In this document: in pieces, positions 1 to 64,000 of the stretch
Layout: every line of letters starts with the position of its first letter
How positions within the stretch are numbered: position 1 is the first letter of the stretch
Source: an uncultured Candidatus Saccharibacteria bacterium
Lineage (GTDB): Bacteria > Patescibacteriota > Minisyncoccia > UBA6257 > UBA9933
Length of the DNA stretch: 64,000 nucleotides
Direction of reading: 5' to 3'
Assembly (NCBI GenBank): GCA_964453135.1
Contig: CAYVOL010000003.1
Coordinates: forward strand, 33,976 to 97,975
Made by a program: the position numbers and the translations under genes
The notes under the pieces: generated by a model
Databases searched by the model: none
Told to the model about the DNA's origin: nothing
What the model saw: the letters and a program-made list of their open reading frames with translations, nothing else

Positions 1-180
1 CCCAAAATTATTATCCCCGTTTTTTACAAAGTGCCGGGTTTGAAACGGCCGGCGGAAGATTTAAAAATTTTTGCCGACGAGTTCAATCACGGAGAAGCGG
101 AGCAGTTGGAAAAACTCACTGTCAAAAAAAGAGATTTAGCTTCCGCGAAAACTATGCAGTTAAAGACATTTAAGTTTTAA
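1..180 (+). CDS. 3' end of an upstream gene (partial, unknown function)
   Basis: Frame 1 is open from the window edge to a TAA at 178-180. The translation ...IIPVFYKVPGLKRPAEDLKIFADEFNHGEAEQLEKL... has no recognisable motif. Confidence 0.3.
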   Translation, partial: PKIIIPVFYKVPGLKRPAEDLKIFADEFNHGEAEQLEKLTVKKRDLASAKTMQLKTFKF

Positions 181-267
181 TTTTTCACACGATTGTCATT
201 ATTGAGCATAGCGAGGAATTTATGTTGTTCAGGATGACGAAGGGAGGATCAGAAAAGTTTTTAAATA

Positions 268-609
268 ATGGAATTTTTCAAAGAACAATTAAAGAGAATT
301 CAAAATTCCGATGATGGAGAAAAGAAAAAATGGTTAATTATTCTCAGCGGGATTTCCATGGCAATAATAATAACGGCTTGGATTTTTTATATGAATATCT
401 TTGTGTTTCAGGCTAATAATCCTAACGAAGAAAGCGGAACTAAACTGGAATCGGTTAATGTTGAATTTTGGCCCGTGTTTAAAGCCGGAATGAAAACGAT
501 CGCTCGTGATGTCAGCGGAAAAATAGGCTTCGGTGTTTCGGAAATTTTGTTCAGATTTTCCAAAATTATCGGCGGACAGAAATCTATTGAGATAAAAAAC
601 AGCGAATAG
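268..609 (+). CDS. small hypothetical membrane protein
   Basis: 113-aa ORF with one hydrophobic TM segment (WLIILSGISMAIIITAWIFYM). No family motif recognised. Confidence 0.4.
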   Translation: MEFFKEQLKRIQNSDDGEKKKWLIILSGISMAIIITAWIFYMNIFVFQANNPNEESGTKLESVNVEFWPVFKAGMKTIARDVSGKIGFGVSEILFRFSKIIGGQKSIEIKNSE

Positions 610-628
610 TTTGTAAGGTTAATCCACG

Positions 629-3091
629 ATGAATAGCAAAGAAAAAATTAAAAATGAGGGATTGCCCGAGCGCAAGGCGGGAGTAGAAAGGCGGGAAATA
701 TCCGATGAGCTGAAAGAATCTTATTTGGAATACGCGATGTCGGTTATTGTTTCGCGCGCCTTGCCGGACGTGCGTGACGGATTAAAGCCGGTGCAGCGGA
801 GGATTTTATGGGCAATGTGGGAAACCGGACTAAAAGCCGGAACAAAATTCAGGAAATCAGCCGCGGTGGTGGGCGAGACTTTGAAATCGTACCATCCGCA
901 CGGCGATATCGCGGTTTACGACGCTTTAGCGAGAATGACGCAGGATTTTTCCCTGCGCTATCCTTTGATTGACGGGCAGGGCAACTGGGGATCTATTGAC
1001 GGAGACAATCAGGCGGCGATGCGGTACACGGAATGCAGAATGTCTAAGATTTCCGAGGAGCTGATGTATGACATTGAAAAAGAAACTGTTGACTGGCAGC
1101 CTAATTACGACGCTACTACCGATGAGCCGAGAGTTTTGCCCGCTAAGCTACCTAACCTTTTAATCAACGGCGCTTCGGGCATTGCCGTCGGCATGGCCAC
1201 CAATATCCCGCCTCACAATTTAAGCGAGGTGATTGAGGCAACAACGCATTTAATAGAGCATCCCAAATCTTCCACCGAAGATTTGCTGAATTTCATCAAA
1301 GGCCCTGATTTCCCGACCGGCGGAATTATCTACGATAAAAAAGCGATTTTGGAAGCGTACGCCACCGGGCGGGGCAGCGTTACCACCCGGGCGGTTTCGG
1401 AAATTCAGGAAAGAAAAAACGGGCAATACAACATTGTTATCACCGAAATTCCTTATCAAGTGAATAAAGCGGAAATGATTGCCAAAATGGCCCAGCTGGC
1501 GCAGGAGAAAAAAATAGAAGGCATCCGCGACTTGCGCGACGAAAGCGACCGCGAAGGATTGCGCATCGTTGTTGAGTTGAAAAGCGACGCTTCAGCTCAA
1601 AAAATACTTAACCAGCTTTACAAGCATACCGACTTACAGAAGAATTTTAACTTTAATATGATCGCGTTGACTTCCGGAGGTATTCAGCCCCAGCTTTTGT
1701 CGCTGAAAGAAATTCTGGAATTTCACGTTGAGCATCGCAAAGAAGTGGTGCGGCGCCGGGCGGAGTTTGAACTGAAAAAAGCGAAAGAAAGGGCGCATAT
1801 TTTGGAAGGATTAGCCAAGGCGCTTTCTGTTATTGACCAGATAATCGCCACTATTAAAAAATCGCGCGACCGCGAAGAGGCCCGTTTGAATTTGATGAAG
1901 AATTTTTCGCTTACCGAAATTCAAGCCAACGCCATTTTAGATATGAAGCTGGCGACTTTGGCGGCTTTGGAAAGGGAGAAAATAGAAGAAGAACTGGCGG
2001 AGAAAAAACAGCTTATTAAAGAATTGGAAATTTTGCTGAAGAGTCCGGAAAAAATTTTGAAAGTCGTCAAAGACGAACTTTTGGAATTGAAAAATAAATT
2101 TGGCGATGAAAGAAAAACGAAAGTGGTGGCCGGAGGGATCAAGGAATTTAAAGAAGAGGATTTAGTGCCGGAAGAAGAAACCATCATCACTATGTCGCAA
2201 AGGGGTTATATTAAAAGAGTGCCGCCGTCTATTTTTAAGGCGCAGAAAAGAGGGGGAAAGGGGCTGATTGGTTCGGATATCAACGAAGAAGACGCCTTGC
2301 TTCATTTTATTTCCGCCAATACCCATGACAACATTTTATTTTTTACCGACCAGGGGAAAGTTTTCCAGACCAAGGTTTACGAAATTCCGGCTGCTAGCCG
2401 CACCTCCAAGGGGAAAATAATCCAGAATTTTTTGGATATTCCTCCGGAAGAAAAAATCAGCGCCGTTATTTCTTATGGCAATACTTCTTCCCGAGACGGC
2501 GCTTATTTGGTAATGGCCACCAGAAACGGCACTATCAAGAAAACTTCCTTGGAAGATTTTGCCAATATCCGGCGTACCGGCATTATCGCCATTAACCTCC
2601 AGAAAGGGGATGCTTTGAAAGGGGCGAAGTTATCGGGCGGCGCGGATGAAATTTTAATCACCACAGCCAGAGGGCAATCAGTGCGTTTTAAGGAAAATCA
2701 ATTAAAATCTTTAGGGCGAAGCGCCGCCGGAGTACGCGCCATTAAACTAAAATCCGGAGATTCAGTGGCGGGATTTGATATAATAAATAAGATGAAAAAT
2801 TTATTGATAATCACGGAAAACGGGTTTGCCAAGCAAACTCCATTGAAAGAATACCGTTTGCAAAGAAGAGGAGGATCGGGGATAAAAACTGCTAAAATTA
2901 CGGCCAAGACCGGGCTGATTGCCGCGGCGCGCGCCATCTCAGACGAGGAAGAGATATTGGCTATTTCTGTCAAAGGACAAATCATCCGCACAACCCTTTC
3001 TTCCGTGCGCACTGCGGGCAGAGCCACCAGCGGAGTGAAAATAATGAAACTGAATTCAGGAGACAAAATCGCCGGAATAGCCGTGTTGTAG
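629..3091 (+). CDS. gyrA: DNA gyrase subunit A
   Basis: 820 aa. The N-terminal breakage-reunion domain has the conserved [18 protein letters not shown] and HPHGD motifs and the active-site Tyr context AAMRYTE. The C-terminus carries repeated beta-pinwheel blades. Confidence 0.95.
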
Positions 3092-3151
3092 ATTGATCCG
3101 GAATTTTGAAACGTGGAACTTGAAATTTGAAATTTCAATATTGAAATCTTT

Positions 3152-4435
3152 ATGAATTTCACTAAATCGCAAAGCGTTATTATTTTAATCGGCGTTGCCG
3201 TTGTTTTGTTTTTCATTTTGGGGCTTTTGGGAATTATTCCTGTTTTTAAGACACCGCAGGACCGCAAGCCGGTTCAAGAAATCAGTCTTTCCATTTGGGG
3301 AATTGACGATAAATCTTTTTTTGAAGGAGTTTTGGATAAATTTAACCAATCTAACAGAAATATATCCATAAGCTACCGGTCTTTTGACGAGGCTTCTTAC
3401 GAGAACGCTCTCTTAAACGCCTTAGCGACCGGACAAGGGCCGGATATTTTTATGTTTCACCGCAGTTGGCTAAAAAAACACGGCGACAAAGTAGCCATAC
3501 CGTCAGCCACTCAGATTTCTTTGCCTGTTTTTCGCCAGCTTTTCCCCGATATTGCGGAAAGAGATTTTGTTTCCGACGGGAAAATTTATGCCCTGCCTTT
3601 GTATTTAGACACGGTGGCGATGTTTTACAACAAGGATATTTTTAATAATAAGGCCATCGCGGTTTTGCCGAAAACCTGGGACGATTTCCGTCTTTTAATT
3701 CCCTATTTGACCGAATACGACGTTAACCATCAGATTGTTAAATCCGCCGCCGCTGTCGGCGGGTCGGGAAAATCAATCAGCAAAGTCAGCGACCTTTTAA
3801 GTGCCCTGATGATTCAAAGCGGTTCGTCCATAGCGGATAGTTCGCGGATAAATAATTTTGACGCTCCGGCTGTTAAGGCGTTTGATTTTTATCTTCAATT
3901 CGCCAACGCCGGAAATGCTTACTACACTTGGAATGACGGGCTGGGCAATTCTCTGGATTCTTTTTCTGCCGCGAAAACCGCCGTAATTTTCAACTACGCC
4001 CGTTCTTTGGCGGATATTAAACGGAAAAATCCTTTTCTTAATTTTGCCGTTGCTCACTTGCCGCAATTTAATCCTTCCCAGCCGAAAAATTACGCCGACT
4101 ATTGGGGGTTGGCGGTGTCTAAACAAAGTCTTCATCCCGAGGAAGCGTGGAATTTTGCCATTGACCTTACTACCAACGCCAATACTAACTCAATGTATTT
4201 ACAGTCCAGCGGTTTGCCGCCGGCTTTAAGGACTTTGATCAATCAATACCAAAACGATGCTAATTTGAGTGTTTTCAGCCGGCAAGCGCTAAGCGCTTAC
4301 GCCATTTCCTATTCCGATAAAAATAAATTTGATTCCGTTATCTCCGATATGATAGAAGCTGTGCTGACCGGCAAGGCGAGCCAATCAGACGCCCTGGATC
4401 AAGCCCGGTTGAAATTAGCCGCCGGGGTTCAGTAA
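3152..4435 (+). CDS. membrane-anchored extracellular solute-binding protein family-1-like protein
   Basis: N-terminal TM anchor followed by a roughly 390-aa periplasmic-binding-protein-like region (PDIFMFHRSWL..., LYLDTVAMFYNKDIF). No cognate ABC permease or ATPase lies nearby. Confidence 0.5.
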   Translation: MNFTKSQSVIILIGVAVVLFFILGLLGIIPVFKTPQDRKPVQEISLSIWGIDDKSFFEGVLDKFNQSNRNISISYRSFDEASYENALLNALATGQGPDIFMFHRSWLKKHGDKVAIPSATQISLPVFRQLFPDIAERDFVSDGKIYALPLYLDTVAMFYNKDIFNNKAIAVLPKTWDDFRLLIPYLTEYDVNHQIVKSAAAVGGSGKSISKVSDLLSALMIQSGSSIADSSRINNFDAPAVKAFDFYLQFANAGNAYYTWNDGLGNSLDSFSAAKTAVIFNYARSLADIKRKNPFLNFAVAHLPQFNPSQPKNYADYWGLAVSKQSLHPEEAWNFAIDLTTNANTNSMYLQSSGLPPALRTLINQYQNDANLSVFSRQALSAYAISYSDKNKFDSVISDMIEAVLTGKASQSDALDQARLKLAAGVQ

Positions 4436-4485
4436 TACCCGTAAATTATAAATTAGTTTCACGGTTCAAGTTTTAAGTTTTTCGC

Positions 4486-6195
4486 ATGCTTCATCTTCCT
4501 GTCCACAAACTAAAAGAAACTTTAATCGCCGATCAGCTTATTACGGCGGAAAATTTTGAAGAAATTTCCCAAGAGGGCGAGCGGCTTAACCAGAGAATTG
4601 AAGACATTTTAATTTCCCGCGGAATTGTTTCCCCTGATTATCTTTATAAATTTTTAGCCCGTTATTTAAACGTGGAGCTTATAGATTTGGACGAAGCCAA
4701 AATAGACCGGCAGGTTTTGCGTCTTTTGTCGCCGGATTTGGCTAATCAAAAGAGGGTCATTCTTTTCAAAAAGGAAGCGGATGGAATTTTGGACGCGGCA
4801 ATGGAAGATCCCAGTGATTTGAAGACCATTGAATTTCTGGAAAGATTTTTGAAAGCGAAAGTGAAGCCGTTTTTAGTGCGGCCTGTTGATATGGAAAAGG
4901 GGTTTGCCATTTACAGCCGCCAGCAAACAGAGGATTTTAAAAAAACGATTCAGGAAAATGTTCAGCACAGTTTGCAGATAAGGGAGCAGAATATAGAAAA
5001 AGCGGCCAATGCCGTTCCGGTGGTGGCTTTGGTGGAAAATTTTCTCGCTTACGCCGCAACATCGCGCGCTTCCGATGTTCATATTGAGACTTTGGAAAAC
5101 GAAATTGTCGTCCGCTTCAGGATTGACGGAATTCTTCGCGAAATAATCCGCATTCCCAAGGAAGCTCATCTTCCTATTTTGGCCCGGTTGAAACTTTTAT
5201 CCAACTTGAAAATTGACGAACACTATAAACCGCAGGACGGACGTTTCAATATTAAAGTCGGAGAGGAGAAGGTGGATATCCGCGTTTCCATTATGCCCAC
5301 AATTTTTGGAGAGAAGATTGAAATGCGTCTTTTGCCTGCCACGCAAAAGCCGCTGTCTTTTGAGGAATTGGGAATGATGGAAGACACGATTAAATTATTT
5401 AAGGAAAATTTGGAAAAAACTTTCGGCATCGTTTTAGTTTGCGGGCCGACAGGAGCGGGAAAAACCACCACTCTTTACGCGGTGTTGAATATTCTTAACA
5501 AGCCCGAAGTCAATATTGTGACCATTGAAGACCCCATTGAATATTACATAAAATACGTTAATCAAACGCAGGTTAATACGACAGCCGGGATTACTTTTGC
5601 CAATGCTTTGCGCGCTTTTCTGCGGCAGGATCCTAATATTATTATGGTCGGCGAGGTGCGCGATGAAGAGACGGCGGAAATTTCCGTTCATGCCGCTTTG
5701 ACCGGACATTTGGTGTTGTCGTCTCTTCACACTAACACCGCCGCCGCGGCTGTGCCCCGTTTGATAGACATGAAAGTTCCTCCTTTTCTGGTATCGGCGG
5801 TTCTTAACGCTGTTTTGGCGCAACGTCTCGCGAGAAAAATCTGTCCCAGCTGTATAGAATCTTTCTCTTTGAGCGAAGAACAAATTAGCATCATCACAAA
5901 TCAGCTGAAAGAAATAGAGGGGCACGCCGATTTTGAATTGCCGAAGATATCTTTTCACGGCAAGGGGTGTTCGGCCTGCAACTTCAGCGGATATCAGGGG
6001 CGCGTTGGCATCTTTGAACTTCTTAATATTGACAACGAAATCAGGGACCTCATCAATTCCCCGCAATTCGCTTTGGATAAGATGGAGCAATTGGCAAAAA
6101 AGAAGGGAATGATTACAATGTTTGAAGATGGCTTACGCAAGGTGGGCTTGGGAATGACAACCGTTGAAGAGGTGTTAAGGGTTATCAGGGAATAG
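4486..6195 (+). CDS. pilB: type IV pilus assembly ATPase (PilB/GspE family)
   Basis: Walker A is VLVCGPTGAGKTT. Asp and His boxes are present, and a tetracysteine CPSC...CSAC zinc motif typical of GspE/PilB. There is an N-terminal GSPII_E_N-like domain. Confidence 0.9.
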   Translation: MLHLPVHKLKETLIADQLITAENFEEISQEGERLNQRIEDILISRGIVSPDYLYKFLARYLNVELIDLDEAKIDRQVLRLLSPDLANQKRVILFKKEADGILDAAMEDPSDLKTIEFLERFLKAKVKPFLVRPVDMEKGFAIYSRQQTEDFKKTIQENVQHSLQIREQNIEKAANAVPVVALVENFLAYAATSRASDVHIETLENEIVVRFRIDGILREIIRIPKEAHLPILARLKLLSNLKIDEHYKPQDGRFNIKVGEEKVDIRVSIMPTIFGEKIEMRLLPATQKPLSFEELGMMEDTIKLFKENLEKTFGIVLVCGPTGAGKTTTLYAVLNILNKPEVNIVTIEDPIEYYIKYVNQTQVNTTAGITFANALRAFLRQDPNIIMVGEVRDEETAEISVHAALTGHLVLSSLHTNTAAAAVPRLIDMKVPPFLVSAVLNAVLAQRLARKICPSCIESFSLSEEQISIITNQLKEIEGHADFELPKISFHGKGCSACNFSGYQGRVGIFELLNIDNEIRDLINSPQFALDKMEQLAKKKGMITMFEDGLRKVGLGMTTVEEVLRVIRE

Positions 6196-6206
6196 TTTGA
6201 AATTTT

Positions 6207-7424
6207 ATGAGGTTTCACTATGTTGCCGCTCAAAACGACGGCAAGACAATTGAAGGAGAAACGACAGCCAGCGATGCGGCGGAAGTTTTGAGTTATCTGG
6301 TTTCCCGCGGGTTAAAACCCATTTCTTTAAAAAAGGAGAAATCTTTTGAAGTCAAAAACGATTGGCGCTATCTTTTTCGTTCCGCCATCACGATTGAAGA
6401 CAAGATTTTTCTCACCAAATATCTTGCATTGATGTTGAAAACCGGCAGCGACCTTTTCCGCGCCATTGATATTTTAATCGCCGATTTTGACAAGCCGTCA
6501 ATGCGTTCTTTTCTTTACGAGATTCGCGAGAATCTGGAGCGCGGCCAGGCTTTTTACCGGATTTTTGCCCGTTATCCGCGGTACTTTTCCACTGTCTTCG
6601 TTAATTTGGTAAAAGCGGGAGAGACTACTGGAACTTTGGATAAAACTTTTGAAGATTTAAGCAAAAGTCTTCAAAAAGAAGATAGCCTTCGCCGTGAAAT
6701 CAGTTCTTCTTTAATCTACCCGATAATTTTAGTGATGCTTTCTTTGGGAATTGTTTTTATTCTGGTCAGTTTTGTTTTGCCGAAAATTTCTGATTTGTTC
6801 AGCAGCGGCAATTTTAACCCTCCTCCTTTTTCCCGCATAGTGTTTGGCGTGGGCCGCTTTTTTAACGATTATCTTCTGGTATTTTTAACTTTTTTCTTTG
6901 TCTCGGGAGCGGGATTGTTTTTGGCTTGGCGCCAGTCGGCGGTGTTCAGGCAGATCGCCCACACTTTATTTTTTCGCGTTCCTTTGGTTGGTCCGGTTTT
7001 AAGAAGAATATCCCTGCAAAGATTCTGCTCCACGCTCGGGGCTTTATTGGCTTCGGGAATCCCTTTGGTTGATTGTTTGAATATAACGGCGCAAGTGGTG
7101 GGCGACGAAGAAATGAAGCAGGCGCTTTTAAGGATTTCCCAGGAAGGAGTCTTGAAAGGGGTGGTTTTGGGTGACGCTTTTAAAAGAGAGGCGGTTTTCC
7201 CCCGGGTGCTTGTCAATTTAATCGCCATTTCGGAGAAAGGAGGAAGTTTGTCCGCGATACTTATCACTTTATCCGATTTTTACGAAGGAGAAATAAAAAC
7301 TTCCCTTAAGACGATGCTTACTTTTTTGGAGCCGGCGCTTTTGGTTTTTATCGGCGCTATTGTCGCTTTGATCGCCGCGTCCATTTTGGTCCCCATTTAC
7401 CAGTTGTTCGGAAGTTTTAAGTGA
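6207..7424 (+). CDS. pilC: type IV pilus inner-membrane platform protein (PilC/GspF family)
   Basis: 405 aa with duplicated T2SSF-type domains and three TM segments. It sits immediately downstream of pilB. Confidence 0.9.
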   Translation: MRFHYVAAQNDGKTIEGETTASDAAEVLSYLVSRGLKPISLKKEKSFEVKNDWRYLFRSAITIEDKIFLTKYLALMLKTGSDLFRAIDILIADFDKPSMRSFLYEIRENLERGQAFYRIFARYPRYFSTVFVNLVKAGETTGTLDKTFEDLSKSLQKEDSLRREISSSLIYPIILVMLSLGIVFILVSFVLPKISDLFSSGNFNPPPFSRIVFGVGRFFNDYLLVFLTFFFVSGAGLFLAWRQSAVFRQIAHTLFFRVPLVGPVLRRISLQRFCSTLGALLASGIPLVDCLNITAQVVGDEEMKQALLRISQEGVLKGVVLGDAFKREAVFPRVLVNLIAISEKGGSLSAILITLSDFYEGEIKTSLKTMLTFLEPALLVFIGAIVALIAASILVPIYQLFGSFK

Positions 7425-7513
7425 AATCGTGTTAAGCGTCAAGTATTAAGTGTCAGGCGCGAATGTTTATGTTTCAAGAATTAAAACATCTTTGTGATAA
7501 ACGGATTTATTCC

Positions 7514-7972
7514 ATGCATAAAATTTTGCGCATGGGGTTCACTTTGGTGGAAATTCTTATTGTTTTGGGAGTGATCGCTGTTCTGGCTTCGTTTACCGGT
7601 TTGAATCTGGTGGGCATTTATCACCAGCGGAATTTAAACAATTATTCTTTGAAAATTGTTTATATTTTGCGGGCGGCGCGTGACAAGTCTATTAATCAGG
7701 AAAACGCCAGCGGGTGGGGCGTCCATTTTGATAATTCTTCCAGCAGCTTTGCTTTATTCCAGGGGAGCAGTTATAATTCAGGAATAGTTTATCAATATAT
7801 TAGGTTGAGTTCCGATGTTCAATTTGTCGCTCCGGCTTCCGGTCAAGATATTGTCTTCGCCAAAATTACCGGTTTGCCTAGCTCCACTTCTTCCGTTATA
7901 ATTTCTTTAGTTAATGATGCTAATACTTCCAGTACCATCACTATTAATTCCAACGGAGAAACAAGCAATTAA
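7514..7972 (+). CDS. type IV pilin/pseudopilin (prepilin-type N-terminal cleavage/methylation domain)
   Basis: Class III signal MHKILRMG|FTLVEILIVLGVIAVLA with Glu at +5. The ORF track opens at 7463 and 7514 is the first ATG giving a short leader. Confidence 0.7.
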   Translation: MHKILRMGFTLVEILIVLGVIAVLASFTGLNLVGIYHQRNLNNYSLKIVYILRAARDKSINQENASGWGVHFDNSSSSFALFQGSSYNSGIVYQYIRLSSDVQFVAPASGQDIVFAKITGLPSSTSSVIISLVNDANTSSTITINSNGETSN

Positions 7973-8049
7973 TCTAGTTCATAAAAGTTCGTAAAGTTTT
8001 TAAGATTAATAAAGTCAAAATTAATCAAGGTCGCTAATAATAAAGACAT

Positions 8050-8586
8050 ATGAAAATATTTAACAGCGGGTCGCGGGGTTTTACTCTCATAGAGCTTTTG
8101 GTGGTTATTTCTATTATCGGCATTTTGGCCGGCATATTTTTGAACAAAATAGGAGATTTCCGAAAGCAAGCGGAGGATGCCAGAAGGTTGGCTGACTTGC
8201 GGCATGTCCAGACATTACTGGAGCTTTTTTACAACAAGTGTAATCTTTATCCCGCTAACGGAGTTGACCCGGCGACCTGTACTTCGGCACCGCAGAATGC
8301 AACCCCTGGAGAACTTACATGGGATAATCTTAGAACAAATCTCGTTAACGCGGGAATAGGCATTGTGTCTAAAGATAATATACCGAAAGATCCCGATGCT
8401 AATAGGAGTTATCAATATATAAGCGATGGCTCCAATTATGTTTTGCGGGCTGATTTGAAAAAAGACAACCAGGTTCTGAAAGATAGCGCCAAAAACAATG
8501 GTATAAAAGATGCTTTTAAAAGCCTTATAAATTGTGATACAGCCGACAGTGCCAATGAGCATTACTCTTATTGTATAGAGTTTTGA
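8050..8586 (+). CDS. type IV pilin (candidate major pilin, PilA-like)
   Basis: Leader is MKIFNSGSRG|FTLIELLVVISIIGILAGIF. Two C-terminal Cys pairs (CNLYPANGVDPATC; CDTADSANEHYSYC) suggest disulfide-bonded loops. Confidence 0.75.
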   Translation: MKIFNSGSRGFTLIELLVVISIIGILAGIFLNKIGDFRKQAEDARRLADLRHVQTLLELFYNKCNLYPANGVDPATCTSAPQNATPGELTWDNLRTNLVNAGIGIVSKDNIPKDPDANRSYQYISDGSNYVLRADLKKDNQVLKDSAKNNGIKDAFKSLINCDTADSANEHYSYCIEF

Positions 8587-8587
8587 T

Positions 8588-9490
8588 ATGGCAGTTTATT
8601 TTTTTCTTTTTATTTCTGGTTTGGCGGCCGGCAGTTTTTTGAACGTTATTTCGCTGCGATACTGCGAGTTAAATTCGGAAAATAATCCAGAAGCCAGAAG
8701 CTATAACCTAAAAGCTATTATTGGCGGCCGGTCGCGATGCCCTCATTGTCAAAAAACTTTAAAGTGGTATGAACTCATACCGCTTTTTAGTTTTGTCGTT
8801 CAAAAAAGACGTTGTCGGAATTGCGGAGAAAAATTATCCTGGCAGTATCCGATTGTGGAGATTTTAGCCGGATTAATTTTTGTTTTTGTCCCGTTTTCTT
8901 TGAATCATCTTTTGGGTTTTTCGGGGAGTTCGGATGTATTCGTAGTCTTGTATTCTATTGTTTGGATTTTTATTTTTTTGCTTTTTCTTCTTCTTTCCGC
9001 CATTGATTTTCGGCTTTATATTATTCCCGATTCCGTAAATTTATCATTGGCAATCTTGGGCGCGTCTTTGATTGTTTTAAATTCTAAACCTTATATCCCG
9101 AATTCTAATTACTCACTTTCTTTCCTTGGCTATTACTCTTCGCTTTTTCCGCAAATCAATAATGTTTGGCTTAATCATTTGTCCGCCGCTTTTCTGGCAA
9201 TGTTTTTCTTTGGCGCCGTAATTTTAATAACCAAGGGGAGGGGAATGGGCTGGGGAGATTTTAAATTAGGGGGCGCCTTAGGAATTATTTTCGGCTGGCC
9301 GGATATTTTAGCGGTTTTGGCTTTGGCTTTTATTGTCGGCGCTCTGGCAGGAGTTTTCTTATTGACAAAAGGAAAGAAAAAAATGAAAGACGCGGTTCCT
9401 TTCGGTCCGTTTTTAGTAATAGGGGCGGCTTTGGTTTTCTTTTTCGGCTATAATATTTTGCAGATTTATTTTAGGATTTTTTTGCTATAA
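8588..9490 (+). CDS. pilD: prepilin peptidase (A24 family, PilD)
   Basis: N-terminal zinc-binding CPHC...CRNC tetracysteine followed by a polytopic membrane domain with the conserved GxGDFKLG-like region (GMGWGDFKLGGALG). Confidence 0.85.
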   Translation: MAVYFFLFISGLAAGSFLNVISLRYCELNSENNPEARSYNLKAIIGGRSRCPHCQKTLKWYELIPLFSFVVQKRRCRNCGEKLSWQYPIVEILAGLIFVFVPFSLNHLLGFSGSSDVFVVLYSIVWIFIFLLFLLLSAIDFRLYIIPDSVNLSLAILGASLIVLNSKPYIPNSNYSLSFLGYYSSLFPQINNVWLNHLSAAFLAMFFFGAVILITKGRGMGWGDFKLGGALGIIFGWPDILAVLALAFIVGALAGVFLLTKGKKKMKDAVPFGPFLVIGAALVFFFGYNILQIYFRIFLL

Positions 9491-9498
9491 TATTAAGA

Positions 9499-10083
9499 AT
9501 GATTTTCGGGCAACCTGATACAAGATACAAGCCGCGAAGGGCGCGGGGCTTTACCCTGATAGAGATGCTGGTTACTTTTTCCGTGATTGCCATTTTGTCC
9601 GGCGTGGTTATTCTTTACAACAACGCGGGGCGAGAACAATTAGAATTGTTTCAGGCGCAAAATCAGGTAGCAAGTGTTTTGAATCAAGCCAAGTCGTTTA
9701 CCCTGCAGTTTTATAATGGGGATTCCCGGCGGGACTGCGGCTATGGAGTCCATTTTGACGCCTCGGGAAATTCCTATTTTATTTTCAAAAGCAAAAAAAC
9801 TATTTCAACGGAAAATTGTATGGATTTGAGCCGGCCGGACGCTTACGACCAGACAAGAGACGATGATTTAAGCAAAAAATACAAATTTTCCCTGCCGTCC
9901 TCTTTGCAGTTTGACTCTGCGGGATTTATTTCCGATGTCGTTTTTATTTATCCCAGAGTTAATACCGTTATTATCCGGGGAGGAGTAGAAATAGACGAGG
10001 GGAAGATTACATTAATCAGCAAAGACGGGGCGTATAATAAAGTTGTGGGAATTAATAAAATTGGGCAAGTGTCGGCGCAGTAA
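9499..10083 (+). CDS. pseudopilin / minor pilin (prepilin-type)
   Basis: Leader is ...RRARG|FTLIEMLVTFSVIAILSGV. Confidence 0.7.
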   Translation: MIFGQPDTRYKPRRARGFTLIEMLVTFSVIAILSGVVILYNNAGREQLELFQAQNQVASVLNQAKSFTLQFYNGDSRRDCGYGVHFDASGNSYFIFKSKKTISTENCMDLSRPDAYDQTRDDDLSKKYKFSLPSSLQFDSAGFISDVVFIYPRVNTVIIRGGVEIDEGKITLISKDGAYNKVVGINKIGQVSAQ

Positions 10084-10132
10084 ACCGGCGCAATGTGAGA
10101 CGTTAAACATAAAACATAAAAAACATTGTAAA

Positions 10133-10639
10133 ATGCTACGCGCTACATATTATAAGTTTACGAGCAATAGGGGACAGCTAATTGTGGAAGCGGTGATTGC
10201 TATTTTTTTCATTACCACCGCGGTTTTGATATTTGTGGGGCTTTTGGCGCGTTCCTCTGGGGTTAATACGGTGATTGCCGACCAATACACCGCCACTTAT
10301 CTGGCGAGCGAAGGCATTGAAGTGGTGAAAAATATTATTGACGAAAATGTTAAACAGGGGAGAGCGTGGAATGACGGGATAAACAACGGGGATTACGCCG
10401 CGCAATATAACAGCGCGAAATTAGACAACACTTATAATTACAATAATTTTATAGATTTTGACGGCAACGCTCATTTTTTCCAATACGACAACGGAACCCC
10501 TACGCCTTACCGGCGGAAAATCACCATCGTAAACATCTCGGCGGATCATATAGATGTTATTTCCGCTGTTAATTGGAATTCGCACGGCCTAAGCCAGAGA
10601 GTGAATTTGGAGGACCATTTTTATAATTGGAGGCAATAA
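10133..10639 (+). CDS. pilin-like protein (atypical Gln at +1 of the prepilin site)
   Basis: The sequence ...TSNRG|QLIVEAVIAIFFITTAVLIFVGLL has Glu at +5 and a hydrophobic helix. The ORF opens at 10043 but overlaps the previous gene, so the internal ATG at 10133 was chosen. Confidence 0.5.
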   Translation: MLRATYYKFTSNRGQLIVEAVIAIFFITTAVLIFVGLLARSSGVNTVIADQYTATYLASEGIEVVKNIIDENVKQGRAWNDGINNGDYAAQYNSAKLDNTYNYNNFIDFDGNAHFFQYDNGTPTPYRRKITIVNISADHIDVISAVNWNSHGLSQRVNLEDHFYNWRQ

Positions 10640-10689
10640 ATAAGCTTTAAGCTTTTAGCTCCTAGCTTTCAGTATCTAATTTAACTTCG

Positions 10690-11250
10690 ATGAAAAAAAA
10701 TCTACAACCCAAAGCTCAAAGCTCAAAGCTCAAAGCTAGTCCGAGAGGTTTTTCCATAGTGGAACTTATAATGGCCACGGCTTTGTTTGTTATTATTCTT
10801 TCTATTATAGTCAGCATTTATTTGCGTTCTTTAGAGACGCAAAAAGCCACCCTCCATCTGATAGGAGCCAATGACAATCTGGTTTTAGCAGTGGAAGAAA
10901 TAGCGCGCGACATAAGGAACGGCACGGATTTTAACGAAGGCGACCCGAATTGTTCCAATAACGGCTTTGGCTCGGGATTGGAGTTTACTATTTATACGGG
11001 AGAAAAATTCTGTTATCGTTTTAACGGCTCCGACGCAATTGAAAAAGGAGTTTTTAATACATCAACCGGCAACTTCGATTTTCTAAAAATTACTTCCGAC
11101 GATATTCAAATCAGCGATTTCAAGATACAGAAGATTTCAGGGTTTTCCGTGCCGCGGGTCGTTGTTTTTTTCGCCGTGTCGTCCAAGAACGGCGTTTTGC
11201 GGGGAGTAAAGACTTACATTCAAACCACAGTCAGCGCGAGAAACATCTAA
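10690..11250 (+). CDS. pseudopilin / minor pilin (prepilin-type)
   Basis: Leader is MKKNLQPKAQSSKLKASPRG|FSIVELIMATALFVIILSII. The leader is encoded in part by a 7-nt tandem array (caaagct x4). Confidence 0.7.
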   Translation: MKKNLQPKAQSSKLKASPRGFSIVELIMATALFVIILSIIVSIYLRSLETQKATLHLIGANDNLVLAVEEIARDIRNGTDFNEGDPNCSNNGFGSGLEFTIYTGEKFCYRFNGSDAIEKGVFNTSTGNFDFLKITSDDIQISDFKIQKISGFSVPRVVVFFAVSSKNGVLRGVKTYIQTTVSARNI

Positions 11251-11332
11251 TCTTTTAACTTGTAGCATGAAACGTGAAACGCAAAAAAATCTCTTACAAG
11301 GTTACACGCGTTATTTACATGCCATGTGCTAT

Positions 11333-11776
11333 ATGACTAATTATTTACTGCAAAACCTAATAAAACGTTATACGTTATATGTTATACGTTATACGGACAA
11401 GAGGGGGCAGTTGATGATTTTAACGGTTTTGCTTTTGGGCGGGGTTATTATCGGCGTTACTTCCGTGGTAAGTTCATTGATTGTGTATAAAGTCCGTCAG
11501 GCAACCGACGTGGCTGATTCGGCCAAGGCCATTTTCTCCGCGGACGCTGGCCGGGAATTTGAGCTTTATCGCGCCAAAACGGGGTTAGGCGTGCCTTGCC
11601 CTTCTTTCTCCAACGGAGCGAGTTTTCATACCGAGGTAACATACGATGATTCTTCCGGCTTGCTCACTCTTTTTTCCAAAGGAAGCGGAATTAACAACAA
11701 CCGCATTTGGCACGAATTTTTCGCCTCTTCCACTATCGCCACTTCCAGCTATCCCATTAATAAAGATTGCCAATAA
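11333..11776 (+). CDS. hypothetical membrane protein, possibly a GspK/PilX-like minor pilin lacking Glu5
   Basis: The sequence ...DKRG|QLMILTVLLLGGVIIGVTSVV has a Gly before a hydrophobic helix but no Glu5. The start is ambiguous: the ORF opens at 11267, with ATGs at 11324, 11333 and 11414. A 7-nt x4 array (acgttat) lies in the putative leader region. Confidence 0.35.
   Translation: MTNYLLQNLIKRYTLYVIRYTDKRGQLMILTVLLLGGVIIGVTSVVSSLIVYKVRQATDVADSAKAIFSADAGREFELYRAKTGLGVPCPSFSNGASFHTEVTYDDSSGLLTLFSKGSGINNNRIWHEFFASSTIATSSYPINKDCQ
11365..11396 (+). repeat. heptanucleotide tandem repeat (acgttat x4) in the 5' region of a pilin-like ORF
   Basis: Direct reading of acgttat acgttat atgttat acgttat. 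Confidence 0.8.
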
Positions 11777-11824
11777 AAGTTATCCCCATCCCTTCGTTGA
11801 CAGGAGTTGAGTGAATGATAAAAT
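11776..11824 (+). promoter_or_regulatory. sigma70-like promoter with upstream AAAGTTATCCCCAT motif (left cassette)
   Basis: The elements are aaagttatccccat (11776-11789), TTGACA (11797-11802), a 16-nt spacer and TAAAAT (11819-11824), about 108 nt upstream of the ATG at 11932. Confidence 0.5.
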
Positions 11825-11931
11825 TAGTAATAATCACAAAACATGAAACGTAAATCTTGAAACTGGAGACAAACAATTGAGACAAGCTCCGAGTTTCAGG
11901 GTTCAAGTTTTATGTTTTAAGATTTTCTCCT

Positions 11932-13023
11932 ATGTTCAAATCTCCTCTTTTCTATATTAATTTAGTTCTTTTAGTAATGATTGTCAGTTTGGCATTGAGC
12001 GTTAATGTCAGCAATTCCCATCTTCCCAATTTTCTCAAAAAAGCCATTGCCCAGGTGCAGTCAATAACCGGCAGCGGCACCACCAACTATCTGGCTGTTT
12101 TCGGACAAACTTCCCCTTCCTATACCATCGGCAATTCCATTATTTATGACAATGGAACTAATGTGGGCATTGGGACGACTAATCCGCTTGTGGGATTGGA
12201 TATTGCCGGAGGACGAGGCATTCAACTATCAGACGGATCGGGCCATTATGTTTCTGCTGGTTTGAGCACTGTTACTCCCGGTTGGGCAGGTTTACATGTT
12301 GGCACCATTGCCGGACCTAATGTAGGCGGAACAGGAGGATTTTTTGCTTATGATTACAATACCAATACAGCAGTGATAGCAAGTACTTATGCTACCCGTA
12401 TTGCTTCTCGCCAAGGATTCATACAGTTCAATGCTTCTGATAACCCGTCCCAGGATCTTGGTCGGATGTGGATTATGGGAAACGGCAACGTCGGTATCAA
12501 TACCACCAGCCCTTCCCAGAGATTAGAAGTTGTTGGCAATGGCAAATTCGGAAGATTCTATGTTGTTGATACTCAATATGGCGGCGGTCCTTATGCTCCC
12601 GGCATCGGGACAGATGGAACCAACACCGGCGTTGCCGCAAATGGTGGAGGATTTTACGTCCTCAGTGGTCCTTCTGGCGCTTATGGCAATACTTATGGAA
12701 ATGATTATTGGATTAACTCTGTCGGCAAATGGGCGAGTCAGATGGGGGGAGGATTTGGCTCTTGGAGCGGCCCGTATAGTACGAACACCGCATATACTGC
12801 GGCGACTGACGGATTTGTTGTCGGATATACTTACGCAGGGGGCGATGTTTATTGCGGAGGTTATATTGACACTCCGTTGGGGGTTCGTCGTCAAGATGGC
12901 AGATCAAATCATGATGGCGCACAAGGGACCTATATGGTTCCGGTGCGAAAGGGAGATACCTGGCAGGTAACAGACACCGGTGGTTGCGGATGGACTATTT
13001 ATTGGTTGCCTGCTGGCAGTTGA
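11932..13023 (+). CDS. glycine-rich secreted protein with tail-fibre-like NVGIGTTNP / GINTTSPSQ-LEV repeats (cassette copy A)
   Basis: Signal-peptide-like N-terminus (MFKSPLFYINLVLLVMIVSLALS). Gly/Asn/Thr-rich repeats are of the kind seen in phage tail-fibre and beta-helix adhesin proteins. The first ~85 aa are nearly identical to the minus-strand paralog at 20128-21141. Confidence 0.6.
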   Translation: MFKSPLFYINLVLLVMIVSLALSVNVSNSHLPNFLKKAIAQVQSITGSGTTNYLAVFGQTSPSYTIGNSIIYDNGTNVGIGTTNPLVGLDIAGGRGIQLSDGSGHYVSAGLSTVTPGWAGLHVGTIAGPNVGGTGGFFAYDYNTNTAVIASTYATRIASRQGFIQFNASDNPSQDLGRMWIMGNGNVGINTTSPSQRLEVVGNGKFGRFYVVDTQYGGGPYAPGIGTDGTNTGVAANGGGFYVLSGPSGAYGNTYGNDYWINSVGKWASQMGGGFGSWSGPYSTNTAYTAATDGFVVGYTYAGGDVYCGGYIDTPLGVRRQDGRSNHDGAQGTYMVPVRKGDTWQVTDTGGCGWTIYWLPAGS

Positions 13024-13030
13024 TATAAAT

Positions 13031-13588
13031 ATGAATCATCGTTCTTATTATTATTTTAATCCAGTGGTAAAAATTGTTGTGGCGCTTTTGGTAATTATTT
13101 TGTCTTTTGGCTGGGGCAGTTATTTGGGCAAGCAAAACGAAGCGCGAAAAAATAAAGACAGCGTAGATGGCGCGGTAAGAGAAGCGATGGCGGAGATATT
13201 CGGCAAAGTGTCCGCCAATAATTTGCAAGGGAGAATAGTTTCTGTTTCGGCGGATAAAAAATCAATCGTCGTGGAAATCCCGAGCGTTTTCGGTTTTCCT
13301 CTGCCTAAAAGTTATCAAGACAAGATATTGACGCTTCCCGCTTCAGTGGAAATCATCATGGCCGAGCAGAAAACAGCGCAAGAGTTTGAAAAAGAACTAT
13401 CTTCTTCTAAAAAGAAATCGGGGAGTTTCGGTTTTGTTCCGCCGTCGCCGGTTGTCAATAAGGCGATTTCCGTTGACGAATTGAAAGCCGGAGATCAGAT
13501 AAGTTTTATTGTGGCGGATGCTGGAAAAAATATCCTGGATAATTTCTACGACGTAAATAAAATCGTCGTATCCTCGGCCCGTATTTAA
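13031..13588 (+). CDS. membrane-anchored partner protein of the glycine-rich cassette (copy A)
   Basis: One N-terminal TM helix then a soluble domain. It is about 40% identical over its full length to the 19553-20122 (-) product. The start was moved to the ATG at 13031, just after the upstream stop. Confidence 0.5.
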   Translation: MNHRSYYYFNPVVKIVVALLVIILSFGWGSYLGKQNEARKNKDSVDGAVREAMAEIFGKVSANNLQGRIVSVSADKKSIVVEIPSVFGFPLPKSYQDKILTLPASVEIIMAEQKTAQEFEKELSSSKKKSGSFGFVPPSPVVNKAISVDELKAGDQISFIVADAGKNILDNFYDVNKIVVSSARI

Positions 13589-13591
13589 ACA

Positions 13592-15388
13592 ATGAAAGTG
13601 AAAAATATGTTGTGCCATAAAAAGATATTATTATTGAAAAAACCGCTTTTCTGGAGCGGGCTGTTTTTTGCCGTAATGGCGGTGATGTTTGTTTCGAGCA
13701 TAGATTGGAAAAATACCGCCCAATCCCAGGTAGCCAACTCTGTTTTTGGAAGCGGAACGCCGCACTTTCTGGCCAAGTGGGTGGTGGCAACTAATACCCC
13801 GACTTTAAGAATAGATCCTGCTTCGGCTATAACTCTTGTCGGTTCCACCACGCAATTCCGCGCGTACTACGACCCGGACGGTCCGGGCGGTCCTTCGGCT
13901 GAACAAGACGTCACGGCATCTTCTGTCTGGTCATCGGATAATACTTCTGTTGCCACGGTCAACGGCTCCGGTTTGGCGACAAGCGTCTCTATGGGAACAG
14001 CCCAAATCAGCGCAACGTATTCCGGCTTAAGCGCCTCGGCTTCTTTGACGGTTACCGGGCCTGCCTTCAGGATTGCTCCTGCGTCAGCTACCACTCTTGT
14101 CGGTTCCACTACGCAATTTCGCGCTTACTACGATTCCGACGGATTATTATCCGGCCCCGAAATAGAAGTGACCGCTTCGTCCAACTGGTCTTCTAGCAGC
14201 TCTTCCGTTGCTGCAATAGACAGTTCCGGTTTAGCCACCAGCATTGCCATTGGCACGACCCAAATTGGCGCTTCTTATACTAATCCTTCCGGTGTGACAT
14301 TTACTTCCACCGCTGTTTTGAGAGTCGTTGCTTTTGAGGTCAGGCCACTCTCGGCATCGATTATCACTGGTGCCACTACGTCTTTTAATTCCTGGTTCTA
14401 TAACGGAGCCAGCTGGAGCAATGTTATTTCTAGTTGGTCATCGGCCAGCACCACTATTGCCACAATCAGTCCATCTTCGGGAAGAAGGACCGTTGCTACC
14501 GGTAAAAATAACGGCACAACCCAGATTAAAGCCAGATATAGCAGCGCGATAGGGTCTCTTAACGCAGCTGCTGATTTGACAGTTGGAGTCGCCGGTCCTG
14601 TTAATGGCGTTTGCGGTCCGGCTAACGGCGGAACTTACGCCACTACTCCGCCGGCGGGCGACTTATGTTCCAACGGCTCTGCTTCGTCGGTCTCCGGCAG
14701 CGGCACTCCCACTTGGACCTGGACTTGCAATGGCTCGGGCGGCGGGACCAACGCTTCTTGCTCGGCCACCAACAGCGGCATACCGGCAAATACGCCTCCC
14801 AGCGCATCAAGTTTGTCTATAAGCGTCGCTGCCGGCACGAGCGATAATTTAACCGCGGATTGCAAAATCAGAGATAGCGCTGTTTTCAACTGGAGCTTCT
14901 CCGACCCTGACTCCGGAGATTCTCAAAGCGCTTTTCAAATAAAAGTTTATTCTGACGGCGCGTTAACTAATTTAGCGCTGGATACAAACAAAATTACTTC
15001 TTCTGTTTCCTCTTATTCTACCTCAACTTTATCCGCGGGAACTTATTATTGGAAGATGATGGTGTGGGATAACCATAATGCCTCGTCTTCCTGGGTTATA
15101 GCCCCGTCTTCTTTCACTATCACAGAACAACAAGCGATTAACTTCACCTGGTCCCCCACAACTCCTATATTCAACAGCACGGTTACTTTTACTGCCAACA
15201 GCACTATTCCCATTGCTTCCTACTACTGGCAATTTATCAGCGGCAATCCGTCTGCAGTTTACGGCAATCCGGCAACCACTACTTTTTCCAGTATTGGTTC
15301 AAAGGCGATTACCTTGATTCCTACAACCTCAGGGGGGAAAACCTGTTCTATAAGCCGTAATGTTGTTGTGGGCGGAGGCGGAGAGTAA
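13592..15388 (+). CDS. large secreted surface protein with three Big_2-type Ig-like repeats, a Cys-rich module and a C-terminal PKD/Fn3-like domain
   Basis: N-terminal TM/signal. Three about 95-aa repeats (ITLVGSTTQFRAYYD...SASLTV), the first two nearly identical at DNA level. Then a CGPANGG...C...C...C segment and an NFTWSPTTPIFNSTVTFTANS PKD-like motif. Confidence 0.7.
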   Translation: MKVKNMLCHKKILLLKKPLFWSGLFFAVMAVMFVSSIDWKNTAQSQVANSVFGSGTPHFLAKWVVATNTPTLRIDPASAITLVGSTTQFRAYYDPDGPGGPSAEQDVTASSVWSSDNTSVATVNGSGLATSVSMGTAQISATYSGLSASASLTVTGPAFRIAPASATTLVGSTTQFRAYYDSDGLLSGPEIEVTASSNWSSSSSSVAAIDSSGLATSIAIGTTQIGASYTNPSGVTFTSTAVLRVVAFEVRPLSASIITGATTSFNSWFYNGASWSNVISSWSSASTTIATISPSSGRRTVATGKNNGTTQIKARYSSAIGSLNAAADLTVGVAGPVNGVCGPANGGTYATTPPAGDLCSNGSASSVSGSGTPTWTWTCNGSGGGTNASCSATNSGIPANTPPSASSLSISVAAGTSDNLTADCKIRDSAVFNWSFSDPDSGDSQSAFQIKVYSDGALTNLALDTNKITSSVSSYSTSTLSAGTYYWKMMVWDNHNASSSWVIAPSSFTITEQQAINFTWSPTTPIFNSTVTFTANSTIPIASYYWQFISGNPSAVYGNPATTTFSSIGSKAITLIPTTSGGKTCSISRNVVVGGGGE

Positions 15389-15419
15389 TAAGTCCGGTGT
15401 AATTTGTGATGAAAATAAT

Positions 15420-15453
15420 AAACTCCCCCGCTAAAGCGGGGGAGTTTATTTGG
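15420..15453 (+). terminator. rho-independent terminator
   Basis: Perfect 12-bp GC-rich stem aaactcccccgc / gcgggggagttt with a taaa loop, followed by atttggt, 30 nt after the stop of the Big_2 gene. Confidence 0.8.
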
Positions 15454-15487
15454 TGAGGAAAATGGGATAAAATTAGTTTTAAGCCAA

Positions 15488-18079
15488 TTGTTTTTGTTAT
15501 TTAATATATTCAAGTGTTATTCAATGATTTACAACCATCAGAAAATTGAAAAGAAGTGGCAAGCGTTTTGGGAGAAGAGCGGAATTTATAGAATTAAGAA
15601 AAACAGAAATAAAAAGAAATTTTATGTTCTGGATATGTTTCCTTATCCGTCCGGCGATGGGCTCCATGTGGGGCATCCCCGCGGCTACATTGCCACTGAT
15701 GTGGCGGCGCGTTTTAAAACAATGAAGGGGTATGAGGTTTTACATCCTATGGGCTGGGACGCTTTCGGGCTTCCGGCCGAAAATTTCGCCTTAAAAAACA
15801 AAATTCATCCGCGATTGGCTGTTGCTAAAAATATCAAAAGGTTTAAAAATCAGCTTAAAATGTTCGGTTTTACTTATGACTGGAGCCGCGAGATAAACAC
15901 CACGGATGAAAAATATTATAAATGGACGCAATGGATTTTTCTTCAAATGTTTCACGCCGGTTTGGCTTACGAATCTTTTGAGCCGATTAATTGGTGTCCT
16001 TCGTGCAAGACCGGTTTGGCCAATGAAGACTTGGAAGACGGACGCTGTGAGCGTTGCGGCAGTATTGTGGAAAAAAAGCCGTTAAGGCAATGGGTTTTGA
16101 AAATGACCGCTTACGCCGAACGCCTGCTTAAAGATTTGAAATTTCTTGATTGGCCACTTTCTATTGTTGAGCAGCAGAAAAACTGGATAGGAAAATCGGA
16201 GGGAGCGCTCGTAGAATTCAAGATTCAAGATTCAAGATTCAAGATTGATGTATTTACCACGCGGGTTGATACGATTTTCGGATGCACTTATGTGGTGGTG
16301 GCGCCGGAACACGAGGTTATTAAGAATTTAACATTTAGAATTAAGAATTTCGGGGAAGTAGAGAGATATATTGGGGAAGCGAAGAAAAAATCTGATTTGC
16401 AGAGAACTGATTTGGCCAAAGAAAAAACCGGAGTTGAATTGAAGGGCGTGGAAGCGATTAATCCGTTTAACGGCGAAGCGGTGCCTGTTTTTGTCGCGGA
16501 TTACGTTTTGGCGGATTATGGAACCGGCGCGGTAATGGCAGTACCGGCGCATGACAAACGTGATTACGATTTTGCTCTAAAATACGGTTTATCAATTAAA
16601 CGGGTAATTGTTTCAAATAATACACAAGTTCAGAATGATAATTCCAAATCACAAAATTTAAAACAAGCTTTTGAAGATGACGGGATTTTGGTTGATTCGG
16701 GAGATTTCACCGGTTTGATTTCGGCTAGGGCGCGGCAAGAAATGGCAAAGTGGCTGAAAAAAAATAAATTGGGGGAAGAAAAGACAAATTATAAAATGCG
16801 CGATTGGGTTTTCAGCCGCCAAAGATATTGGGGAGAGCCTATTCCGCTAATTTTTTGTCCAGCGTGCAAAGAATCAATCCAAGATCCAAGATCCAAGATC
16901 CAAGATTCAAGATTCAGTCAGGGCGAATTGTTAAACCCCGGCTGGATAGGGGTGGAAGAAAAAAATTTACCCGTAAAACTGCCGGAGGTGAAATCTTATG
17001 AGCCATCCGGCACGGGCGAATCTCCTTTGGTAAATATTAAAAAATGGGTGAATGTGAAATGTCCTAAATGTGGCGGAAAAGCCAAACGGGAAACCAATAC
17101 TATGCCGCAGTGGGCCGGTTCCTGCTGGTATTATTTGCGTTTCATTGATCCGAGAAATAATAAGGCATTGGTTGATAAAAAAAAGGAAAAAGAATGGATG
17201 CCGGTTGATTTATACGTGGGCGGGGTGGAACACGCCACCCGCCATTTGCTCTATGCCCGTTTTTGGCACAAATTTTTATACGATATCGGAGCGGTTTCCG
17301 CCAAAGAACCTTTCAAAAAGCTCGTCAATCAAGGGTTGATTTTGGCGGCTGACGGCCGCAAGATGTCCAAACGATGGGGAAATGTGATAAATCCGGACGA
17401 TATGATTGAGCAATTCGGCGCGGACTCTTTGCGTTTGTACGAAATGTTTTTAGGTCCTTTTGCGCAGCATATTGCCTGGAATATGGACGGGATAAGGGGA
17501 ATGAAAAGATTTTTGGACAGAATTTATAAAACAATATCAAAACCTAAAAGTCAAAGCCCGAAACTCAAAGTTAAAAATCAAAAATTAGAGAGATTACTGC
17601 ATCAAACTATTAAAAAAGTGACGGAAGATATCGAAGGTTTTAGGTTTAACACGGCGATTTCTTCTTTAATGATTTTATTTAACGAAATGGAACGAGAAAA
17701 CAGCGGATTAGAAATAAAACATTGCGAGTTATTTCTAAAATTACTGGCGCCGTTTGCTCCGCATATCGCAGAGGAAATATGGCAAAATTTGCGACGCAAT
17801 AATAGCGGTAAAAACGCGCGCCGCACCGTTTTCCAAAGCATTCATTCAGAGTTATGGCCCGGATATAACAAGAAATTGATTGAAGAAGAATTATTTGAAC
17901 TGGTGGTGCAAATTAATGGTAAAGTAAAAGACAAAGTTAAAGCCCATGCCGGTATTTCCCAAAAAGAAGCGGAGGAAATGGTTTTTGCTTTGCCTAAAAT
18001 CAGAGAGCTGTTAAAAGGAAAATCCGCGCGGAAAATTATTTTTGTTCCCGGAAGGTTGATCAATCTCGTTATCGCGTAA
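15488..18079 (+). CDS. leuS: leucyl-tRNA synthetase
   Basis: HIGH motif (HVGHPRGY) and KMSKS motif (KMSKRWGN), with a CP1 editing region. 863 aa. It contains two in-frame 7-nt tandem arrays. Confidence 0.95.
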   Translation: MFLLFNIFKCYSMIYNHQKIEKKWQAFWEKSGIYRIKKNRNKKKFYVLDMFPYPSGDGLHVGHPRGYIATDVAARFKTMKGYEVLHPMGWDAFGLPAENFALKNKIHPRLAVAKNIKRFKNQLKMFGFTYDWSREINTTDEKYYKWTQWIFLQMFHAGLAYESFEPINWCPSCKTGLANEDLEDGRCERCGSIVEKKPLRQWVLKMTAYAERLLKDLKFLDWPLSIVEQQKNWIGKSEGALVEFKIQDSRFKIDVFTTRVDTIFGCTYVVVAPEHEVIKNLTFRIKNFGEVERYIGEAKKKSDLQRTDLAKEKTGVELKGVEAINPFNGEAVPVFVADYVLADYGTGAVMAVPAHDKRDYDFALKYGLSIKRVIVSNNTQVQNDNSKSQNLKQAFEDDGILVDSGDFTGLISARARQEMAKWLKKNKLGEEKTNYKMRDWVFSRQRYWGEPIPLIFCPACKESIQDPRSKIQDSRFSQGELLNPGWIGVEEKNLPVKLPEVKSYEPSGTGESPLVNIKKWVNVKCPKCGGKAKRETNTMPQWAGSCWYYLRFIDPRNNKALVDKKKEKEWMPVDLYVGGVEHATRHLLYARFWHKFLYDIGAVSAKEPFKKLVNQGLILAADGRKMSKRWGNVINPDDMIEQFGADSLRLYEMFLGPFAQHIAWNMDGIRGMKRFLDRIYKTISKPKSQSPKLKVKNQKLERLLHQTIKKVTEDIEGFRFNTAISSLMILFNEMERENSGLEIKHCELFLKLLAPFAPHIAEEIWQNLRRNNSGKNARRTVFQSIHSELWPGYNKKLIEEELFELVVQINGKVKDKVKAHAGISQKEAEEMVFALPKIRELLKGKSARKIIFVPGRLINLVIA
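16217..16246 (+). repeat. heptanucleotide tandem array (caagatt x4) inside leuS
   Basis: The sequence gaa ttcaagattcaagattcaagattcaagatt gat encodes FKIQDSRFKID. Confidence 0.85.
16879..16915 (+). repeat. heptanucleotide tandem array (ccaagat x4 + tcaagat) inside leuS
   Basis: The sequence ccaagatccaagatccaagatccaagattcaagattcag encodes IQDPRSKIQDSRF. Confidence 0.85.
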
Positions 18080-18084
18080 TTCGC

Positions 18085-19536
18085 ATGAAATTCTACGACA
18101 CTATTTCAAAAAAGAATAAGTTGTTCAAACCAGGAAATTCGCCACGGGTTTCTTTGTACAGTTGCGGGCCTACGGTTTATAACTTTGTTCATCTGGGAAA
18201 TTTGCGCGCCTATGTTTTTGTTGACTTGCTTAAACGTTATCTGCGGTATCGCGGTTATTCGGTTAAGCATGTGATGAACATCACTGATGTGGACGATAAA
18301 ACTATTGCTGGCAGCAGGGAAGACAAAAAAAATTTAAAAGAATTTACCGATTTTTATCTCAAGGCATTTTTGAATGATTTGAAGGATTTAAATATCCAAA
18401 TGCCCGATGTTTTGCCCCGGGCCACCGACTACGTTGATGATATGGCGAAAATAATTAAGCGGTTAATCAAAAAAGATTTTGCTTACAAAACAAAAGACGG
18501 CTCGGTTTATTTTCGCATTGCCAAGTTTAAAAACTACGGCCGGTTGGCTGATTTGAAGAGCCGCATGAGGAAACAGACAGGGGAACATTCTAATTTAGTT
18601 GATAATTATAACAAGGAAGACGCTTTTGATTTTGCCTTGTGGAAGGCTTGGCGTCCGCAAGACGGAAAAGTTTTTTGGGAAACGGAATTGGGCAAGGGCC
18701 GTCCGGGCTGGCACATTGAATGTTCTGCTATGGCGATGAAATTATTGGGGAGCACGATTGATATTCATTGTGGAGGCGTGGATTTGATTTTTCCGCATCA
18801 CACCAACGAAATAGCCCAGTCGGAAGCGGCCACGGGTAAAAAATTCGTCCGCTATTTCCTGCACAACGAGCATTTATTGGTAGAAGGAGAAAAAATGTCC
18901 AAGTCGCTGGGAAATTTTTATACTTTGGCGGATATATTAAAAAAGGGATACCACCCTTTATTTTTGCGTTTGATTTTGCTGAAAACCCATTATCGGCAAA
19001 CTCTAAATTTCAGTTTTAAGGAATTTGAGGAGGCGGAAAATATATTGGCAAAAATTGACGATTTTATGTCGGAATTGGATTTTATTATTAAGAATCACGG
19101 GAGAGGGGCAATGGCGCAGACAAAGCAACGACTGACAAACATTGAGAAATTAATCGGAGATTGCCGCAGGAAATTTAAACAATCTTTGGATAGCGACTTG
19201 AATGTCAGTGAGGCCTTGGCCGTTTTTTTTGAATTTATTAACGCCGCCAATAAGGCTCTTTCGTTTTTGGATAGCCGAGAAGCGATAGAGATAAAAAGAT
19301 TTATTTTTGAGATTGACTCCGTGTTGGGGTTGATAGAAAAATTTTACGCAGAGAATAAAGAGAAATTAAAAGAGAGATTAAAAAATCCGGAATTAAAAAA
19401 ACTGCTTAAAGAAAGGGAATTGGCCAGAAAAAATAGAGATTATCCGCTGGCAGATGGCTTAAGAAGAAAAATTTTAGATTACGGAGTGATAGTGCGCGAT
19501 AAAACTGACGGATACTTACTGAAAATTAAAATTTAA
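18085..19536 (+). CDS. cysS: cysteinyl-tRNA synthetase
   Basis: The CGPTVYNFVHLGNLRAY and KMSKSLGN motifs are present, with a Zn-binding Cys/His context (HIECSAM...HCGG...H). 483 aa. Confidence 0.95.
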   Translation: MKFYDTISKKNKLFKPGNSPRVSLYSCGPTVYNFVHLGNLRAYVFVDLLKRYLRYRGYSVKHVMNITDVDDKTIAGSREDKKNLKEFTDFYLKAFLNDLKDLNIQMPDVLPRATDYVDDMAKIIKRLIKKDFAYKTKDGSVYFRIAKFKNYGRLADLKSRMRKQTGEHSNLVDNYNKEDAFDFALWKAWRPQDGKVFWETELGKGRPGWHIECSAMAMKLLGSTIDIHCGGVDLIFPHHTNEIAQSEAATGKKFVRYFLHNEHLLVEGEKMSKSLGNFYTLADILKKGYHPLFLRLILLKTHYRQTLNFSFKEFEEAENILAKIDDFMSELDFIIKNHGRGAMAQTKQRLTNIEKLIGDCRRKFKQSLDSDLNVSEALAVFFEFINAANKALSFLDSREAIEIKRFIFEIDSVLGLIEKFYAENKEKLKERLKNPELKKLLKERELARKNRDYPLADGLRRKILDYGVIVRDKTDGYLLKIKI

Positions 19537-19552
19537 ATACCCGTCACCCCGA

Positions 19553-20122
19553 TTATCTTTGCACGGATATTTGAGTAGGAGTAATCTCTGAAAGCAGAAT
19601 AGCTGATTTGCCTGCAGGATTATTAAAGGTAAAAGTTATATTATCTCCTGTTTTTAAGTCATTGATTGTTATTCCTTTTTCCGAAAAAGGAAGGGGCGGA
19701 GAAACGGACATCATGCCTCTGGTTTTTCTTGCTTTAGCCTGATATTCCGCAAGCTCTTTATTGAAAGCTTCGGCGGTTTTGTTTTCTTTTAGGGTTATTG
19801 CAACGCCGTCTTTAATCAATAAATTTTTGTTTTGATAAATTTTAGGGATATTGACGCCCATTATGGAAGGAACAATTACATTTATAGATTTTTCAGCAAT
19901 ATTGATTTTGGTTACCCGGCCGATAAGAGAAGAAGCCGCCATATTGCCGAAAATTTCCTCAATAAGTTGATTTTGCTGTTGTTGCGCTAAAAGTAATTCC
20001 TGATTTTGCCCGTATATTTTTCCGGCAAGATAGCCGAAATGATAAAGAAGATAACCCCCGCCAATTATCAAAATGGCAATAATTAACAAAAGGCCTGTTT
20101 TTATTAATTGAGTTTGATTCAT
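19553..20122 (-). CDS. membrane-anchored partner protein of the glycine-rich cassette (copy B)
   Basis: Paralog of 13031-13588 with the same N-terminal TM and conserved blocks (e.g. VSVSADKKSIVVEIPSV / TKINIAEKSINVIVPSI). Confidence 0.5.
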   Translation of the reverse strand: MNQTQLIKTGLLLIIAILIIGGGYLLYHFGYLAGKIYGQNQELLLAQQQQNQLIEEIFGNMAASSLIGRVTKINIAEKSINVIVPSIMGVNIPKIYQNKNLLIKDGVAITLKENKTAEAFNKELAEYQAKARKTRGMMSVSPPLPFSEKGITINDLKTGDNITFTFNNPAGKSAILLSEITPTQISVQR

Positions 20123-20127
20123 AGAAT

Positions 20128-21141
20128 TTATTGCAACGGCATCCAGTACGCCCATACATAGCAAGGTCCCCGATCTATTCCTAACGCTATGGTATAAGAT
20201 TCTCCATTTTTTATTGGGGCAGTCACGGACTCCGATTCAACACCGTTTCCGTTAATATTATTTTGAGTTATTTTCGCCCCGCTTGCCCATATTTCTAATC
20301 CACAATGAGGCCGAGTACCGCCACTAGAGGTATCGAGACTAGCGGTAACGAATCCATCGGCACTCGCGGTAGAACTATATACTGTCGGACGCGTTCCGTC
20401 GCCATTATATACTTGGGATGCCAATAGCGTTCGCGTTTGAAAACTCTTTGACATCTGGCTTGCCCATTTACCGACAGAATTTATCCAATAATCTTGAGCA
20501 TATACATTATTATAGGCAGAATTATTACCATTCATTACATAAAGACCACCATTGCTTAATGTGCCAATTACATTGCCATCAGTTCCAATTCCAGGAGAAT
20601 AGGTTCCGTATTGACTATCTCCCACGTAAAGTCTACCGAATTTTCCAATACCGGCAACTTCCAATTTTTGGGAAGGGCTGGTTGTATTGATTCCGACATT
20701 GCCAGTGTTGCCGGAAATAAACAGTCGTTCCGTATTGTTGGTGCCAGGGTTATTAGTTAAATCAGCTGAACGTAAATAAAAATTTCCGGAGTTTGGAAAA
20801 TATACCGCTCCACTTCCCTCTCCTCCCATGATGCCAATAGAATTTACCCGTATTGGACCAGCAACATCAAGTTTTGCATACTGGTTTGGATTAGTCGTAC
20901 CTATGCCCACATTGGTTCCGTTATCGTAAATTATGGAATTGCCGATGGTATAGGAAGGGGAAGTTTGTCCGAAAACAGCCAGATAGTTGGGAGTGCCGCT
21001 ACCGGTTATTGACTGCACCTGGGCAATGGCTTTTTTGAGGAAATTGGGAAGATGGGAATTGCTGACATTAACGCTCAATGCCAAGCTGACAATCATTACT
21101 AAAAGAACTAAATTAATATAAAAAAGAGGAGATTTAAACAT
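20128..21141 (-). CDS. glycine-rich secreted tail-fibre-like protein (cassette copy B)
   Basis: N-terminus MFKSPLFYINLVLLVMIVSLALSVNVSNSHLPNFLKKAIAQVQSITGSGT... is about 96% identical at DNA level to copy A, diverging after roughly 330 nt. Start set at the ATG corresponding to copy A (the ORF opens at 21162). Confidence 0.6.
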   Translation of the reverse strand: MFKSPLFYINLVLLVMIVSLALSVNVSNSHLPNFLKKAIAQVQSITGSGTPNYLAVFGQTSPSYTIGNSIIYDNGTNVGIGTTNPNQYAKLDVAGPIRVNSIGIMGGEGSGAVYFPNSGNFYLRSADLTNNPGTNNTERLFISGNTGNVGINTTSPSQKLEVAGIGKFGRLYVGDSQYGTYSPGIGTDGNVIGTLSNGGLYVMNGNNSAYNNVYAQDYWINSVGKWASQMSKSFQTRTLLASQVYNGDGTRPTVYSSTASADGFVTASLDTSSGGTRPHCGLEIWASGAKITQNNINGNGVESESVTAPIKNGESYTIALGIDRGPCYVWAYWMPLQ

Positions 21142-21251
21142 AGGAGAAAATCTTAAAAACATAAAACTTGAACCTTGGAACTTGGAACTCGTCTCAATTA
21201 TTTATCCCCAGTTTCAAGATTTATATTTTATGTTCTGTGATTATTACTCTA

Positions 21252-21301
21252 ATTTTATCATTCACTCAACTCCTGTCAACGAAGGGATGGGGATAACTTT
21301 T
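21252..21301 (-). promoter_or_regulatory. sigma70-like promoter with AAAGTTATCCCCAT motif (right cassette)
   Basis: Reverse complement reads aaagttatccccatcccttcgTTGACAggagttgagtgaatgaTAAAAT, near-identical to 11776-11824. Confidence 0.5.
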
Positions 21302-21307
21302 TGAGTG

Positions 21308-22297
21308 TTAAATATGTTTTTCTCCCAATACCACAGAAATATCTATTTTTTTGTTTTGCCGCAGGATTTTTAATTTTATTTTATCGCCGGCGGATAATTT
21401 TTCCAAAATATCGCCTATGGTTTTCCGGACAGTGACGCTTTCTTCGTTTACAGACAAAATGATATCTTTCTCGCGCAGGCCGGACTTTTTCGCCGGACTT
21501 CCAGCAATAACGCTTTCGGCAAAAGGTTTTTCTGATTTTATCAAGGCGCCGCAATTTACCGGAAGACGCATTTCTTTTTTGACATTATCGTCAATAATGA
21601 GATAACGCACTCCTAAAAAAGGACGTTGGATTTTCCCGAATTTTTTCAGGTCGGCCAAATCTCTTTTGACGATATTGATAGGCAAAGCGAAGCCGATATT
21701 TTCCGCATCGGACATCATTGCCATATTTATTCCTACTACTTCGCCTTCAAGATTAATTAAAGGGCCGCCGGAATTGCCGGGATTGATCGCCGCGTCTGTC
21801 TGAATAAGCCCGTGGATTTCTTCTTCGGGAGATAAGTCGTCAATTTGGGCGCTAATGGAACGGGAAAGGCCGGAAATGATTCCGGTGGAAACGGTATTGC
21901 GGAAAATGCCCAAAGCATTGCCGACAGCAATAACATTTTCTCCCAGTTCCAGACGGGAAGAGTTGCCCAGTTTAAGGAAGGGGAGGCGGTGATGATCTTT
22001 TATTCTTAAAATAGCCACGTCGCTGATGGGGTCGCGCGCCATAATTTTTGCAGGATAACTTTTATTGTCGTTGGTAATGACGGTGTAGCGGTTATTGGGA
22101 GAAGAAACAATGTGGCGGTTGCTCACCACTATCCCCGACGGGTCAACTAAAAAACCTGATCCGCTGTCAATGCTGGCAGGCGGTTTGCTGGAAGAAGATT
22201 TTGCTTTGGCAAGGCGAGATGGTGATTGAGCGACAGCGATGGTTACCACCGCGGGCAGAATTTTTTTGATTATCTTGGGAAGAGACTGATTTATCAT
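21308..22297 (-). CDS. htrA: HtrA/DegP-family serine protease (trypsin-like domain + PDZ)
   Basis: Catalytic Ser motif GNSGGPLIN, with His (VVSNRHIV) and Asp (DVAILRI) contexts. C-terminal PDZ-like region. N-terminal TM anchor. Confidence 0.9.
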   Translation of the reverse strand: MINQSLPKIIKKILPAVVTIAVAQSPSRLAKAKSSSSKPPASIDSGSGFLVDPSGIVVSNRHIVSSPNNRYTVITNDNKSYPAKIMARDPISDVAILRIKDHHRLPFLKLGNSSRLELGENVIAVGNALGIFRNTVSTGIISGLSRSISAQIDDLSPEEEIHGLIQTDAAINPGNSGGPLINLEGEVVGINMAMMSDAENIGFALPINIVKRDLADLKKFGKIQRPFLGVRYLIIDDNVKKEMRLPVNCGALIKSEKPFAESVIAGSPAKKSGLREKDIILSVNEESVTVRKTIGDILEKLSAGDKIKLKILRQNKKIDISVVLGEKHI

Positions 22298-22364
22298 TGA
22301 TTAATTATAGCAACATATCTTAAACTTACAAAGGCAGATGAAATAGTTTATAGAGTTAATGTAA

Positions 22365-22576
22365 GAAATCCGAGCGTTGTTTACATTTCGGAATATTGAC
22401 CACTGGCGTTCCCGACCTTACTGTCATTCTGAGTCCGCCAGCTGGCGGACGAAGAATCTTACGGAGATCCTTCGCCCCGCCACAGCAGGGCTCAGGATGA
22501 CAAAAACGGTCAGGATGACCAAAATGTTCAGGATGACAATAAAAAACTACGACGAAAAGCGTAAATAACGCTATGA
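22365..22576 (+). repeat. dispersed ~200-nt structured element, copy 1 (candidate ncRNA / MITE-like)
   Basis: Shares gaaatccgagcgttgtttacatt...tgtcattctgagtccgccagctggcgg...gatccttcg...cccgcc...ggctcaggatgacaa...gtaaataacgct with 26668-26878 and 56461-56655. Confidence 0.6.
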
Positions 22577-22673
22577 TTTTACATACAAAGTTTGTAAAGT
22601 TGTAAGGTCTATATAGTTTGCAAGGTGTATAAGATTTATAAATATCAATTTAATGCAATGATATCAATGAAAG

Positions 22674-23552
22674 ATGAAATTTTATTCTAAAAATAAAAAA
22701 ACAAGCGCTGAAAAATTTTTCTTTTTGAGAAAAGACAGACTTGTTTTTCTTTTGGCGGTTATTATAGCCGGCGCGGCGATTTATGCCGCGGTTTATTCTC
22801 CGCTGTTTAGGATTAAAGATATTCAAGCGGCGGTGGCGTCCGATTCTTCGGCGGTCAATAAAGAAGAGTTGACAGCGGAATTAAAACAATTTTTTGACAG
22901 CCGCACGTTTTTTGATTCTATTTTGGGAAGCCGCAATATCCTGGTTTGGGATAATGACTTATCTAAATTTTTAAATCAACATCCCCAATGGCAATTTTTG
23001 AAAATAGACAAGGATTATTTTAAGCGGCAAATAGTTATTACCGGAGAAGAAAGAAAAAAATTCGGACTTTGGTGCCAGTCGGCGAAAGCGAGCGCCGGGA
23101 CAACGGCGGCAAAAACAGCTACGGATACAACAGAAATGACGGGAGAAAAAAATAACCTCGCGCTGTCAAAGTGCCAGTGGTTTGATGAAAAAGGGATTAT
23201 TTTTTTGGAAGCGCCGTCTGTGGAAAGCGAAATTTTTAACCGAGTAGACGATTATTCGGGGAGAGAGCTGGAAATGGGAAATTTTGTTTTGCCGGAGGAG
23301 ATGATCGGCAATTTAGTCGCGGTATTCAACATTCTGGAGACTGCCGGAGTCAATGCGAGAACGGCTATTTTGAAAGATTTGGCTTTGGAAGAAATAAGCG
23401 TGGAGCCAAAGAGCGGACCGCGGCTTATTTTTAGTTTGAACCGCGAACCATCTTTCGTCGCGCCTGCCATAGATTCTTTGAAAAAATCAGGGCAATGGGA
23501 TAAATTGCAGTATGTCAATTTTACCGTGGAAAACAGGGCGTACTATAAATAA
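22674..23552 (+). CDS. FtsQ/DivIB-like cell-division protein (tentative)
   Basis: N-terminal TM, then a POTRA-like segment (FRIKDIQAAVAS...NILVWDNDLSKF...FLKIDKDYFKRQIVITGEERKKFGLW). The assignment is by pattern only. Confidence 0.4.
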   Translation: MKFYSKNKKTSAEKFFFLRKDRLVFLLAVIIAGAAIYAAVYSPLFRIKDIQAAVASDSSAVNKEELTAELKQFFDSRTFFDSILGSRNILVWDNDLSKFLNQHPQWQFLKIDKDYFKRQIVITGEERKKFGLWCQSAKASAGTTAAKTATDTTEMTGEKNNLALSKCQWFDEKGIIFLEAPSVESEIFNRVDDYSGRELEMGNFVLPEEMIGNLVAVFNILETAGVNARTAILKDLALEEISVEPKSGPRLIFSLNREPSFVAPAIDSLKKSGQWDKLQYVNFTVENRAYYK

Positions 23553-23554
23553 GA

Positions 23555-23640
23555 AACTTGAATCTTGAAACTTGAAAATTGAATCGCGCAACTTGAATCT
23601 TGGAACTTAGATCTTGAATCCTGATACTTGGCACTTAATA
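23555..23640 (+). repeat. 7-nt-period tandem array (NNCTTGA units) between convergent genes
   Basis: Units read aacttga atcttga aacttga aaattga ... aacttga atcttgg aacttag atcttga atcctga tacttgg. Confidence 0.8.
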
Positions 23641-25323
23641 AAGTTCTTCTTTTATCTTTTTTAATATTTCTACATCGTGTTCGCGCAGGCGGTCAAAAAT
23701 TTTCATTTCCGGGTCAATGGCGATTGATTTTCCCAAATAATATCCGGCGGTAAAATGGGGGAGAATAACGTAATCGGCGCCGGCTTTATAAAGACGGGGG
23801 ATTTCCCATTCGTTTCGGGCCCTCACCACGATTTTGATGCCGCTTCCTTGCTGTCGATAATTTTTTATTTTTTCCAGCAGGTGAAGATTGTCTCTGAAAT
23901 TGGGGGCGGTGGAAATCACCAGCTTGGCTTTTTCCAGCCCGGATTTTTCTATGATTTCTTCGTCGGAGATATCGCCGAAAAGATAGTCGTGATGATTGTT
24001 TTTAAGCTGATGGATGACATCAGGATCAAAATCGACAATCAGCACATCTTCTTTTTCTAGACTAAAAGCAATGCTTTGCCCTAAGCGATGGGCGCCGATT
24101 AAAACAATGGGTTTTTCAAAATAGCGAAGAGGATAGGAGTTTTCTTTTGTTTTTCGGCGTTCAAAAATAACTAAAGATCGGGAAAGCAGAGAATAAATTT
24201 TATCGTCGTAAAGCGAAAAATAAGTGAAAAGGATAAACGACAATACTCCGGTGGCGGTGATGAGCGAAGCGGTTGCCGCGCTGATATGCCCGATTTTAAG
24301 TCCCAAAGCCGCCAGCACAAAACTAAACTCGGAAATTTGAGCTAATGTAAGGCCGGACATAAACGTGGTGTGTTTGCGGTAGCCCATAATACCCATAATG
24401 ACGAAAATAATCAGCGGTTTTCCGATGAGCGTGAAAAGAGAAAAGATAAGAACGGGAACAATCAGCGCTTGAAGCTGGGAGAAGACAAGCGATGAGCCCA
24501 GAGTTATGAAAAAAATAAGAATGAAAAAATCGCGCAATGATTTGACCTGGCCGGATATCTGATATCTCTCCGAGGAATTGGCGAGTGACAAGCCGGCTAA
24601 AAATCCTCCGATTTCCAAAGAAAGCCCGATTTTTTGGGCGCTGGCCACAATAAGAAAAGCCCAGGCAAGACTGACTAAAAATAAAAGTTCCTGCGATTTG
24701 GCGATTTTGTTAAACAGTCGAGGGATGATTTTTGCTCCGATAAAAACAGTCAGAAGAGAAAGAACAATTCCTTTAAGCGTCATCAACGTTATTGTTGTCG
24801 GCGTGATGTGATTGCGAGCGGCAAAACCAGCCAAGAAAACGAGAATTAAAATCGCGGCAAAGTCCTGCAGGAGAAGAATGCCGGTGTCAATTTTCCCGTA
24901 TAAGCTGTTTAAGTCTTTTTTTTCCGATAGCAGTTTAACTACTATAACGGTGCTGGAAAAAGTCAGAGCAGCGGCGATATATAAAGAAGCGAGCGGGTCA
25001 ATATGGAGCAAAACAGCGGTTAAATAGCCTAAAGCCGCGGTGAAAACTATTTGGAACACCCCTATTGTTAAGGCCGAGCGTCCCACTATTTTCAGGGAAG
25101 TGTAATCTATTTCCATCCCGACAAGAAAAAGCAGAAACATCAGTCCTAAATCGGAAAAAGTTTTCAAGGTCTCTTGATTGTTTAAATTGAGCAGTCCGAA
25201 ATGGCCGATAATGACGCCGGTGATAATAAGCGCCAGCAGGAGTGGCTGTTTTAGAAAATGAAAGATAACGCTTAAAACAGCGGCGATTAAGATAATAATT
25301 ACTAAATCAGCAATGCCGGTCAT
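23635..25323 (-). CDS. CPA2-family monovalent cation:proton antiporter with C-terminal TrkA-N/RCK domain (KefB/KefC-like)
   Basis: About 12 TM Na+/H+-exchanger-like core, then a Rossmann-like RCK domain (PIVLIGAHRLGQSIAFSL...). Confidence 0.8.
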   Translation of the reverse strand: MTGIADLVIIILIAAVLSVIFHFLKQPLLLALIITGVIIGHFGLLNLNNQETLKTFSDLGLMFLLFLVGMEIDYTSLKIVGRSALTIGVFQIVFTAALGYLTAVLLHIDPLASLYIAAALTFSSTVIVVKLLSEKKDLNSLYGKIDTGILLLQDFAAILILVFLAGFAARNHITPTTITLMTLKGIVLSLLTVFIGAKIIPRLFNKIAKSQELLFLVSLAWAFLIVASAQKIGLSLEIGGFLAGLSLANSSERYQISGQVKSLRDFFILIFFITLGSSLVFSQLQALIVPVLIFSLFTLIGKPLIIFVIMGIMGYRKHTTFMSGLTLAQISEFSFVLAALGLKIGHISAATASLITATGVLSFILFTYFSLYDDKIYSLLSRSLVIFERRKTKENSYPLRYFEKPIVLIGAHRLGQSIAFSLEKEDVLIVDFDPDVIHQLKNNHHDYLFGDISDEEIIEKSGLEKAKLVISTAPNFRDNLHLLEKIKNYRQQGSGIKIVVRARNEWEIPRLYKAGADYVILPHFTAGYYLGKSIAIDPEMKIFDRLREHDVEILKKIKEELY

Positions 25324-25410
25324 TGATTAAAGTATAGCAGGAATTCGCAGCGCCTTAAAGATTAAAAAGGCAAAGGATTAAATGGATTGTTTAATCAGAT
25401 AATACAAGAG

Positions 25411-26049
25411 TTATAGCGAGACGCTGAAATTGTATTTTTTGTCGCGCCAATAACGGGGCACCCTATCAATTCCTACTCTTTTTTTGGCGGTTATTTGCGA
25501 GGGTTTTATTTTTATTCCCCAGTCTTCCAGCCAAAGTCCGGTTTTTCTGTCCGCCGGCAGGCCGTTTAGACTCTTGTCTATTTTCAATAATTTTGTCAGC
25601 CGCGCCGGACCGTTAACCGCCGAATAAGGAGCGTTCGGGGATTTATTAATGACAACGCCGCTTCTGATTAAAATCGCCGCCGGATAATTTTTAGGACCAA
25701 CAACGACATTAAGCATCCAGTGCATCCCGTAGGTGAAATAAACATAAAAAATTCCGGCCGAGCCGAACATGATTTTATTTCTCTCCGTTTTTCCGATAGA
25801 GGCGTGAGAGGCTTTATCTTGAAAGCCGTCATAGATTTCCACTTCTGTAATGATAAGCGCTGTTTCGCGGCGCGCGGAGGTGTTTTGTTTGGAAACAGCC
25901 GCGGCTGGAAAGCGGCGCATCAAAATTTTGCCCAGCATATTTTTAGCGGTTTTAACAGCGGGGCGATTAAAAAAATCGGAAGAAATTTTTTTCCCTTGAC
26001 AATCTTTTTGTAAGAGAAAATATTTTTTTGGTTGCGAACTTTTCTTCAT
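25411..26049 (-). CDS. DNA-3-methyladenine (methylpurine) glycosylase, Mpg/AAG family
   Basis: The blocks FFNRPAVKTAKNMLGKILMRR, ...IITEVEIYDG and ...HASIGKTERNKIMFGSAGIFYVYFTYGMHWMLNVV resemble the MPG family. Confidence 0.65.
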   Translation of the reverse strand: MKKSSQPKKYFLLQKDCQGKKISSDFFNRPAVKTAKNMLGKILMRRFPAAAVSKQNTSARRETALIITEVEIYDGFQDKASHASIGKTERNKIMFGSAGIFYVYFTYGMHWMLNVVVGPKNYPAAILIRSGVVINKSPNAPYSAVNGPARLTKLLKIDKSLNGLPADRKTGLWLEDWGIKIKPSQITAKKRVGIDRVPRYWRDKKYNFSVSL

Positions 26050-26067
26050 TGAGTTAATATTCTATCA

Positions 26068-26601
26068 ATGGATTATCAAAATCATCAAGCCGCGGCAGAG
26101 GCGATGCTTTTTGTCTACGGGGAGCCGCTGGAGATTAAAAGGATGGCCGGTCTTTTGAGCATCAGCGAAGAAGAAGCAAAAGCCGCTGTTGCGAACCTGG
26201 GGAAAAGCTTGGAAGATTCTCAGAGGGGATTAACCCTGCTTTTTAATAACAACCGTGTTCAACTGGCGACCAAAAAGGAATTTCATTCTTTGGCGGAAGC
26301 ATTGATTAAAAGCGAATTTGAAGAAAATTTGACTCCGGCGGCTTTGGAAACTTTATCAGTTGTTGTTTACCTTGGTCCGGTTTCCCGACCCAAAATTGAT
26401 TACATCAGGGGAGTGAATTCATCTTATACTGTCCGCAATCTGATGTTAAGGGGGCTGATTGAGCGCGTTTCGGACGGCAAAAGCGGAAACGCTTTTTTGT
26501 ATCAGGCAAGTTTTGATTTGCTGAAACATTTGGGAATTTCCCGGATTTCCGAATTGCCGGATTACGGGAAATATAAAGAGTTGGCGGAAAAAACTTCCTG
26601 A
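26068..26601 (+). CDS. scpB: segregation and condensation protein B
   Basis: Two winged-helix repeats with the conserved AEAMLFVYGEPL and PKIDYIRGVNSSYTVRNLMLRGLIERV blocks. Confidence 0.8.
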   Translation: MDYQNHQAAAEAMLFVYGEPLEIKRMAGLLSISEEEAKAAVANLGKSLEDSQRGLTLLFNNNRVQLATKKEFHSLAEALIKSEFEENLTPAALETLSVVVYLGPVSRPKIDYIRGVNSSYTVRNLMLRGLIERVSDGKSGNAFLYQASFDLLKHLGISRISELPDYGKYKELAEKTS

Positions 26602-26667
26602 TGTTCGTTGTAGCGCGGCATAGGGATGAGAGGCAAGGATATTGCCGGGGTATGACTTGGTTTGCAA

Positions 26668-26878
26668 GAAATCCGAGCGTTGTTTACATTTTGGAATGTT
26701 GACTATTGGGGTGTGCCCGACGGCCCCACTCCTGCCATTCTGATCCGCCAGCCGGCGGAGAAGAATCTTAAGAGATCCTTCGTCCGCCCCGCCATGGCGG
26801 GGCGGGACTCAGGATGACAATAAAAACGTTTAGGATGACAATTAAAAAACAGCGATGAAAAGTGTAAATAATGCTATG
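26668..26878 (+). repeat. dispersed ~200-nt structured element, copy 2
   Basis: See copy 1. It has the same termini and internal palindromes (ccgccagccggcgg; ccccgccatggcgggg). Confidence 0.6.
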
Positions 26879-26921
26879 AAATCTTACACATAGTTTATTA
26901 CTAATCGTTACATTGTATTAA

Positions 26922-27875
26922 TTGAACAAAGCGATGCGCAGAAAATTTTTGTTTTTATTTATTATTATTGTGATAGCGGCGGCATTATTCAGCTGGGGGA
27001 CGAGAAAAGATTCTAAAATAGCGGAAAGCAAGGCAGAGACGCAGGCGGCTGATAGCAAATTAGACATTAATGTCCCTTTAAGCGATGGTTCGGAAATCAT
27101 CTCGCGCAATTTCTTGGCTACTTCTTCGGAAGAAGTTTCTAATTTTCACTGCGCTGGCGATTTTTTGGGCGGCTTTTTGACAGCGCGCGCTGTTTTGGTT
27201 CGTTATCTTAACGGAGAGGGAAGTTTTTTGGAATTGAACAAAGGTATTCGCTGGCCCACGGCTTCTTTGGCTAAATTGATGACCTCGCTTGTGGCTTTGG
27301 AAAATATCAAGGGCGATAAAGAAATTAAAATTACCAACGGAATAATTTTAGAAAATACTCCGTTGAAATTCGGGGAAGGAGAAATTTACACGATGGCTGA
27401 TTTAATGAAAGCGATGCTGGCAGTTTCCAGCAATAGCGCGGGGGAAGCCATTGCCGACGATTTCGGCAAGGCTCAATTTATTGAACTGATGAACAGGAAA
27501 GCGGCAAGTTTGGGAATGAATGAAACAAGTTTTTACGACGCCAGCGGCATTTCGGCTTCCGACCAATCAACCACCGATGACTTATTCAAGTTATTGAGTT
27601 ATATTTATAATGCTCGGCCGGAAATTCTTCAGTATGCGCGCGCGCAGAAAAGTGTTATTACGGAATTAAACAGCCGGCGGAAAATTGTTTTGAATAATGC
27701 CAATCAATTCGTTGGAGAGCCGGATTATTTGGGAGGAAAAACTGGAACGACCGACGCCGCGGGACAGAATCTCATCTCATTGTTTTCTTTTCATAAACAG
27801 CCGCTGGCGGTTATCATTTTAGGAAGCCAAAACAGGTTTGAAGAAGCAAGACAATTGTTGAATTGCGTTGAATGA
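26922..27875 (+). CDS. serine-type D-Ala-D-Ala carboxypeptidase (peptidase S11 / PBP5-like, low-MW PBP)
   Basis: The three active-site motifs are SxxK (ASLAKLM), SxN (SSNSA) and KTG (GGKTGTT). N-terminal TM anchor. Confidence 0.75.
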   Translation: MNKAMRRKFLFLFIIIVIAAALFSWGTRKDSKIAESKAETQAADSKLDINVPLSDGSEIISRNFLATSSEEVSNFHCAGDFLGGFLTARAVLVRYLNGEGSFLELNKGIRWPTASLAKLMTSLVALENIKGDKEIKITNGIILENTPLKFGEGEIYTMADLMKAMLAVSSNSAGEAIADDFGKAQFIELMNRKAASLGMNETSFYDASGISASDQSTTDDLFKLLSYIYNARPEILQYARAQKSVITELNSRRKIVLNNANQFVGEPDYLGGKTGTTDAAGQNLISLFSFHKQPLAVIILGSQNRFEEARQLLNCVE

Positions 27876-27982
27876 TAACAGATTCGCAGTTCGTAAAGTT
27901 TATGAAGTTTTTAAGGTTATAACGGGAGATAATTATATCCTCAATTAACTTTATGAATTTTATAAACTTTTAACTATGTTCT

Positions 27983-29059
27983 ATGCACACCCAAGTTTTT
28001 TTATTGGTTAAATTCATCGGGTTTTTTATTTTCTCTTTTTTGATTGCCGCTGTTTTGGCGCCGATTTTGATTCATTATCTTTATAAGTACAAGGCCTGGA
28101 AGAAACAATCGCGTTCGCGGACAATCGGAGGTTATGAAACCCCTATTTTTCAAAAATTTCACGCCGAGAAAGAAGTGAAGACTCCACGGATGGGCGGCAT
28201 TCTTATTTGGGTAACCGTCCTGATTGTTTCTGTTATTGCTTTTTTAGCGTCCTATTTTTTCCCGAATTCTTTTATGGGGAAAATAAATTTTCTAAGCCGT
28301 AAAGAAACCTGGCTGCCTTTGTTCAGTTTGGTGGCGTCTTCTTTATTAGGATTGGCTGACGATTTAATGACAATAGGCAACAATGGCCGGTATATCGGCG
28401 GGGGAATAAGAGCGAGGTGGCGCATAGGGCTTGTTTTGGCGATAGCTTTGGCGGGCGCCTGGTGGTTTCATTTTAAGCTGGGCTGGAATTCCATTTACAT
28501 TCCTTTTTATGGGAATGTGATGATTGACGGCTGGTATTTGTTGCTTTTTATAATTGTTGTCTTGGCTACTTTTTCCACCGGCGTGGTGGACGGATTGGAC
28601 GGCTTATCAGCCGGGGTTTTGGCGCCAATTTTTGCTTCTTTCGGGATCATCGCTTATTCGCGGGCAGAGTATGATTTGGCGACTTTTATCGCGATTATTA
28701 TCGGAGCGCTCACCACTTATTTATGGTTCAACGTTCCGCCGGCGCGCTTTTATATGGGAGAAACCGGCATAATGGGCTTGACTGTTGTCTTGGCGGTGAT
28801 TGCCGCGCTGACTAATTCCATTTTCTTTTTGCCCATTATTGGAATGGTTTTGGTTATTGAGGCGATGTCGGTAATTATTCAGCTTATTTCCAAACAATTG
28901 CGCGGAGGAAAAAAAGTTTTTTTGGCCGCGCCCATCCACCATCATTTTGAGGCCAAGGGCTGGAGTGAGGCGCAGATTACCATGAGATTTTGGATTCTCT
29001 CGGCCGTGTTTTCCGGTTTGGGGTTGATTTTATATTTCGCGAGCAGATTTTTGTACTAA
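27983..29059 (+). CDS. mraY: phospho-N-acetylmuramoyl-pentapeptide transferase
   Basis: The MraY signature blocks MGGILIW, GLADD, DGLDGL, NVPPARFYMGETG and APIHHHFE are present in a 10-TM protein. Confidence 0.9.
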   Translation: MHTQVFLLVKFIGFFIFSFLIAAVLAPILIHYLYKYKAWKKQSRSRTIGGYETPIFQKFHAEKEVKTPRMGGILIWVTVLIVSVIAFLASYFFPNSFMGKINFLSRKETWLPLFSLVASSLLGLADDLMTIGNNGRYIGGGIRARWRIGLVLAIALAGAWWFHFKLGWNSIYIPFYGNVMIDGWYLLLFIIVVLATFSTGVVDGLDGLSAGVLAPIFASFGIIAYSRAEYDLATFIAIIIGALTTYLWFNVPPARFYMGETGIMGLTVVLAVIAALTNSIFFLPIIGMVLVIEAMSVIIQLISKQLRGGKKVFLAAPIHHHFEAKGWSEAQITMRFWILSAVFSGLGLILYFASRFLY

Positions 29060-29096
29060 ATAAATTTAAAACTTATTTGTATTTTGAGATGGTTAG

Positions 29097-29921
29097 ATGA
29101 TTCAAATGTTTCACTCATTTTTTAAAAGAATAATTCAATTTTTGCTGAAATGGATGGCGAAGGTTTATCTTTGGGAAACGCGGCCTCATGTGATAGTAAT
29201 AAGCGGAACAACTGGTAGATTTTGGATAAAAGAAAAAATCGTGGAAGCTCTCGGGGAGACCAGTCATTTTGTCAGGGCCAACAAGAAAAATTTTAACGCG
29301 GAACTCGGGCTCCCGCTCTCTATTTTGGATTTGCCTTCGGGCAACGGATCTTTTTGGGGCTGGATTAGCGTTTTGCGGCAGGGGGTTTCAGTGATTACTC
29401 ACACTATCAGACGTTCGCGCACGCGCAAGTCTTTTTATCTGGTTTTGGAGATGGCAATTGATCGGCCGGAAAATATGAATTATTTGCTGAAAATCGTTAG
29501 GCCTAACGCCGTTATTTTAACCAACATCACCATGATTTATCAGGAAAATTTTGAGGACTTAGACGAAATTTCCGGAGAATACCGCCAATTGGTGAAATCT
29601 CTGCCTTGGGATGGAATTTTGATTCTTAATAATGACGACGAACGGATAAAAAACTTAAGCCAATTTTTTGACGGAAAAACTATTTTTTACGGATTGAAAG
29701 ACGGAGCTCATTTTCGGGCCATGGATATTATAAGAGAGATAGACGGACAGCGATTTAAGATTGAGGTCAACGGCAAGGAAAAAGAGATTTTTCCGCTTAA
29801 AATTAATCGTTTTGGTCGGCATCATGTTTACGCGGAGCTGGCGAAAAAAATTATTTTAGATAATTTTAAGGCGCCGCAGAGAGATTTTTTCGGAAAAATT
29901 TTAGACGTGGAAAGTCACTAA
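29097..29921 (+). CDS. Mur-ligase-family protein (MurF-like), short and with a degenerate P-loop
   Basis: VIVISGTTGRFWIKEKIVEAL aligns with the Mur ligase GTNGKTT P-loop but reads GTTGRF. ...NFNAELGLPLSIL and ...PNAVILTNI match Mur ligase central-domain blocks. It is only 274 aa and the C-terminal domain is absent. It sits next to mraY, as murF does in dcw clusters. Confidence 0.45.
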   Translation: MIQMFHSFFKRIIQFLLKWMAKVYLWETRPHVIVISGTTGRFWIKEKIVEALGETSHFVRANKKNFNAELGLPLSILDLPSGNGSFWGWISVLRQGVSVITHTIRRSRTRKSFYLVLEMAIDRPENMNYLLKIVRPNAVILTNITMIYQENFEDLDEISGEYRQLVKSLPWDGILILNNDDERIKNLSQFFDGKTIFYGLKDGAHFRAMDIIREIDGQRFKIEVNGKEKEIFPLKINRFGRHHVYAELAKKIILDNFKAPQRDFFGKILDVESH

Positions 29922-29945
29922 AAGTTTTGTTATCACCCATCCCTT

Positions 29946-31745
29946 TCACGCCACCTCCTGTTTGTAGCACTCATCGCAGTAGATGATCTCGGGTCGGTCA
30001 GGGGAATAGGAGGTTTGGAAGGTATTGGGACAGGGATTGGTTCCGTGGAAGTGCTTTGATGTATTCTGGTATTGGTTCTGGTTTTTCAGTTGAGAGGTCT
30101 GGCCTTGGCATTCGCATTGTCTTTCCCAGAGTTTCAAAGGGTTTCTTTGTTTGATTCTCTGGTAATGGCGGCAGTTGGGGCAAAGTCTGGGGAGGGGAAG
30201 ATTCATCTTCCGGTAGAAATCAAGCTCGGGTTTGATGATTTTGAAGGCTTTGGTGCATTGTTCGTTGCAATGGGAGGCGCTATGGGAACATTCTATGACT
30301 TGGCCTACTATGGAGTCTTCTACATCCTTTATATGGTCGGGGAGAGATTCTGAGGGGAGGTCTATTTTGAGGTCTCTATTGGCTTCTTCTTTCCACCTAT
30401 ATCCCTGGCTTTCTGCTTGTTCTTGGGTTAGAGGGAAGTATTCCTGAGCAATGGTTTCGTTGTAGGAGAAGGGAGACAATTCCGGAGGGAAGAATTCTCC
30501 GTACTTGTATATTCTTCCTTGTTTATCTATATAGGGAAGAGTATTCATATGATCTATTATTCTGGGGACTAGTTTTTCATATTCTTCCTTGGTGTATTGC
30601 TTGTTGAGGATACAATACTGCTTGTTGCGGAGGCCTACGCAGCCGAAGAGGTGGGAGGAATTTTGACACCACATTGAATATTGTGTGTCATAAATATCGG
30701 GCACAAGCGGCTTGCTTCCCCACATATTCCAGCAAAAATGCGTGTTATACCCAAGACCTTCTACGAGTTCATACAAAAGATCTCCTCCAGCTATCGCCGT
30801 ATCGAAGCAGTCACGACTTTTATAGAAAAAAATAAGCTGGCAATAAGAACAATCTTCCAAATTTTGGCAGACAAATGAATGTTTGGTGTTTTTACAATGC
30901 TTAAGATAATCGCCGGAAACATTGTTGTTGTTTCTTCCGTGATAGAATTTTTTAGGAAATTGCAGTTGAAATTTTTGCAAGTCATTGTTGAATTTCAAAG
31001 TGCCGTTATAAGAGCCAAGGTCAAACGTTTTCAATTTTTGGAAATATTCTTCCCGGGAGTAGGGATGGTTGAAAATGTGGTATTCTTTGTTTTTTAAGCT
31101 AACGCAACCGAAACAATCGTGGCAATTAATCAGATTTTTGGAAAAGAAAACATTACGACACTCACTGCATTCCGAAGAAAAGAAAACATTGTGGCATTTT
31201 TTGCAGTCGTAGAGCCAATAGCATAATTCTGAACTTTGAACCTCGTCAATATCAAGGGAATCTTTTGTTTCGCTTATGGTTTCTCCATAAGCGATGTTTT
31301 CCGAATTGCCTATATTGAAAGCAAGGTAACAATTTTTGATATTAACCGCTTGATTGCAATAATCGCTGTTGATGTCATTTAAGGCGCCGCGGTGCGGCCA
31401 GGGCATTTTTAACATAGACTCTTTTATTTGTTCAAAAAATGACCTGTTGAAATCATAATCTTTCCCGTATTCCATTGCGTCCCATTTGTCCGACCAAAAA
31501 TAGTCTTCGTGGTAAACTTTGACTGGAGAGTCAGGGGAATACATGGCGATAACTTCTTTGTCTTCTCCTTCAATTTTCCGTTTGTATAAAGTCCGGGTGT
31601 TGCGGAAATTCATTCTTCTAGCCGCCCGGCATTCCGGACAGAACGTCGGCGCCGGAACTTTGATTTTGTTGTAAAACTCAAAATCCTCCGGTTTTATGAT
31701 AAAGTTTTGTTTGCAATTTTGGCAAGATTTTTTTTCGGGATTCAT
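29946..31745 (-). CDS. cysteine-rich protein of unknown function with duplicated terminal zinc-ribbon-like motifs
   Basis: 599 aa with about 40 Cys and many Trp/Tyr/His. N-terminal FIIKPEDFEFYNKIKVPAPTFCPECRAARRMNFRNTRTLYKR and C-terminal FKIIKPELDFYRKMNLPLPRLCPNCRHYQRIKQRNPLKLWERQCEC are clear internal homologs. The central region has repeated CxxC...VFFS units. It is the only minus-strand gene in a + strand block. Confidence 0.5.
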   Translation of the reverse strand: MNPEKKSCQNCKQNFIIKPEDFEFYNKIKVPAPTFCPECRAARRMNFRNTRTLYKRKIEGEDKEVIAMYSPDSPVKVYHEDYFWSDKWDAMEYGKDYDFNRSFFEQIKESMLKMPWPHRGALNDINSDYCNQAVNIKNCYLAFNIGNSENIAYGETISETKDSLDIDEVQSSELCYWLYDCKKCHNVFFSSECSECRNVFFSKNLINCHDCFGCVSLKNKEYHIFNHPYSREEYFQKLKTFDLGSYNGTLKFNNDLQKFQLQFPKKFYHGRNNNNVSGDYLKHCKNTKHSFVCQNLEDCSYCQLIFFYKSRDCFDTAIAGGDLLYELVEGLGYNTHFCWNMWGSKPLVPDIYDTQYSMWCQNSSHLFGCVGLRNKQYCILNKQYTKEEYEKLVPRIIDHMNTLPYIDKQGRIYKYGEFFPPELSPFSYNETIAQEYFPLTQEQAESQGYRWKEEANRDLKIDLPSESLPDHIKDVEDSIVGQVIECSHSASHCNEQCTKAFKIIKPELDFYRKMNLPLPRLCPNCRHYQRIKQRNPLKLWERQCECQGQTSQLKNQNQYQNTSKHFHGTNPCPNTFQTSYSPDRPEIIYCDECYKQEVA

Positions 31746-31785
31746 AAAAATAAATTAGTTTATTGCGCGATATTTTATTATAACG

Positions 31786-31834
31786 ATTTTATCAGAAATT
31801 CCCCCCCCCGCAACAATAAAATGGGGATAACTTT
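31786..31834 (-). promoter_or_regulatory. promoter of the Cys-rich gene, with AAAGTTATCCCCAT upstream motif and a C9/G9 homopolymer in the spacer
   Basis: The minus strand reads aaagttatccccattttattgTTGCGGggggggggaatttctgaTAAAATcg. The motif is at 31821-31834, the -35 at 31809-31814, the G9 tract at 31801-31809 and the -10 at 31786-31791. Confidence 0.45.
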
Positions 31835-31929
31835 TTATAAAACATCAAGTAAACTAACTCATTTATAATTTCTTTATTTTTATTTTAATAGGGAATAGTT
31901 AATTTATAAGGCATTATTGGCGATGCTTT

Positions 31930-33462
31930 ATGAATAATTTTTCCAAAGTTTATTCCGCTGAGCTGGAAGGAATTGAAGCCAAGCTGATTGAAGTGGAGAC
32001 CGACATTAACGTCGGGCTTCACGCTTTTAACATTGTCGGGTTGGCGGACAAGGCGCTTAATGAGGCGAAAGAAAGGGTAAACGCCGCTTTGAAAAATTCC
32101 AACATCAAGCCGCCTAACAGGGAGAATCGTAGGATTACGGTGAACTTGGCGCCGGCGGATATCAAAAAAGCCGGTTCGCAATATGATTTGGCGATTGCCT
32201 TGGGCTATCTTTTGGCCACCAGGCAGATTAAAAGTTTTGACGCGAAAGATAAAATTTTTATCGGTGAACTTTCTTTAGAGGGGAATCTTCGTCCGATAAA
32301 CGGAGTTTTAGCTATTGCCCGCTTAGCGAAAAAATTAAATTTTCAGCATCTTTTTGTCCCCAAGGAAAACGCGCGGGAAGCGGCGATCGTGCGCGGCATC
32401 TCGGTTATTCCCGTATCTAACTTGAACGAACTCATCAATCATCTAGAAGGAAAAGAAGAGGTTATTTCTCAGAAAGAGACGCAATTAGATTTTAACTGGC
32501 CGTCTGAAGGTTTGGACATTTCGGAAATCAAGGGCCAGGAAAATGCGAAAAGGGCTTTGATTATCGCGGCGGCCGGCGGACACAATATTTTAATGCGCGG
32601 ATCTCCTGGCGGCGGAAAAACTATGCTGGCGCAGTCCTTGACTTCCATTTTGCCTCCTTTGTCTTTGGAAGAATCTTTGGAGGTGATTCAAATTTACAGC
32701 AGTATTAATTTTTTAGCCGGTCAGTCTTTCATTTCCCGGCGGCCTTTTCGCGCGCCGCATCACACTGCTTCCGCGGTTTCTATTGTGGGCGGAGGCGTAA
32801 ATCCGCGGCCGGGAGAAGTCAGTTTGGCGCACAGAGGAGTTTTGTTTCTGGATGAGATTCCTGAGTTCCGCCGCGATATTTTGGAATCGTTAAGGCAGCC
32901 ATTGGAGAGCGGAGAGGTTTGTATTTCCCGCGCCAGGGGTGTTTTGAATTTTCCCGCGCGTTTTTCTTTGGTGGCGGCGATGAACCCGTGCCCTTGCGGG
33001 TATTACGGCGACGCGGAAAAAGTCTGCCAGTGCAGCGCCGCGGAAATTTTCCGCTATCAAAAGAAAATCTCCGGTCCTTTAATGGACAGAATTGATATTC
33101 AGATTAACGTGCCGCGGGTGAAGACGGAGGATTTGATCCAGAAAAAAGAAGAAAATATTACCGGAAAGATACGCGAGAAAATAATGAAAACGAGAGAGAG
33201 GCAAAGAAAAAGATTCGCCGGGTTAGAAAAGTCAATTTATTTGAATTCCGAAATGTCTTCGCGTTTAGTTGACGAAGTCGTTCAATTGGATTCTGATAGC
33301 CAGAAATTTTTGAAAAATATATTGGACAAGACTTTTTTGTCCGCCCGCGGGTATTACCGGCTTTTGAAAACCAGCCGCACTATCGCCGATTTGGAAGAAT
33401 CGGCGAGTGTTTTGATTTCTCATCTGACAGAGGCGTTTCAGTATAGGATAAGGGAGGGGTAA
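31930..33462 (+). CDS. comM: YifB/ComM-family Mg-chelatase-like AAA+ ATPase
   Basis: N-terminal Lon-like ChlI domain, Walker A GSPGGGKTMLA, Walker B VLFLDEIPEF, and a C-terminal Mg_chelatase_C block. 510 aa. Confidence 0.85.
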   Translation: MNNFSKVYSAELEGIEAKLIEVETDINVGLHAFNIVGLADKALNEAKERVNAALKNSNIKPPNRENRRITVNLAPADIKKAGSQYDLAIALGYLLATRQIKSFDAKDKIFIGELSLEGNLRPINGVLAIARLAKKLNFQHLFVPKENAREAAIVRGISVIPVSNLNELINHLEGKEEVISQKETQLDFNWPSEGLDISEIKGQENAKRALIIAAAGGHNILMRGSPGGGKTMLAQSLTSILPPLSLEESLEVIQIYSSINFLAGQSFISRRPFRAPHHTASAVSIVGGGVNPRPGEVSLAHRGVLFLDEIPEFRRDILESLRQPLESGEVCISRARGVLNFPARFSLVAAMNPCPCGYYGDAEKVCQCSAAEIFRYQKKISGPLMDRIDIQINVPRVKTEDLIQKKEENITGKIREKIMKTRERQRKRFAGLEKSIYLNSEMSSRLVDEVVQLDSDSQKFLKNILDKTFLSARGYYRLLKTSRTIADLEESASVLISHLTEAFQYRIREG

Positions 33463-33533
33463 ACAATTTTGAGGTTTGAAATTTGAATTGATTTATTTTT
33501 GACTTCCTCGCTGTTTTTCAACACAATACCTGA

Positions 33534-35387
33534 ATGACAGGTTTTGATTTGAACGAAAACCAAAAAGAAGCCGCAGAACATCAAGGCGGTCCGCTTTTGA
33601 TTGTGGCAGGCGCGGGTTCTGGAAAAACGCGAACTTTGGTCAGCCGGCTTATCTATTTGCTTCAAAACGGAGTAAACCCGGGAAATATTATTGCCATTAC
33701 TTTCACTAATAAGGCGGCTGACGAAATGCGGGAGCGGGTTGATGATTATTTAGCCAGTCAATCCGCTGTTTCTATTGTTGCCTTCGGCAAGAAAAATAAT
33801 TCAGACAACCAGCCGTTTATCGGCACTTTCCATTCTTTTGGCGCGCGCATTTTACGGAAGGAAAGCCGTTTTCTCGGCCGCTCGGCGAATTTTACCATTT
33901 TTGACGCGGACGATTCGCAATCACTTTTGAAGAAAACAATCAAGAAATTTAATTTTTCCGAAAAGGAAAAAATTACTTTGCCGGCTGTCTCCCGGGCCGT
34001 TTCCCGTTTCAAAAACGAATTGCTTTCATTGGAAGAGGTTGATAACGAAAAAATCAGAATAGTTTTGGAGGAATACGAGGAAGAATTAAAAAGAAACAAC
34101 GCGTTTGATTTTGACGATCTTATTGAAAAACCGGTGAGACTTTTTCACGGCAACAGCGTTGTTTTGGAAAAATACCAGAGTTTATTCCAATATATTTTAG
34201 TGGACGAATATCAGGATATTAACACGGCGCAGTATTATTTCATAAAATTTTTGGCAGAGAAGCACCGCAATATCAGCGTGGTGGGCGACGATGCGCAGAG
34301 TATTTTTAAGTTTCGCGGTTCGGACTTCCGCAATTTTTTGAATTTTGAAAAAGACTGGCAGGATGCTAAAGTTGTTTTTTTGGAAGAAAATTATCGTTCT
34401 GCTTTTAATATTATCAAAGCCGCTTCGGCTGTTATCGCCCACAATAAATATCAGAAGCCGAAAAATTTATGGACGAAAAATAGCCCGGGTGAATTGATAA
34501 AAATCAGAGAGCATCAGGACGCGGAAGAAGAAGCAAACTGGACAGCCGCGCACATCCAAAATTCCAAAACTATTTTTCGCCAGTGGAATGAGCAGGGCGC
34601 TGTCGCTTCTCATTTCAAAACAGCTATTCTTTATAGGACGAATGCGCAGTCGCGCGCCATAGAGCAGGCCTTGATAGAGGAAGGAATACCTTATGCTATT
34701 TTCGGCGGCATCAGATTTTATGAAAGAAAGGAAATTAAAGACGCGGTGGCGGCCTTGCGTTACGGAGTAAACCCGCAAGATACTCTTTCGCGGGAGCGGC
34801 TGAAAAAAAATTTCCCTAAAGGGATTATCGGCGATTTGATAAAAGACATTCCGTCAAAAGCGCAAGAGTTGTCGCCCGTGGAATTCATCGGATATTTTTT
34901 AAAATCAACAAATTATTTTGAATCATTAAAGAAACATTATCTTAATTATGAAGAGCGGACGGAAAACATCGCGGCTTTGATAGAATTTGCCTCTCAATTT
35001 CAAAAACTAGAAGAGCTGACGGAAAAAATAACTTTATTGCAGTCAACAGACAACATCAGCAAGAAAAATATCTCTCAATACAAAGGAGATTCAGTGAGTC
35101 TGATGACCGTTCATTTGTCCAAAGGGCTGGAATTTGACCGGGTGTTTGTTTTGGGTTTAAACGACGGGCTTTTGCCGCATCAGATGTCTTACGCGAGTAA
35201 TGAGGAAATAGAAGAAGAGCGGCGGTTGATGTATGTGGCGATGACCCGGGCGAAAAGAGAATTATTTCTGAATTTTTACGATTTGCCTTCGCGGTTTTTA
35301 TATGAAATTCCGCCGGAGCTGGTTGAGTTTTCCGGCCAGAAAAAATTAAAAGATTTAAACGACGAGGAAAGGTGGATCGAGTATTGA
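33534..35387 (+). CDS. UvrD/PcrA/Rep-family ATP-dependent DNA helicase
   Basis: Motif I AGAGSGKTRTL, motif II VDEYQDIN, motifs IV-VI (RTNAQSRAIEQAL...; VHLSKGLEFD; YVAMTRAK). Confidence 0.85.
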   Translation: MTGFDLNENQKEAAEHQGGPLLIVAGAGSGKTRTLVSRLIYLLQNGVNPGNIIAITFTNKAADEMRERVDDYLASQSAVSIVAFGKKNNSDNQPFIGTFHSFGARILRKESRFLGRSANFTIFDADDSQSLLKKTIKKFNFSEKEKITLPAVSRAVSRFKNELLSLEEVDNEKIRIVLEEYEEELKRNNAFDFDDLIEKPVRLFHGNSVVLEKYQSLFQYILVDEYQDINTAQYYFIKFLAEKHRNISVVGDDAQSIFKFRGSDFRNFLNFEKDWQDAKVVFLEENYRSAFNIIKAASAVIAHNKYQKPKNLWTKNSPGELIKIREHQDAEEEANWTAAHIQNSKTIFRQWNEQGAVASHFKTAILYRTNAQSRAIEQALIEEGIPYAIFGGIRFYERKEIKDAVAALRYGVNPQDTLSRERLKKNFPKGIIGDLIKDIPSKAQELSPVEFIGYFLKSTNYFESLKKHYLNYEERTENIAALIEFASQFQKLEELTEKITLLQSTDNISKKNISQYKGDSVSLMTVHLSKGLEFDRVFVLGLNDGLLPHQMSYASNEEIEEERRLMYVAMTRAKRELFLNFYDLPSRFLYEIPPELVEFSGQKKLKDLNDEERWIEY

Positions 35388-35422
35388 AATGACGTTGTTT
35401 TACTATTTATTTCTACGGATTT

Positions 35423-36223
35423 ATGGGCCAAAAATTAGGACAGCATTTTTTGATAAATAAAGAGAAACTGCAAAAAATTGTTGGCGCTTTGGAATTAGAG
35501 CAGGGGGATTTGGTTTTTGAAATCGGTCCCGGGCATGGGGAGTTGACAGAAGCCATCAAGTATCAAGTGTCAGGTGTCAATATTATTGCGATTGAAAAAG
35601 ACCGGGAATTGGCAGCGGCTCTAAAAGGAAAATATAAAGATGATTTACGGGTAGAAATTGTTGAAGGAGACGCATTGAAAATTTTGTCGGAATTACTCCA
35701 AAGGCATAATCTAAAAGATAAAAGCTATAAAATTGTTGGCAACATTCCTTACTATATTACCGGACATTTATTGCGGATTTTGGGCGAGTTAAAGAACAAG
35801 CCAGCGAGAATTGTTTTGACCATTCAAAAAGAAGTGGCGGAAAGAATATGCGCGGCGCCTCCGAGAATGAATTTATTGGCGGCCAGCGTTCAGTTTTGGG
35901 CTGAGGCGGAAATAATAGATTACATTAGCCGTAAAGATTTTTTACCGGCGCCCGAAGTTGACAGCGCTATTATTGTTTTGCGCCCGCGGCGCGCGGCTTT
36001 CACGCAAATTGGCGACGAACATTATTATCGGTTCATAAAAATTTTATTCCAGCATCCGAGAAAAACTTTATTGAATAATCTCAAATCTCAAATCTCAAAT
36101 CTCAAAAATAAGGAAGAAATTATTAAGGAATTAAAAAAAATTGGAATAAATCCGCAGGATCGGCCGCAGGATTTAGGTCTGGATAATATTATTGAGCTGG
36201 CAAAGAGTTTTGGTTATAATTAG
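35423..36223 (+). CDS. rsmA: 16S rRNA (adenine1518/1519-N6)-dimethyltransferase
   Basis: The GQHFL start, the SAM-binding EIGPGHGELT and the NIPY motif are present. It contains an in-frame aatctca x4 heptamer array (36083-36110). Confidence 0.9.
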   Translation: MGQKLGQHFLINKEKLQKIVGALELEQGDLVFEIGPGHGELTEAIKYQVSGVNIIAIEKDRELAAALKGKYKDDLRVEIVEGDALKILSELLQRHNLKDKSYKIVGNIPYYITGHLLRILGELKNKPARIVLTIQKEVAERICAAPPRMNLLAASVQFWAEAEIIDYISRKDFLPAPEVDSAIIVLRPRRAAFTQIGDEHYYRFIKILFQHPRKTLLNNLKSQISNLKNKEEIIKELKKIGINPQDRPQDLGLDNIIELAKSFGYN

Positions 36224-36227
36224 TCAA

Positions 36228-37373
36228 ATGTTTCAAACAGGGATTGTAGGATTGTTATTAATAGCGGTTTTGACGATAGGCGGATTTTATTTTGTTCATA
36301 ACAACGGCGCGGTTCAAATTTTGCCTTCCTCCAATGATAATAAAGCGAATTATTCTTCAACGACTTCTTTCCATGAGAAGACGGAAAGTTTGAGCCTTGA
36401 CGCGCCGGCGCAGTGGATAAAACGGGAAATTAAAAACCAAACTCAATTTTCCGATTCAGCGGGGGGCGCCATAAGCGAGAATAATAATCAGGGAAATAAT
36501 CAAAAAAGAAAAGAAAACAAAAATGTTTTCCAACCGACTTCTTCTAACCAGACATTTTTCTCATCTTCTGACTCAACTTCCGGCGTTTCATCTCAGGATG
36601 ATAGAACGAGTATTACCGGAGAATACTATAAGAAATTTCTGGAAAGCACTTTTTTTATTGGTTTTGACGCGAATCAGCTTGCAGGCATGAAAAAGGAGGA
36701 AAACGGCCGGGCGCTTACATTAGAGGAATTGATTGATTTGGCGAGAAACGGAACTCCGCTCGGCGGATTGAAATCGTCTTTCCTTGCCTGGAGCGATTTG
36801 GATAAAAGAGTTTTGGCGCAGATGGAAGGTTTATCCGTTGATTCGCGAGCCGCTGAAATCCATCAGGAACTTTTAGAATGGTTTAAGTATCATCAGGCGA
36901 CTGCCGAGAAGTTAAGCGGGGATATTGATTTGCCGCAGATAAATAAAATTTATTTTGATTTTCAGGAGAAAGCCGCTGTTCACAATTCACAATTTAAAAA
37001 ATATCTGGATAATCCGATAATCTCCGATTCGCTGATGGAAAAAATTTTCGGGCTGTTTTTGCCACCGCGGGCCGAAGCGTTTACTTGCGGAGCAATGGTG
37101 CCGCCGCCCTTTTATCATTTTGGAGGAAGGGTAATTCTAATGAAACCTTGTAATTGGGGAATAGTGGAAACCATATCTCCTCCCTGTGGCGGAGAATTGC
37201 TTTTTACTTATCCGGTTTTAGCCGGCAATCCTTTTCTGTGGAAAAAACCCACTATTGGTTCCGCGGTTTTGGGAAGGTCTGTTATCGCTCCGGGGATTTG
37301 TCCGGTAGGCATAATACCAATGTTTCCTTATGAGGCCATAGTTTTGTATTTCGGCACATCCTTAACCCCGTGA
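36228..37373 (+). CDS. hypothetical membrane-anchored protein with Cys-containing C-terminal domain
   Basis: N-terminal TM (IVGLLLIAVLTIGGFYFV), a Ser/Asn-rich linker and four Cys in the last ~100 aa. The start was moved from 36192 to the first ATG after the rsmA stop. Confidence 0.4.
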   Translation: MFQTGIVGLLLIAVLTIGGFYFVHNNGAVQILPSSNDNKANYSSTTSFHEKTESLSLDAPAQWIKREIKNQTQFSDSAGGAISENNNQGNNQKRKENKNVFQPTSSNQTFFSSSDSTSGVSSQDDRTSITGEYYKKFLESTFFIGFDANQLAGMKKEENGRALTLEELIDLARNGTPLGGLKSSFLAWSDLDKRVLAQMEGLSVDSRAAEIHQELLEWFKYHQATAEKLSGDIDLPQINKIYFDFQEKAAVHNSQFKKYLDNPIISDSLMEKIFGLFLPPRAEAFTCGAMVPPPFYHFGGRVILMKPCNWGIVETISPPCGGELLFTYPVLAGNPFLWKKPTIGSAVLGRSVIAPGICPVGIIPMFPYEAIVLYFGTSLTP

Positions 37374-37428
37374 TTTTTGTTATCCACATTGTTTTTAGCC
37401 TGCGAAAACAGGTATAATAGGTAGTGAA

Positions 37429-38259
37429 ATGCCTAAAAATTTGAGGGTCGGGTTGGCGGTTTTTGTGTTGATTGCCGGAATAACGGCCACTTATTTTATT
37501 ATTCAAAATTCTTCGGATTCTTCTCTAACAGAAAATCATAACGGAGAAGAAAATAAAACGGAAAATCAAGCAGTGGAGCTTATCCCTGATAATCCCTTGG
37601 ATTCTTCGAACGCAAGCTCAAGCCGGTTTTCCGTTTCAAACGGCAAAACAGCAAAAGCGAATTACAATTTGACCAACTCAATCGCCGAGTCGGTTTTCAA
37701 CAATCTTAATTCATCTGATGTTGTCAGCAAGATTAATAATAAAATTTCTCCCTCAGGCGGTTCATTGCCGAACGTAAATATCAATGATGTTTTGTCCAAA
37801 GCGCAGGCGGATTTGCGGCTTGTTTCAACAGACGACATTAAAGATAATCAACTAAAAATCTCCTCGGATAATTCCGCAAGCGCCAAACGAAAATATTTAA
37901 GCGATATTACCGCAACTCTTACAAATGATCTGAGTAATTTCAATAAAAATTATTTGCAGATAATCGTGGATACTTACCAAAAACTTGATTCTTCTTCAGC
38001 TGAAAAAGCGGCGGATATTTACGGGAAATTGGCGCGAGATTTTATGAATACTAACGTTCCTTCGGATTGGCAGGATGTTCATAAGGCAACCATTGTTTAT
38101 TATAAAAACTCGGAGGTTGTTTATCGGGCAATGGCCGATTATCAGAACGACCCGATAAAAGGTTACGCGGCTCTAGAAATTATTGAACAAGTGGCGGATG
38201 AAGGTTTGGCGGTCCAGCAGCAGCTGGCGGGAAAAGTAAAATTATTAAGCAAACAATAA
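37429..38259 (+). CDS. hypothetical membrane-anchored/secreted protein
   Basis: N-terminal TM (LAVFVLIAGITATYFII), with the remainder hydrophilic. No motif recognised. Confidence 0.4.
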   Translation: MPKNLRVGLAVFVLIAGITATYFIIQNSSDSSLTENHNGEENKTENQAVELIPDNPLDSSNASSSRFSVSNGKTAKANYNLTNSIAESVFNNLNSSDVVSKINNKISPSGGSLPNVNINDVLSKAQADLRLVSTDDIKDNQLKISSDNSASAKRKYLSDITATLTNDLSNFNKNYLQIIVDTYQKLDSSSAEKAADIYGKLARDFMNTNVPSDWQDVHKATIVYYKNSEVVYRAMADYQNDPIKGYAALEIIEQVADEGLAVQQQLAGKVKLLSKQ

Positions 38260-38262
38260 TTT

Positions 38263-39804
38263 ATGTTGGGAAAAAGGCAAAACATAATTTCAGCGTCGTC
38301 AATGATTTTTTTGGCGATTTTTTTGGTTAGCGAAGTAGCGGGCAATATTGTTTTTGTTGAGCAGGCGCAAGCGCAGACGTCAACGGGAAGCATAGCGGGG
38401 AAAGCTATTGCCGCGGGAACGGCTTGTTTTTTAAGCACGAAAGTAGAAGATTTGGCAGTCGGGCTTATTACTAAACTCCCTCTATTCGGAGAAGATGCTT
38501 CAGAAATGCCTAGTCATCCTTACGCTGTTCCGAGTGTTAGTGTTAATTTGCCAAGCGAAATTGGCAAAGTCCAAACCTCCAATGCTTTGATGAAATCCAA
38601 AGACTGCATCCGCGATGTTTTGGCGAAAATTCTTTTAGATTGGATAACCAACGAAACCGTTAACTGGATTTCCGGTGGAGGAAAGCCGGGGTTTGTCACC
38701 AACTGGAAAAATTTCTCCAACGACGCTTTTAACGCCGGCATAGGGGAGCTTATTTTTGACGACGCGAATTTCCGATCTCTTTGTTCCCCGTTTTCTTATC
38801 AGGTGCGGCTTAGTCTTTTGCCGGTTCAGCATTTCTTCGGCGACCAGATAAGATGCACGCTTGATCAGGTAACGAACAATATCCAGAATTTTTACGATGA
38901 CTTCCGAAACGGAGGATGGGTCACGTATGTTCAGATGGCGCGGCCGGAAAACGATTATTTCGGAGTGATGATGATGATTCAAGACGAGGCTTTGCGCCGC
39001 GCGTGGGCGGAGCAAAGAGCCAAAGAAAACGAAGCTTTGGCCGGAAAAGGATTTTTGTCGGTGAAGCAGTGCGAAGAGTGGGATCCTAACGACAAAACCA
39101 AATGTATTAAAGAATCAATTGTTACTCCCGGAGACGCGGTGGGGCAGACTGTTGGCGCCGCCATTACCTCGGACGTCCAATGGTCCGCCAATATCAAATC
39201 CTGGGTAGCGGCTTTGGTTAACGCGGCTCTTAACCGTCTTTTGAAAGAGGGTTTGGCGCAGATTAAAGGCGGAAGCAGTTCCAGCGGATTTTATTTCACC
39301 AACAGCTCGCCAAGAAATTACTATTACGGGTCAGGCGGAAATTATAATCCGATGGTCGGTTATCAGTATCAAGCCAAAACGGATTTGACTGACGGAATGC
39401 AGAAAGTTTTTGATGACTTGACGGTGATCAAGGGCGACAAGCAGTCAACGTTGTCTTATGCCAGCTCTACTTTACAAACTCTGACAGCTCTTCAGGCGGG
39501 GAATTGCCAGCCGCCGGTTTCCGCCGCCGATATTTCCGACGCGCAGAAGAAAGTTCAGACTTTAACCAACGACTTGGCGAGCATTGAAAATTTGAGAATA
39601 AAAATCAACCAGTTTATTCAGTACATAGAGAGTCTTACGGACAGTCAATTTACTCAGCAGTTTTCCAGTTTGCAGAGTCAGTTCAATGATTTAAGTTCTC
39701 AGGCTTCCACTTTCGGAGATACTTATCAATCAGAGGCGGCTTTGTCCCAAGCCGAAGCGGATAACGCCGCGGCAAAGACACGAGCGCAAACGTGCGGAAT
39801 ATAA
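38263..39804 (+). CDS. hypothetical secreted protein (513 aa)
   Basis: N-terminal signal/TM (MIFLAIFLVSEVAGNIVFV) followed by a large extracytoplasmic domain. It lies immediately upstream of the VirB6-like gene. Confidence 0.4.
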   Translation: MLGKRQNIISASSMIFLAIFLVSEVAGNIVFVEQAQAQTSTGSIAGKAIAAGTACFLSTKVEDLAVGLITKLPLFGEDASEMPSHPYAVPSVSVNLPSEIGKVQTSNALMKSKDCIRDVLAKILLDWITNETVNWISGGGKPGFVTNWKNFSNDAFNAGIGELIFDDANFRSLCSPFSYQVRLSLLPVQHFFGDQIRCTLDQVTNNIQNFYDDFRNGGWVTYVQMARPENDYFGVMMMIQDEALRRAWAEQRAKENEALAGKGFLSVKQCEEWDPNDKTKCIKESIVTPGDAVGQTVGAAITSDVQWSANIKSWVAALVNAALNRLLKEGLAQIKGGSSSSGFYFTNSSPRNYYYGSGGNYNPMVGYQYQAKTDLTDGMQKVFDDLTVIKGDKQSTLSYASSTLQTLTALQAGNCQPPVSAADISDAQKKVQTLTNDLASIENLRIKINQFIQYIESLTDSQFTQQFSSLQSQFNDLSSQASTFGDTYQSEAALSQAEADNAAAKTRAQTCGI

Positions 39805-39809
39805 TAAAA

Positions 39810-42197
39810 ATGTTTTCATCGCATAAAAAATTTATTTTGTCGCTTATTTTGATGGGGGCGGTTTTTGGAGTTGTTTTTGGCAGCGCGGGAGTTGGTTTGA
39901 CGTTGGCGGCGCCGGGCGACGGCAACGGCGGTTTGGGGGCCGGGATGTATAGCGGGTCTGGCGCCGCCGCTGGCACATGGAGCGGCAATCCTACGCCAAA
40001 CATCCAAAATCCAAGCGCAACAAATGAGCAGCTTAATCCTAATGGCACGACGAATGCCGAGAAAGCAACTACATTTGCGGTGGAGGCTTCGTTTTTTAAG
40101 TGGATATTACAAATAATATTAGGAGTTGTGGCGTCTTTTGTTCAGTGGGCGATGGATTTAAGTCAGAATTTAGACAAAATTACGGCTATCCAAGACGCTT
40201 GGAGAGTGTTTTTGAATTTGGCTGACCTAGGTTTTATTGTGGCTCTGATTGTTATTGCTTTCGCTACCATAATTCACTACGAAAACTACGCTATGAAGAA
40301 TACTCTATGGAAATTGATTGTGGCGGCGCTTTTAGTAAATTTCAGTTTTACCATCGGGATGTCTTTCATCCAGCTTTCTAACGCTGTTAGCGGATTTTTG
40401 ATTAGTAATATCACTAAAGATAAGGGAGGATTGGCGAATAGTTTAGGAACAATGATGTCTGTAAACAGGTTGTCCGAAAATGCCATTAGCAAAGATCCTG
40501 GTATCATTGCGTCTATTTGGAATGCGGGGAAAATGATCGCTGATGTACTTACAAATCCCCACAGGGTTCTCCTTAACGCCATTTTTATGATCATTTTTGT
40601 CATTCTTATGCTTTTAACCTTTTTTACTTTATTTGTTATGTTGTTGGTGCGATTTGTACATTTGGCTATATTGTTGATTTGGTCTCCCATTGCCTGGTTT
40701 TGTTGGATTTTCCCTTATACTGATAGCCATTGGAAAAAATGGTGGCGTGATATGTTGAAATGGAATATTTTTTTGCCCGCTGTATTATTGTGGATTTATG
40801 TGGCGCAATTGGTAGCAAATAATGTTAATGATTTGTCTATAAGTAAATCAGGGTTTGGAAGTTCTCAGGCAGATACAATGGCAAGCGTGGCGACCGAGGC
40901 TGTTTTGGGAGCGGATTTCTTTAGTTATGCCGCAAAAATAGTGTTGATTTGCGGGTTTATCGTAATGGGTATGATAGCGGCTTATGAGACGGGCATCGCG
41001 GGAGGAAAAATTGCCTATAACCGAGCTGAGGCGATGAAGAATTGGAGCGTTAATAAATCTAAAGGCAAGGCGAAAGAATGGGGATGGAGAGCCGGACGAG
41101 GCGCCGTAGGTGGAGAATGGGTTAAGAAAAAGGCGGGTGAGTTATCTCAAGCGGAAGGAAGGGGCATTAAAAAGCCTTGGGCTTTTGTTCAAAAGCAGTT
41201 AGCCAAGGGATTAAACAGAATGGGAGCGGCCACGGAAGCAGGCGTGAAGAAAGCTACTGACGATAAAGAATATCGCAAATATGTCAGCAGTTTGGATAAA
41301 ACTCGGCAGCAGATTGAATTGCAAAGCATGAGCGGAAGGAAACTGGCTATTGCCGTGGAAGAGTTAAGTAAGTCCGGCAAATTGGATTACGACGGTAAAT
41401 TTACCGTTAAACTTCGGGAAGATCCTGAATTGTTAAAGCGAATGGAGGGTGATTTCAATAGGTTTAAATTAGATGACAAGATGCTTTTGCAAGCCGCGGG
41501 GTTTAGAAATTCCAGTTTGATGGAATTGGAACAAGATCCTGAATATCAAAGAGCCAGGAATTATCGCGCAGCCCAGCAATTAGAGCAAGAAGCGGTAGAA
41601 GCTGAATCGCGGGGAGATTTGGGAGAAGCCAGAGCTAAAACGGCCAAGCGCAATATGATTATGGATGAATTAGATATGACGAAGTTTGATACAACGAAAG
41701 TAGATCAGATAATTGAAGAACATGACAACAAACTCTCTGATATTCAGAAGAAGTTTTCTAACGCGGATATCAGCAAGAATAAAGCAGTTCAAGATTTGTT
41801 TAAGGAAAAACCCGCGGTTGGCGCTGTGTTGGGAACCGATGTTATTATCGGAATGCGGCAGGCGTTTGTGGATGCGTTGAGCCAGGCGGATAAAATCGAC
41901 GTTTTGAATTCAATGCCTTCCAATATGAACAGTCACCAAGTTCGCCAGTTGAATGTTGCTATGGAAAATACCATCAAGAATCTTGAAGCTTTAGCGGAGC
42001 AAGCGAAGAAAGCGAAGGATGTAAGGAAAGAGGAGGAATATAGAGAAAGGATTAAACGAATGCAAAAAGCTAGAGATAGGTCATTGGGCAGGGCGCTTCT
42101 TGGCGCTGCAGAGACCAAAAAGAAAAAAGGAGGAGGAGAAGATGAGGATGAAGATGATGAGAAAGAGGAGAAGGGGAAAAAGGAAGAGAAAAAATAA
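39810..42197 (+). CDS. VirB6/TrbL-like polytopic membrane protein with long cytoplasmic coiled-coil and K/E-rich tail (TcpH/PrgH-like)
   Basis: About 6-8 TM segments between aa 100 and 420. A coiled-coil C-terminus ends in an EEKGKKEEKK tail. The size and architecture resemble VirB6-like channel components of Gram-positive T4SSs. The N-terminal ~50 aa are paralogous to the ORF at 48247. Confidence 0.5.
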   Translation: MFSSHKKFILSLILMGAVFGVVFGSAGVGLTLAAPGDGNGGLGAGMYSGSGAAAGTWSGNPTPNIQNPSATNEQLNPNGTTNAEKATTFAVEASFFKWILQIILGVVASFVQWAMDLSQNLDKITAIQDAWRVFLNLADLGFIVALIVIAFATIIHYENYAMKNTLWKLIVAALLVNFSFTIGMSFIQLSNAVSGFLISNITKDKGGLANSLGTMMSVNRLSENAISKDPGIIASIWNAGKMIADVLTNPHRVLLNAIFMIIFVILMLLTFFTLFVMLLVRFVHLAILLIWSPIAWFCWIFPYTDSHWKKWWRDMLKWNIFLPAVLLWIYVAQLVANNVNDLSISKSGFGSSQADTMASVATEAVLGADFFSYAAKIVLICGFIVMGMIAAYETGIAGGKIAYNRAEAMKNWSVNKSKGKAKEWGWRAGRGAVGGEWVKKKAGELSQAEGRGIKKPWAFVQKQLAKGLNRMGAATEAGVKKATDDKEYRKYVSSLDKTRQQIELQSMSGRKLAIAVEELSKSGKLDYDGKFTVKLREDPELLKRMEGDFNRFKLDDKMLLQAAGFRNSSLMELEQDPEYQRARNYRAAQQLEQEAVEAESRGDLGEARAKTAKRNMIMDELDMTKFDTTKVDQIIEEHDNKLSDIQKKFSNADISKNKAVQDLFKEKPAVGAVLGTDVIIGMRQAFVDALSQADKIDVLNSMPSNMNSHQVRQLNVAMENTIKNLEALAEQAKKAKDVRKEEEYRERIKRMQKARDRSLGRALLGAAETKKKKGGGEDEDEDDEKEEKGKKEEKK

Positions 42198-42202
42198 AAA
42201 AT

Positions 42203-43903
42203 ATGTTAACAATTTCCCAGCAACAAATTGATAATCGTTATGATTCTCTTCCCGCTGTTTTGAAGGAGGCGCTTTTTTCCACTGACAACGCGGATTCGTT
42301 GTGGAACATTGGCGATGGCAATCATCTTTCTGATGACAAAAAATCAGATTTAGCCGGAATTGTGGGCAACGTGATTTTGGGATTTATTCACCCTGATGAT
42401 TTAGCCAAAGAAATAGCCGCTGACTTGATGATTGATAATCGCTTAGCTCAGCAGTTGTCGGAAGAGGTTAATAAAAAAATAATTTCGCCGGTTCGCTCGG
42501 AAGTTGAAAAAATTTATCGGTCGCCCTCAGCCGGCGCCGCGTCTGATTTATCATTAAAAATTCCGCTAAGGGAAATGAAAGAGCAAGAAGAATCGCCCGT
42601 TGTTTCGGAGAGCCCGAAGGAAATATTGACAGGGGAGAAACCGAAAGTTTTGGATGTTTCCGCGCCGGCTGTTTTTTCTTTGTCTCCTGATTCTAATGAG
42701 AGAGCGCCGGAAGGAACGGGAGGGTTTCTAAAAACTAAACCAAAAACAGGAGAAGAGTTGAGATCTGAGCTGGGAGTAGTGTCGGACGCTAAACTAGAGG
42801 CAATAGAGAAAGTAGAAGAATTTGTCGCCAAAGAGCCAATCAGAGAATTTAAGCCGGAAAAAGCGGAGCCGGTAAAAATAGAAGAAGCGCCCACTATTAT
42901 TCACGAAGAAGCTGAAATAAAACAAACTGTAAATACCAAGCCGTATATCAGCGGAATTTTCGGATTTTTGAAACGCAAGCGTCCAACAATCACCGAACAG
43001 GTAAAAATAACAGCCACGATTAATCCGGAGGAAGAAAGTCCGCAAAATATATCCCAGAAATTGCCGGCAGAAAAAGAAGAAAAAGAAAAAACAATTCCCT
43101 CCGATAGTTCTTATGAAAGCGGCCAATTAAAGACAGAAGCAGGGAAGAATCAAGAGGAGGGACATCAGTTGTTTTCCATAGAAGATATTATTTCCGCTAG
43201 AAAGGAGACGAAAGAGAGGGAAGAACAAGAAAAGATTATTGAAGAGCAGGTATTGGAAAATCAACCAAGCGGCGCGGCGGCAGAGTTGTCTCAGGCGTCT
43301 CAATCTCCTAAAACACTGGAAACGCCGGTTGAAATTCCTTTTGAAATTCCTTCGGCAAATGAGTTTTTAGCATCGCCTTCGCCAGTTCCTCCCTCATCGC
43401 TTTCGTCGTCGGATATTTTGGCGGAAGAGAAATTAGCCATTCAAGAAGAGTCTCAAAAAGAAGAACAGCCAGCGGCGCCAAAAGAACAATTCTTGTCCAA
43501 TGTTTCGGAAGAAAAATTGACAGCTCAAGATGATAAACCGAAAATCCGCGTAGTGCATTACAGCGATTTGAGGACATTGCTGGAAGAATCAGGAGAACAA
43601 GGAAAGCAGGAAAAAATGAACAATGTTTTTCCGGAAGAAAATGAAATAGAAAATAAGAAAGAGATAATTGAGCAAGAAAATAAAGCGGAGAAAATTTTAG
43701 CAGTTAATTTTCCACCGGAAGATAGAAAGGAAAATAAAGAAGATTTAAAGAGCCAGCAAGCGGCGCGGGAAACTTCGCCAGTTAATGCTTCTTCGGCTCC
43801 CGCAGGATCGGCTGAAAAAGATATCCCTGATGTCAATAATATAAAACTGGAAGATTTGCCGGTGGGAGACAATGTTATTGACTTGCGGAAGCTGGAGCAA
43901 TAA
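42203..43903 (+). CDS. acidic low-complexity (E/K/S/P-rich, likely disordered) protein with a structured N-terminal ~110 aa
   Basis: 566 aa of mostly low-complexity charged sequence. No enzymatic motif. Confidence 0.45.
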   Translation: MLTISQQQIDNRYDSLPAVLKEALFSTDNADSLWNIGDGNHLSDDKKSDLAGIVGNVILGFIHPDDLAKEIAADLMIDNRLAQQLSEEVNKKIISPVRSEVEKIYRSPSAGAASDLSLKIPLREMKEQEESPVVSESPKEILTGEKPKVLDVSAPAVFSLSPDSNERAPEGTGGFLKTKPKTGEELRSELGVVSDAKLEAIEKVEEFVAKEPIREFKPEKAEPVKIEEAPTIIHEEAEIKQTVNTKPYISGIFGFLKRKRPTITEQVKITATINPEEESPQNISQKLPAEKEEKEKTIPSDSSYESGQLKTEAGKNQEEGHQLFSIEDIISARKETKEREEQEKIIEEQVLENQPSGAAAELSQASQSPKTLETPVEIPFEIPSANEFLASPSPVPPSSLSSSDILAEEKLAIQEESQKEEQPAAPKEQFLSNVSEEKLTAQDDKPKIRVVHYSDLRTLLEESGEQGKQEKMNNVFPEENEIENKKEIIEQENKAEKILAVNFPPEDRKENKEDLKSQQAARETSPVNASSAPAGSAEKDIPDVNNIKLEDLPVGDNVIDLRKLEQ

Positions 43904-44032
43904 ATAAAACTTGAATCTTAAAACTCAAATCTTGAATTTTAAAATCACAACGAGAACTCTAAACTTGGAAATTCAGTCACAGATATTTTTTAATAGAGAT
44001 TTTGGGTTTTCTTTCTCTAGTTTTGTTATTTT

Positions 44033-44548
44033 ATGCAGTTTCAAACTCCTCAATTTATTGAAATAGAAGATAAGATTTGGGGACCTTTTTCTTTAAGGGA
44101 GCTTTTGTATTTAATCGCCGGAGGGGCGGTTAGTTTATTTGCTTTTTATTTATTTAAATTCTGGCTGGCGGCCGTTACCACCGCGCTGGCGGCTTCTTTA
44201 AGTTTGTCTTTCGCTCTAATCAGGTATAACGGTCAGCCTTTTCATAGGCTCGTCTTTTCCGTTTTTTATTATTTTTGGCATCCGCGTTTTTATTTGTGGC
44301 AAAGGCAGATACAGGAGAAAACCATTGATATTCCGGAATTTTCCGTTTTGAACAAGCGTAAGACCTTGAAAGAACTGGCCAGCGAAATGCCGTCCGTAAA
44401 GCAGTTGTGGATGCAGATGATGACGGCTAAGAATCCCATTCCGGCGCGGGAAAAAGCCGTCAACATTGATCGCATCACCGACAGATTTTCTTTATTTAGG
44501 AAATTAAGTGGAGAGAGAGAGGTGGCGAGAAGAATTGATTATCGTTGA
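44033..44548 (+). CDS. PrgI/VirB3-like small membrane protein
   Basis: The N-terminus QFIEIEDKIWGPFSLRELLYLIAGGAVSLFAFYLF fits the PrgI-family pattern (..I.G.fs.Rq...l..g.. + 2 TM). It sits directly upstream of VirB4, as in Gram-positive T4SS loci. Confidence 0.5.
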   Translation: MQFQTPQFIEIEDKIWGPFSLRELLYLIAGGAVSLFAFYLFKFWLAAVTTALAASLSLSFALIRYNGQPFHRLVFSVFYYFWHPRFYLWQRQIQEKTIDIPEFSVLNKRKTLKELASEMPSVKQLWMQMMTAKNPIPAREKAVNIDRITDRFSLFRKLSGEREVARRIDYR

Positions 44549-44607
44549 TTGGTGGCAAGAATCCGTTGGATTGGTTATTATAGTTTGATAGGGTAAATAA
44601 TTTTATT

Positions 44608-45267
44608 ATGCCTAAAGAATCACAGCCTACGCAACAATTTGTAGACATAGAAGAAATCCGAAACGGAATAGTCGTTTTGAAAAACGGAAGTTTGCGCCGC
44701 GTTCTGCTTGTTTCGGGAATTAATTTTGAGTTAAAATCGGAAGAAGAAAAAAACGCCGTTCTGGGCGCTTACCAGAATTTTCTAAATTCTTTGGATTTTT
44801 CTTTGCAAATCGTCGTCCATTCCCGGAAGTTTAATATAGAAAAGTATATTAAAAATGTGGAAAGTCGCTTGGAACAGGAGGGGCACGAGTTGATAAGAGA
44901 ACAGACCACGGAGTATTTGAATTTCATCAAATCGTTCGTTCAGGACAACGCTATAATGTCCAAGAATTTTTTTGTGATAGTGCCTTACGAATCCATCTCT
45001 TTGAAAGAAGCCGCCGGATTTTTGGGAAACATCCCGTTTTTAGGCAATAAGAAGAATGCCAAAAAAGAAGCGGCGAAAGCGAGAGAAACTATCGCGGAAA
45101 AAACAATCCAGCTGGACCAGCGGACAGAGGCTGTTATCAACGGATTGGTGAGCGTCGGGTTGAGAGCCATTATCCTGGACGATGAAGAACTTATTGAATT
45201 GTTTTATAATTTATACAATCCTCAGTCTACGGAGAAAAAAGAATTGAAAATCGCCAAACAGCAATAA
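44608..45267 (+). CDS. VirB4/TrbE/CagE N-terminal domain, encoded as a separate ORF
   Basis: ...IVVLKNGSLRRVLLVSGINFELKSEEEKNAVLGAYQNFLNSL... matches the CagE_TrbE_VirB N-terminal domain pattern. It ends with a TAA immediately followed by the ATG of the ATPase ORF (taaATG). Confidence 0.55.
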   Translation: MPKESQPTQQFVDIEEIRNGIVVLKNGSLRRVLLVSGINFELKSEEEKNAVLGAYQNFLNSLDFSLQIVVHSRKFNIEKYIKNVESRLEQEGHELIREQTTEYLNFIKSFVQDNAIMSKNFFVIVPYESISLKEAAGFLGNIPFLGNKKNAKKEAAKARETIAEKTIQLDQRTEAVINGLVSVGLRAIILDDEELIELFYNLYNPQSTEKKELKIAKQQ

Positions 45268-47013
45268 ATGGAACAAGTTAAAATACCGCAAGCCTATACT
45301 CCCGGAGAGCGCGATGTAGAAAATATTATCGCGCCGGCCGCTATAGAAATTAATCCCAACTACCTACGCTTGGGGGATATTTTTTCCAAAACTCTTTTTC
45401 TTTTCACTTATCCGCGCTATCTGGCAAGCGGCTGGTTTGATTCTTTGGTGAATATGCCTGAGCTTCTTGATTTGGCAATTTTTGTCCATCCTATTGATAC
45501 GGCGGAAGCTTTGAAAAAACTGCGCAGAAAAGTTACGGAAATTGAGGCGCAGTTGGCGGAACGGGCGGATAAGGGAATGGTGCGCGACCCGCAATTGGAA
45601 ACAGCCTACACTGACGTGGAAAATTTAAGAGACCAGCTTCAGCAGGCGCAGGAAAGATTGTTTGATGTTAGCGTGTATATCACCATTTACGCCAATTCGC
45701 TGGAAGAACTTAACGCCGCGGAAGAAAAATTGGTGAATCTGCTGGACAGCCAGCTGATTTACGCCAAGCCCACGATGTTCCAGCATATTGACGGATTTAT
45801 TTCCACTTTGCCTTTGGCGCAGGACAAACTTTTTATCCATACTCCTTTTAACACCCAGCCGCTTTCTTCTTTTTTCCCTTTTGTTTCGGCAGACCTTACT
45901 TCTGAGGAAGGAATTTTATACGGCGTCAACGAGCATGATAATTCGCTGGTGATTTTTGACCGTTTTTCTCTGGAAAATTACAATCAGGTTATTTTTGCTA
46001 AAGCCGGCGCGGGAAAATCATTTACCGCGAAGGTGGAAATTTTAAGGTCTCTGATGTCGGACATAGACGTTTTGGTTATTGATCCGGAAAACGAATATCA
46101 GCGCTTGGCGGATTCCATGGGAGGAAGCGTAGTGAAAATTTCTCTTACTTCCAAGACATCCATTAACCCTTTGGATATCCCTATTGTTCCTAAAGGGGAA
46201 GACCCGGCCGATGTTTTTAAGTCGCATATTTTGAATTTAGTGGGCCTTTTGAAATTGATGCTGGGGGAGATTACTCCCGAAGAGGACGCTATTTTGGACC
46301 GCGCTATTGCCGAAACTTATTTTTCCCGGGGCATTACCGCTGACGTGAAAGATTTTTCCAAGCTGGAGCCGCCGCTTTTGGAAGATTTAGAGACGGTTTT
46401 AAATAATATTGAAGGAGGAAAGAGCATGGCGTCCCGTCTTTATAAATACACCAAAGGAACTTACGCCGGTTTTGCCAACCGTCCTACCAATGTAGAGGTG
46501 AATAACAGAATGGTTGTTTTTGAAATCCGCGATTTGGAAGAAGAACTGCGTCCGATGGCGATGTATATCGTGCTTAATTTCGTGTGGAATTTAATCCGTT
46601 CGCAGCTGAAAAAACGGATTATGATTATTGACGAGGCTTGGTGGATGATGAAATATCCGGACAGCGCCGCTTTTCTTTTTAGCTTGGCGAAAAGATGCCG
46701 CAAGTATTATCTGGGGCTGACCACCATCACCCAGAACGTGGAGGATTTTCTCAATTCTCCTTACGGCCACCCGATTATCACCAACTCCTCTTTGCAGTTG
46801 TTGTTGAAACAGGCGCCGGCCGCGGCGGACATTATCACGCGCACTTTCAGCTTGAGCGAAACGGAAAAAAACTTTTTGCTTCAGGCGGAAGTAGGTGAAG
46901 GAATATTCTTGGTGGGGTTAAAGCACGTGGTTTTGAAAATTTTAGCTTCTTATTTTGAAGAGCGCATCATTACCACCAATCCGGAAGAATTATTGGAGAT
47001 GGGGGAGGGATAA
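45268..47013 (+). CDS. virB4: VirB4-family T4SS ATPase (C-terminal ATPase portion)
   Basis: Walker A AKAGAGKSFTAK and the VirB4-type Walker B IIDEAWWMM, with a C-terminal motif block (TQNVEDF). Confidence 0.75.
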   Translation: MEQVKIPQAYTPGERDVENIIAPAAIEINPNYLRLGDIFSKTLFLFTYPRYLASGWFDSLVNMPELLDLAIFVHPIDTAEALKKLRRKVTEIEAQLAERADKGMVRDPQLETAYTDVENLRDQLQQAQERLFDVSVYITIYANSLEELNAAEEKLVNLLDSQLIYAKPTMFQHIDGFISTLPLAQDKLFIHTPFNTQPLSSFFPFVSADLTSEEGILYGVNEHDNSLVIFDRFSLENYNQVIFAKAGAGKSFTAKVEILRSLMSDIDVLVIDPENEYQRLADSMGGSVVKISLTSKTSINPLDIPIVPKGEDPADVFKSHILNLVGLLKLMLGEITPEEDAILDRAIAETYFSRGITADVKDFSKLEPPLLEDLETVLNNIEGGKSMASRLYKYTKGTYAGFANRPTNVEVNNRMVVFEIRDLEEELRPMAMYIVLNFVWNLIRSQLKKRIMIIDEAWWMMKYPDSAAFLFSLAKRCRKYYLGLTTITQNVEDFLNSPYGHPIITNSSLQLLLKQAPAAADIITRTFSLSETEKNFLLQAEVGEGIFLVGLKHVVLKILASYFEERIITTNPEELLEMGEG

Positions 47014-47017
47014 TTAA

Positions 47018-47425
47018 ATGGAACAATACGAGCAAGACGAAATAGAATATCAGGAAGGAGAAGAAGATGAGGAAAAGGAAGGAATAAGGATTCATTTAGC
47101 CGAGGGTATTTTTATCACTTTGTTGTTGATTACTACTGAAGGCATTGGCGCAATATTGAGTTGGGCGACATTTGCCGGCGCGATTATTTCCGAAGTTATT
47201 AACGGAGCAGTGGGAATAGCCGTGGAAATATATTTATTTTTTAGAGGCGCGCGAGGCGCGAGGCAATTGGCTGTTTTCGGATTGGGTATTTTTATTGACG
47301 AGATGGATGGAGGATTTTTTCCCACGGAAACAATTTTATGGCTTATTACCTGGTATTTGATAAATCATCCTAAAACAATGGAAAAAATGGGACCGGCAGC
47401 TCAAATAGCTGAATTGGGGAAATAG
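47018..47425 (+). CDS. small protein with acidic N-terminus and two TM helices (T4SS-associated, unknown role)
   Basis: An MEQYEQDEIEYQEGEEDEEKEG tail, then two hydrophobic helices. A VirB2-like role is speculative. Confidence 0.35.
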   Translation: MEQYEQDEIEYQEGEEDEEKEGIRIHLAEGIFITLLLITTEGIGAILSWATFAGAIISEVINGAVGIAVEIYLFFRGARGARQLAVFGLGIFIDEMDGGFFPTETILWLITWYLINHPKTMEKMGPAAQIAELGK

Positions 47426-47526
47426 AAAAATTTTGATACAATATAGAAAAGAAGTTCAAAATGAAAAATCTAAAAGGCAAAATTTTAATCAAAAATTAAA
47501 AAGTGATTGATGGGGAATAATTTTTA

Positions 47527-48237
47527 ATGAAACTTTATATATTGAAAATCTTTTTTTTGGCATTAATTATTGTATCAGGGGCGTTTCAATCAGCGCGGGC
47601 GCAGTCAGGCCAATCACTTCAACCCGCGCCGGAATTTTTGGCAAGCTGGCAGGCAAATTCTTTCGTTCCCTCCTGGTACGAAGGGAAAATCTTTCCGGTT
47701 TACGGCAGCCGCATTGACGTGAATTTTGAATTGATTGACAATGGGAAAATCGCCGATTTGTCCAAAGAAAAAGTGCGCTGGTATGTCAATGATGATTTGA
47801 TATTGAACGAGAAAAATGGCTTGGGAATAAAAAACTTTTCTTTTGTCAACAACTATTTTTACGGCGGAGAATTGGAAGTAAAAATTTCCATTCCCGAATA
47901 CAAATCGGGATCGCTGATTAAAGTTGTTCATATTCCGGTAAAAACTCCGGAGGTGGCCGTTGAGGCGCCTTATTTCGGGCAAATTCTTAAGCAGGGAAAG
48001 AATCTGGTTTTTGCCTGGCCATTTTTCTTCAGCGCCACAGACTTGAATAATCTGTCGCTGGAGTGGCGCGCGGACGATAAAACTTTGGCGAAAGCAACCG
48101 CTCTTAACCCGAGTTTTTATGTTAATGTTGACGCGGGAGCAGAGTCGGGGAAGAAAATAAATTTGCTGGCGCGTTTCAGTAATTTGAAAAATAATATGGA
48201 GTTTGCCGGCAAGGCGATAATATTAGAGACGCCGTAA
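47527..48237 (+). CDS. secreted protein with cleavable signal peptide
   Basis: MKLYILKIFFLALIIVSGAFQSARA|QSG is a classic signal peptide. Confidence 0.4.
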   Translation: MKLYILKIFFLALIIVSGAFQSARAQSGQSLQPAPEFLASWQANSFVPSWYEGKIFPVYGSRIDVNFELIDNGKIADLSKEKVRWYVNDDLILNEKNGLGIKNFSFVNNYFYGGELEVKISIPEYKSGSLIKVVHIPVKTPEVAVEAPYFGQILKQGKNLVFAWPFFFSATDLNNLSLEWRADDKTLAKATALNPSFYVNVDAGAESGKKINLLARFSNLKNNMEFAGKAIILETP

Positions 48238-48246
48238 ACTATAGAA

Positions 48247-49203
48247 ATGTTTTCATCGCATAAAAAATTTATTTTGATGTTCATCCTACTGGGGGTGGGT
48301 TTTGGGAGCGTATTTGTTGGTTTAGTTATGGCGGCGCAAGGTGATGGAAACGGCGGCTTGGGACCCGGTATGTATAGTGGATCTAACGCCGCTAACGGCA
48401 CTGCTCAAAATGGAGTGAATGTGGGAGGGTTGCCTAGCACAATCGCTAATTCTCAAAGTCCCGGAGAGTTGGTTAAAAATATTTATCAATATGCCTTGGG
48501 CATTGTCGGTTTGGCGGCATTGGGAGCGATTATTTACGGAGGAATCTTATGGATTTTTTCCGCCGGTATTCCCGGCAATCAAGCGAAAGCTCAGGAATGG
48601 ATTAAGGGAGCCTTGTGGGGACTTTTGCTTTTACTGGGCGCGGCTGTTTTATTCAATACTATTAATCCCTATATCGTGGATACCGGAGCGATTGATGCCA
48701 GCTTGAAGCAGAATCTTAATCAAGGTCAGTTGCCTCCGGCGTCTCAAGCGCCGCCAACTTCATCAACACCGACTGACAGTACCTGGCCTCCTGTTTCCGA
48801 TGCGGAAGCAAGAGCTATGATAGGAGGGGACGCTAATATTAATAATCCCGACTGTCAAAAGGTAGGGGATCAGAATTGCACAAGTTTGCGCGGGATGCCG
48901 AACCCAACATTGAATTGCATAAAACAAATCGCGTCTGCTACTCAAAAAGTTACCGGCGGAACAGAATGGTGGTTACATGGAGACGGAGTAAGCCCCGATA
49001 GTACGCATCATGGGCCGGGAAAGGCAACGGCAGATTTTCGATATTCTAGAACATTGCCAAGTCAAATAGACGGATATAAACAAAAGGGCTGGGTTACTTT
49101 TTATCAATGTGAAAATAGAAGACAAAAAATTAGTTGTGACGGAAGCCAAGGAACGCCCGATCATGTTCATGTAGAATTTGCTCCAGGCACTTCTTGCCAA
49201 TAA
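48247..49203 (+). CDS. membrane protein sharing the N-terminal module of the VirB6-like protein, with a Cys/His-containing C-terminal domain (possible cell-wall hydrolase)
   Basis: The N-terminus MFSSHKKFILMFILLGVGFGSVFVGLVMAAQGDGNGGLGPGMYSGS matches 39810. The C-terminus has WWLHGDG...HHG...HVHVEF, reminiscent of the M23 peptidase HxH terminal motif. The hydrolase call is speculative. Confidence 0.4.
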   Translation: MFSSHKKFILMFILLGVGFGSVFVGLVMAAQGDGNGGLGPGMYSGSNAANGTAQNGVNVGGLPSTIANSQSPGELVKNIYQYALGIVGLAALGAIIYGGILWIFSAGIPGNQAKAQEWIKGALWGLLLLLGAAVLFNTINPYIVDTGAIDASLKQNLNQGQLPPASQAPPTSSTPTDSTWPPVSDAEARAMIGGDANINNPDCQKVGDQNCTSLRGMPNPTLNCIKQIASATQKVTGGTEWWLHGDGVSPDSTHHGPGKATADFRYSRTLPSQIDGYKQKGWVTFYQCENRRQKISCDGSQGTPDHVHVEFAPGTSCQ

Positions 49204-49210
49204 TTTTCTT

Positions 49211-50404
49211 ATGAAAAAAATCATTATCATAATTTCCATTGTCGCTATTTTAGCCGTAGGCGCCGGAGTTTATTTGGCTTGGCAGAAATACAGCAAGTCA
49301 AATGAACAGGTTTCGGTTCCCGCCACTCCTTCTACCGCTAACCCTTCTGTTAATTATCATTTTTCTTCTTCCACTGCGTCGCGGATGAGACAAATAAGCA
49401 AAGAACCGGCGTGGTTTTATTGGTTAAGCAAGGGAGCGGTTTCTATTTCCGGTTCCTCGTCTGCTTCTGTTGGGTTGACGCCGAGCGCGCCTTCCTCGCT
49501 TTTTTATATTGCCGCCAGCGACCATAAAATCAGAGAAATTGCCGCTAGCGGAGAAACGATGATAAGCGATTCTTTGTCGGCGGACGATTATCAAAGCGCC
49601 GTGGTCTCTTTTGACGGGAATTTGCTGGCTTTGAAAGTTGGCAATCATTTAAGTAATGGGTTAACCGGGCAATGGATAATTTTTGATGCCAAGAAAAAAG
49701 TTCAGCTGGCGTTTTTAAGCAATGTCAGCGCATTCGCTTGGTCGCCTTCTGACAATAAAGCGATTTATTTTCAGCCCAACAATAAAGGCGGTTCTGATTT
49801 GATTATCAATGATTTTACCGCGGTCAAGCAAAAGCCGCAGAAAATTATTTCTCTTAACCAGGGAGATTTTTCTTTGCAGTGGATTGCCGGCAACAATGTT
49901 CTATTGTTGTCGCCCCCCTCTTTTGATTGGGAGTCGGAGATATGGAATTTGGACATTAAAAATAAAACTTTGAAAAAAGTTGCTGCGGGGAAAAGTTTGA
50001 CGATTAACTGGGCGAAAAATGTTCAGGAAGGATTGAAGCTGGCCCAGCTCGGCAGCGATAATTATGAACTGAGCCTTGTCAATTTTTCCGGAGAAAAACA
50101 GGCGGATTTCAAATTCAAAACTTTTCCCGATAAATGTTTTATCGCCACGGCTTCCCAGCTTTACTGCGCTATTTCTAAAAATCAGGAAGTGTTTTCCTTG
50201 ACAGATATTTTTGACAGATATTTGAAGAGGGAGATTTATTTTAAGGACGGAATTTACAAGGTTGACTTGGCGGAAAATAAATTTATTCCGCTTTACGAAG
50301 GGGAAAATCCGGCCATAGACGCGGCGAATCTTACTTTTGACGGCCGCAATAAGCTGTATTTTATCAATCGGTATGATAAGCAGCTTTATGAGTTAGAGAT
50401 TTAG
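49211..50404 (+). CDS. hypothetical membrane-anchored extracytoplasmic protein
   Basis: N-terminal TM (MKKIIIIISIVAILAVGAGVYLAW) followed by a large hydrophilic domain. Confidence 0.4.
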   Translation: MKKIIIIISIVAILAVGAGVYLAWQKYSKSNEQVSVPATPSTANPSVNYHFSSSTASRMRQISKEPAWFYWLSKGAVSISGSSSASVGLTPSAPSSLFYIAASDHKIREIAASGETMISDSLSADDYQSAVVSFDGNLLALKVGNHLSNGLTGQWIIFDAKKKVQLAFLSNVSAFAWSPSDNKAIYFQPNNKGGSDLIINDFTAVKQKPQKIISLNQGDFSLQWIAGNNVLLLSPPSFDWESEIWNLDIKNKTLKKVAAGKSLTINWAKNVQEGLKLAQLGSDNYELSLVNFSGEKQADFKFKTFPDKCFIATASQLYCAISKNQEVFSLTDIFDRYLKREIYFKDGIYKVDLAENKFIPLYEGENPAIDAANLTFDGRNKLYFINRYDKQLYELEI

Positions 50405-50456
50405 TCGTGTTTTTAGCGGAATTTGGATAGTTAATCCGCTCCTTCTTCTTTTCTTA

Positions 50457-51806
50457 TTGATTTTGATGAACGACGCTATAAAAAAGATGGTTTTTTATTT
50501 GAAGCTGCCGGAGATGCGGCTTTTTTGGTATATTGTCCTTTTGACTTTATTCTTTTTGTTTTTTGAATTTGAAGGGGCGTATCTTCAGCTTAATTTTTTC
50601 TGGATGGCTTTGATAAACATCGTATTTTTTACCGCGGTGGGCGTTATCGTTTTTATTACCAGTTTGCGATTAGCGGCTTTTAATCAAGAGGTTAAAATTG
50701 AACGCAACGAATTAAAAAGCGTGATTGCCAATTTGGGAAACGGCGTGGTGGCTTACGACCATAATTTCAAAGTTTTAATTTTTAATTCGGCGGCAGAACG
50801 GATTTTTAATTTGCGCTCCGGAGAAATGGAGGGAAATTATTTTGCGCCGGACAAAGTCAGGGACCCGCGTTTTTCCTTTTTTTGCCGCGTTTTGTTTCCT
50901 TCTTTGGCGCCGCAAGTGGTAAGAATTACCGAAGAAGGAAAATATCCGCAAATTATTGATATGTCTTTTGAGAATCCGCGCTTGGAGTTGAGGGTGGCTA
51001 CCGATCGGGTGATTGATTCCGATGGAAGGGTATTGGGATTTATGAAGATTATCCAGGACCGGACGCGGGAAGCGGAGCTTCTTCGTTCCAAAAGCGAGTT
51101 TATTGAGGTGGCGGCTCACCAATTAAGAACTCCCCTTACGTCCGTCAACTGGATTTTTGAATCGCTAGTCAAGGAAAAATTGAGCGAGGAACAAAAGAAT
51201 ATGGTGGATATGGGCGCTATCGCGGCCGGCAGTTTATTAAAGATCGTTAACGACCTTTTAGATATCGCCCAGATAGAAGAAGGGAAATTCGGATATAAAT
51301 TTGAAAGCGTTGACTTTGTCCGTTTCATGGAAGAGGTGCTGATTGAAATGAATGTTCTGGCAAAATCTTTGGGGGTGAAACTTTATTTTAAGCGTCCGGC
51401 CGAGGCCTTGCCTCCTTTGACGATTGACGCTAAAAAAATATCCGTTGTTTTGTCTAATTTGATTGCCAATTCTATTAAATATAACGTGGAAAACGGAGAA
51501 GCGGTGGTGGGGGTAAGGAAATTGGAAGATAAGCCTTATGTTGAGGTAAGCGTGAAAGATACCGGCATCGGCATTGCCGAAGAAGACGCTGGAAAGGTTT
51601 TTACTAAATTCTTCCGTTCTGATAACGCCCAGAAAGCCGTGCCCGACGGAACGGGCCTGGGGCTTTACATTGTTAAAAACATTATCAGGCGGCACGGAGG
51701 GGAAATTCGGTTTGATTCGCAGTTAAACCGCGGCACGACTTTTTATTTTACCCTTCCTCTTGACCCCAGTTTGATACCGCAAAAAGAATTCGCCTACGAG
51801 GACTAA
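50457..51806 (+). CDS. sensor histidine kinase (2 TM + PAS + HisKA + HATPase_c)
   Basis: H-box EVAAHQLRTPLTSV, N-box NLIANSIKYN, G1 VKDTGIGI and G2 GTGLGLYIVKNII. No response regulator is adjacent. Confidence 0.85.
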   Translation: MILMNDAIKKMVFYLKLPEMRLFWYIVLLTLFFLFFEFEGAYLQLNFFWMALINIVFFTAVGVIVFITSLRLAAFNQEVKIERNELKSVIANLGNGVVAYDHNFKVLIFNSAAERIFNLRSGEMEGNYFAPDKVRDPRFSFFCRVLFPSLAPQVVRITEEGKYPQIIDMSFENPRLELRVATDRVIDSDGRVLGFMKIIQDRTREAELLRSKSEFIEVAAHQLRTPLTSVNWIFESLVKEKLSEEQKNMVDMGAIAAGSLLKIVNDLLDIAQIEEGKFGYKFESVDFVRFMEEVLIEMNVLAKSLGVKLYFKRPAEALPPLTIDAKKISVVLSNLIANSIKYNVENGEAVVGVRKLEDKPYVEVSVKDTGIGIAEEDAGKVFTKFFRSDNAQKAVPDGTGLGLYIVKNIIRRHGGEIRFDSQLNRGTTFYFTLPLDPSLIPQKEFAYED

Positions 51807-51856
51807 TCTCCGCTCTTGTTCTTGACTCTTGACACTTGACGCTCGACACTTATTCT

Positions 51857-52726
51857 ATGCCCGAGTTGCCGGAAGTTCAAACAATTATTGATGATTTGAA
51901 TAAGAAAATTAAAGGCGAAATTATCGCTGATTTTTGGAGCGACTGGAAAAAATCCCTTAAAGCGATTTCTCCGGAGCAATTTAGGCGCGCTGTAAAGAAT
52001 AAAAAAATTTTAAGAGCGCGCCGCAAGGGAAAAAATATTTTTATTGACTTGAGCGGCGGGAAAACTATTTATCTTCACCTTAAAATGACCGGCCATCTTT
52101 TAGTTAAGCCGGCCGGTAAAATTTCGGATTTGGAAAAAAAATATTTTGCCGAAAAAGTTAATCAGTATATTCACCATATTTTTTATTTTAGAAGCGGGAA
52201 AATCATGACCTTTTCCGATTTAAGAAAATTCGGGAAAATTATTTTAGTGCCTACTTCACAGGCGGAGGATTTGCCGGAAATAAAAAATTTGGGGGAAGAC
52301 GTTTTATCTCCAAGTTTTACATTGGAGAAGTTTAAAAATCTTTTGGCGAAAAAAAGAAAACTTTCTCTGGTTGTTTTTTTAGCGGACCAGCAAATTTTAA
52401 GCGGCATCGGCAACATATACCGCAGCGAAATTTTATTTGAAGCCGGCGTTTTGCCATGGAGGAAAGCCGGCGAACTGGAAGAAGAAGAAATTGGAGATGT
52501 TTATCGTGCCATTGGAAAAATTTTGAAAAAAGCGATAAGATTGCGGGGCACCTCCGACAGCGATTATCGGGACACCTCCGGCACTCCCGGAAAATTCCAA
52601 AATGTTTTGAGGGTTTACCGCAGAGAAGGCGAGAAATGTTTGGTATGTAAGAAGGAAATTAGGAGGGTAAAAATCGGAGCGAGAAGCGTCTTTTATTGCC
52701 CGCGATGCCAGAATCGTGAATCCTGA
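51857..52726 (+). CDS. mutM: formamidopyrimidine-DNA glycosylase
   Basis: It starts MPELPEV, giving the catalytic Pro2 after Met removal. It has the H2TH region and a C-terminal zinc finger CLVCKKEI...CPRCQ. The start was moved from 51836 to the Fpg-type ATG. Confidence 0.85.
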   Translation: MPELPEVQTIIDDLNKKIKGEIIADFWSDWKKSLKAISPEQFRRAVKNKKILRARRKGKNIFIDLSGGKTIYLHLKMTGHLLVKPAGKISDLEKKYFAEKVNQYIHHIFYFRSGKIMTFSDLRKFGKIILVPTSQAEDLPEIKNLGEDVLSPSFTLEKFKNLLAKKRKLSLVVFLADQQILSGIGNIYRSEILFEAGVLPWRKAGELEEEEIGDVYRAIGKILKKAIRLRGTSDSDYRDTSGTPGKFQNVLRVYRREGEKCLVCKKEIRRVKIGARSVFYCPRCQNRES

Positions 52727-52772
52727 ATCGTAAATCTTGAATCGTGAATCGTGAATTCTAACCATTCAATCA

Positions 52773-54656
52773 ATGTCTAAGCGCGATCTTTTTTTAGAGG
52801 AATCAATTTTGGACAATTTCTCTTCTTTGGAAGAAGTAGAAATGCCTTTGCCTTCCAAATCTTTCAGGATAGTGGCAGGCGTTGTTTTTTTAACCGCTTT
52901 AATAGTGGGAGCGAGAATTTTTTTTCTTAATGTTAAAAACGGAGATTTTTACCAGAGACGCGCTTGGGCGAATATGAGCGATGGCAGTATTGTTCCTGCG
53001 CAGCGAGGAATTTTTTTTGACCGCTTTGACAAGCCGTTGGCGAAAAACATCCCGTCTTTTCAGGCCATTTTGAAAATTTCCGATTTTCTTAAAAATGATG
53101 CTTCCCGACAGGAAGAAGCGCTGAAAAATCTGGAAACTGTTTTAAATTTAAGCGACGGGCAGATACAAGAATGGCTGGACAATATAAATTTGGAAAAACA
53201 AAGTTCTTTGGTTTTGGCCCGCGATTTGACCATTGAACAAATGGCGGCTATTAAAAATCTCCAGTATCCTTTTGTTGAAGTGCAAAATGATTTTCTTCGC
53301 CAATATGAGGGAGAAGGCGCTCTCAGCCATATTTTGGGGTATACGGGATTGGTATCTTCCGATGATTTGGCGGAAAACTCGGATTTTAGCTTGAATGATT
53401 CCATCGGCAAAAACGGGTTGGAGTTTTTTTACGATAAAGAGCTGCGCGGAAAAAACGGAGAAAAATTTGAATACAAAAATGCCAAAAATGAAACTTTGGG
53501 GCAGGATTTTTCTTTGCAGGCGAAAAACGGCAATGATTTGCATTTGACCATAGACAAAGATTTGCAGGAATTCTTTTACGGGAAAATGTCCGAACAGCTG
53601 AAGTTCTTGGGACGCACTTCGGGCGCGGGCATCGTGATAAATCCTCAAAGCGGAGAAGTTCTGGCTTTGGTTAGTTTTCCTTCTTTTGACGCCAATCATC
53701 TGACCAAAGATATATTATCGGACAGCAATCAGCCTTTGTTTAACCGGGCGATAAGCGGACTATACAATCCTGCTTCTACCATCAAGCCGTTGGTCGGCAC
53801 TGCCGCTTTGACGGAAAATGTTATTGATACTAAAAAATCGGTTTTTTCCGCCGGCTACATTGACATCCCCAATCCGTATCATCCCGACCAGCCTTCCCGT
53901 TTCGTGGATTGGAAACCCAACGGCTGGATCAATATTTATTCCGCGTTGGCAAAATCAAGCAACATTTATTTTTATTCCGTGGGCGGCGGATACGGCGACA
54001 TTAAAGGATTGGGCATTGAGAAATTAAGGGGATATTGGGAAAAATTCGGCCTTAATGAAAAAACAGGCGTGGATTTGCCCAATGAAAAAAGCGGCTTTCT
54101 GCCTTCTCCCGAGATCAAACAAAAAAATACCGGCGAACCGTGGCGTTTAGGGGATACCTACAACGTAAGTATCGGACAAGGAGATTTGATGATTACTCCT
54201 ATGGAGCTGATAAGCTATATTTCTTCCGTATCCACTAAGGGAATTTTTTACAAACCTTTTATCGTAAAAAAAATAGTTGACGAACAGGGAAACGTCATCA
54301 AGGAAAATAATCCTCAAGTTATTCGCGATATCTCTTATCTGAAGAGCGCTATGGGCGAAGTGGAGAAAGGAATGATTGACGTGAGCGAAAAAGATTACGG
54401 TACTGCTTATTTTTTGCATGATTTGCCGTTTATCGTGGCGAGTAAAACTGGAAGCGCCCAGATTCAAGATAACACTAAAATCAACGCTTTTTATGCGGGC
54501 TACGGGCCGCTGGATCCGCAATACGGCAATCGGCAAATCGCTGTTTTGGTTTTGGTGGAAAACGCGAAAGGAGGAAGTTTGAATGCCGTGCCGGTGGCGA
54601 AAGCAGTTTTTCAGTGGTATTATGACAATAGATTAACAGCCAAGGTTGGACATTAG
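52773..54656 (+). CDS. mrdA: penicillin-binding protein 2 (class B transpeptidase, elongation-type)
   Basis: N-terminal TM and dimerisation domain. The transpeptidase motifs are STIK (ASTIKPL), SSN (KSSNIYF) and KTGS (SKTGSAQ). It lies upstream of mreB/mreC. Confidence 0.85.
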   Translation: MSKRDLFLEESILDNFSSLEEVEMPLPSKSFRIVAGVVFLTALIVGARIFFLNVKNGDFYQRRAWANMSDGSIVPAQRGIFFDRFDKPLAKNIPSFQAILKISDFLKNDASRQEEALKNLETVLNLSDGQIQEWLDNINLEKQSSLVLARDLTIEQMAAIKNLQYPFVEVQNDFLRQYEGEGALSHILGYTGLVSSDDLAENSDFSLNDSIGKNGLEFFYDKELRGKNGEKFEYKNAKNETLGQDFSLQAKNGNDLHLTIDKDLQEFFYGKMSEQLKFLGRTSGAGIVINPQSGEVLALVSFPSFDANHLTKDILSDSNQPLFNRAISGLYNPASTIKPLVGTAALTENVIDTKKSVFSAGYIDIPNPYHPDQPSRFVDWKPNGWINIYSALAKSSNIYFYSVGGGYGDIKGLGIEKLRGYWEKFGLNEKTGVDLPNEKSGFLPSPEIKQKNTGEPWRLGDTYNVSIGQGDLMITPMELISYISSVSTKGIFYKPFIVKKIVDEQGNVIKENNPQVIRDISYLKSAMGEVEKGMIDVSEKDYGTAYFLHDLPFIVASKTGSAQIQDNTKINAFYAGYGPLDPQYGNRQIAVLVLVENAKGGSLNAVPVAKAVFQWYYDNRLTAKVGH

Positions 54657-54714
54657 CAGGCATATTTGTTATTAATAAATGTAATAAAAAGTTGGATTTT
54701 GATTTTTATTAACT

Positions 54715-55752
54715 ATGCTCAATTATTTTCGCAAAGATATCGGGGTTGATTTGGGAACCGCCAATTCTCTTTTGTATGTCAAAGAGCGGGGCATTGTTAT
54801 TAACGAGCCGTCCATCGCGGCGGTGAATAATAAAACCGGGCAAATCGCGGCTATAGGCGAAGACGCCAAAAAAATGCTGGGCCGCACGCCGTCCCATATT
54901 TCGGTAATCAGGCCATTGGTTAACGGAGTTATTTCCGATTTTGAAATGACGCAGGAAATGCTCCGCCATTTTTTCAATAAAGCAAGCCAGCGCCACATTC
55001 TCAAATACTACCGCGCTGTTATCGGCGTTCCTCCTAATTTGACCGAGGTGGAAAGAAAATCAGTGGAAGATGCCGTAATTAACGCCGGCGCTTCGCGGGC
55101 TTATTTGGTGGAAGAGCCCATTGCCGCGGCTTTGGGCGCCCGTCTTCCTATTAACGAAGCGGTAGCGACGATGATTGTGGACATCGGCGGAGGCACAACT
55201 GATATTGCCGTTATTTCCATGAACGGAACAGTTTTCAGCAAGAGCTTGAAGATCGCCGGCGATAAGTTTAATGACGACATCATCCGTTTTGTCAGGGATG
55301 AATTTAAGTTGTTAATAGGAGAGCCCACGGCGGAAGAATTAAAAAAAACCATCGGCTCCGCTATTGCCTTGGAGGAAAAACTGGATTTAGCCGCCAGAGG
55401 AAGAGATATGTCTACGGGTTTGCCCAGGGAAATAGTGGTGAGGGGCGCTCAAGTGCGGGCGGCTTTGAGCCGTTCTTTGAAATTAATTTTAGAATCCATC
55501 AGAGAGGTGGTGGAAAAAACTCCTCCGGAGTTGGTGGGCGACATTTATCGGCAGGGGATTTATGTCTGCGGCGGAGGAAGTTTATTAAAAGGAGTGGGAA
55601 CTTTGATTGAAAGAGAAATTTCTGTGCCGGTTATTTTAATTGAAGATCCTTTGACTGCGGTGGCGCGCGGCACGGGAATTATCGCCGAAGATATAGATAA
55701 GCATTCCCAATTATTCACCATTCCCTTAAAGCCGATGGATATTAACGAGTAA
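54715..55752 (+). CDS. mreB: rod-shape-determining actin homolog MreB
   Basis: Actin-fold phosphate-1 motif GVDLGTANS, phosphate-2 motif VDIGGGTTD and an adenosine motif. Confidence 0.9.
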   Translation: MLNYFRKDIGVDLGTANSLLYVKERGIVINEPSIAAVNNKTGQIAAIGEDAKKMLGRTPSHISVIRPLVNGVISDFEMTQEMLRHFFNKASQRHILKYYRAVIGVPPNLTEVERKSVEDAVINAGASRAYLVEEPIAAALGARLPINEAVATMIVDIGGGTTDIAVISMNGTVFSKSLKIAGDKFNDDIIRFVRDEFKLLIGEPTAEELKKTIGSAIALEEKLDLAARGRDMSTGLPREIVVRGAQVRAALSRSLKLILESIREVVEKTPPELVGDIYRQGIYVCGGGSLLKGVGTLIEREISVPVILIEDPLTAVARGTGIIAEDIDKHSQLFTIPLKPMDINE

Positions 55753-55779
55753 AGGCGCGCGGCGCATTCGTTATTTATA

Positions 55780-56460
55780 ATGATAAAAAAAGTTATTTTA
55801 ATTTTTCTGACGATTTTTCTTTTATTTTTAACGTTTGCTTCGGATATTTTCACGGGAAAAAGTTTTTTGTCGCTAGGGAAGGATTTTTTATCTCACTATT
55901 TCAGCGGACTTTATCAGGAGAATAAATTATTAAAACAGGAGAATTTTGATTTGAGAGCGCAAATTCAGGAGTGCCAAATAGCGTCTTTTAAGCAGTTGGA
56001 CGAAGATTATCAAGTTAATGTTTTGAGAGGAGATATTTTTTCGACCTATCCTTCCAACTTGCGGAGCAGTATCATTATTAATAAAGGCAGCCGCGACGGA
56101 GTAAAAGAAAAAATGGCGGCGGTCAAGGGAAAAAATATTTTAATCGGGCAAGTGAATAAAGTTTACGACAGCATCGCGGAAATTAAAACTATTTTTGATC
56201 CCCAGTGGCAGTTGCCGGTTAAGATAGGAGAAGATAAAATAAACGGGTTGTTTCAAGGCGGCAATGACCCGAAAGTAATTCTGGTAGAAAAGCCGGTTAA
56301 AGCCGGCGATCCGATTTTTACCGCGTCGCAGGACCTTCCTTTGAACTTAAAAATCGGCGAAGTGAAAGAATTTCAGGAAAAAAACGGAAAATCTTTAGGC
56401 GAGGCGTCCGTTAATGTTCCTTATAGCATCAATGATATTGATTTTGTTAACTTGTATTAA
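55780..56460 (+). CDS. mreC: rod-shape-determining protein MreC
   Basis: N-terminal TM, a coiled coil (ENKLLKQENFDLRAQIQE) and a beta-rich C-terminus ending ...GDPIFTASQDLPLNLKIGEVKE, typical of MreC. It sits immediately after mreB. Confidence 0.65.
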   Translation: MIKKVILIFLTIFLLFLTFASDIFTGKSFLSLGKDFLSHYFSGLYQENKLLKQENFDLRAQIQECQIASFKQLDEDYQVNVLRGDIFSTYPSNLRSSIIINKGSRDGVKEKMAAVKGKNILIGQVNKVYDSIAEIKTIFDPQWQLPVKIGEDKINGLFQGGNDPKVILVEKPVKAGDPIFTASQDLPLNLKIGEVKEFQEKNGKSLGEASVNVPYSINDIDFVNLY

Positions 56461-56655
56461 TGCCGCAGACATAGCGAAGCGAAGAATCCATCCTGTCATT
56501 CTGAATCCGCCAGCTGGCGGAGAAGAATCTCGTATTTATGCGATTGCGAATATGAGAGATCCTTCGTCCCCCGCCATGGCGGGGGACGAAGGATGACAAT
56601 TAAAACAGGATGACCATAAAAAACAACTATAAAAAGTGTAAATAATGCCTGGATT
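56461..56655 (+). repeat. dispersed ~200-nt structured element, copy 3
   Basis: It shares tgtcattctgaatccgccagctggcgg...gatccttcgtcccccgccatggcggggg...aggatgacaa...gtgtaaataatgc with copies 1 and 2. Confidence 0.6.
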
Positions 56656-56702
56656 TCTTATAGATTATAAATTAAAGATTTTTTATTCTTTTTCAATAAT
56701 AA

Positions 56703-57188
56703 ATGGGCGAAGATATTAAAAAACATAAACAACGCAATAAAATAGCAGGGTTTACTTTGGTGGAAATTTTGCTGACTTTGGCGATTATCGGCGTTTTAAC
56801 CGCGGCGGTTTTGATAATGATTAATCCTGCCCAGCAGCTGGGCGTCGCGCGCAATAATCAGCGTTCCACAAATATCAATGTTATTATCAACGCCATTGGC
56901 CAGAATATGGGAGACAATAAGGGAAGCTTCGGCTGCGTTATCGGAGATATTCCCACTTCTTCCGTAAAAATGGCAAGCGGCGCGGGAAATTACGATATTG
57001 CCCAGTGTTTGGTTGGGCCGAATTATTTGCCCAACCTTCCTTTTGACCCGACGGCGCCGGGCGCTCATTATTCTTCCAGCGCTGATTACGACACCGGTTA
57101 TTATGTTTCCAAAAATGCTTCCACCAGCCGCGTAACTATTACCGCCCCTTACGCTGAGGCGGGACAGACAATTTCCATCACGCGATAG
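56703..57188 (+). CDS. type IV pilin (prepilin-type), distal to the main pilus operon
   Basis: Leader is MGEDIKKHKQRNKIAG|FTLVEILLTLAIIGVLTAAVLIM. Confidence 0.7.
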   Translation: MGEDIKKHKQRNKIAGFTLVEILLTLAIIGVLTAAVLIMINPAQQLGVARNNQRSTNINVIINAIGQNMGDNKGSFGCVIGDIPTSSVKMASGAGNYDIAQCLVGPNYLPNLPFDPTAPGAHYSSSADYDTGYYVSKNASTSRVTITAPYAEAGQTISITR

Positions 57189-57218
57189 AGCCAAGAGCCA
57201 AAGCCGTTTAAAAATTTT

Positions 57219-57779
57219 TTAACAGCGCGGTTCGGGAAAAATTTCCGCAAGAATTTTCTCAAACGCAGTTTGGATTTTGCGTTCGTCGCTTGCCGTTATT
57301 GTTTTCAGCACGTACTCCTCCGCCTTTATCTTCCGCGCCGCGCCGTTATTTCTCTTATACTTGGCTATTCCTATCCTCAGTCTCCATAAATTTTTTGTGT
57401 TCAAAATTTTTATTATTGATTCCGCTCCTTTGTGTCCCGCCGACCCGCGCCCGAAAGAAAATTTATATTCTCCTATTTCAATATCCGCGTCGTCGTGGGC
57501 GATTAAAATCTCCCCCGGTTTTATTCCGAAGTATTTTATCGCTTCTTTTACCGCGTTCCCTGATTCATTCATAAAAGTTTTTGGCTTGACGACGGTTATA
57601 TTATTGTTTTTCAGATATTCAAATTTTTTGGCGGTTTTCAATTGCCGTTTATCTTCTGCCAGTCTATTTTTTATCAAATAGTCAACGAATAAAAAACCGA
57701 TGTTATGATAAGAGCGTTCGTAAGGCGCTCCGGGATTGCCCAAACCGATAATTAGCGAATAACGCGATTTGACATTCAT
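57219..57779 (-). CDS. pth: peptidyl-tRNA hydrolase
   Basis: It starts ...LIIGLGNPGAPYERSYHNIGF, and the conserved His and Asp context is present. Confidence 0.9.
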   Translation of the reverse strand: MNVKSRYSLIIGLGNPGAPYERSYHNIGFLFVDYLIKNRLAEDKRQLKTAKKFEYLKNNNITVVKPKTFMNESGNAVKEAIKYFGIKPGEILIAHDDADIEIGEYKFSFGRGSAGHKGAESIIKILNTKNLWRLRIGIAKYKRNNGAARKIKAEEYVLKTITASDERKIQTAFEKILAEIFPEPRC

Positions 57780-57840
57780 CTTAATTATATTAGAATATCC
57801 TCATAAAAATTCAATTTTTACCTGTTGGAAGTTAGTCAAG

Positions 57841-58389
57841 ATGAAATCATTTTTTTTCGCGGCGCGGGAAATATTGGAAGTAGTGCTAATCGCTATTATA
57901 GTAGTGGCGGGCGTGCGCGCTTTTTTAGTGCAGCCATTTTTGGTAAGCGGCTCCAGCATGGAGCCGACATTCCAAAGCGGCGATTATATTTTAATCAATG
58001 AAATATCTTATCGTTTTCGCGCTCCGGAAAGGGGAGAGGTTGTTGTTTTCCGTTTCCCGGGAAACGAATCCGTTTTTTACATAAAAAGAATTATTGGTTT
58101 GCCCGGAGAACGAGTGGTGATTAAAAACGGAGAAGTAAAGATATTTAATAAAAATCATCCTGATGGTTTTGCGTTAGGCGAAAATTATCTGGGAGTTCCG
58201 ATGCGGAAAATTGACGAGAGAGACGTTCTCTTGAAAGACAGCGAATATTTTATGCTGGGAGACAATCGCAATGCCAGTTCTGATTCGCGGCAGTGGGGAC
58301 CGGCGAAAAAATCGGAAATCATCGGGGAGGTGTGGTTAAGATTATGGCCGCTTAATAAGGTGATGGCTTTTGATAAGCCGGCGTATTAA
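57841..58389 (+). CDS. lepB: signal peptidase I
   Basis: The S26 boxes are GSSMEPTF (catalytic Ser), YIKRIIGLPGE (Lys box) and GDNRNASSDSRQWG. The start was moved from 57769 to the ATG preceding the TM segment. Confidence 0.85.
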   Translation: MKSFFFAAREILEVVLIAIIVVAGVRAFLVQPFLVSGSSMEPTFQSGDYILINEISYRFRAPERGEVVVFRFPGNESVFYIKRIIGLPGERVVIKNGEVKIFNKNHPDGFALGENYLGVPMRKIDERDVLLKDSEYFMLGDNRNASSDSRQWGPAKKSEIIGEVWLRLWPLNKVMAFDKPAY

Positions 58390-58521
58390 ACCATAAATCT
58401 TGAATCGCGAAACTTAAATCCCGAACCCTATTTTAATCTTGTTTATTTTTCCGTTTATCCCCCCATGGGGCGCCTGCTTAAGATGAAATCTAAAAAAGAA
58501 AAAATTAAAAACGAGAAGAAG

Positions 58522-59778
58522 ATGCTTATTCAAAGCGTGAAGGGGATGCATGACATTCTTCCCGACGAGCAGTTGCTGTGGGAAAAAATAAGGCAGACTG
58601 CCCGAAATATAGCCAATGATTATAATTTTTCCCGTTTGGACACGCCTGCGGTGGAATCGGCCGATCTTTTTGAAAGAAGCGCCGGGCTTGACTCCGATAT
58701 CGTCGAAAAACAAATGTATTTTGTGAAATCCAAGGGAAACGAACGTTTGGTTCTGCGTCCTGAAGGCACTGCTCCGGCGGTGCGTTCTTATTTTGAACAC
58801 GGCCTGGCGCGCATGGGGCTTCCTTTGAAAATTTATTATTTCGCGCCGATGTTCCGTTATGAACAGCCGCAGGCCGGAAGATACCGCCAGCATCACCAGT
58901 TGGGCTTTGAAATTTTAGGCGGAGAAAACGACCCTATTTACGACGCCCAAATTATTTCCGTTATCATCCGTTTTTTGGAGGAGCTGAAAATAAAAAACGC
59001 CTCTGTCCACATCAACAGCATTGGCTGTTTAAAATGCCGCGCGGCTTACTCCAAAAAATTGGAGGCCTATTATAGAAAATATCTCAAAGAAATTTGCAAA
59101 GATTGCCAAAAGCGGCTGGGAAAGAATCCTTTGCGTCTTTTGGATTGTAAAAACGAAAGATGCCAGATTGTTAAAACTGAAGCGCCGATTATTCTTAATT
59201 TTATCTGCGAATCATGCAAAAGGCATTTTAAGAGCGTTTTAGAATATTTAGACGAATTGAAAATCGCTTATTCCATCAATTCGCATTTGGTGAGAGGATT
59301 GGACTATTACAACCGCACAGTGTTTGAAATTTTTACCGAGGGATTTTCTTTCGCCATTGCCAGCGGAGGACGTTTTGATTATCTGGCGGAAATGCTGAAA
59401 TTGAAAAAGTTAAACGCCATGGGCGGGTGTTTGGGAATTGAAAGAGTGGCGGAGGCGATTAAAAGCGCGGGAAAACTGAACTTAACGAAGACTCCGTCCA
59501 AGGTTTTTTTTATTCATATCGGCGACGAGGCGAAAAAGAAGGGGCTTGTTTTGGTTGACGCTTTGCGCCGGGCCGGCGTGAAAACAGGCGAATCATTCGG
59601 GAAGGAATCGCTCAAGGCGCAGTTAAAAATTGCCGACAAAGAAGGGTCTTTGCTGGCATTGATTTTGGGACAGAGAGAAGTCTTTGAAGAAAGCGTTATT
59701 ATAAGAGATATGACTAGCGGCGCCCAGGAAACCATTGCCTTATCCAAAGTCATAGAAGAAGTTAAAAAAAGATTATGA
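58522..59778 (+). CDS. hisS: histidyl-tRNA synthetase (with Cys-rich insertion)
   Basis: Class II motif 1, motif 2 (FRYEQPQAGRYRQHHQLGFE) and motif 3, with an anticodon-binding C-terminus. The insertion domain carries 4 Cys pairs (CLKC...CKDC...CKNERC...CESC). Start chosen at MLIQSVKGMHD. Confidence 0.9.
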   Translation: MLIQSVKGMHDILPDEQLLWEKIRQTARNIANDYNFSRLDTPAVESADLFERSAGLDSDIVEKQMYFVKSKGNERLVLRPEGTAPAVRSYFEHGLARMGLPLKIYYFAPMFRYEQPQAGRYRQHHQLGFEILGGENDPIYDAQIISVIIRFLEELKIKNASVHINSIGCLKCRAAYSKKLEAYYRKYLKEICKDCQKRLGKNPLRLLDCKNERCQIVKTEAPIILNFICESCKRHFKSVLEYLDELKIAYSINSHLVRGLDYYNRTVFEIFTEGFSFAIASGGRFDYLAEMLKLKKLNAMGGCLGIERVAEAIKSAGKLNLTKTPSKVFFIHIGDEAKKKGLVLVDALRRAGVKTGESFGKESLKAQLKIADKEGSLLALILGQREVFEESVIIRDMTSGAQETIALSKVIEEVKKRL

Positions 59779-59827
59779 CTCGTTGTATGAATCTTGAATC
59801 GCGAAACACTGCTTAATTTATCGTGCC

Positions 59828-60232
59828 ATGTGTTTATTTTGCGATATTGCTCAGAAAAAAATTCCAGCGGAAATTATTTATGAGGACGAAGAGGCTTTGT
59901 CTTTTTTAGATATTCATCCGCGCGCTCCGGGGCACGCGGTGATAATTTCCAAAACACACTCGGAAAATATTTTGGATTTGCCCGAAGAAAAAGTAGGCTC
60001 TCTTTTTAAGGCTGTAAAAAAAATAACGTCTTTAATCGACCAGGCTTTTAAGCCCGACGGCTTTACAATCGGCATTAACCATGGTAAGGTAAGCGGACAA
60101 GCGGTGGAACATTTGCATGTTCACATAATTCCCCGCTGGCTTAATGACGGCGGCGGATCGCTCCACGGCGTTGTTAATAATCCGCCATCAGAGTCGCTTA
60201 AAGAAATAAAAAGTAAAATAATACAATCATAG
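59828..60232 (+). CDS. HIT-family (histidine triad) nucleotide hydrolase
   Basis: Histidine triad HLHVHIIP, with an N-terminal CxxC (CLFC). Confidence 0.85.
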   Translation: MCLFCDIAQKKIPAEIIYEDEEALSFLDIHPRAPGHAVIISKTHSENILDLPEEKVGSLFKAVKKITSLIDQAFKPDGFTIGINHGKVSGQAVEHLHVHIIPRWLNDGGGSLHGVVNNPPSESLKEIKSKIIQS

Positions 60233-60310
60233 TTATAAATTACGGATACATCCGAATGCCCCGAATAAATTAGCGGTATTCGCATAAATTCGTTGGTTAG
60301 CATTATTATT

Positions 60311-60520
60311 ATGGAATTAAAACGTCGCGGCGGAGAATCGGCAAGCGCTTTTCTCTACCGCTTTTCCAAAAAAATTCAGCACAGCGGAGTTTTGCGCGAG
60401 GCGAAAAAGAGAAGGCATCTCGGCCGCGCCATTAACAAAAATAAAAGAAAGGCCTCGGCTATATACAGAGAAAATAAAAAAGCGGAAGTGGAGAGGATGA
60501 AAAAGCTGGGGAAAATGTAG
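60311..60520 (+). CDS. rpsU: 30S ribosomal protein S21
   Basis: Small basic protein with the S21-like blocks AFLYRFSKK..GVLREAKKRRH and KNKRKASA. Start assumed at MELKRR (the ORF opens at 60293). Confidence 0.55.
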   Translation: MELKRRGGESASAFLYRFSKKIQHSGVLREAKKRRHLGRAINKNKRKASAIYRENKKAEVERMKKLGKM

Positions 60521-60643
60521 ATTTGAGTTCATAAAGTTTGTAAAGTTCATAAAGTTAGTTAAGGATTTAAGTCCATATTCATAGAGTTAGCATGGTAATG
60601 TGGTTCTTGCAGTTATATTTATAAACATTATAAATTTCACTAT

Positions 60644-61111
60644 TTGATGCTTAAGGAACAACTTCAGATTGATTTGAGGGAATCTCTTAAAACGCAGGAC
60701 GCAAAAAAAATATCCGTTTTAAGAATGCTCTCGGCCGCTCTTCACAATAAGGTTATTGAAAAAAGGGGGAAAGGGTTGGAAGGAGAATTAAACGATGACG
60801 AAGCGCTGGAGATTTTAATGAAAGAAGCGAAAAAAAGAAAAGAAGCGGCGGAGATTTATTCCAAAGGGGGAAGAAGTGATTTGGCTGAAAAAGAAAATGA
60901 AGAATACGAAATTATCAAGCGATACTTGCCGGAACAGATATCCGAAGAAGAATTAAAGAGAATCGCTGGCGCTGTTTTGGAACGGCTCGGCGTTAAAGAT
61001 ATCAAAGAGATGGGCAAGGCAATCGGAGAAGTGATGAAAGAAGTGAAAGGAAAAGCCGAGCCGCGTTTGGTGAGTGAAATGGTGAAAAAAATACTTAGTA
61101 AAGTTAATTAG
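60644..61111 (+). CDS. yqeY: GatB/YqeY-domain protein
   Basis: The YqeY pattern ...LRESLKTQD..K..VLRMLSAAL...E... is present, with a C-terminal GatB-like helical tail. Confidence 0.8.
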   Translation: MMLKEQLQIDLRESLKTQDAKKISVLRMLSAALHNKVIEKRGKGLEGELNDDEALEILMKEAKKRKEAAEIYSKGGRSDLAEKENEEYEIIKRYLPEQISEEELKRIAGAVLERLGVKDIKEMGKAIGEVMKEVKGKAEPRLVSEMVKKILSKVN

Positions 61112-61151
61112 TTTTTTTTAAGTTGCGTGTTACAAGACACAAGATTTCTAA

Positions 61152-62159
61152 ATGTTTATTCGTAAAATCGGCATTGATTTGGGAACAGCCAATACTGTTG
61201 TTTTTCTTCCGGATAAAGGTTTTGTGATAAACGAGCCGACCATCGTGGCTTTGAGCGCGCCCGACAATTCCGTGATGGCGGTAGGAAAAGAAGCAAAGGA
61301 AATGATCGGACGCACCCCCAGCGACATTAAAGCTTATCAGCCGTTAAGAGACGGAGTGATTGCGGATTATTATATCACTAAGGCCATGCTGGGGTATTTT
61401 ATTAAAAAAACATTGGGCATGTTTAATTTTTTTAAGCCCGATGTGGTGATTTCCGTGCCAGCCGGCATTACGCAGACCGAGCGCCGGGCTGTTGTTAACG
61501 CCGCCAAAGAAGCTGGCGCTAAAGCCGCGCATATCGTGCGGGAGCCGATTTTAGCCGCTCTGGGAGCCGGCATTCCCATTAACGCCCATTCGGGCAATAT
61601 GATTATCAACATCGGCGGCGGGACTTGCGAAGCCGCGGTAATTTCTTTGGGAGGAATTGTTTCTTGGTCCAGTCTGCGGGTGGCGGGCAATAAATTTGAT
61701 CAAGCCATCGCCGATTATATAAAGAAAAAATATTCTTTGGCTATCGGCCAGCAAACCGCGGAAAATATTAAAATTAAAATCGGCGCCGCTTTGCCGTCCA
61801 AAGAGAAAAGAACCATGGAAGTGAGAGGACGCGATTTGATTTCCGGTTTGCCCAAAGATATCGCTATTAGCTCCAATGAAATAGCCGAAGCCCTTCACGC
61901 GCATTTGCTGGATATTGCCGCGGCTATCCAGAATGTTTTTAACGAAACGCCGCCGGAACTGGTGGCGGACGTTATGGAAAAAGGAATAATACTTTCCGGC
62001 GGAGGAGCGCAAATCGCCCACCTTCCGGAATTTTTCAAAAGAATGCTGGGCGTGAATGTCTATGTGGCGGAAGAGCCGCTGTTTTGCGTGGCGAAAGGGA
62101 CAGGTTTAATTCTTAATCACTTAAATCTTTACAAGAGGACTTTGTTGAATAAACGTTAA
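61152..62159 (+). CDS. second MreB-family actin homolog (Mbl/MreB paralog)
   Basis: The motifs GIDLGTANT and INIGGGTCE are present. It aligns over its full length with the MreB at 54715. Confidence 0.85.
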   Translation: MFIRKIGIDLGTANTVVFLPDKGFVINEPTIVALSAPDNSVMAVGKEAKEMIGRTPSDIKAYQPLRDGVIADYYITKAMLGYFIKKTLGMFNFFKPDVVISVPAGITQTERRAVVNAAKEAGAKAAHIVREPILAALGAGIPINAHSGNMIINIGGGTCEAAVISLGGIVSWSSLRVAGNKFDQAIADYIKKKYSLAIGQQTAENIKIKIGAALPSKEKRTMEVRGRDLISGLPKDIAISSNEIAEALHAHLLDIAAAIQNVFNETPPELVADVMEKGIILSGGGAQIAHLPEFFKRMLGVNVYVAEEPLFCVAKGTGLILNHLNLYKRTLLNKR

Positions 62160-62175
62160 CCGGCATTTTGGTTTA

Positions 62176-63168
62176 ATGAACCAATATCAAAGATCTTACA
62201 TTGAATTTCTCCGGAAATTTCTAAAACCGGCGAAGCCGCTAAAAGTAGTTTTTGATTGTTCCAACGGCTCGGCGGGAATCGTATTGAAGCATTTATTATT
62301 CAATAGCCGGCGGACAAAAAAACTGAAAGTTTTTTTGATAAACGAAAATCCCGACGGAAATTTTCCGGGACACGGCCCTAATCCGTGGGCTGATAACGCG
62401 ACTGACCAATTAAAAAAAGAGGTTTTGCGGCAAAAGGCGGATTTGGGAATTATTTTTGACGCGGATGCTGACCGCGTTTTTTTTGCGGATAATCGCGGCT
62501 GCTTGCTTGATCCGGACGAAGCGGCTTATATGCTCATATGGCATTTAAAGCCCAAGAGGGCGGTGGCAGATATCAGGACAGGATGGCTGATAAGCAAATT
62601 GGCAATTTCTGATTTTCCCTTATCAATATCAAAATCAAAAGCAGGGCATTATTTTATAAAAAAAATAATGCGGCAAAAGGACGCTGATTTGGGCGTGGAA
62701 AAATCCGGCCATTATTATTTTAGAATTCCAAATTTGCGCGGAGGGACGCTTTATTACGATGACGGAATCTTGGCGGCTTTGGAAATGATTAACGCGGTGT
62801 CGCGTCTGCCTTATTCGCTCGCGGATTTCAGCGATTTGCTTCCGAAATATTATAGAAGCGGGGAAATCAACATCAGAATTCAGAATTCAAAATTCAAAAG
62901 CCAAAATCACAATTCAAAATCAAAAATACTAAAAAAGGTAGAGGATAGATATAAAAATACGGCGGCAAAGATTTCTCATTTAGACGGGCTATCAATGGAA
63001 TTTGAAAGTAATCTTTACGGTCAAGGGCTTGGGAGTGCCGGCGGCAATAGCTGGTGGTTTAATTTGAGGTTTTCCAACACCGAACCGTTTGTCCGCCTTA
63101 ATATGGAAGCCGAGAATGATGAGACGCTTGAAAAGGAGAAGAAAAAATTGTTATTGTTAATGAAATAA
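62176..63168 (+). CDS. alpha-D-phosphohexomutase-family protein lacking the N-terminal catalytic-Ser domain
   Basis: Domain II-IV blocks are present (VVFDCSNGSAG; GIIFDADADRVFF; EKSGHYYF) but there is no TASHNP-type domain I. It contains an in-frame 7-nt-period array (62867-62925). Confidence 0.5.
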   Translation: MNQYQRSYIEFLRKFLKPAKPLKVVFDCSNGSAGIVLKHLLFNSRRTKKLKVFLINENPDGNFPGHGPNPWADNATDQLKKEVLRQKADLGIIFDADADRVFFADNRGCLLDPDEAAYMLIWHLKPKRAVADIRTGWLISKLAISDFPLSISKSKAGHYFIKKIMRQKDADLGVEKSGHYYFRIPNLRGGTLYYDDGILAALEMINAVSRLPYSLADFSDLLPKYYRSGEINIRIQNSKFKSQNHNSKSKILKKVEDRYKNTAAKISHLDGLSMEFESNLYGQGLGSAGGNSWWFNLRFSNTEPFVRLNMEAENDETLEKEKKKLLLLMK

Positions 63169-63173
63169 TGCTA

Positions 63174-63239
63174 ACCGGCGAATTTATGCGAACACCGTGA
63201 ATAAATAAAAGGTCAACCGGCGAATTTATGCGAACACCG
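63174..63239 (+). repeat. 25-nt perfect direct repeat x2 (aaccggcgaatttatgcgaacaccg), 41-nt period, upstream of the YkuK-like gene
   Basis: Copies at 63174-63198 and 63215-63239, read directly. Confidence 0.85.
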
Positions 63240-63249
63240 CGAATTTTTT

Positions 63250-63720
63250 ATGTTTAACGATTCTTTCGGCAACAAATTATCTTTGGAGAAAGTGGTGCGG
63301 GAACTGGTTAATTTTATGCGGCAGGATGAAAGCAGGAAATATAAGGTAATCATCGGCACCGACTCGCAGTATCTGGAAGACAAAACCGCTGATTTTGTTA
63401 ACGCGGTTGTTATTCATCGGATAGGCAACGGGGGCCGGTATTTTTGGAAAAGAAGCCGGTCGGGCAAATTTTACAACATCCGCGACCGGATAATTCAGGA
63501 GGCGCTGGATTCTATTGAAATAGCGCGGAAAGTTTTGGAAAATCTAAAAAAATACGACACTCCGGGTTTTGCTTTTGAAATTCACGTGGATGTCGGAGAA
63601 AACGGCGCGACCCGCAGTATTATCAATGAAGTAGTGGGAATGGTGCGCGCCAATAATTTTGAGGTGAGAATTAAGCCGTACAGCTACGCGGCAAGCAAAG
63701 TGGCGGATAGGCATGTTTGA
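63250..63720 (+). CDS. YkuK/DUF458-family RNase-H-like protein (tentative)
   Basis: The blocks IIGTDSQ, VVIHRIGNGGRYFW, IHVDVGENG and KPYSYAASKVADRH match my recollection of the YkuK family. Confidence 0.5.
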   Translation: MFNDSFGNKLSLEKVVRELVNFMRQDESRKYKVIIGTDSQYLEDKTADFVNAVVIHRIGNGGRYFWKRSRSGKFYNIRDRIIQEALDSIEIARKVLENLKKYDTPGFAFEIHVDVGENGATRSIINEVVGMVRANNFEVRIKPYSYAASKVADRHV

Positions 63721-63748
63721 TAGCATTAAAAATTAAAATTATTAGAAG

Positions 63749-64000
63749 ATGGCGCTTGACACCATAGTAATTGACATTGAAACGAAAAATACTTTTTTTG
63801 ACGTAGGAAAAGATAATCTGGACGCCCTGGAAGTTTCTATGATCGGCGTTTATTCCTACGCCAGCCAGAGTTTTTTTTCTTTTGACGAAAATCAGATAAA
63901 GGAAGCGGTTGAATGTATCAAAGGAGCCGGTTTGATTGTGGGATTCAGCATCAATCGTTTTGATATTCCGGTTTTAAGTCGGCATCTTAATTTTGATTTG
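63749..64000 (+). CDS. RNase-H-like 3'-5' exonuclease-domain protein (5' part, runs off the window)
   Basis: IVIDIETKNTFFDVGKD...VSMIGV...GFSINRFDIPVL resembles the Exo I motif (DxE) region of PolB-type/YprB-like exonuclease domains. Confidence 0.35.
   Translation, partial: MALDTIVIDIETKNTFFDVGKDNLDALEVSMIGVYSYASQSFFSFDENQIKEAVECIKGAGLIVGFSINRFDIPVLSRHLNFDL

Follow-up and report, generated by a model that had tools for sequence, protein, structure and literature searches.

In the window (the whole stretch of DNA that was analysed, 64 kb in length), a cysteine-rich gene on the minus strand and a ComM-like gene on the plus strand stand back to back. They share an intergenic region in which a run of nine C is located. 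The features are as follows.

31746..31929, no strand: divergent intergenic region of 184 bp, delimited on the ORF map, shared by the Cys-rich gene (minus strand) and the ComM-like gene (plus strand).
31801..31809, no strand: C9 homopolymer (G9 on the minus strand), by direct reading; the same in the Logan assembly.
29946..31745, minus strand: Cys-rich gene, 599 aa with 33 Cys, zinc-ribbon-like CxxC pairs at both ends.
31930..33462, plus strand: ComM/YifB-type Mg-chelatase-like AAA+ gene, with the Pfam domains Mg_chelatase, ChlI and Mg_chelatase_C.

The letters at 31800-31810 are T-CCCCCCCCC-G, with T at 31800 and G at 31810 as the flanks. The nine consecutive C of the first-pass annotation (G9 on the coding strand) are borne out by this direct reading. 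On the strand of the Cys-rich gene (minus) the run is a G9; it is situated 121-129 nt 5' of the ATG of the ComM-like gene. The Cys-rich gene is the lone minus-strand gene amid a long series of plus-strand genes on the ORF map, and its promoter must therefore be within the 184-bp region. That region must hold the promoters of both divergent genes. The predicted start codon of the Cys-rich gene is secure, because an in-frame stop stands 4 codons before the ATG and the N-terminus, MNPEKKSCQNCK, lines up with the starts of 25 homologues. An N-terminal extension that would make the C9 coding is ruled out by the same stop and by the conservation of the start in homologues. A mechanical ORF of 53 aa (31707..31868, plus strand, TTG start) crosses the run (…RNSPPRNNK…). 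The TTG start and the overlap with the Cys-rich 5' end on the other strand make this ORF unlikely to be a gene; if it were one, the C9 would be an intragenic frameshift site.

Within the 64-kb window the C9 is the sole G/C run longer than 6. Runs of 6 are five in number, at 12744, 15332, 36461, 49913 and 58459, and the longest A/T runs are of 8. The survey for other G/C tracts of at least 8, proposed earlier for the genome, was run on the 64-kb window and gave none besides the C9. Multiplicity of the kind seen at contingency loci is absent from the window, which lacks a second long G/C run and so shows neither a pattern nor a family of such loci. The GC content of the window is 42.4%, so that "AT-rich genome" was an overstatement. 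For the rarity null, the C9 was masked and the window was simulated with Markov chains of orders 1, 3 and 5. The probability that 64 kb contains one or more G/C runs of length 9 or above is 0.34 at order 1, 0.13 at order 3 and 0.02 at order 5. The 9-mer, earlier called conspicuous, is unremarkable against base and dinucleotide composition (order 1) and merits the word against the genome's own depleted run lengths (order 5). Rarity hinges on the null model: the C9 is an outlier only against the genome's own run-length distribution. Scaled to a genome of ~1 Mb, the order-5 figure corresponds to ~0.3 chance G/C runs of at least 9.

The related Patescibacteria DNA (684 kb, 80 loci) contains no G/C run of at least 9, three of 8 and seven of 7; all 10 runs of 7-8 fall within ORFs. 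The C9 is the longest G/C run, and the sole intergenic run of at least 7, in the ~750 kb of Patescibacteria DNA examined. In this genome selection appears to act against long G/C runs, because the maximum elsewhere in the window is 6 and low-order models predict longer ones. If they are counterselected, the survival of the C9 could reflect selection for it. Hypermutability is expected of G/C tracts of about 7-8 residues or more, a range to which the C9 belongs. Another run, a C6 at 58459-58464, stands directly 5' of an ATG at 58465 (…TTATCCCCCCATG). Apart from the C9, it alone among the G/C runs of at least 6 lies outside the long plus-strand ORFs, though inside a mechanical minus-strand ORF (58414..58896).

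Tandem repeats with a period of 7 are the commonest repeat class, with 9 of the 24 arrays in the window and 17 of 103 in related Patescibacteria loci. Their positions in the window are given below.

3101-3147, intergenic: period-7 array.
21165-21189, intergenic: period-7 array.
23553-23630, intergenic: period-7 array.
52711-52756, intergenic: period-7 array.
10710-10737, inside an ORF: period-7 array.
11365-11395, inside an ORF: period-7 array.
16216-16246, inside an ORF: period-7 array.
16877-16913, inside an ORF: period-7 array.
36077-36106, inside an ORF: period-7 array.
62873-62925, inside an ORF: period-7 array.

Some arrays are located just 5' of start codons (e.g. GAAACTT-like x11). Perfect arrays of 4-5 copies occur inside long ORFs, two of them in the leucyl-tRNA synthetase gene (ATTCAAG x4.4 and ATCCAAG x5.3). 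Since 7 nt cannot be divided into whole codons, a change of copy number would shift the frame. A literature search brought up no report of SSR phase variation or of heptamer repeats in Patescibacteria.

The window has seven occurrences of a 9-mer, GGATGAC(A/C)A, all of them on the plus strand; they come as 2-3 copies spaced ~17-21 nt apart in three intergenic regions.

22495-22539, plus strand: GGATGAC(A/C)A cluster, 5' of the gene starting at 22674.
26812-26841, plus strand: GGATGAC(A/C)A cluster, 5' of the gene starting at 26922.
56591-56616, plus strand: GGATGAC(A/C)A cluster, 5' of the gene starting at 56703.

A regulator common to the three regions may bind at the 9-mer, or the 9-mer may be a small repeated element. 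An ORF of 274 aa at 29097-29921 (plus strand) matches only the Mur ligase middle domain, adjoins MraY and falls far short of the usual MurF or MurE length; possibly it represents a Mur ligase gene that is truncated or split. Three further products are candidate parts of the surface machinery, of a pilus or conjugation-like type, that episymbiotic CPR bacteria typically have.

4486-6195: T2SSE type II/IV secretion ATPase.
45268-47013: TraG/VirB4-like P-loop ATPase.
13592-15388: Big_2 Ig-domain protein.

The organism was detected in a single sample, SRR5161805, a metagenome taken at the tailings dam of a Brazilian copper mine (PMC7327174). The Logan contig SRR5161805_65825 carries the ComM-like gene, overlaps the window over 309 bp with complete identity, C9 included, and passes through the run without breaking. 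The dominant tract length is therefore C9 in one sample, with two assemblies in agreement. The hallmark of a phase-variation switch is a tract length that differs from cell to cell or from strain to strain. An exact-protein look-up with the Cys-rich protein gave no other contig; the Cys-rich and ComM-like proteins are both singleton clusters among about 15 billion proteins. JGI metagenome contigs were scanned for both flanks of the C9 with a variable gap, and for the right flank alone, as contigs might break at the tract; neither scan gave a match. For archaeal MAGs obtained from SRR5161805 and SRR5161795, paired-end reads were co-assembled with metaSPAdes, a description that concerns those archaeal MAGs (PMC7327174). 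MutS and MutL were not found among the large ORFs scanned in the 64-kb window.

Homologues of the Cys-rich protein number more than 8000, and practically all are in Patescibacteria. The family, seen here in the window and in loci L008, L025, L028, L038, L046, L061 and others, is about 600 aa in length and without a Pfam or NCBIfam model. CxxC pairs are invariant at both ends, and the motif C..CFGC..LRNK.Y.I.N is repeated twice. No signal peptide or membrane segment is present in the Cys-rich protein (maximum 19-residue hydropathy 0.88, N-terminus hydrophilic). Pfam gave a sub-threshold treble-clef zinc finger only, the NCBIfam search no match, and the PDB sequence-profile search no relative. 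The AlphaFold model (pLDDT 76.7, pTM 0.74) found only non-significant matches in the PDB with Foldseek, to left-handed beta-helix acyltransferases. The predicted features of the product point to a soluble protein that binds zinc and not to a surface antigen. The parallel drawn by the first-pass annotation with phase-variable surface proteins is unsupported, as signal peptide and membrane segment are lacking, a weak negative for a protein without functional assignment. Neither Pfam, NCBIfam, PDB nor hydropathy indicates a surface, host-interaction or restriction-modification role for the controlled gene, which is likewise a weak negative.

Conservation was checked in 82 related loci (80 GTDB loci and two ENA contigs). 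None of the 91 regions upstream of homologues in these loci contains a G/C run of at least 7. A G8 in locus L011, 214 bp upstream of a homologue, was rejected as a comparable tract; it lies inside the upstream ORF. The closest homologue is 58% identical and not syntenic, and the genomic neighbourhood of the homologues varies without synteny; hence no orthologous promoter is available for comparison, and no regulatory architecture is conserved. In the loci compared, the C9 is not a conserved feature of the Cys-rich family. Paralogues of the Cys-rich gene often stand as two or three in tandem. Several are preceded by stretches that encode only the first ~15-20 family residues (…ET(R/K)xCQNCK…F.I.PE) and then diverge.

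L002, ~1135-1245: partial-N-terminus stretch.
L013, ~4130-4238: partial-N-terminus stretch.
L025, ~3890-3998: partial-N-terminus stretch.
L038, ~2110-2219: partial-N-terminus stretch.

These stretches may be remnants of paralogue recombination or small zinc-ribbon ORFs.

The candidate promoter of the Cys-rich gene, in its best sigma-70-like reading TTGCGG/TGaTAAAAT, reads, on the minus strand, ...TTGTTGCGGGGGGGGGAATTTCTGATAAAATCGTTATAATAAAATATCGCGCAATAAACTAATTTATTTTTATG. Promoter-like elements of both strands are listed below.

31808..31813, minus strand: -35-like TTGCGG, 3/6 to TTGACA; the last two G belong to the C9/G9 run; below the threshold of the promoter scanner.
31786..31794, minus strand: extended -10-like TGaTAAAAT, with the hexamer at 31791-31786 (5/6), 16 nt 3' of TTGCGG.
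31777..31782, minus strand: perfect TATAAT, alternative -10, at -37..-32 from the Cys-rich ATG.
31864..31869, plus strand: TATAAT, the strongest -10 candidate of the ComM-like gene; 9/12 together with AAAACA at 19 nt.
31817..31822, plus strand: TAAAAT, weak mirror-image candidate, with CAGAAA (31793-31798, 3/6) at 18 nt, 8/12, no TG.

The TAAAAT hexamer at 31791-31786 takes up -46..-41 relative to the Cys-rich ATG. The perfect TATAAT starts 3 nt downstream of it, and a second downstream TAAAAT lies at 31777-31772 (minus strand). The G9 run gives the last two bases of TTGCGG and the first seven bases of the 16-nt spacer; if the TATAAT (31782-31777) were the -10, the run itself would take the -35 position. 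The first-pass annotation had placed the run in the 17-nt spacer of the only candidate promoter. The formal geometry is indeed present, with the run between a -35-like and a -10-like hexamer, but the last two G of TTGCGG are the run itself and the -35 reaches only 3/6. The distance from TTGCGG (31813-31808) to TAAAAT (31791-31786) is 16 nt, not 17, and the candidate is not the only one, since TATAAT and the second TAAAAT follow within 15 nt downstream. A consensus promoter scanner reports no site at TTGCGG/TAAAAT. A -35 match of at least 3/6 at spacing 16-18 has a chance of ~55%, and ~1/3 of the positions in the intergenic region are at most 18 nt upstream of a minus-strand -10-like hexamer of at least 5/6. 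Because such matches are frequent by chance, the location of the run in a spacer carries little independent weight, and the TTGCGG match is no better than chance. With the G9 between the two hexamers, slippage by one residue in either direction would nonetheless set the spacing at 15 or 17 in place of 16.

The promoter style of the clade was surveyed by aligning the DNA upstream of 208 genes that belong to the window and to related loci (L001-L083). In this survey, -10-like hexamers cluster with their ends 7-10 nt 5' of the ATG, a pile-up that suggests widespread leaderless mRNAs in these Patescibacteria; extended -10 promoters are likewise suggested to be widespread. Of 56 candidate promoters, 24 (43%) have TGn before the -10; for background hexamers the count is 4 of 25. 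The 56 candidates show a weak -35 signal, in which the first T alone attains 59%, at a spacing of 17 nt. Shine-Dalgarno-like sequences look rare among the upstream regions inspected. The putative element TGaTAAAAT agrees with this pattern. For extended -10 promoters of E. coli, the -35 and its spacing matter little.

On balance, and with modest confidence, the C9 is regarded as an incidental, lineage-specific homopolymer in a core-promoter region, slippage-prone and not a selected switch. It would most probably have arisen by replication slippage in unconstrained intergenic DNA, and its position in the core-promoter region of the Cys-rich gene would be happenstance. Transcription of the gene would be driven mainly by the extended -10 TGaTAAAAT. 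Occasional slippage by one residue, which any G9 tract undergoes, would lead to spacers of 15, 16 or 17. Since the -10 is of the extended type, such slippage is argued to modulate expression of the Cys-rich gene at most, not to turn it on and off. The incidental reading is adopted because the run is unique in the window and absent upstream of 91 homologues, the -35 is at chance level, the -10 is of the TGn type with alternative -10 boxes beside it, the product is not a surface one, two assemblies give C9, and ~0.3 chance runs are expected per ~1 Mb. Against it stand the probability of about 0.02 per 64 kb, the status of the C9 as sole intergenic run of at least 7 in ~750 kb, and a site where a change of length alters the -35/-10 spacing.

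The last three points would fit a slipped-strand switch or "volume control", which is possible and considerably less likely than an incidental homopolymer. Here G8, G9, G10 and G11 would give spacings of 15, 16, 17 and 18, each with its own expression level, and heritable, reversible heterogeneity of the porA kind would result. The near-optimal 16 nt between the two hexamers, a length of 9 within the hypermutable range of known systems (porA 9G-11G; PMC3639595), the outlier status under the order-5 model, the absence of a second intergenic long G/C run from about 750 kb of related DNA and the confinement of the promoter of a lone minus-strand gene to 184 bp all speak for it. It is opposed by the agreement of two assemblies of one sample on C9, by a weak -35 at chance level that the promoter scanner does not report, by other -10 candidates nearby and by an extended -10 that probably lessens the dependence on spacing (in part knowledge from E. 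coli). Nor does the 64 kb contain another long G/C homopolymer, the product look surface-like, any homologue examined carry a run upstream, or the literature found report SSR phase variation for Patescibacteria.

A bolder version of the switch is unlikely. In it the C9 would be the first simple-sequence contingency locus in Patescibacteria (CPR), a slippage "volume control" on a member of the Cys-rich zinc-ribbon family, possibly bidirectional with the ComM-like gene. If true, bet-hedging by hypermutable promoters would also occur in ultrasmall environmental episymbionts. Should the run vary, promoter-spacer phase variation would be extended from host-adapted pathogens to an environmental CPR bacterium, and a first regulatory handle would be gained on a family of more than 8000 members without known function. 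If the run does not vary, which is the likelier case, it is merely an unusual homopolymer and carries little information.

It is improbable that the C9, or an imperfect inverted repeat around it, is a regulator-binding site or a structural DNA element of fixed length. An inverted repeat does enclose the run (31787-31806 / 31823-31842; 15/20 complementary, TTTTAT..CCCC / GGGG..ATAAAA), and its CCCC and GGGG arms pair in the DNA fold. The same 400 bp contain 23 comparably good inverted pairs, the motif is not found a second time in the window, conservation elsewhere is absent, and no Rfam family was matched across the whole window. The fold is no better than shuffled sequence (z = 0.84; 158/200 shuffles at least as good), and a hairpin or terminator at the C9 was rejected on this ground. 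A perfect GC-rich hairpin is found elsewhere, at 15423-15444 (CTCCCCCGC-TAAA-GCGGGGGAG followed by TTTATTT), after the Ig-domain gene 13592..15388. It is, as predicted from its sequence, a textbook intrinsic terminator, in which G5/C5 runs thus serve as stem halves.

An artefact of sequencing or assembly, in the length of the C9 or in the run itself, is highly improbable. Homopolymers are error-prone, and an intergenic site gives no reading-frame check; set against this, an independent assembler (Logan SRR5161805_65825) returns the identical 309 bp with C9. Both assemblies probably come from the same reads, so that a systematic error is not fully excluded.

Least credible of all is a bidirectional switch in which the C9 would lie in the overlapping spacers of TTGCGG-16-TAAAAT (minus strand) and CAGAAA-18-TAAAAT (plus strand) and co-regulate the Cys-rich and ComM-like genes: the two TAAAAT hexamers are mirror images, one on each strand, at distances of 9 and 7 nt from the run, which the plus-strand spacer (hexamer 31817-31822) would also include, but -10-like hexamers are common in the AT-rich 184-bp spacer, the plus-strand candidate scores 8/12 without TG at 108 nt from the ComM ATG, and the better TATAAT at 31864-31869 (9/12) is nearer that gene, with the C9 ~55 nt upstream of it and outside that core promoter.

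The closest known systems are porA and, named beside it, the poly-C tracts of opc and fetA, all of Neisseria meningitidis. In porA a poly-G tract lies between -35 and -10, and variants of 11G, 10G and 9G give graded expression (PMC3639595). Defects of mismatch repair raise mononucleotide switching 100- to 1000-fold (PMC3639595). Large-scale prediction of phase-variable genes in N. meningitidis makes use of the observed length polymorphism of orthologous repeats (PMC5084427). Like the porA tract, the G9 stands between -35-like and -10-like hexamers, at a 16-nt spacing that is one step from the 17-nt optimum, and its length of 9 is in the hypermutable range of the 9G-11G tracts (PMC3639595). The two differ in that 9G, 10G and 11G variants of porA have been seen both among strains and inside single strains, in correlation with the protein level, and in that the porA product is an outer-membrane antigen, whereas the Cys-rich product is without export signal. 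Further differences from porA are a -35 of only 3/6, a -10 of the extended type, a host belonging to environmental Patescibacteria and no other long G/C tract in 64 kb.

In Haemophilus influenzae, TA repeats in the divergent promoters of hifA and hifB affect both genes. The repeat described here is likewise located in a divergent intergenic region and could touch two back-to-back promoters. The hif repeat is a dinucleotide with mapped promoters, in contrast to a homopolymer with a weak, distant plus-strand candidate.

Genomes of Campylobacter and Helicobacter hold two to three dozen G/C tracts, ~one per 50-60 kb, mostly at genes for surface structures. Both intergenic and intragenic poly-G/C contingency loci are described for these genera (PMC8355987). 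The present locus resembles theirs as a G/C run of at least 8 in a genome of low to moderate GC, and may resemble them in a lack of mismatch repair, by which such runs would be hypermutable; it differs in that the window has one tract.

Incidental intergenic homopolymers of bacteria are matched in the single occurrence of the C9, in its lack of conservation in relatives and in the absence of an associated repeat family. Unlike them, the C9 is longer than any other run in ~750 kb of comparable DNA and occupies a core-promoter position.

Follow-up and report, generated by a model that had tools for sequence, protein, structure and literature searches.

A run of 12 genes, all on the + strand, occupies positions 36228-50404 (14 kb) of the 64-kb stretch of DNA analysed here (the window) and resembles the conjugative type IV secretion systems (T4SSs) of Gram-positive bacteria, raising the question of whether it belongs to a mobile element or is a resident apparatus with another role. 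The original prediction placed these co-oriented ORFs correctly and proposed a VirB6/PrgI/VirB4 core with a wall-hydrolase candidate, all of which is supported by HMM, fold and synteny analysis. The host is a member of the Paceibacteria/Parcubacteria, with Candidatus Wolfebacteria and Jorgensenbacteria as its nearest named relatives. We consider it highly probable that the cluster is a resident, chromosomally fixed T4SS of the kind typical of Patescibacteria (CPR), host-facing and non-conjugative. This reading is supported but already published (Wang 2023; Quinonero-Coronel 2025): TrsD, the pilins, the absence of a relaxase and the ksgA neighbourhood are in print, and papers of 2023-2025 describe such T4SSs as fixed in the chromosomes of ultra-small Patescibacteria (PMC10633639; PMC12102498). 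Our additions are modest, namely that a pilin-peptidase fusion is widespread and that five accessory families are conserved without annotation.

The cluster and its flanking boundary gene comprise the following features, given with the evidence for each:

35423-36223, +, ksgA, 16S rRNA dimethyltransferase (PF00398, E 1.9e-45)
36228-37373, +, predicted N-terminally anchored protein, 381 aa from ATG (TM prediction)
37429-38259, +, predicted N-terminally anchored protein, 276 aa (TM segment at residues 7-25)
38263-39804, +, predicted exported or anchored helical protein, 513 aa, 8 Cys (conservation, AlphaFold2)
39810-42197, +, putative VirB6/TrbL-like polytopic channel protein, 795 aa (homologues and fold)
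42203-43903, +, predicted acidic cytoplasmic protein, 566 aa (composition, no TM segment)
44033-44548, +, PrgI/VirB3-like membrane protein, 171 aa (PF12666)
44608-45267, +, TrsD-like protein, 219 aa (partial NCBIfam matches, synteny with VirB4)
45268-47013, +, VirB4 ATPase, 581 aa (NCBIfam, Pfam, PDB)
47018-47425, +, predicted small membrane protein, 135 aa (hydrophobic segments, conserved slot)
47527-48237, +, predicted signal-peptide protein, 236 aa (N-terminal signal-like segment)
48247-49203, +, pilin-peptidase fusion protein, 318 aa (PF18895 and C-terminal domain profile)
48454-48663, +, VirB2-like T4SS pilin domain of the fusion, residues 70-139 (PF18895)
48799-49200, +, putative Hedgehog/DD-peptidase (LAS, M15-like) zinc-peptidase domain of the fusion, residues ~185-318 (profile)
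49211-50404, +, predicted N-terminally anchored protein, 397 aa from ATG (one TM segment, propeller matches)

The cluster lies in a conserved chromosomal setting

Housekeeping genes flank the cluster, with uvrD-ksgA upstream and a histidine kinase gene, fpg, PBP2 and mreBC downstream, and GC content is even across the window. The ksgA gene, which is outside the machine itself, is a conserved marker of the upstream boundary, being found there in 42 of 47 covered loci from different species; KsgA has also been reported to be abundant near virB4 in Patescibacteria (PMC12102498). The predicted lack of a relaxase, coupling protein, integrase and tRNA holds within the 64 kb: no tRNA was found in the window, and no relaxase, VirD4 or integrase was detected in any scanned ORF, a scan that took in all but ~10 ORFs, which lie away from the cluster and, at 134-198 aa, are below the size of VirD4. 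Most Patescibacteria genomes carry VirD4 homologues elsewhere (PMC12102498), and genes for VirD4 and a relaxase may lie beyond the 64 kb, which form part of a 121-kb contig. No direct repeats flank the cluster, the sole long repeat being internal.

As the original prediction suggested might be checked by synteny, the order uvrD-ksgA-...-513-VirB6-566-PrgI-TrsD-VirB4-135-236-pilin-408 (numbers are protein lengths) is colinear in dozens of species-level genomes of Paceibacteria, up to 76 in all, with VirB4 identities of 55-77%. This arrangement and its junction with ksgA return in one species after another, the pattern of a vertically inherited locus and not of a mobile element. The housekeeping flanks, the even GC content and the synteny across related small-genome Patescibacteria species likewise speak for a resident apparatus rather than an integrative conjugative element, in agreement with the predicted chromosomal, non-conjugative character of the system.

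The core consists of VirB6, PrgI and a VirB4 encoded by two ORFs

The VirB6-like ORF encodes 801 aa from a GTG at 39792 or 795 aa from the ATG at 39810, which is the publicly annotated start. The product has a signal-like N-terminus followed by ~6 TM segments, with the TM core at approximately residues 80-430, and ends in a long charged extension. The VirB6 assignment stood by way of homologues and the AlphaFold2 fold but not by a direct match, as the window protein itself had none in Pfam. TrbL (PF04610) was matched by 5 of 38 syntenic orthologues (best E 1.3e-7), and the homologue P0076, which matches the window protein at E 3.3e-9, reaches 30.7 bits on TrbL, for which the gathering score is 25.9. 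When the AlphaFold2 model was searched against the PDB with Foldseek, the top five matches were chains of the TrwJ/VirB5-TrwI/VirB6 stalk complex of R388 (probability 0.99-1.00, E 2e-3 to 4e-2), with modest TM-scores (0.31-0.44), E-values that are weak even at best (2e-3) and sequence identities of 14-17%. The matched chains are 260-272 residues long; from this and from their chain letters, we infer that they are TrwI/VirB6. Transitive homology and the weak Foldseek match thus support a VirB6-like identity for the predicted protein.

The PrgI assignment was confirmed by HMM, the 171-aa protein matching PF12666 with 32.4 bits (E 1.4e-7; gathering score 27). It contains a hydrophobic hairpin at residues 23-63, and its gene is colinear in 72 of 73 covered loci.

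For VirB4, the predicted family was correct but the single gene was not, as two ORFs of 219 and 581 aa are involved. The 581-aa protein is assigned by its profile matches to the Gram-positive type (CD1110, MPF_FATA-like), scoring 386.9 bits on NCBIfam conju_CD1110 (cut-off 325; model positions 185-730) and matching P-loop_TraG (E 5.9e-22), AAA_10 and DUF87 in Pfam and the VirB4 C-terminal domain structure 4AG5 in the PDB (E 9.9e-49). At least 586 relatives of this VirB4 are found in species-representative genomes. The 219-aa TrsD-like protein is the detached N-terminal segment of VirB4. It matches conju_CD1110 at positions 2-135 of 752 (E 1.2e-10), as well as VirB4_plasma (E 5.6e-13), TrsD NF041427 (E 2.7e-9) and TIGR00929 (E 4.9e-6), all below the whole-protein cut-offs, and its TAA stop codon directly abuts the ATG of the 581-aa ORF. 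At five loci (L015, L017, L019, L037 and L032), TrsD-like protein and VirB4 form a single ORF of ~790 aa, whose product can be aligned over its full length with the window pair (55-61% identity). All 76 loci covered have the TrsD-like gene.

This core resembles that of the Gram-positive MPF_FATA conjugative T4SSs (the C. difficile CTn2 CD1110 family; PrgH/PrgI/PrgJ/PrgK of pCF10; TrsD/TrsE of pGO1), with which the cluster shares a VirB4 above the conju_CD1110 cut-off, a PrgI above the gathering score, a TrsD-like protein and a monoderm-type set without VirB7, VirB9 and VirB10. Unlike those systems, it has no relaxase, T4CP or oriT context, is not on a mobile element, and encodes a VirB2-like pilin, which the Gram-positive systems lack. 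No VirB8-like or VirB1-like family was detected, neither a VirB1 of the PrgK/TrsG type nor a VirB8 of the PrgL/TcpC type. With the Gram-negative R388 Trw/VirB-type T4SS (PDB 7O3V, 8RT9), the cluster has in common the VirB6 fold match and a two-TM VirB2-type pilin, whereas the outer-membrane core (VirB7, VirB9, VirB10) and VirB11 are absent and VirB5 was not detected.

The closest likeness is to the T4SSs of other Patescibacteria, represented by SEML1_0006-0019 of Southlakia epibionticum ML1 (PMC10633639) and by a phylum-wide survey that found TrsD, PrgI, VirB6, VirB2-like pilins and rare relaxases (PMC12102498). These are also chromosomal, with an MPF_FATA-like VirB4 adjoining a TrsD-like gene, PrgI/VirB3, VirB6 and a VirB2-like pilin (PF18895) in the cluster, KsgA in the neighbourhood and no relaxase or T4CP nearby.

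The pilin is fused to a peptidase-like domain

The original prediction described the 318-aa protein as having a possible hydrolase domain. A C-terminal peptidase-like domain is indeed present, but the protein is primarily a T4SS pilin, which had been missed. A signal peptide is followed by the VirB2-like pilin domain (PF18895, E 2.8e-8, above the gathering score; also matched by 21 of 23 orthologues), a Pro/Ser/Thr linker and the C-terminal domain. A profile of the latter matches the N-domains of Sonic, Indian and Desert hedgehog across the zinc site (E 1e-5 to 1e-3) and, weakly, phage L-Ala-D-Glu peptidase and Peptidase_M15_3/4. Among 124 family members, C203, C211, T212, E240, H255, D263, H306 and H308 are conserved, and 85 of the 124 cluster representatives also bear the T4SS_pilin domain. 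As in the Hh/DD-peptidase family (MEROPS M15A, LAS), which includes the Sonic hedgehog N-domain, Streptomyces DD-carboxypeptidase and phage T5 L-Ala-D-Glu endolysin (Roelink 2018, PMC6027127), the zinc ligands follow the pattern H...D...HxH, and the motif around them (TGGTE.WLH / T.H.PG...VD) is shared as well. The domain differs from that family in its fusion behind a T4SS pilin and its extra conserved Cys pairs.

We regard this domain as likely to cut cell walls, although it falls below Pfam gathering scores and the window copy lacks the near-invariant Glu upstream of HxH, so that this copy might lack activity or rely on a different base. Southlakia, a member of the Saccharimonadia, has an array of six pilin genes, and its peptidase and lysozyme are encoded by genes of their own downstream of virB4, whereas the cluster described here, from a member of the Paceibacteria, has a single pilin gene, to which the LAS/Hedgehog-type wall-hydrolase candidate is fused. 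This fusion was not found in the 2023-2025 papers on Patescibacteria T4SSs.

Most accessory genes are conserved components

The accessory genes had been proposed as candidates for lineage-specific components or substrates; lineage specificity fits the poorly conserved genes at 36228-37373 and 37429-38259 but not the conserved components at 38263-39804, 42203-43903 (N-terminal domain) and 47018-50404. The 381-aa protein, whose ORF opens at a TTG at 36192, has one N-terminal TM segment and a Cys-containing C-terminus; it has no Pfam or NCBIfam family and a tblastn relative in only one of 80 loci (L022, 36%), and is lineage-specific. The 276-aa protein, also without a Pfam or NCBIfam family, has relatives at 8 of 18 close and 3 of 30 distant loci, the matches lying mainly in its C-terminal 137 aa.

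Five further families (the 513-aa protein, the N-terminal domain of the 566-aa protein, and the 135-aa, 236-aa and 408-aa proteins) are conserved envelope or cytoplasmic proteins, and none has a named counterpart. The 513-aa gene is always directly upstream of the VirB6-like gene and is colinear in 17 of 19 close and 18 of 31 distant loci; its 52 homologues are unnamed or from Paceibacterota, and none of the 52 has a core Pfam family. Its AlphaFold2 model is confident only in a C-terminal helical bundle (residues 363-512), and a fold search with this model gave no meaningful match. The long acidic protein is, as predicted, acidic (566 aa; 114 D+E versus 71 K+R) and lacks TM segments, with a conserved N-terminal domain of ~105 aa, to which tblastn matches are confined (residues 1-105), and a variable, disordered Glu/Lys/Pro-rich tail. 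Its gene is present in 16 of 24 close loci, and the N-terminal domain has no match in PDB or Pfam.

The 135-aa protein, with an acidic N-terminus and two to three hydrophobic segments (residues 30-69), has no Pfam match and was found by tblastn at 1e-5 only in L002, but at 27 of 29 loci the slot downstream of VirB4 is filled by an ORF (98-319 aa), and these ORFs share the motifs KISLPE, ELIPYxGALP and NHP. It thus appears to be a positionally conserved partner. The 236-aa gene is colinear in 23 of 25 close loci; P48, W85 and W180 are invariant, and the protein has no match in Pfam, NCBIfam or PDB. The last protein, 408 aa when read from the TTG at 49178 that opens its ORF, is encoded colinearly in 17 of 19 close loci and probably carries a beta-propeller domain, given weak matches of the protein itself to the YqgU 6-bladed propeller (E 2.3e-3, which misses the gathering score) and of orthologues to PD40, DPPIV_N and other propeller families.

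Possible functions of the apparatus

By analogy with R388, pKM101 and Saccharibacteria genetics, VirB3 would tether a hexamer of VirB4 (with TrsD) to a VirB6 platform in a single membrane, and VirB4 would pull pilin from the membrane and feed it into a pilus or short conduit. Given the pilin topology (a cleaved signal peptide and two TM helices), the peptidase domain would lie outside the cell, where it could sever the peptide cross-links in the peptidoglycan of the cell itself or of its host and let the structure through. A cultivated parasite among the Patescibacteria (Minisyncoccota) bears tubular structures, possibly T4SS pili, that extend toward the host (bioRxiv 10.64898/2026.06.21.733656), and in Southlakia epibionticum, whose cluster likewise lacks a relaxase and coupling protein, T4SS genes including pilins are essential for epibiotic growth, data that come from a different class, Saccharimonadia (PMC10633639). 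The apparatus may similarly serve epibiotic host interaction, by effector export or import of host macromolecules, and not conjugation.

Specific export of effectors, with the T4SS injecting or releasing proteins, possibly the variable accessory gene products, into or onto the host cell, is a tentative proposal that we consider somewhat doubtful. It is favoured for Southlakia ('may instead export proteins'; PMC10633639), and the proteins encoded at the cluster edge (36228-38259), which are exported or anchored and evolve fast, and the pilin C-terminal extensions, which differ between species, are as expected of host-facing parts. However, the analysis recognised neither a known effector family nor a translocation signal or coupling protein, and T4CP-less export of the Brucella/Ptl type depends on substrates that Sec delivers to the periplasm of diderms, an arrangement without an evident parallel in this cluster.

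A dedicated inward machine importing host DNA or RNA as a nucleotide source, comparable to ComB of Helicobacter or archaeal Ced, seems unlikely. In its favour, the 64-kb window has no coupling protein or relaxase to pick outgoing substrates, and for the cultivated parasite, feeding on host RNA via tube-like structures has been proposed and VirB4 is monophyletic in the phylum (bioRxiv 10.64898/2026.06.21.733656). VirB4 also has partial NCBIfam matches to CedB (E 3.9e-11) and CedD (E 1.9e-5), but these are far below the cut-offs and limited to the shared P-loop region, the cluster has no nuclease, ComEC-like channel or nucleic-acid-binding protein, and the direction of transport is not readable from sequence. 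In Southlakia, deletion of comEC had no effect on viability, and a review concludes that natural transformation is a non-essential route for nucleotide acquisition, a result that bears on transformation and not on T4SS-mediated import.

An ordinary integrative conjugative element or its remnant, with the relaxase, VirD4 and integrase outside the window or too diverged, is very improbable and largely refuted for the 64-kb window: while VirB4 belongs to an ATPase family of Firmicutes/Mollicutes conjugative elements (conju_CD1110, VirB4_plasma) and a relaxase lies near virB4 in a few (15) Patescibacteria genomes (PMC12102498), relaxase, T4CP, integrase, tRNA and terminal repeats are absent here, and the cluster sits at uniform GC between ksgA and cell-envelope housekeeping genes, with its order and ksgA junction retained in 42 of the 47 genomes covered, which belong to different species.

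A T4SS of the Patescibacteria type

The cluster corresponds to a system that Wang et al., 2023 described and Quinonero-Coronel et al., 2025 surveyed. In Southlakia, the T4SS includes pilins, neither a relaxase nor a coupling protein could be recognised, and Tn-seq shows the system to be essential (Wang et al., 2023; PMC10633639); the need for a T4SS in epibiotic growth on a host has been shown by Tn-seq in Southlakia epibionticum alone (PMC10633639). Few other machines have been shown to be indispensable to the epibiotic way of life in Patescibacteria, a very large and mostly uncultured group. In the survey, the Patescibacteria VirB4 is related to MPF_FATA and most often has TrsD as its neighbour; PrgI, VirB6 and VirB2-like pilins occur, relaxases seldom do, and KsgA is common nearby (Quinonero-Coronel et al., 2025; PMC12102498), and a 2025 review counts the Patescibacteria systems as novel T4SSs (PMC12857230). 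Given this match, the original prediction of a non-conjugative, resident system was right, and was already known (Wang et al., 2023; Quinonero-Coronel et al., 2025). At the system level the window adds nothing new; it offers a clear-cut case from the Paceibacteria, in which the set of 10-12 genes is defined and conserved. The gain over the known system lies in a widespread pilin-peptidase fusion and a set of conserved, unannotated partners, and the split VirB4 (TrsD plus ATPase), with fused versions in relatives, establishes what TrsD is.

Genes of the cluster (36192-50404; 12 co-oriented ORFs with short gaps or none). Fractions give synteny by tblastn on 80 related loci; only loci with a flank long enough to include the expected position are counted in the denominators. 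Close-tier loci have a VirB4 that is at least 60% identical; a distant tier is given beside them.
36228-37373, 381/393-aa protein; a relative in one locus only
37429-38259, 276-aa protein; close 8/18, distant 3/30
38263-39804, 513-aa protein; close 17/19, distant 18/31
39810-42197, VirB6-like protein
42203-43903, 566-aa protein; match confined to the N-terminal domain (~105 aa), close 16/24, distant 8/36
44033-44548, PrgI, 171 aa
44608-45267, TrsD-like protein, 219 aa
45268-47013, VirB4, 581 aa
47018-47425, 135-aa membrane protein
47527-48237, 236-aa signal-peptide protein; close 23/25, distant 6/49
48247-49203, pilin-peptidase fusion, 318 aa; pilin, close 16/22, distant 10/46
49211-50404, 408-aa anchored protein (397 aa from the ATG at 49211); only weak beta-propeller matches, close 17/19, distant 7/43

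Some start codons are ambiguous (39792 vs 39810, 36192 vs 36228, 49178 vs 49211); in the first and last genes of the cluster, the ORF taken from its earliest start runs into the gene before it, an overlap that internal ATGs avoid.

VirB4 is split, and its N-terminal piece is TrsD

The 581-aa ORF is a VirB4 ATPase of the monoderm (MPF_FATA-like) type. It matched NCBIfam conju_CD1110 (386.9 bits vs a cut-off of 325) over model positions 185-730 of 752, the Pfam families P-loop_TraG, AAA_10 and DUF87, and the VirB4 C-terminal domain in PDB 4AG5 (E 9.9e-49). Adjoining virB4 is a TrsD-like gene, the 219-aa ORF, whose TAA stop directly abuts the VirB4 ATG. This ORF matched the TrsD model NF041427 (E 2.7e-9) as well as N-terminal positions of three VirB4 models, CD1110 (2-135), VirB4_plasma and TIGR00929; a TrsD profile search of PDB sequences returned nothing significant. 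In five related genomes, TrsD and VirB4 form a single ORF of ~770-790 aa (L015:788-3160, L017:746-3106, L019:9320-11692, L037:9332-11704 and L032:9422-11728, where L numbers denote related loci found via VirB4), and over their full length these fused ORFs align with the window pair (55-61% identity). Since there are fused ~790-aa orthologues and the 219-aa ORF matches the N-terminal part of VirB4 models, VirB4 is split in the window, and its 219-aa N-piece is what the literature names TrsD.

The split arrangement is common to ~70 other species examined and is the majority state. With a single ORF in five genomes and a split in ~70, gene fission or fusion has taken place within the family. We rejected both a recoded stop and a sequencing error at the junction, given the split in the majority of species and the clean TAA-ATG, and rejected an alternative genetic code given that long ORFs read through under table 11.

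PrgI and a VirB6-like protein accompany VirB4

The 171-aa protein is a member of the PrgI/VirB3 family, scoring above the Pfam gathering score. Homologues of both VirB3/PrgI and VirB6 lie near virB4, with the VirB6-like protein of the window itself giving no HMM match. This protein (801 aa, or 795 aa from the ATG at 39810, the start in the public annotation) has a signal-like N-terminus, ~6 TM segments and a long charged tail. It had no Pfam match of its own and none to TrbL (PF04610) at E<=1, and its family profile retrieved nothing significant from PDB sequences. TrbL was matched by 5/38 of the syntenic VirB6-like orthologues (E<=0.1; best E 1.3e-7), and P0076, a homologue that matched the window protein with E 3.3e-9, scored 30.7 bits against TrbL, above the gathering score of 25.9. 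An AlphaFold2 model, the check proposed with the original prediction for the 801-aa protein, was obtained for residues 1-437 (pTM 0.63, TM core pLDDT 85-95). Its top five PDB matches were all chains of the R388 TrwJ/VirB5-TrwI/VirB6 stalk complex (probability 0.99-1.00, weak E of 2e-3 to 4e-2, target-normalised TM-score 0.40-0.44), and from their lengths and chain letters these chains would be TrwI/VirB6. The window protein has at least five TM helices and, as modelled, a VirB6 fold; orthologues and predicted fold support a VirB6 assignment, without proving it. The cluster holds up as a real T4SS-like feature, with VirB4 and PrgI identified by HMM matches and VirB6 supported through its orthologues and predicted fold.

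The pilin is fused to a putative peptidase domain

A VirB2-like pilin gene (PF18895) lies two genes downstream of virB4. The 318-aa product matched T4SS_pilin (PF18895) over residues 70-139 (E 2.8e-8; 34.2 bits vs a gathering score of 26.6), as did 21/23 of its orthologues. Its C-terminal 135 residues form a Cys-rich domain with the motifs TGGTE-WLH, T-H-PG---D and HxH. A profile of this domain from nine orthologues matched the N-terminal domains of Sonic, Indian and Desert hedgehog over the zinc site (E 1e-5 to 1e-3) and, weakly, phage L-Ala-D-Glu peptidase and Peptidase_M15_3/4. Judged by these profile matches, the domain is predicted to be of the LAS or Hh/DD-peptidase fold, the fold of peptidoglycan metallopeptidases (PMC6027127). 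The signal peptide and two TM helices would put it outside the membrane.

With the peptidase domain alone, a word-indexed homologue search returned nothing; an exhaustive HMMER search found 172 clusters at 50% identity. When 124 of these were aligned, two Cys, T, E, H, D and HxH were invariant or nearly so (C203, C211, T212, E240, H255, D263, H306 and H308 in the window protein). The pilin domain precedes the peptidase domain in 85/124 family members, and the fusion is therefore the normal architecture of the family; we found no mention of it in the survey (PMC12102498) or in a literature search. This widespread fusion points to a way in which the structure could pass through a cell wall.

The original prediction had given the 318-aa protein a possible hydrolase domain. 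Its zinc-ligand motif, H-x(n)-D ... H-x-H, is present in context (H255, D263, H306/H308); the other expected marks, a catalytic Glu and a match to a curated family model, are lacking in the window domain. Pfam HH_signal and Peptidase_M15_3/4 reached E 0.007-0.12 in orthologues and did not match the window domain. The rest of the family has a near-invariant Glu upstream of HxH; this residue is absent from the window protein and from its four closest cluster representatives (P0078-P0081), all of which have a shortened segment (residues ~290-308) with PD-HxH in place of the Glu. The missing Glu makes peptidase activity of the window copy uncertain, and these proteins may constitute an inactive or mechanistically altered subgroup.

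The start of the pilin is ambiguous (48247 vs 48277; 308 aa in the public annotation, P0077). We also observed that the 5´ ends of the VirB6-like (39804-39975) and pilin-peptidase (48241-48415) genes share ~170 nt at ~80% identity, with 33 identical bases around the ATG, so that both proteins start MFSSHKKFIL...GDGNGGLG.GMYSGS. This leader is not found in orthologous pilins of other genomes, and the shared 5´ end points to recent copying within the genome, or recent gene conversion, of the signal/leader segment. While the window has a single pilin gene, one related locus (L009) has two pilin-domain matches downstream of virB4 (13155-13385 and 14257-14409), a small pilin array.

Conserved accessory genes

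None of the accessory proteins had a Pfam, NCBIfam or PDB-sequence match, and family profiles of the 566-aa N-domain and the 236-aa protein retrieved nothing significant from PDB sequences. Divergence puts the 135-aa membrane protein beyond the reach of tblastn; a small membrane ORF fills the slot after virB4 in 27/29 loci, forming a fast-evolving, positionally conserved family with the motifs KISLPE, ELIPYxGALP and NHP and no family annotation. AlphaFold2 predicts only helices for the 513-aa protein and is confident in a C-terminal bundle alone. A VirB5-like reading of it was unsupported, the model being of low confidence and Foldseek returning only generic helical bundles. The five unannotated conserved families may supply the missing VirB8-, VirB5- or VirB1-like functions, or may be parts that contact the host.

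Possible functions

The T4SS parts list and its conservation are established; a mechanism can be inferred from the R388 and pKM101 models. The VirB4 (+TrsD) ATPase, tethered by VirB3, would sit on the VirB6 platform, extract pilin and build a pilus or conduit. The wall or the host surface would be the site of action of the peptidase domain carried by the pilin and of the accessory proteins that are exported. As to what such a machine moves, export of effectors is a tentative possibility, and import of host macromolecules is less probable still; a role for T4SS-like tubes in feeding on host RNA was put forward in a 2026 preprint. More speculatively, and rather improbably on present evidence, the pilus or conduit of many Paceibacteria could be studded with Hedgehog/DD-peptidase-type peptidoglycan peptidases, carried on the extracellular C-terminus of the pilin, and serve as a drill that opens the host's or the cell's own wall, giving an ultra-small cell direct access to host cytoplasmic material. 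If true, the pilus itself would have an enzymatic activity, and we found no description of such a pilus in the T4SS literature examined.

A resident chromosomal locus

Within the window, the cluster has no relaxase and lies among chromosomal housekeeping genes.

Surroundings of the cluster
33534-35387, uvrD, upstream
35423-36223, ksgA, upstream
Downstream flank: PAS histidine kinase, fpg, PBP2-type transpeptidase, mreB, mreC
Remaining window: gyrA, leuS, cysS, htrA, dacA, mraY-like, hisS, a second mreB, pilB/pilC/pilin/pilD

As the original prediction had stated, no relaxase, VirD4/TcpA coupling protein or integrase was found by Pfam in the scanned ORFs of the 64-kb window (every ORF of at least 200 aa and some shorter), and the window contains no tRNA. 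No attachment repeats flank the cluster, and GC is even across the window (0.40-0.47 in the cluster, as in the rest). Conjugation by this T4SS is therefore very improbable: the relaxase (MOB), coupling protein and integrase of an integrative conjugative element were not found in the scanned ORFs of the window, and its att sites, tRNA, compositional island and patchy distribution are likewise missing. A 599-aa ORF on the minus strand (29946-31745) gave only a weak N-terminal treble-clef zinc-finger match (E 0.003); with no P-loop family detected, it is not a hidden VirD4.

Comparison across related genomes, a check also proposed initially, showed the order uvrD-ksgA-(variable)-513-VirB6-566-PrgI-TrsD-VirB4-135-236-pilin-408 to be colinear wherever the genes were found, with ksgA upstream of the cluster in 42/47 covered loci. 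This conserved order across species, together with the ksgA junction, argues for vertical inheritance of a chromosomal locus. A VirB4 scan of species-representative genomes gave at least 586 relatives, the best at most 77% identical. The best 80 of these were Patescibacteria (Wolfebacteria, Jorgensenbacteria, Paceibacterota, Parcubacteria) or MAGs titled 'bacterium' or 'uncultured bacterium', which indirectly favours a place for this VirB4 in the monophyletic Patescibacteria VirB4 clade. The closest specifically named relatives were Wolfebacteria, Jorgensenbacteria and Paceibacterota; many related MAGs are titled 'uncultured Candidatus Saccharibacteria', a label that was not used as taxonomy. 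A promoter and terminator scan was uninformative, terminator-like sites occurring at the shuffled expectation.

Other envelope genes in the window

The window also contains a type IV pilus cluster, distinct from the T4SS, at 4486-13588, in which several small ORFs are probably minor pilins. In Saccharibacteria, type IV pili too have been found to be essential, as the other such machine of the envelope.

Type IV pilus genes
4486-6195, PilB ATPase
6207-7424, PilC platform protein
7463-7972, N-methyl pilin
8588-9490, PilD prepilin peptidase

Two MreB paralogues lie within 7 kb (54715-55752 and 61152-62159), the first followed by mreC and preceded by the PBP2 gene.
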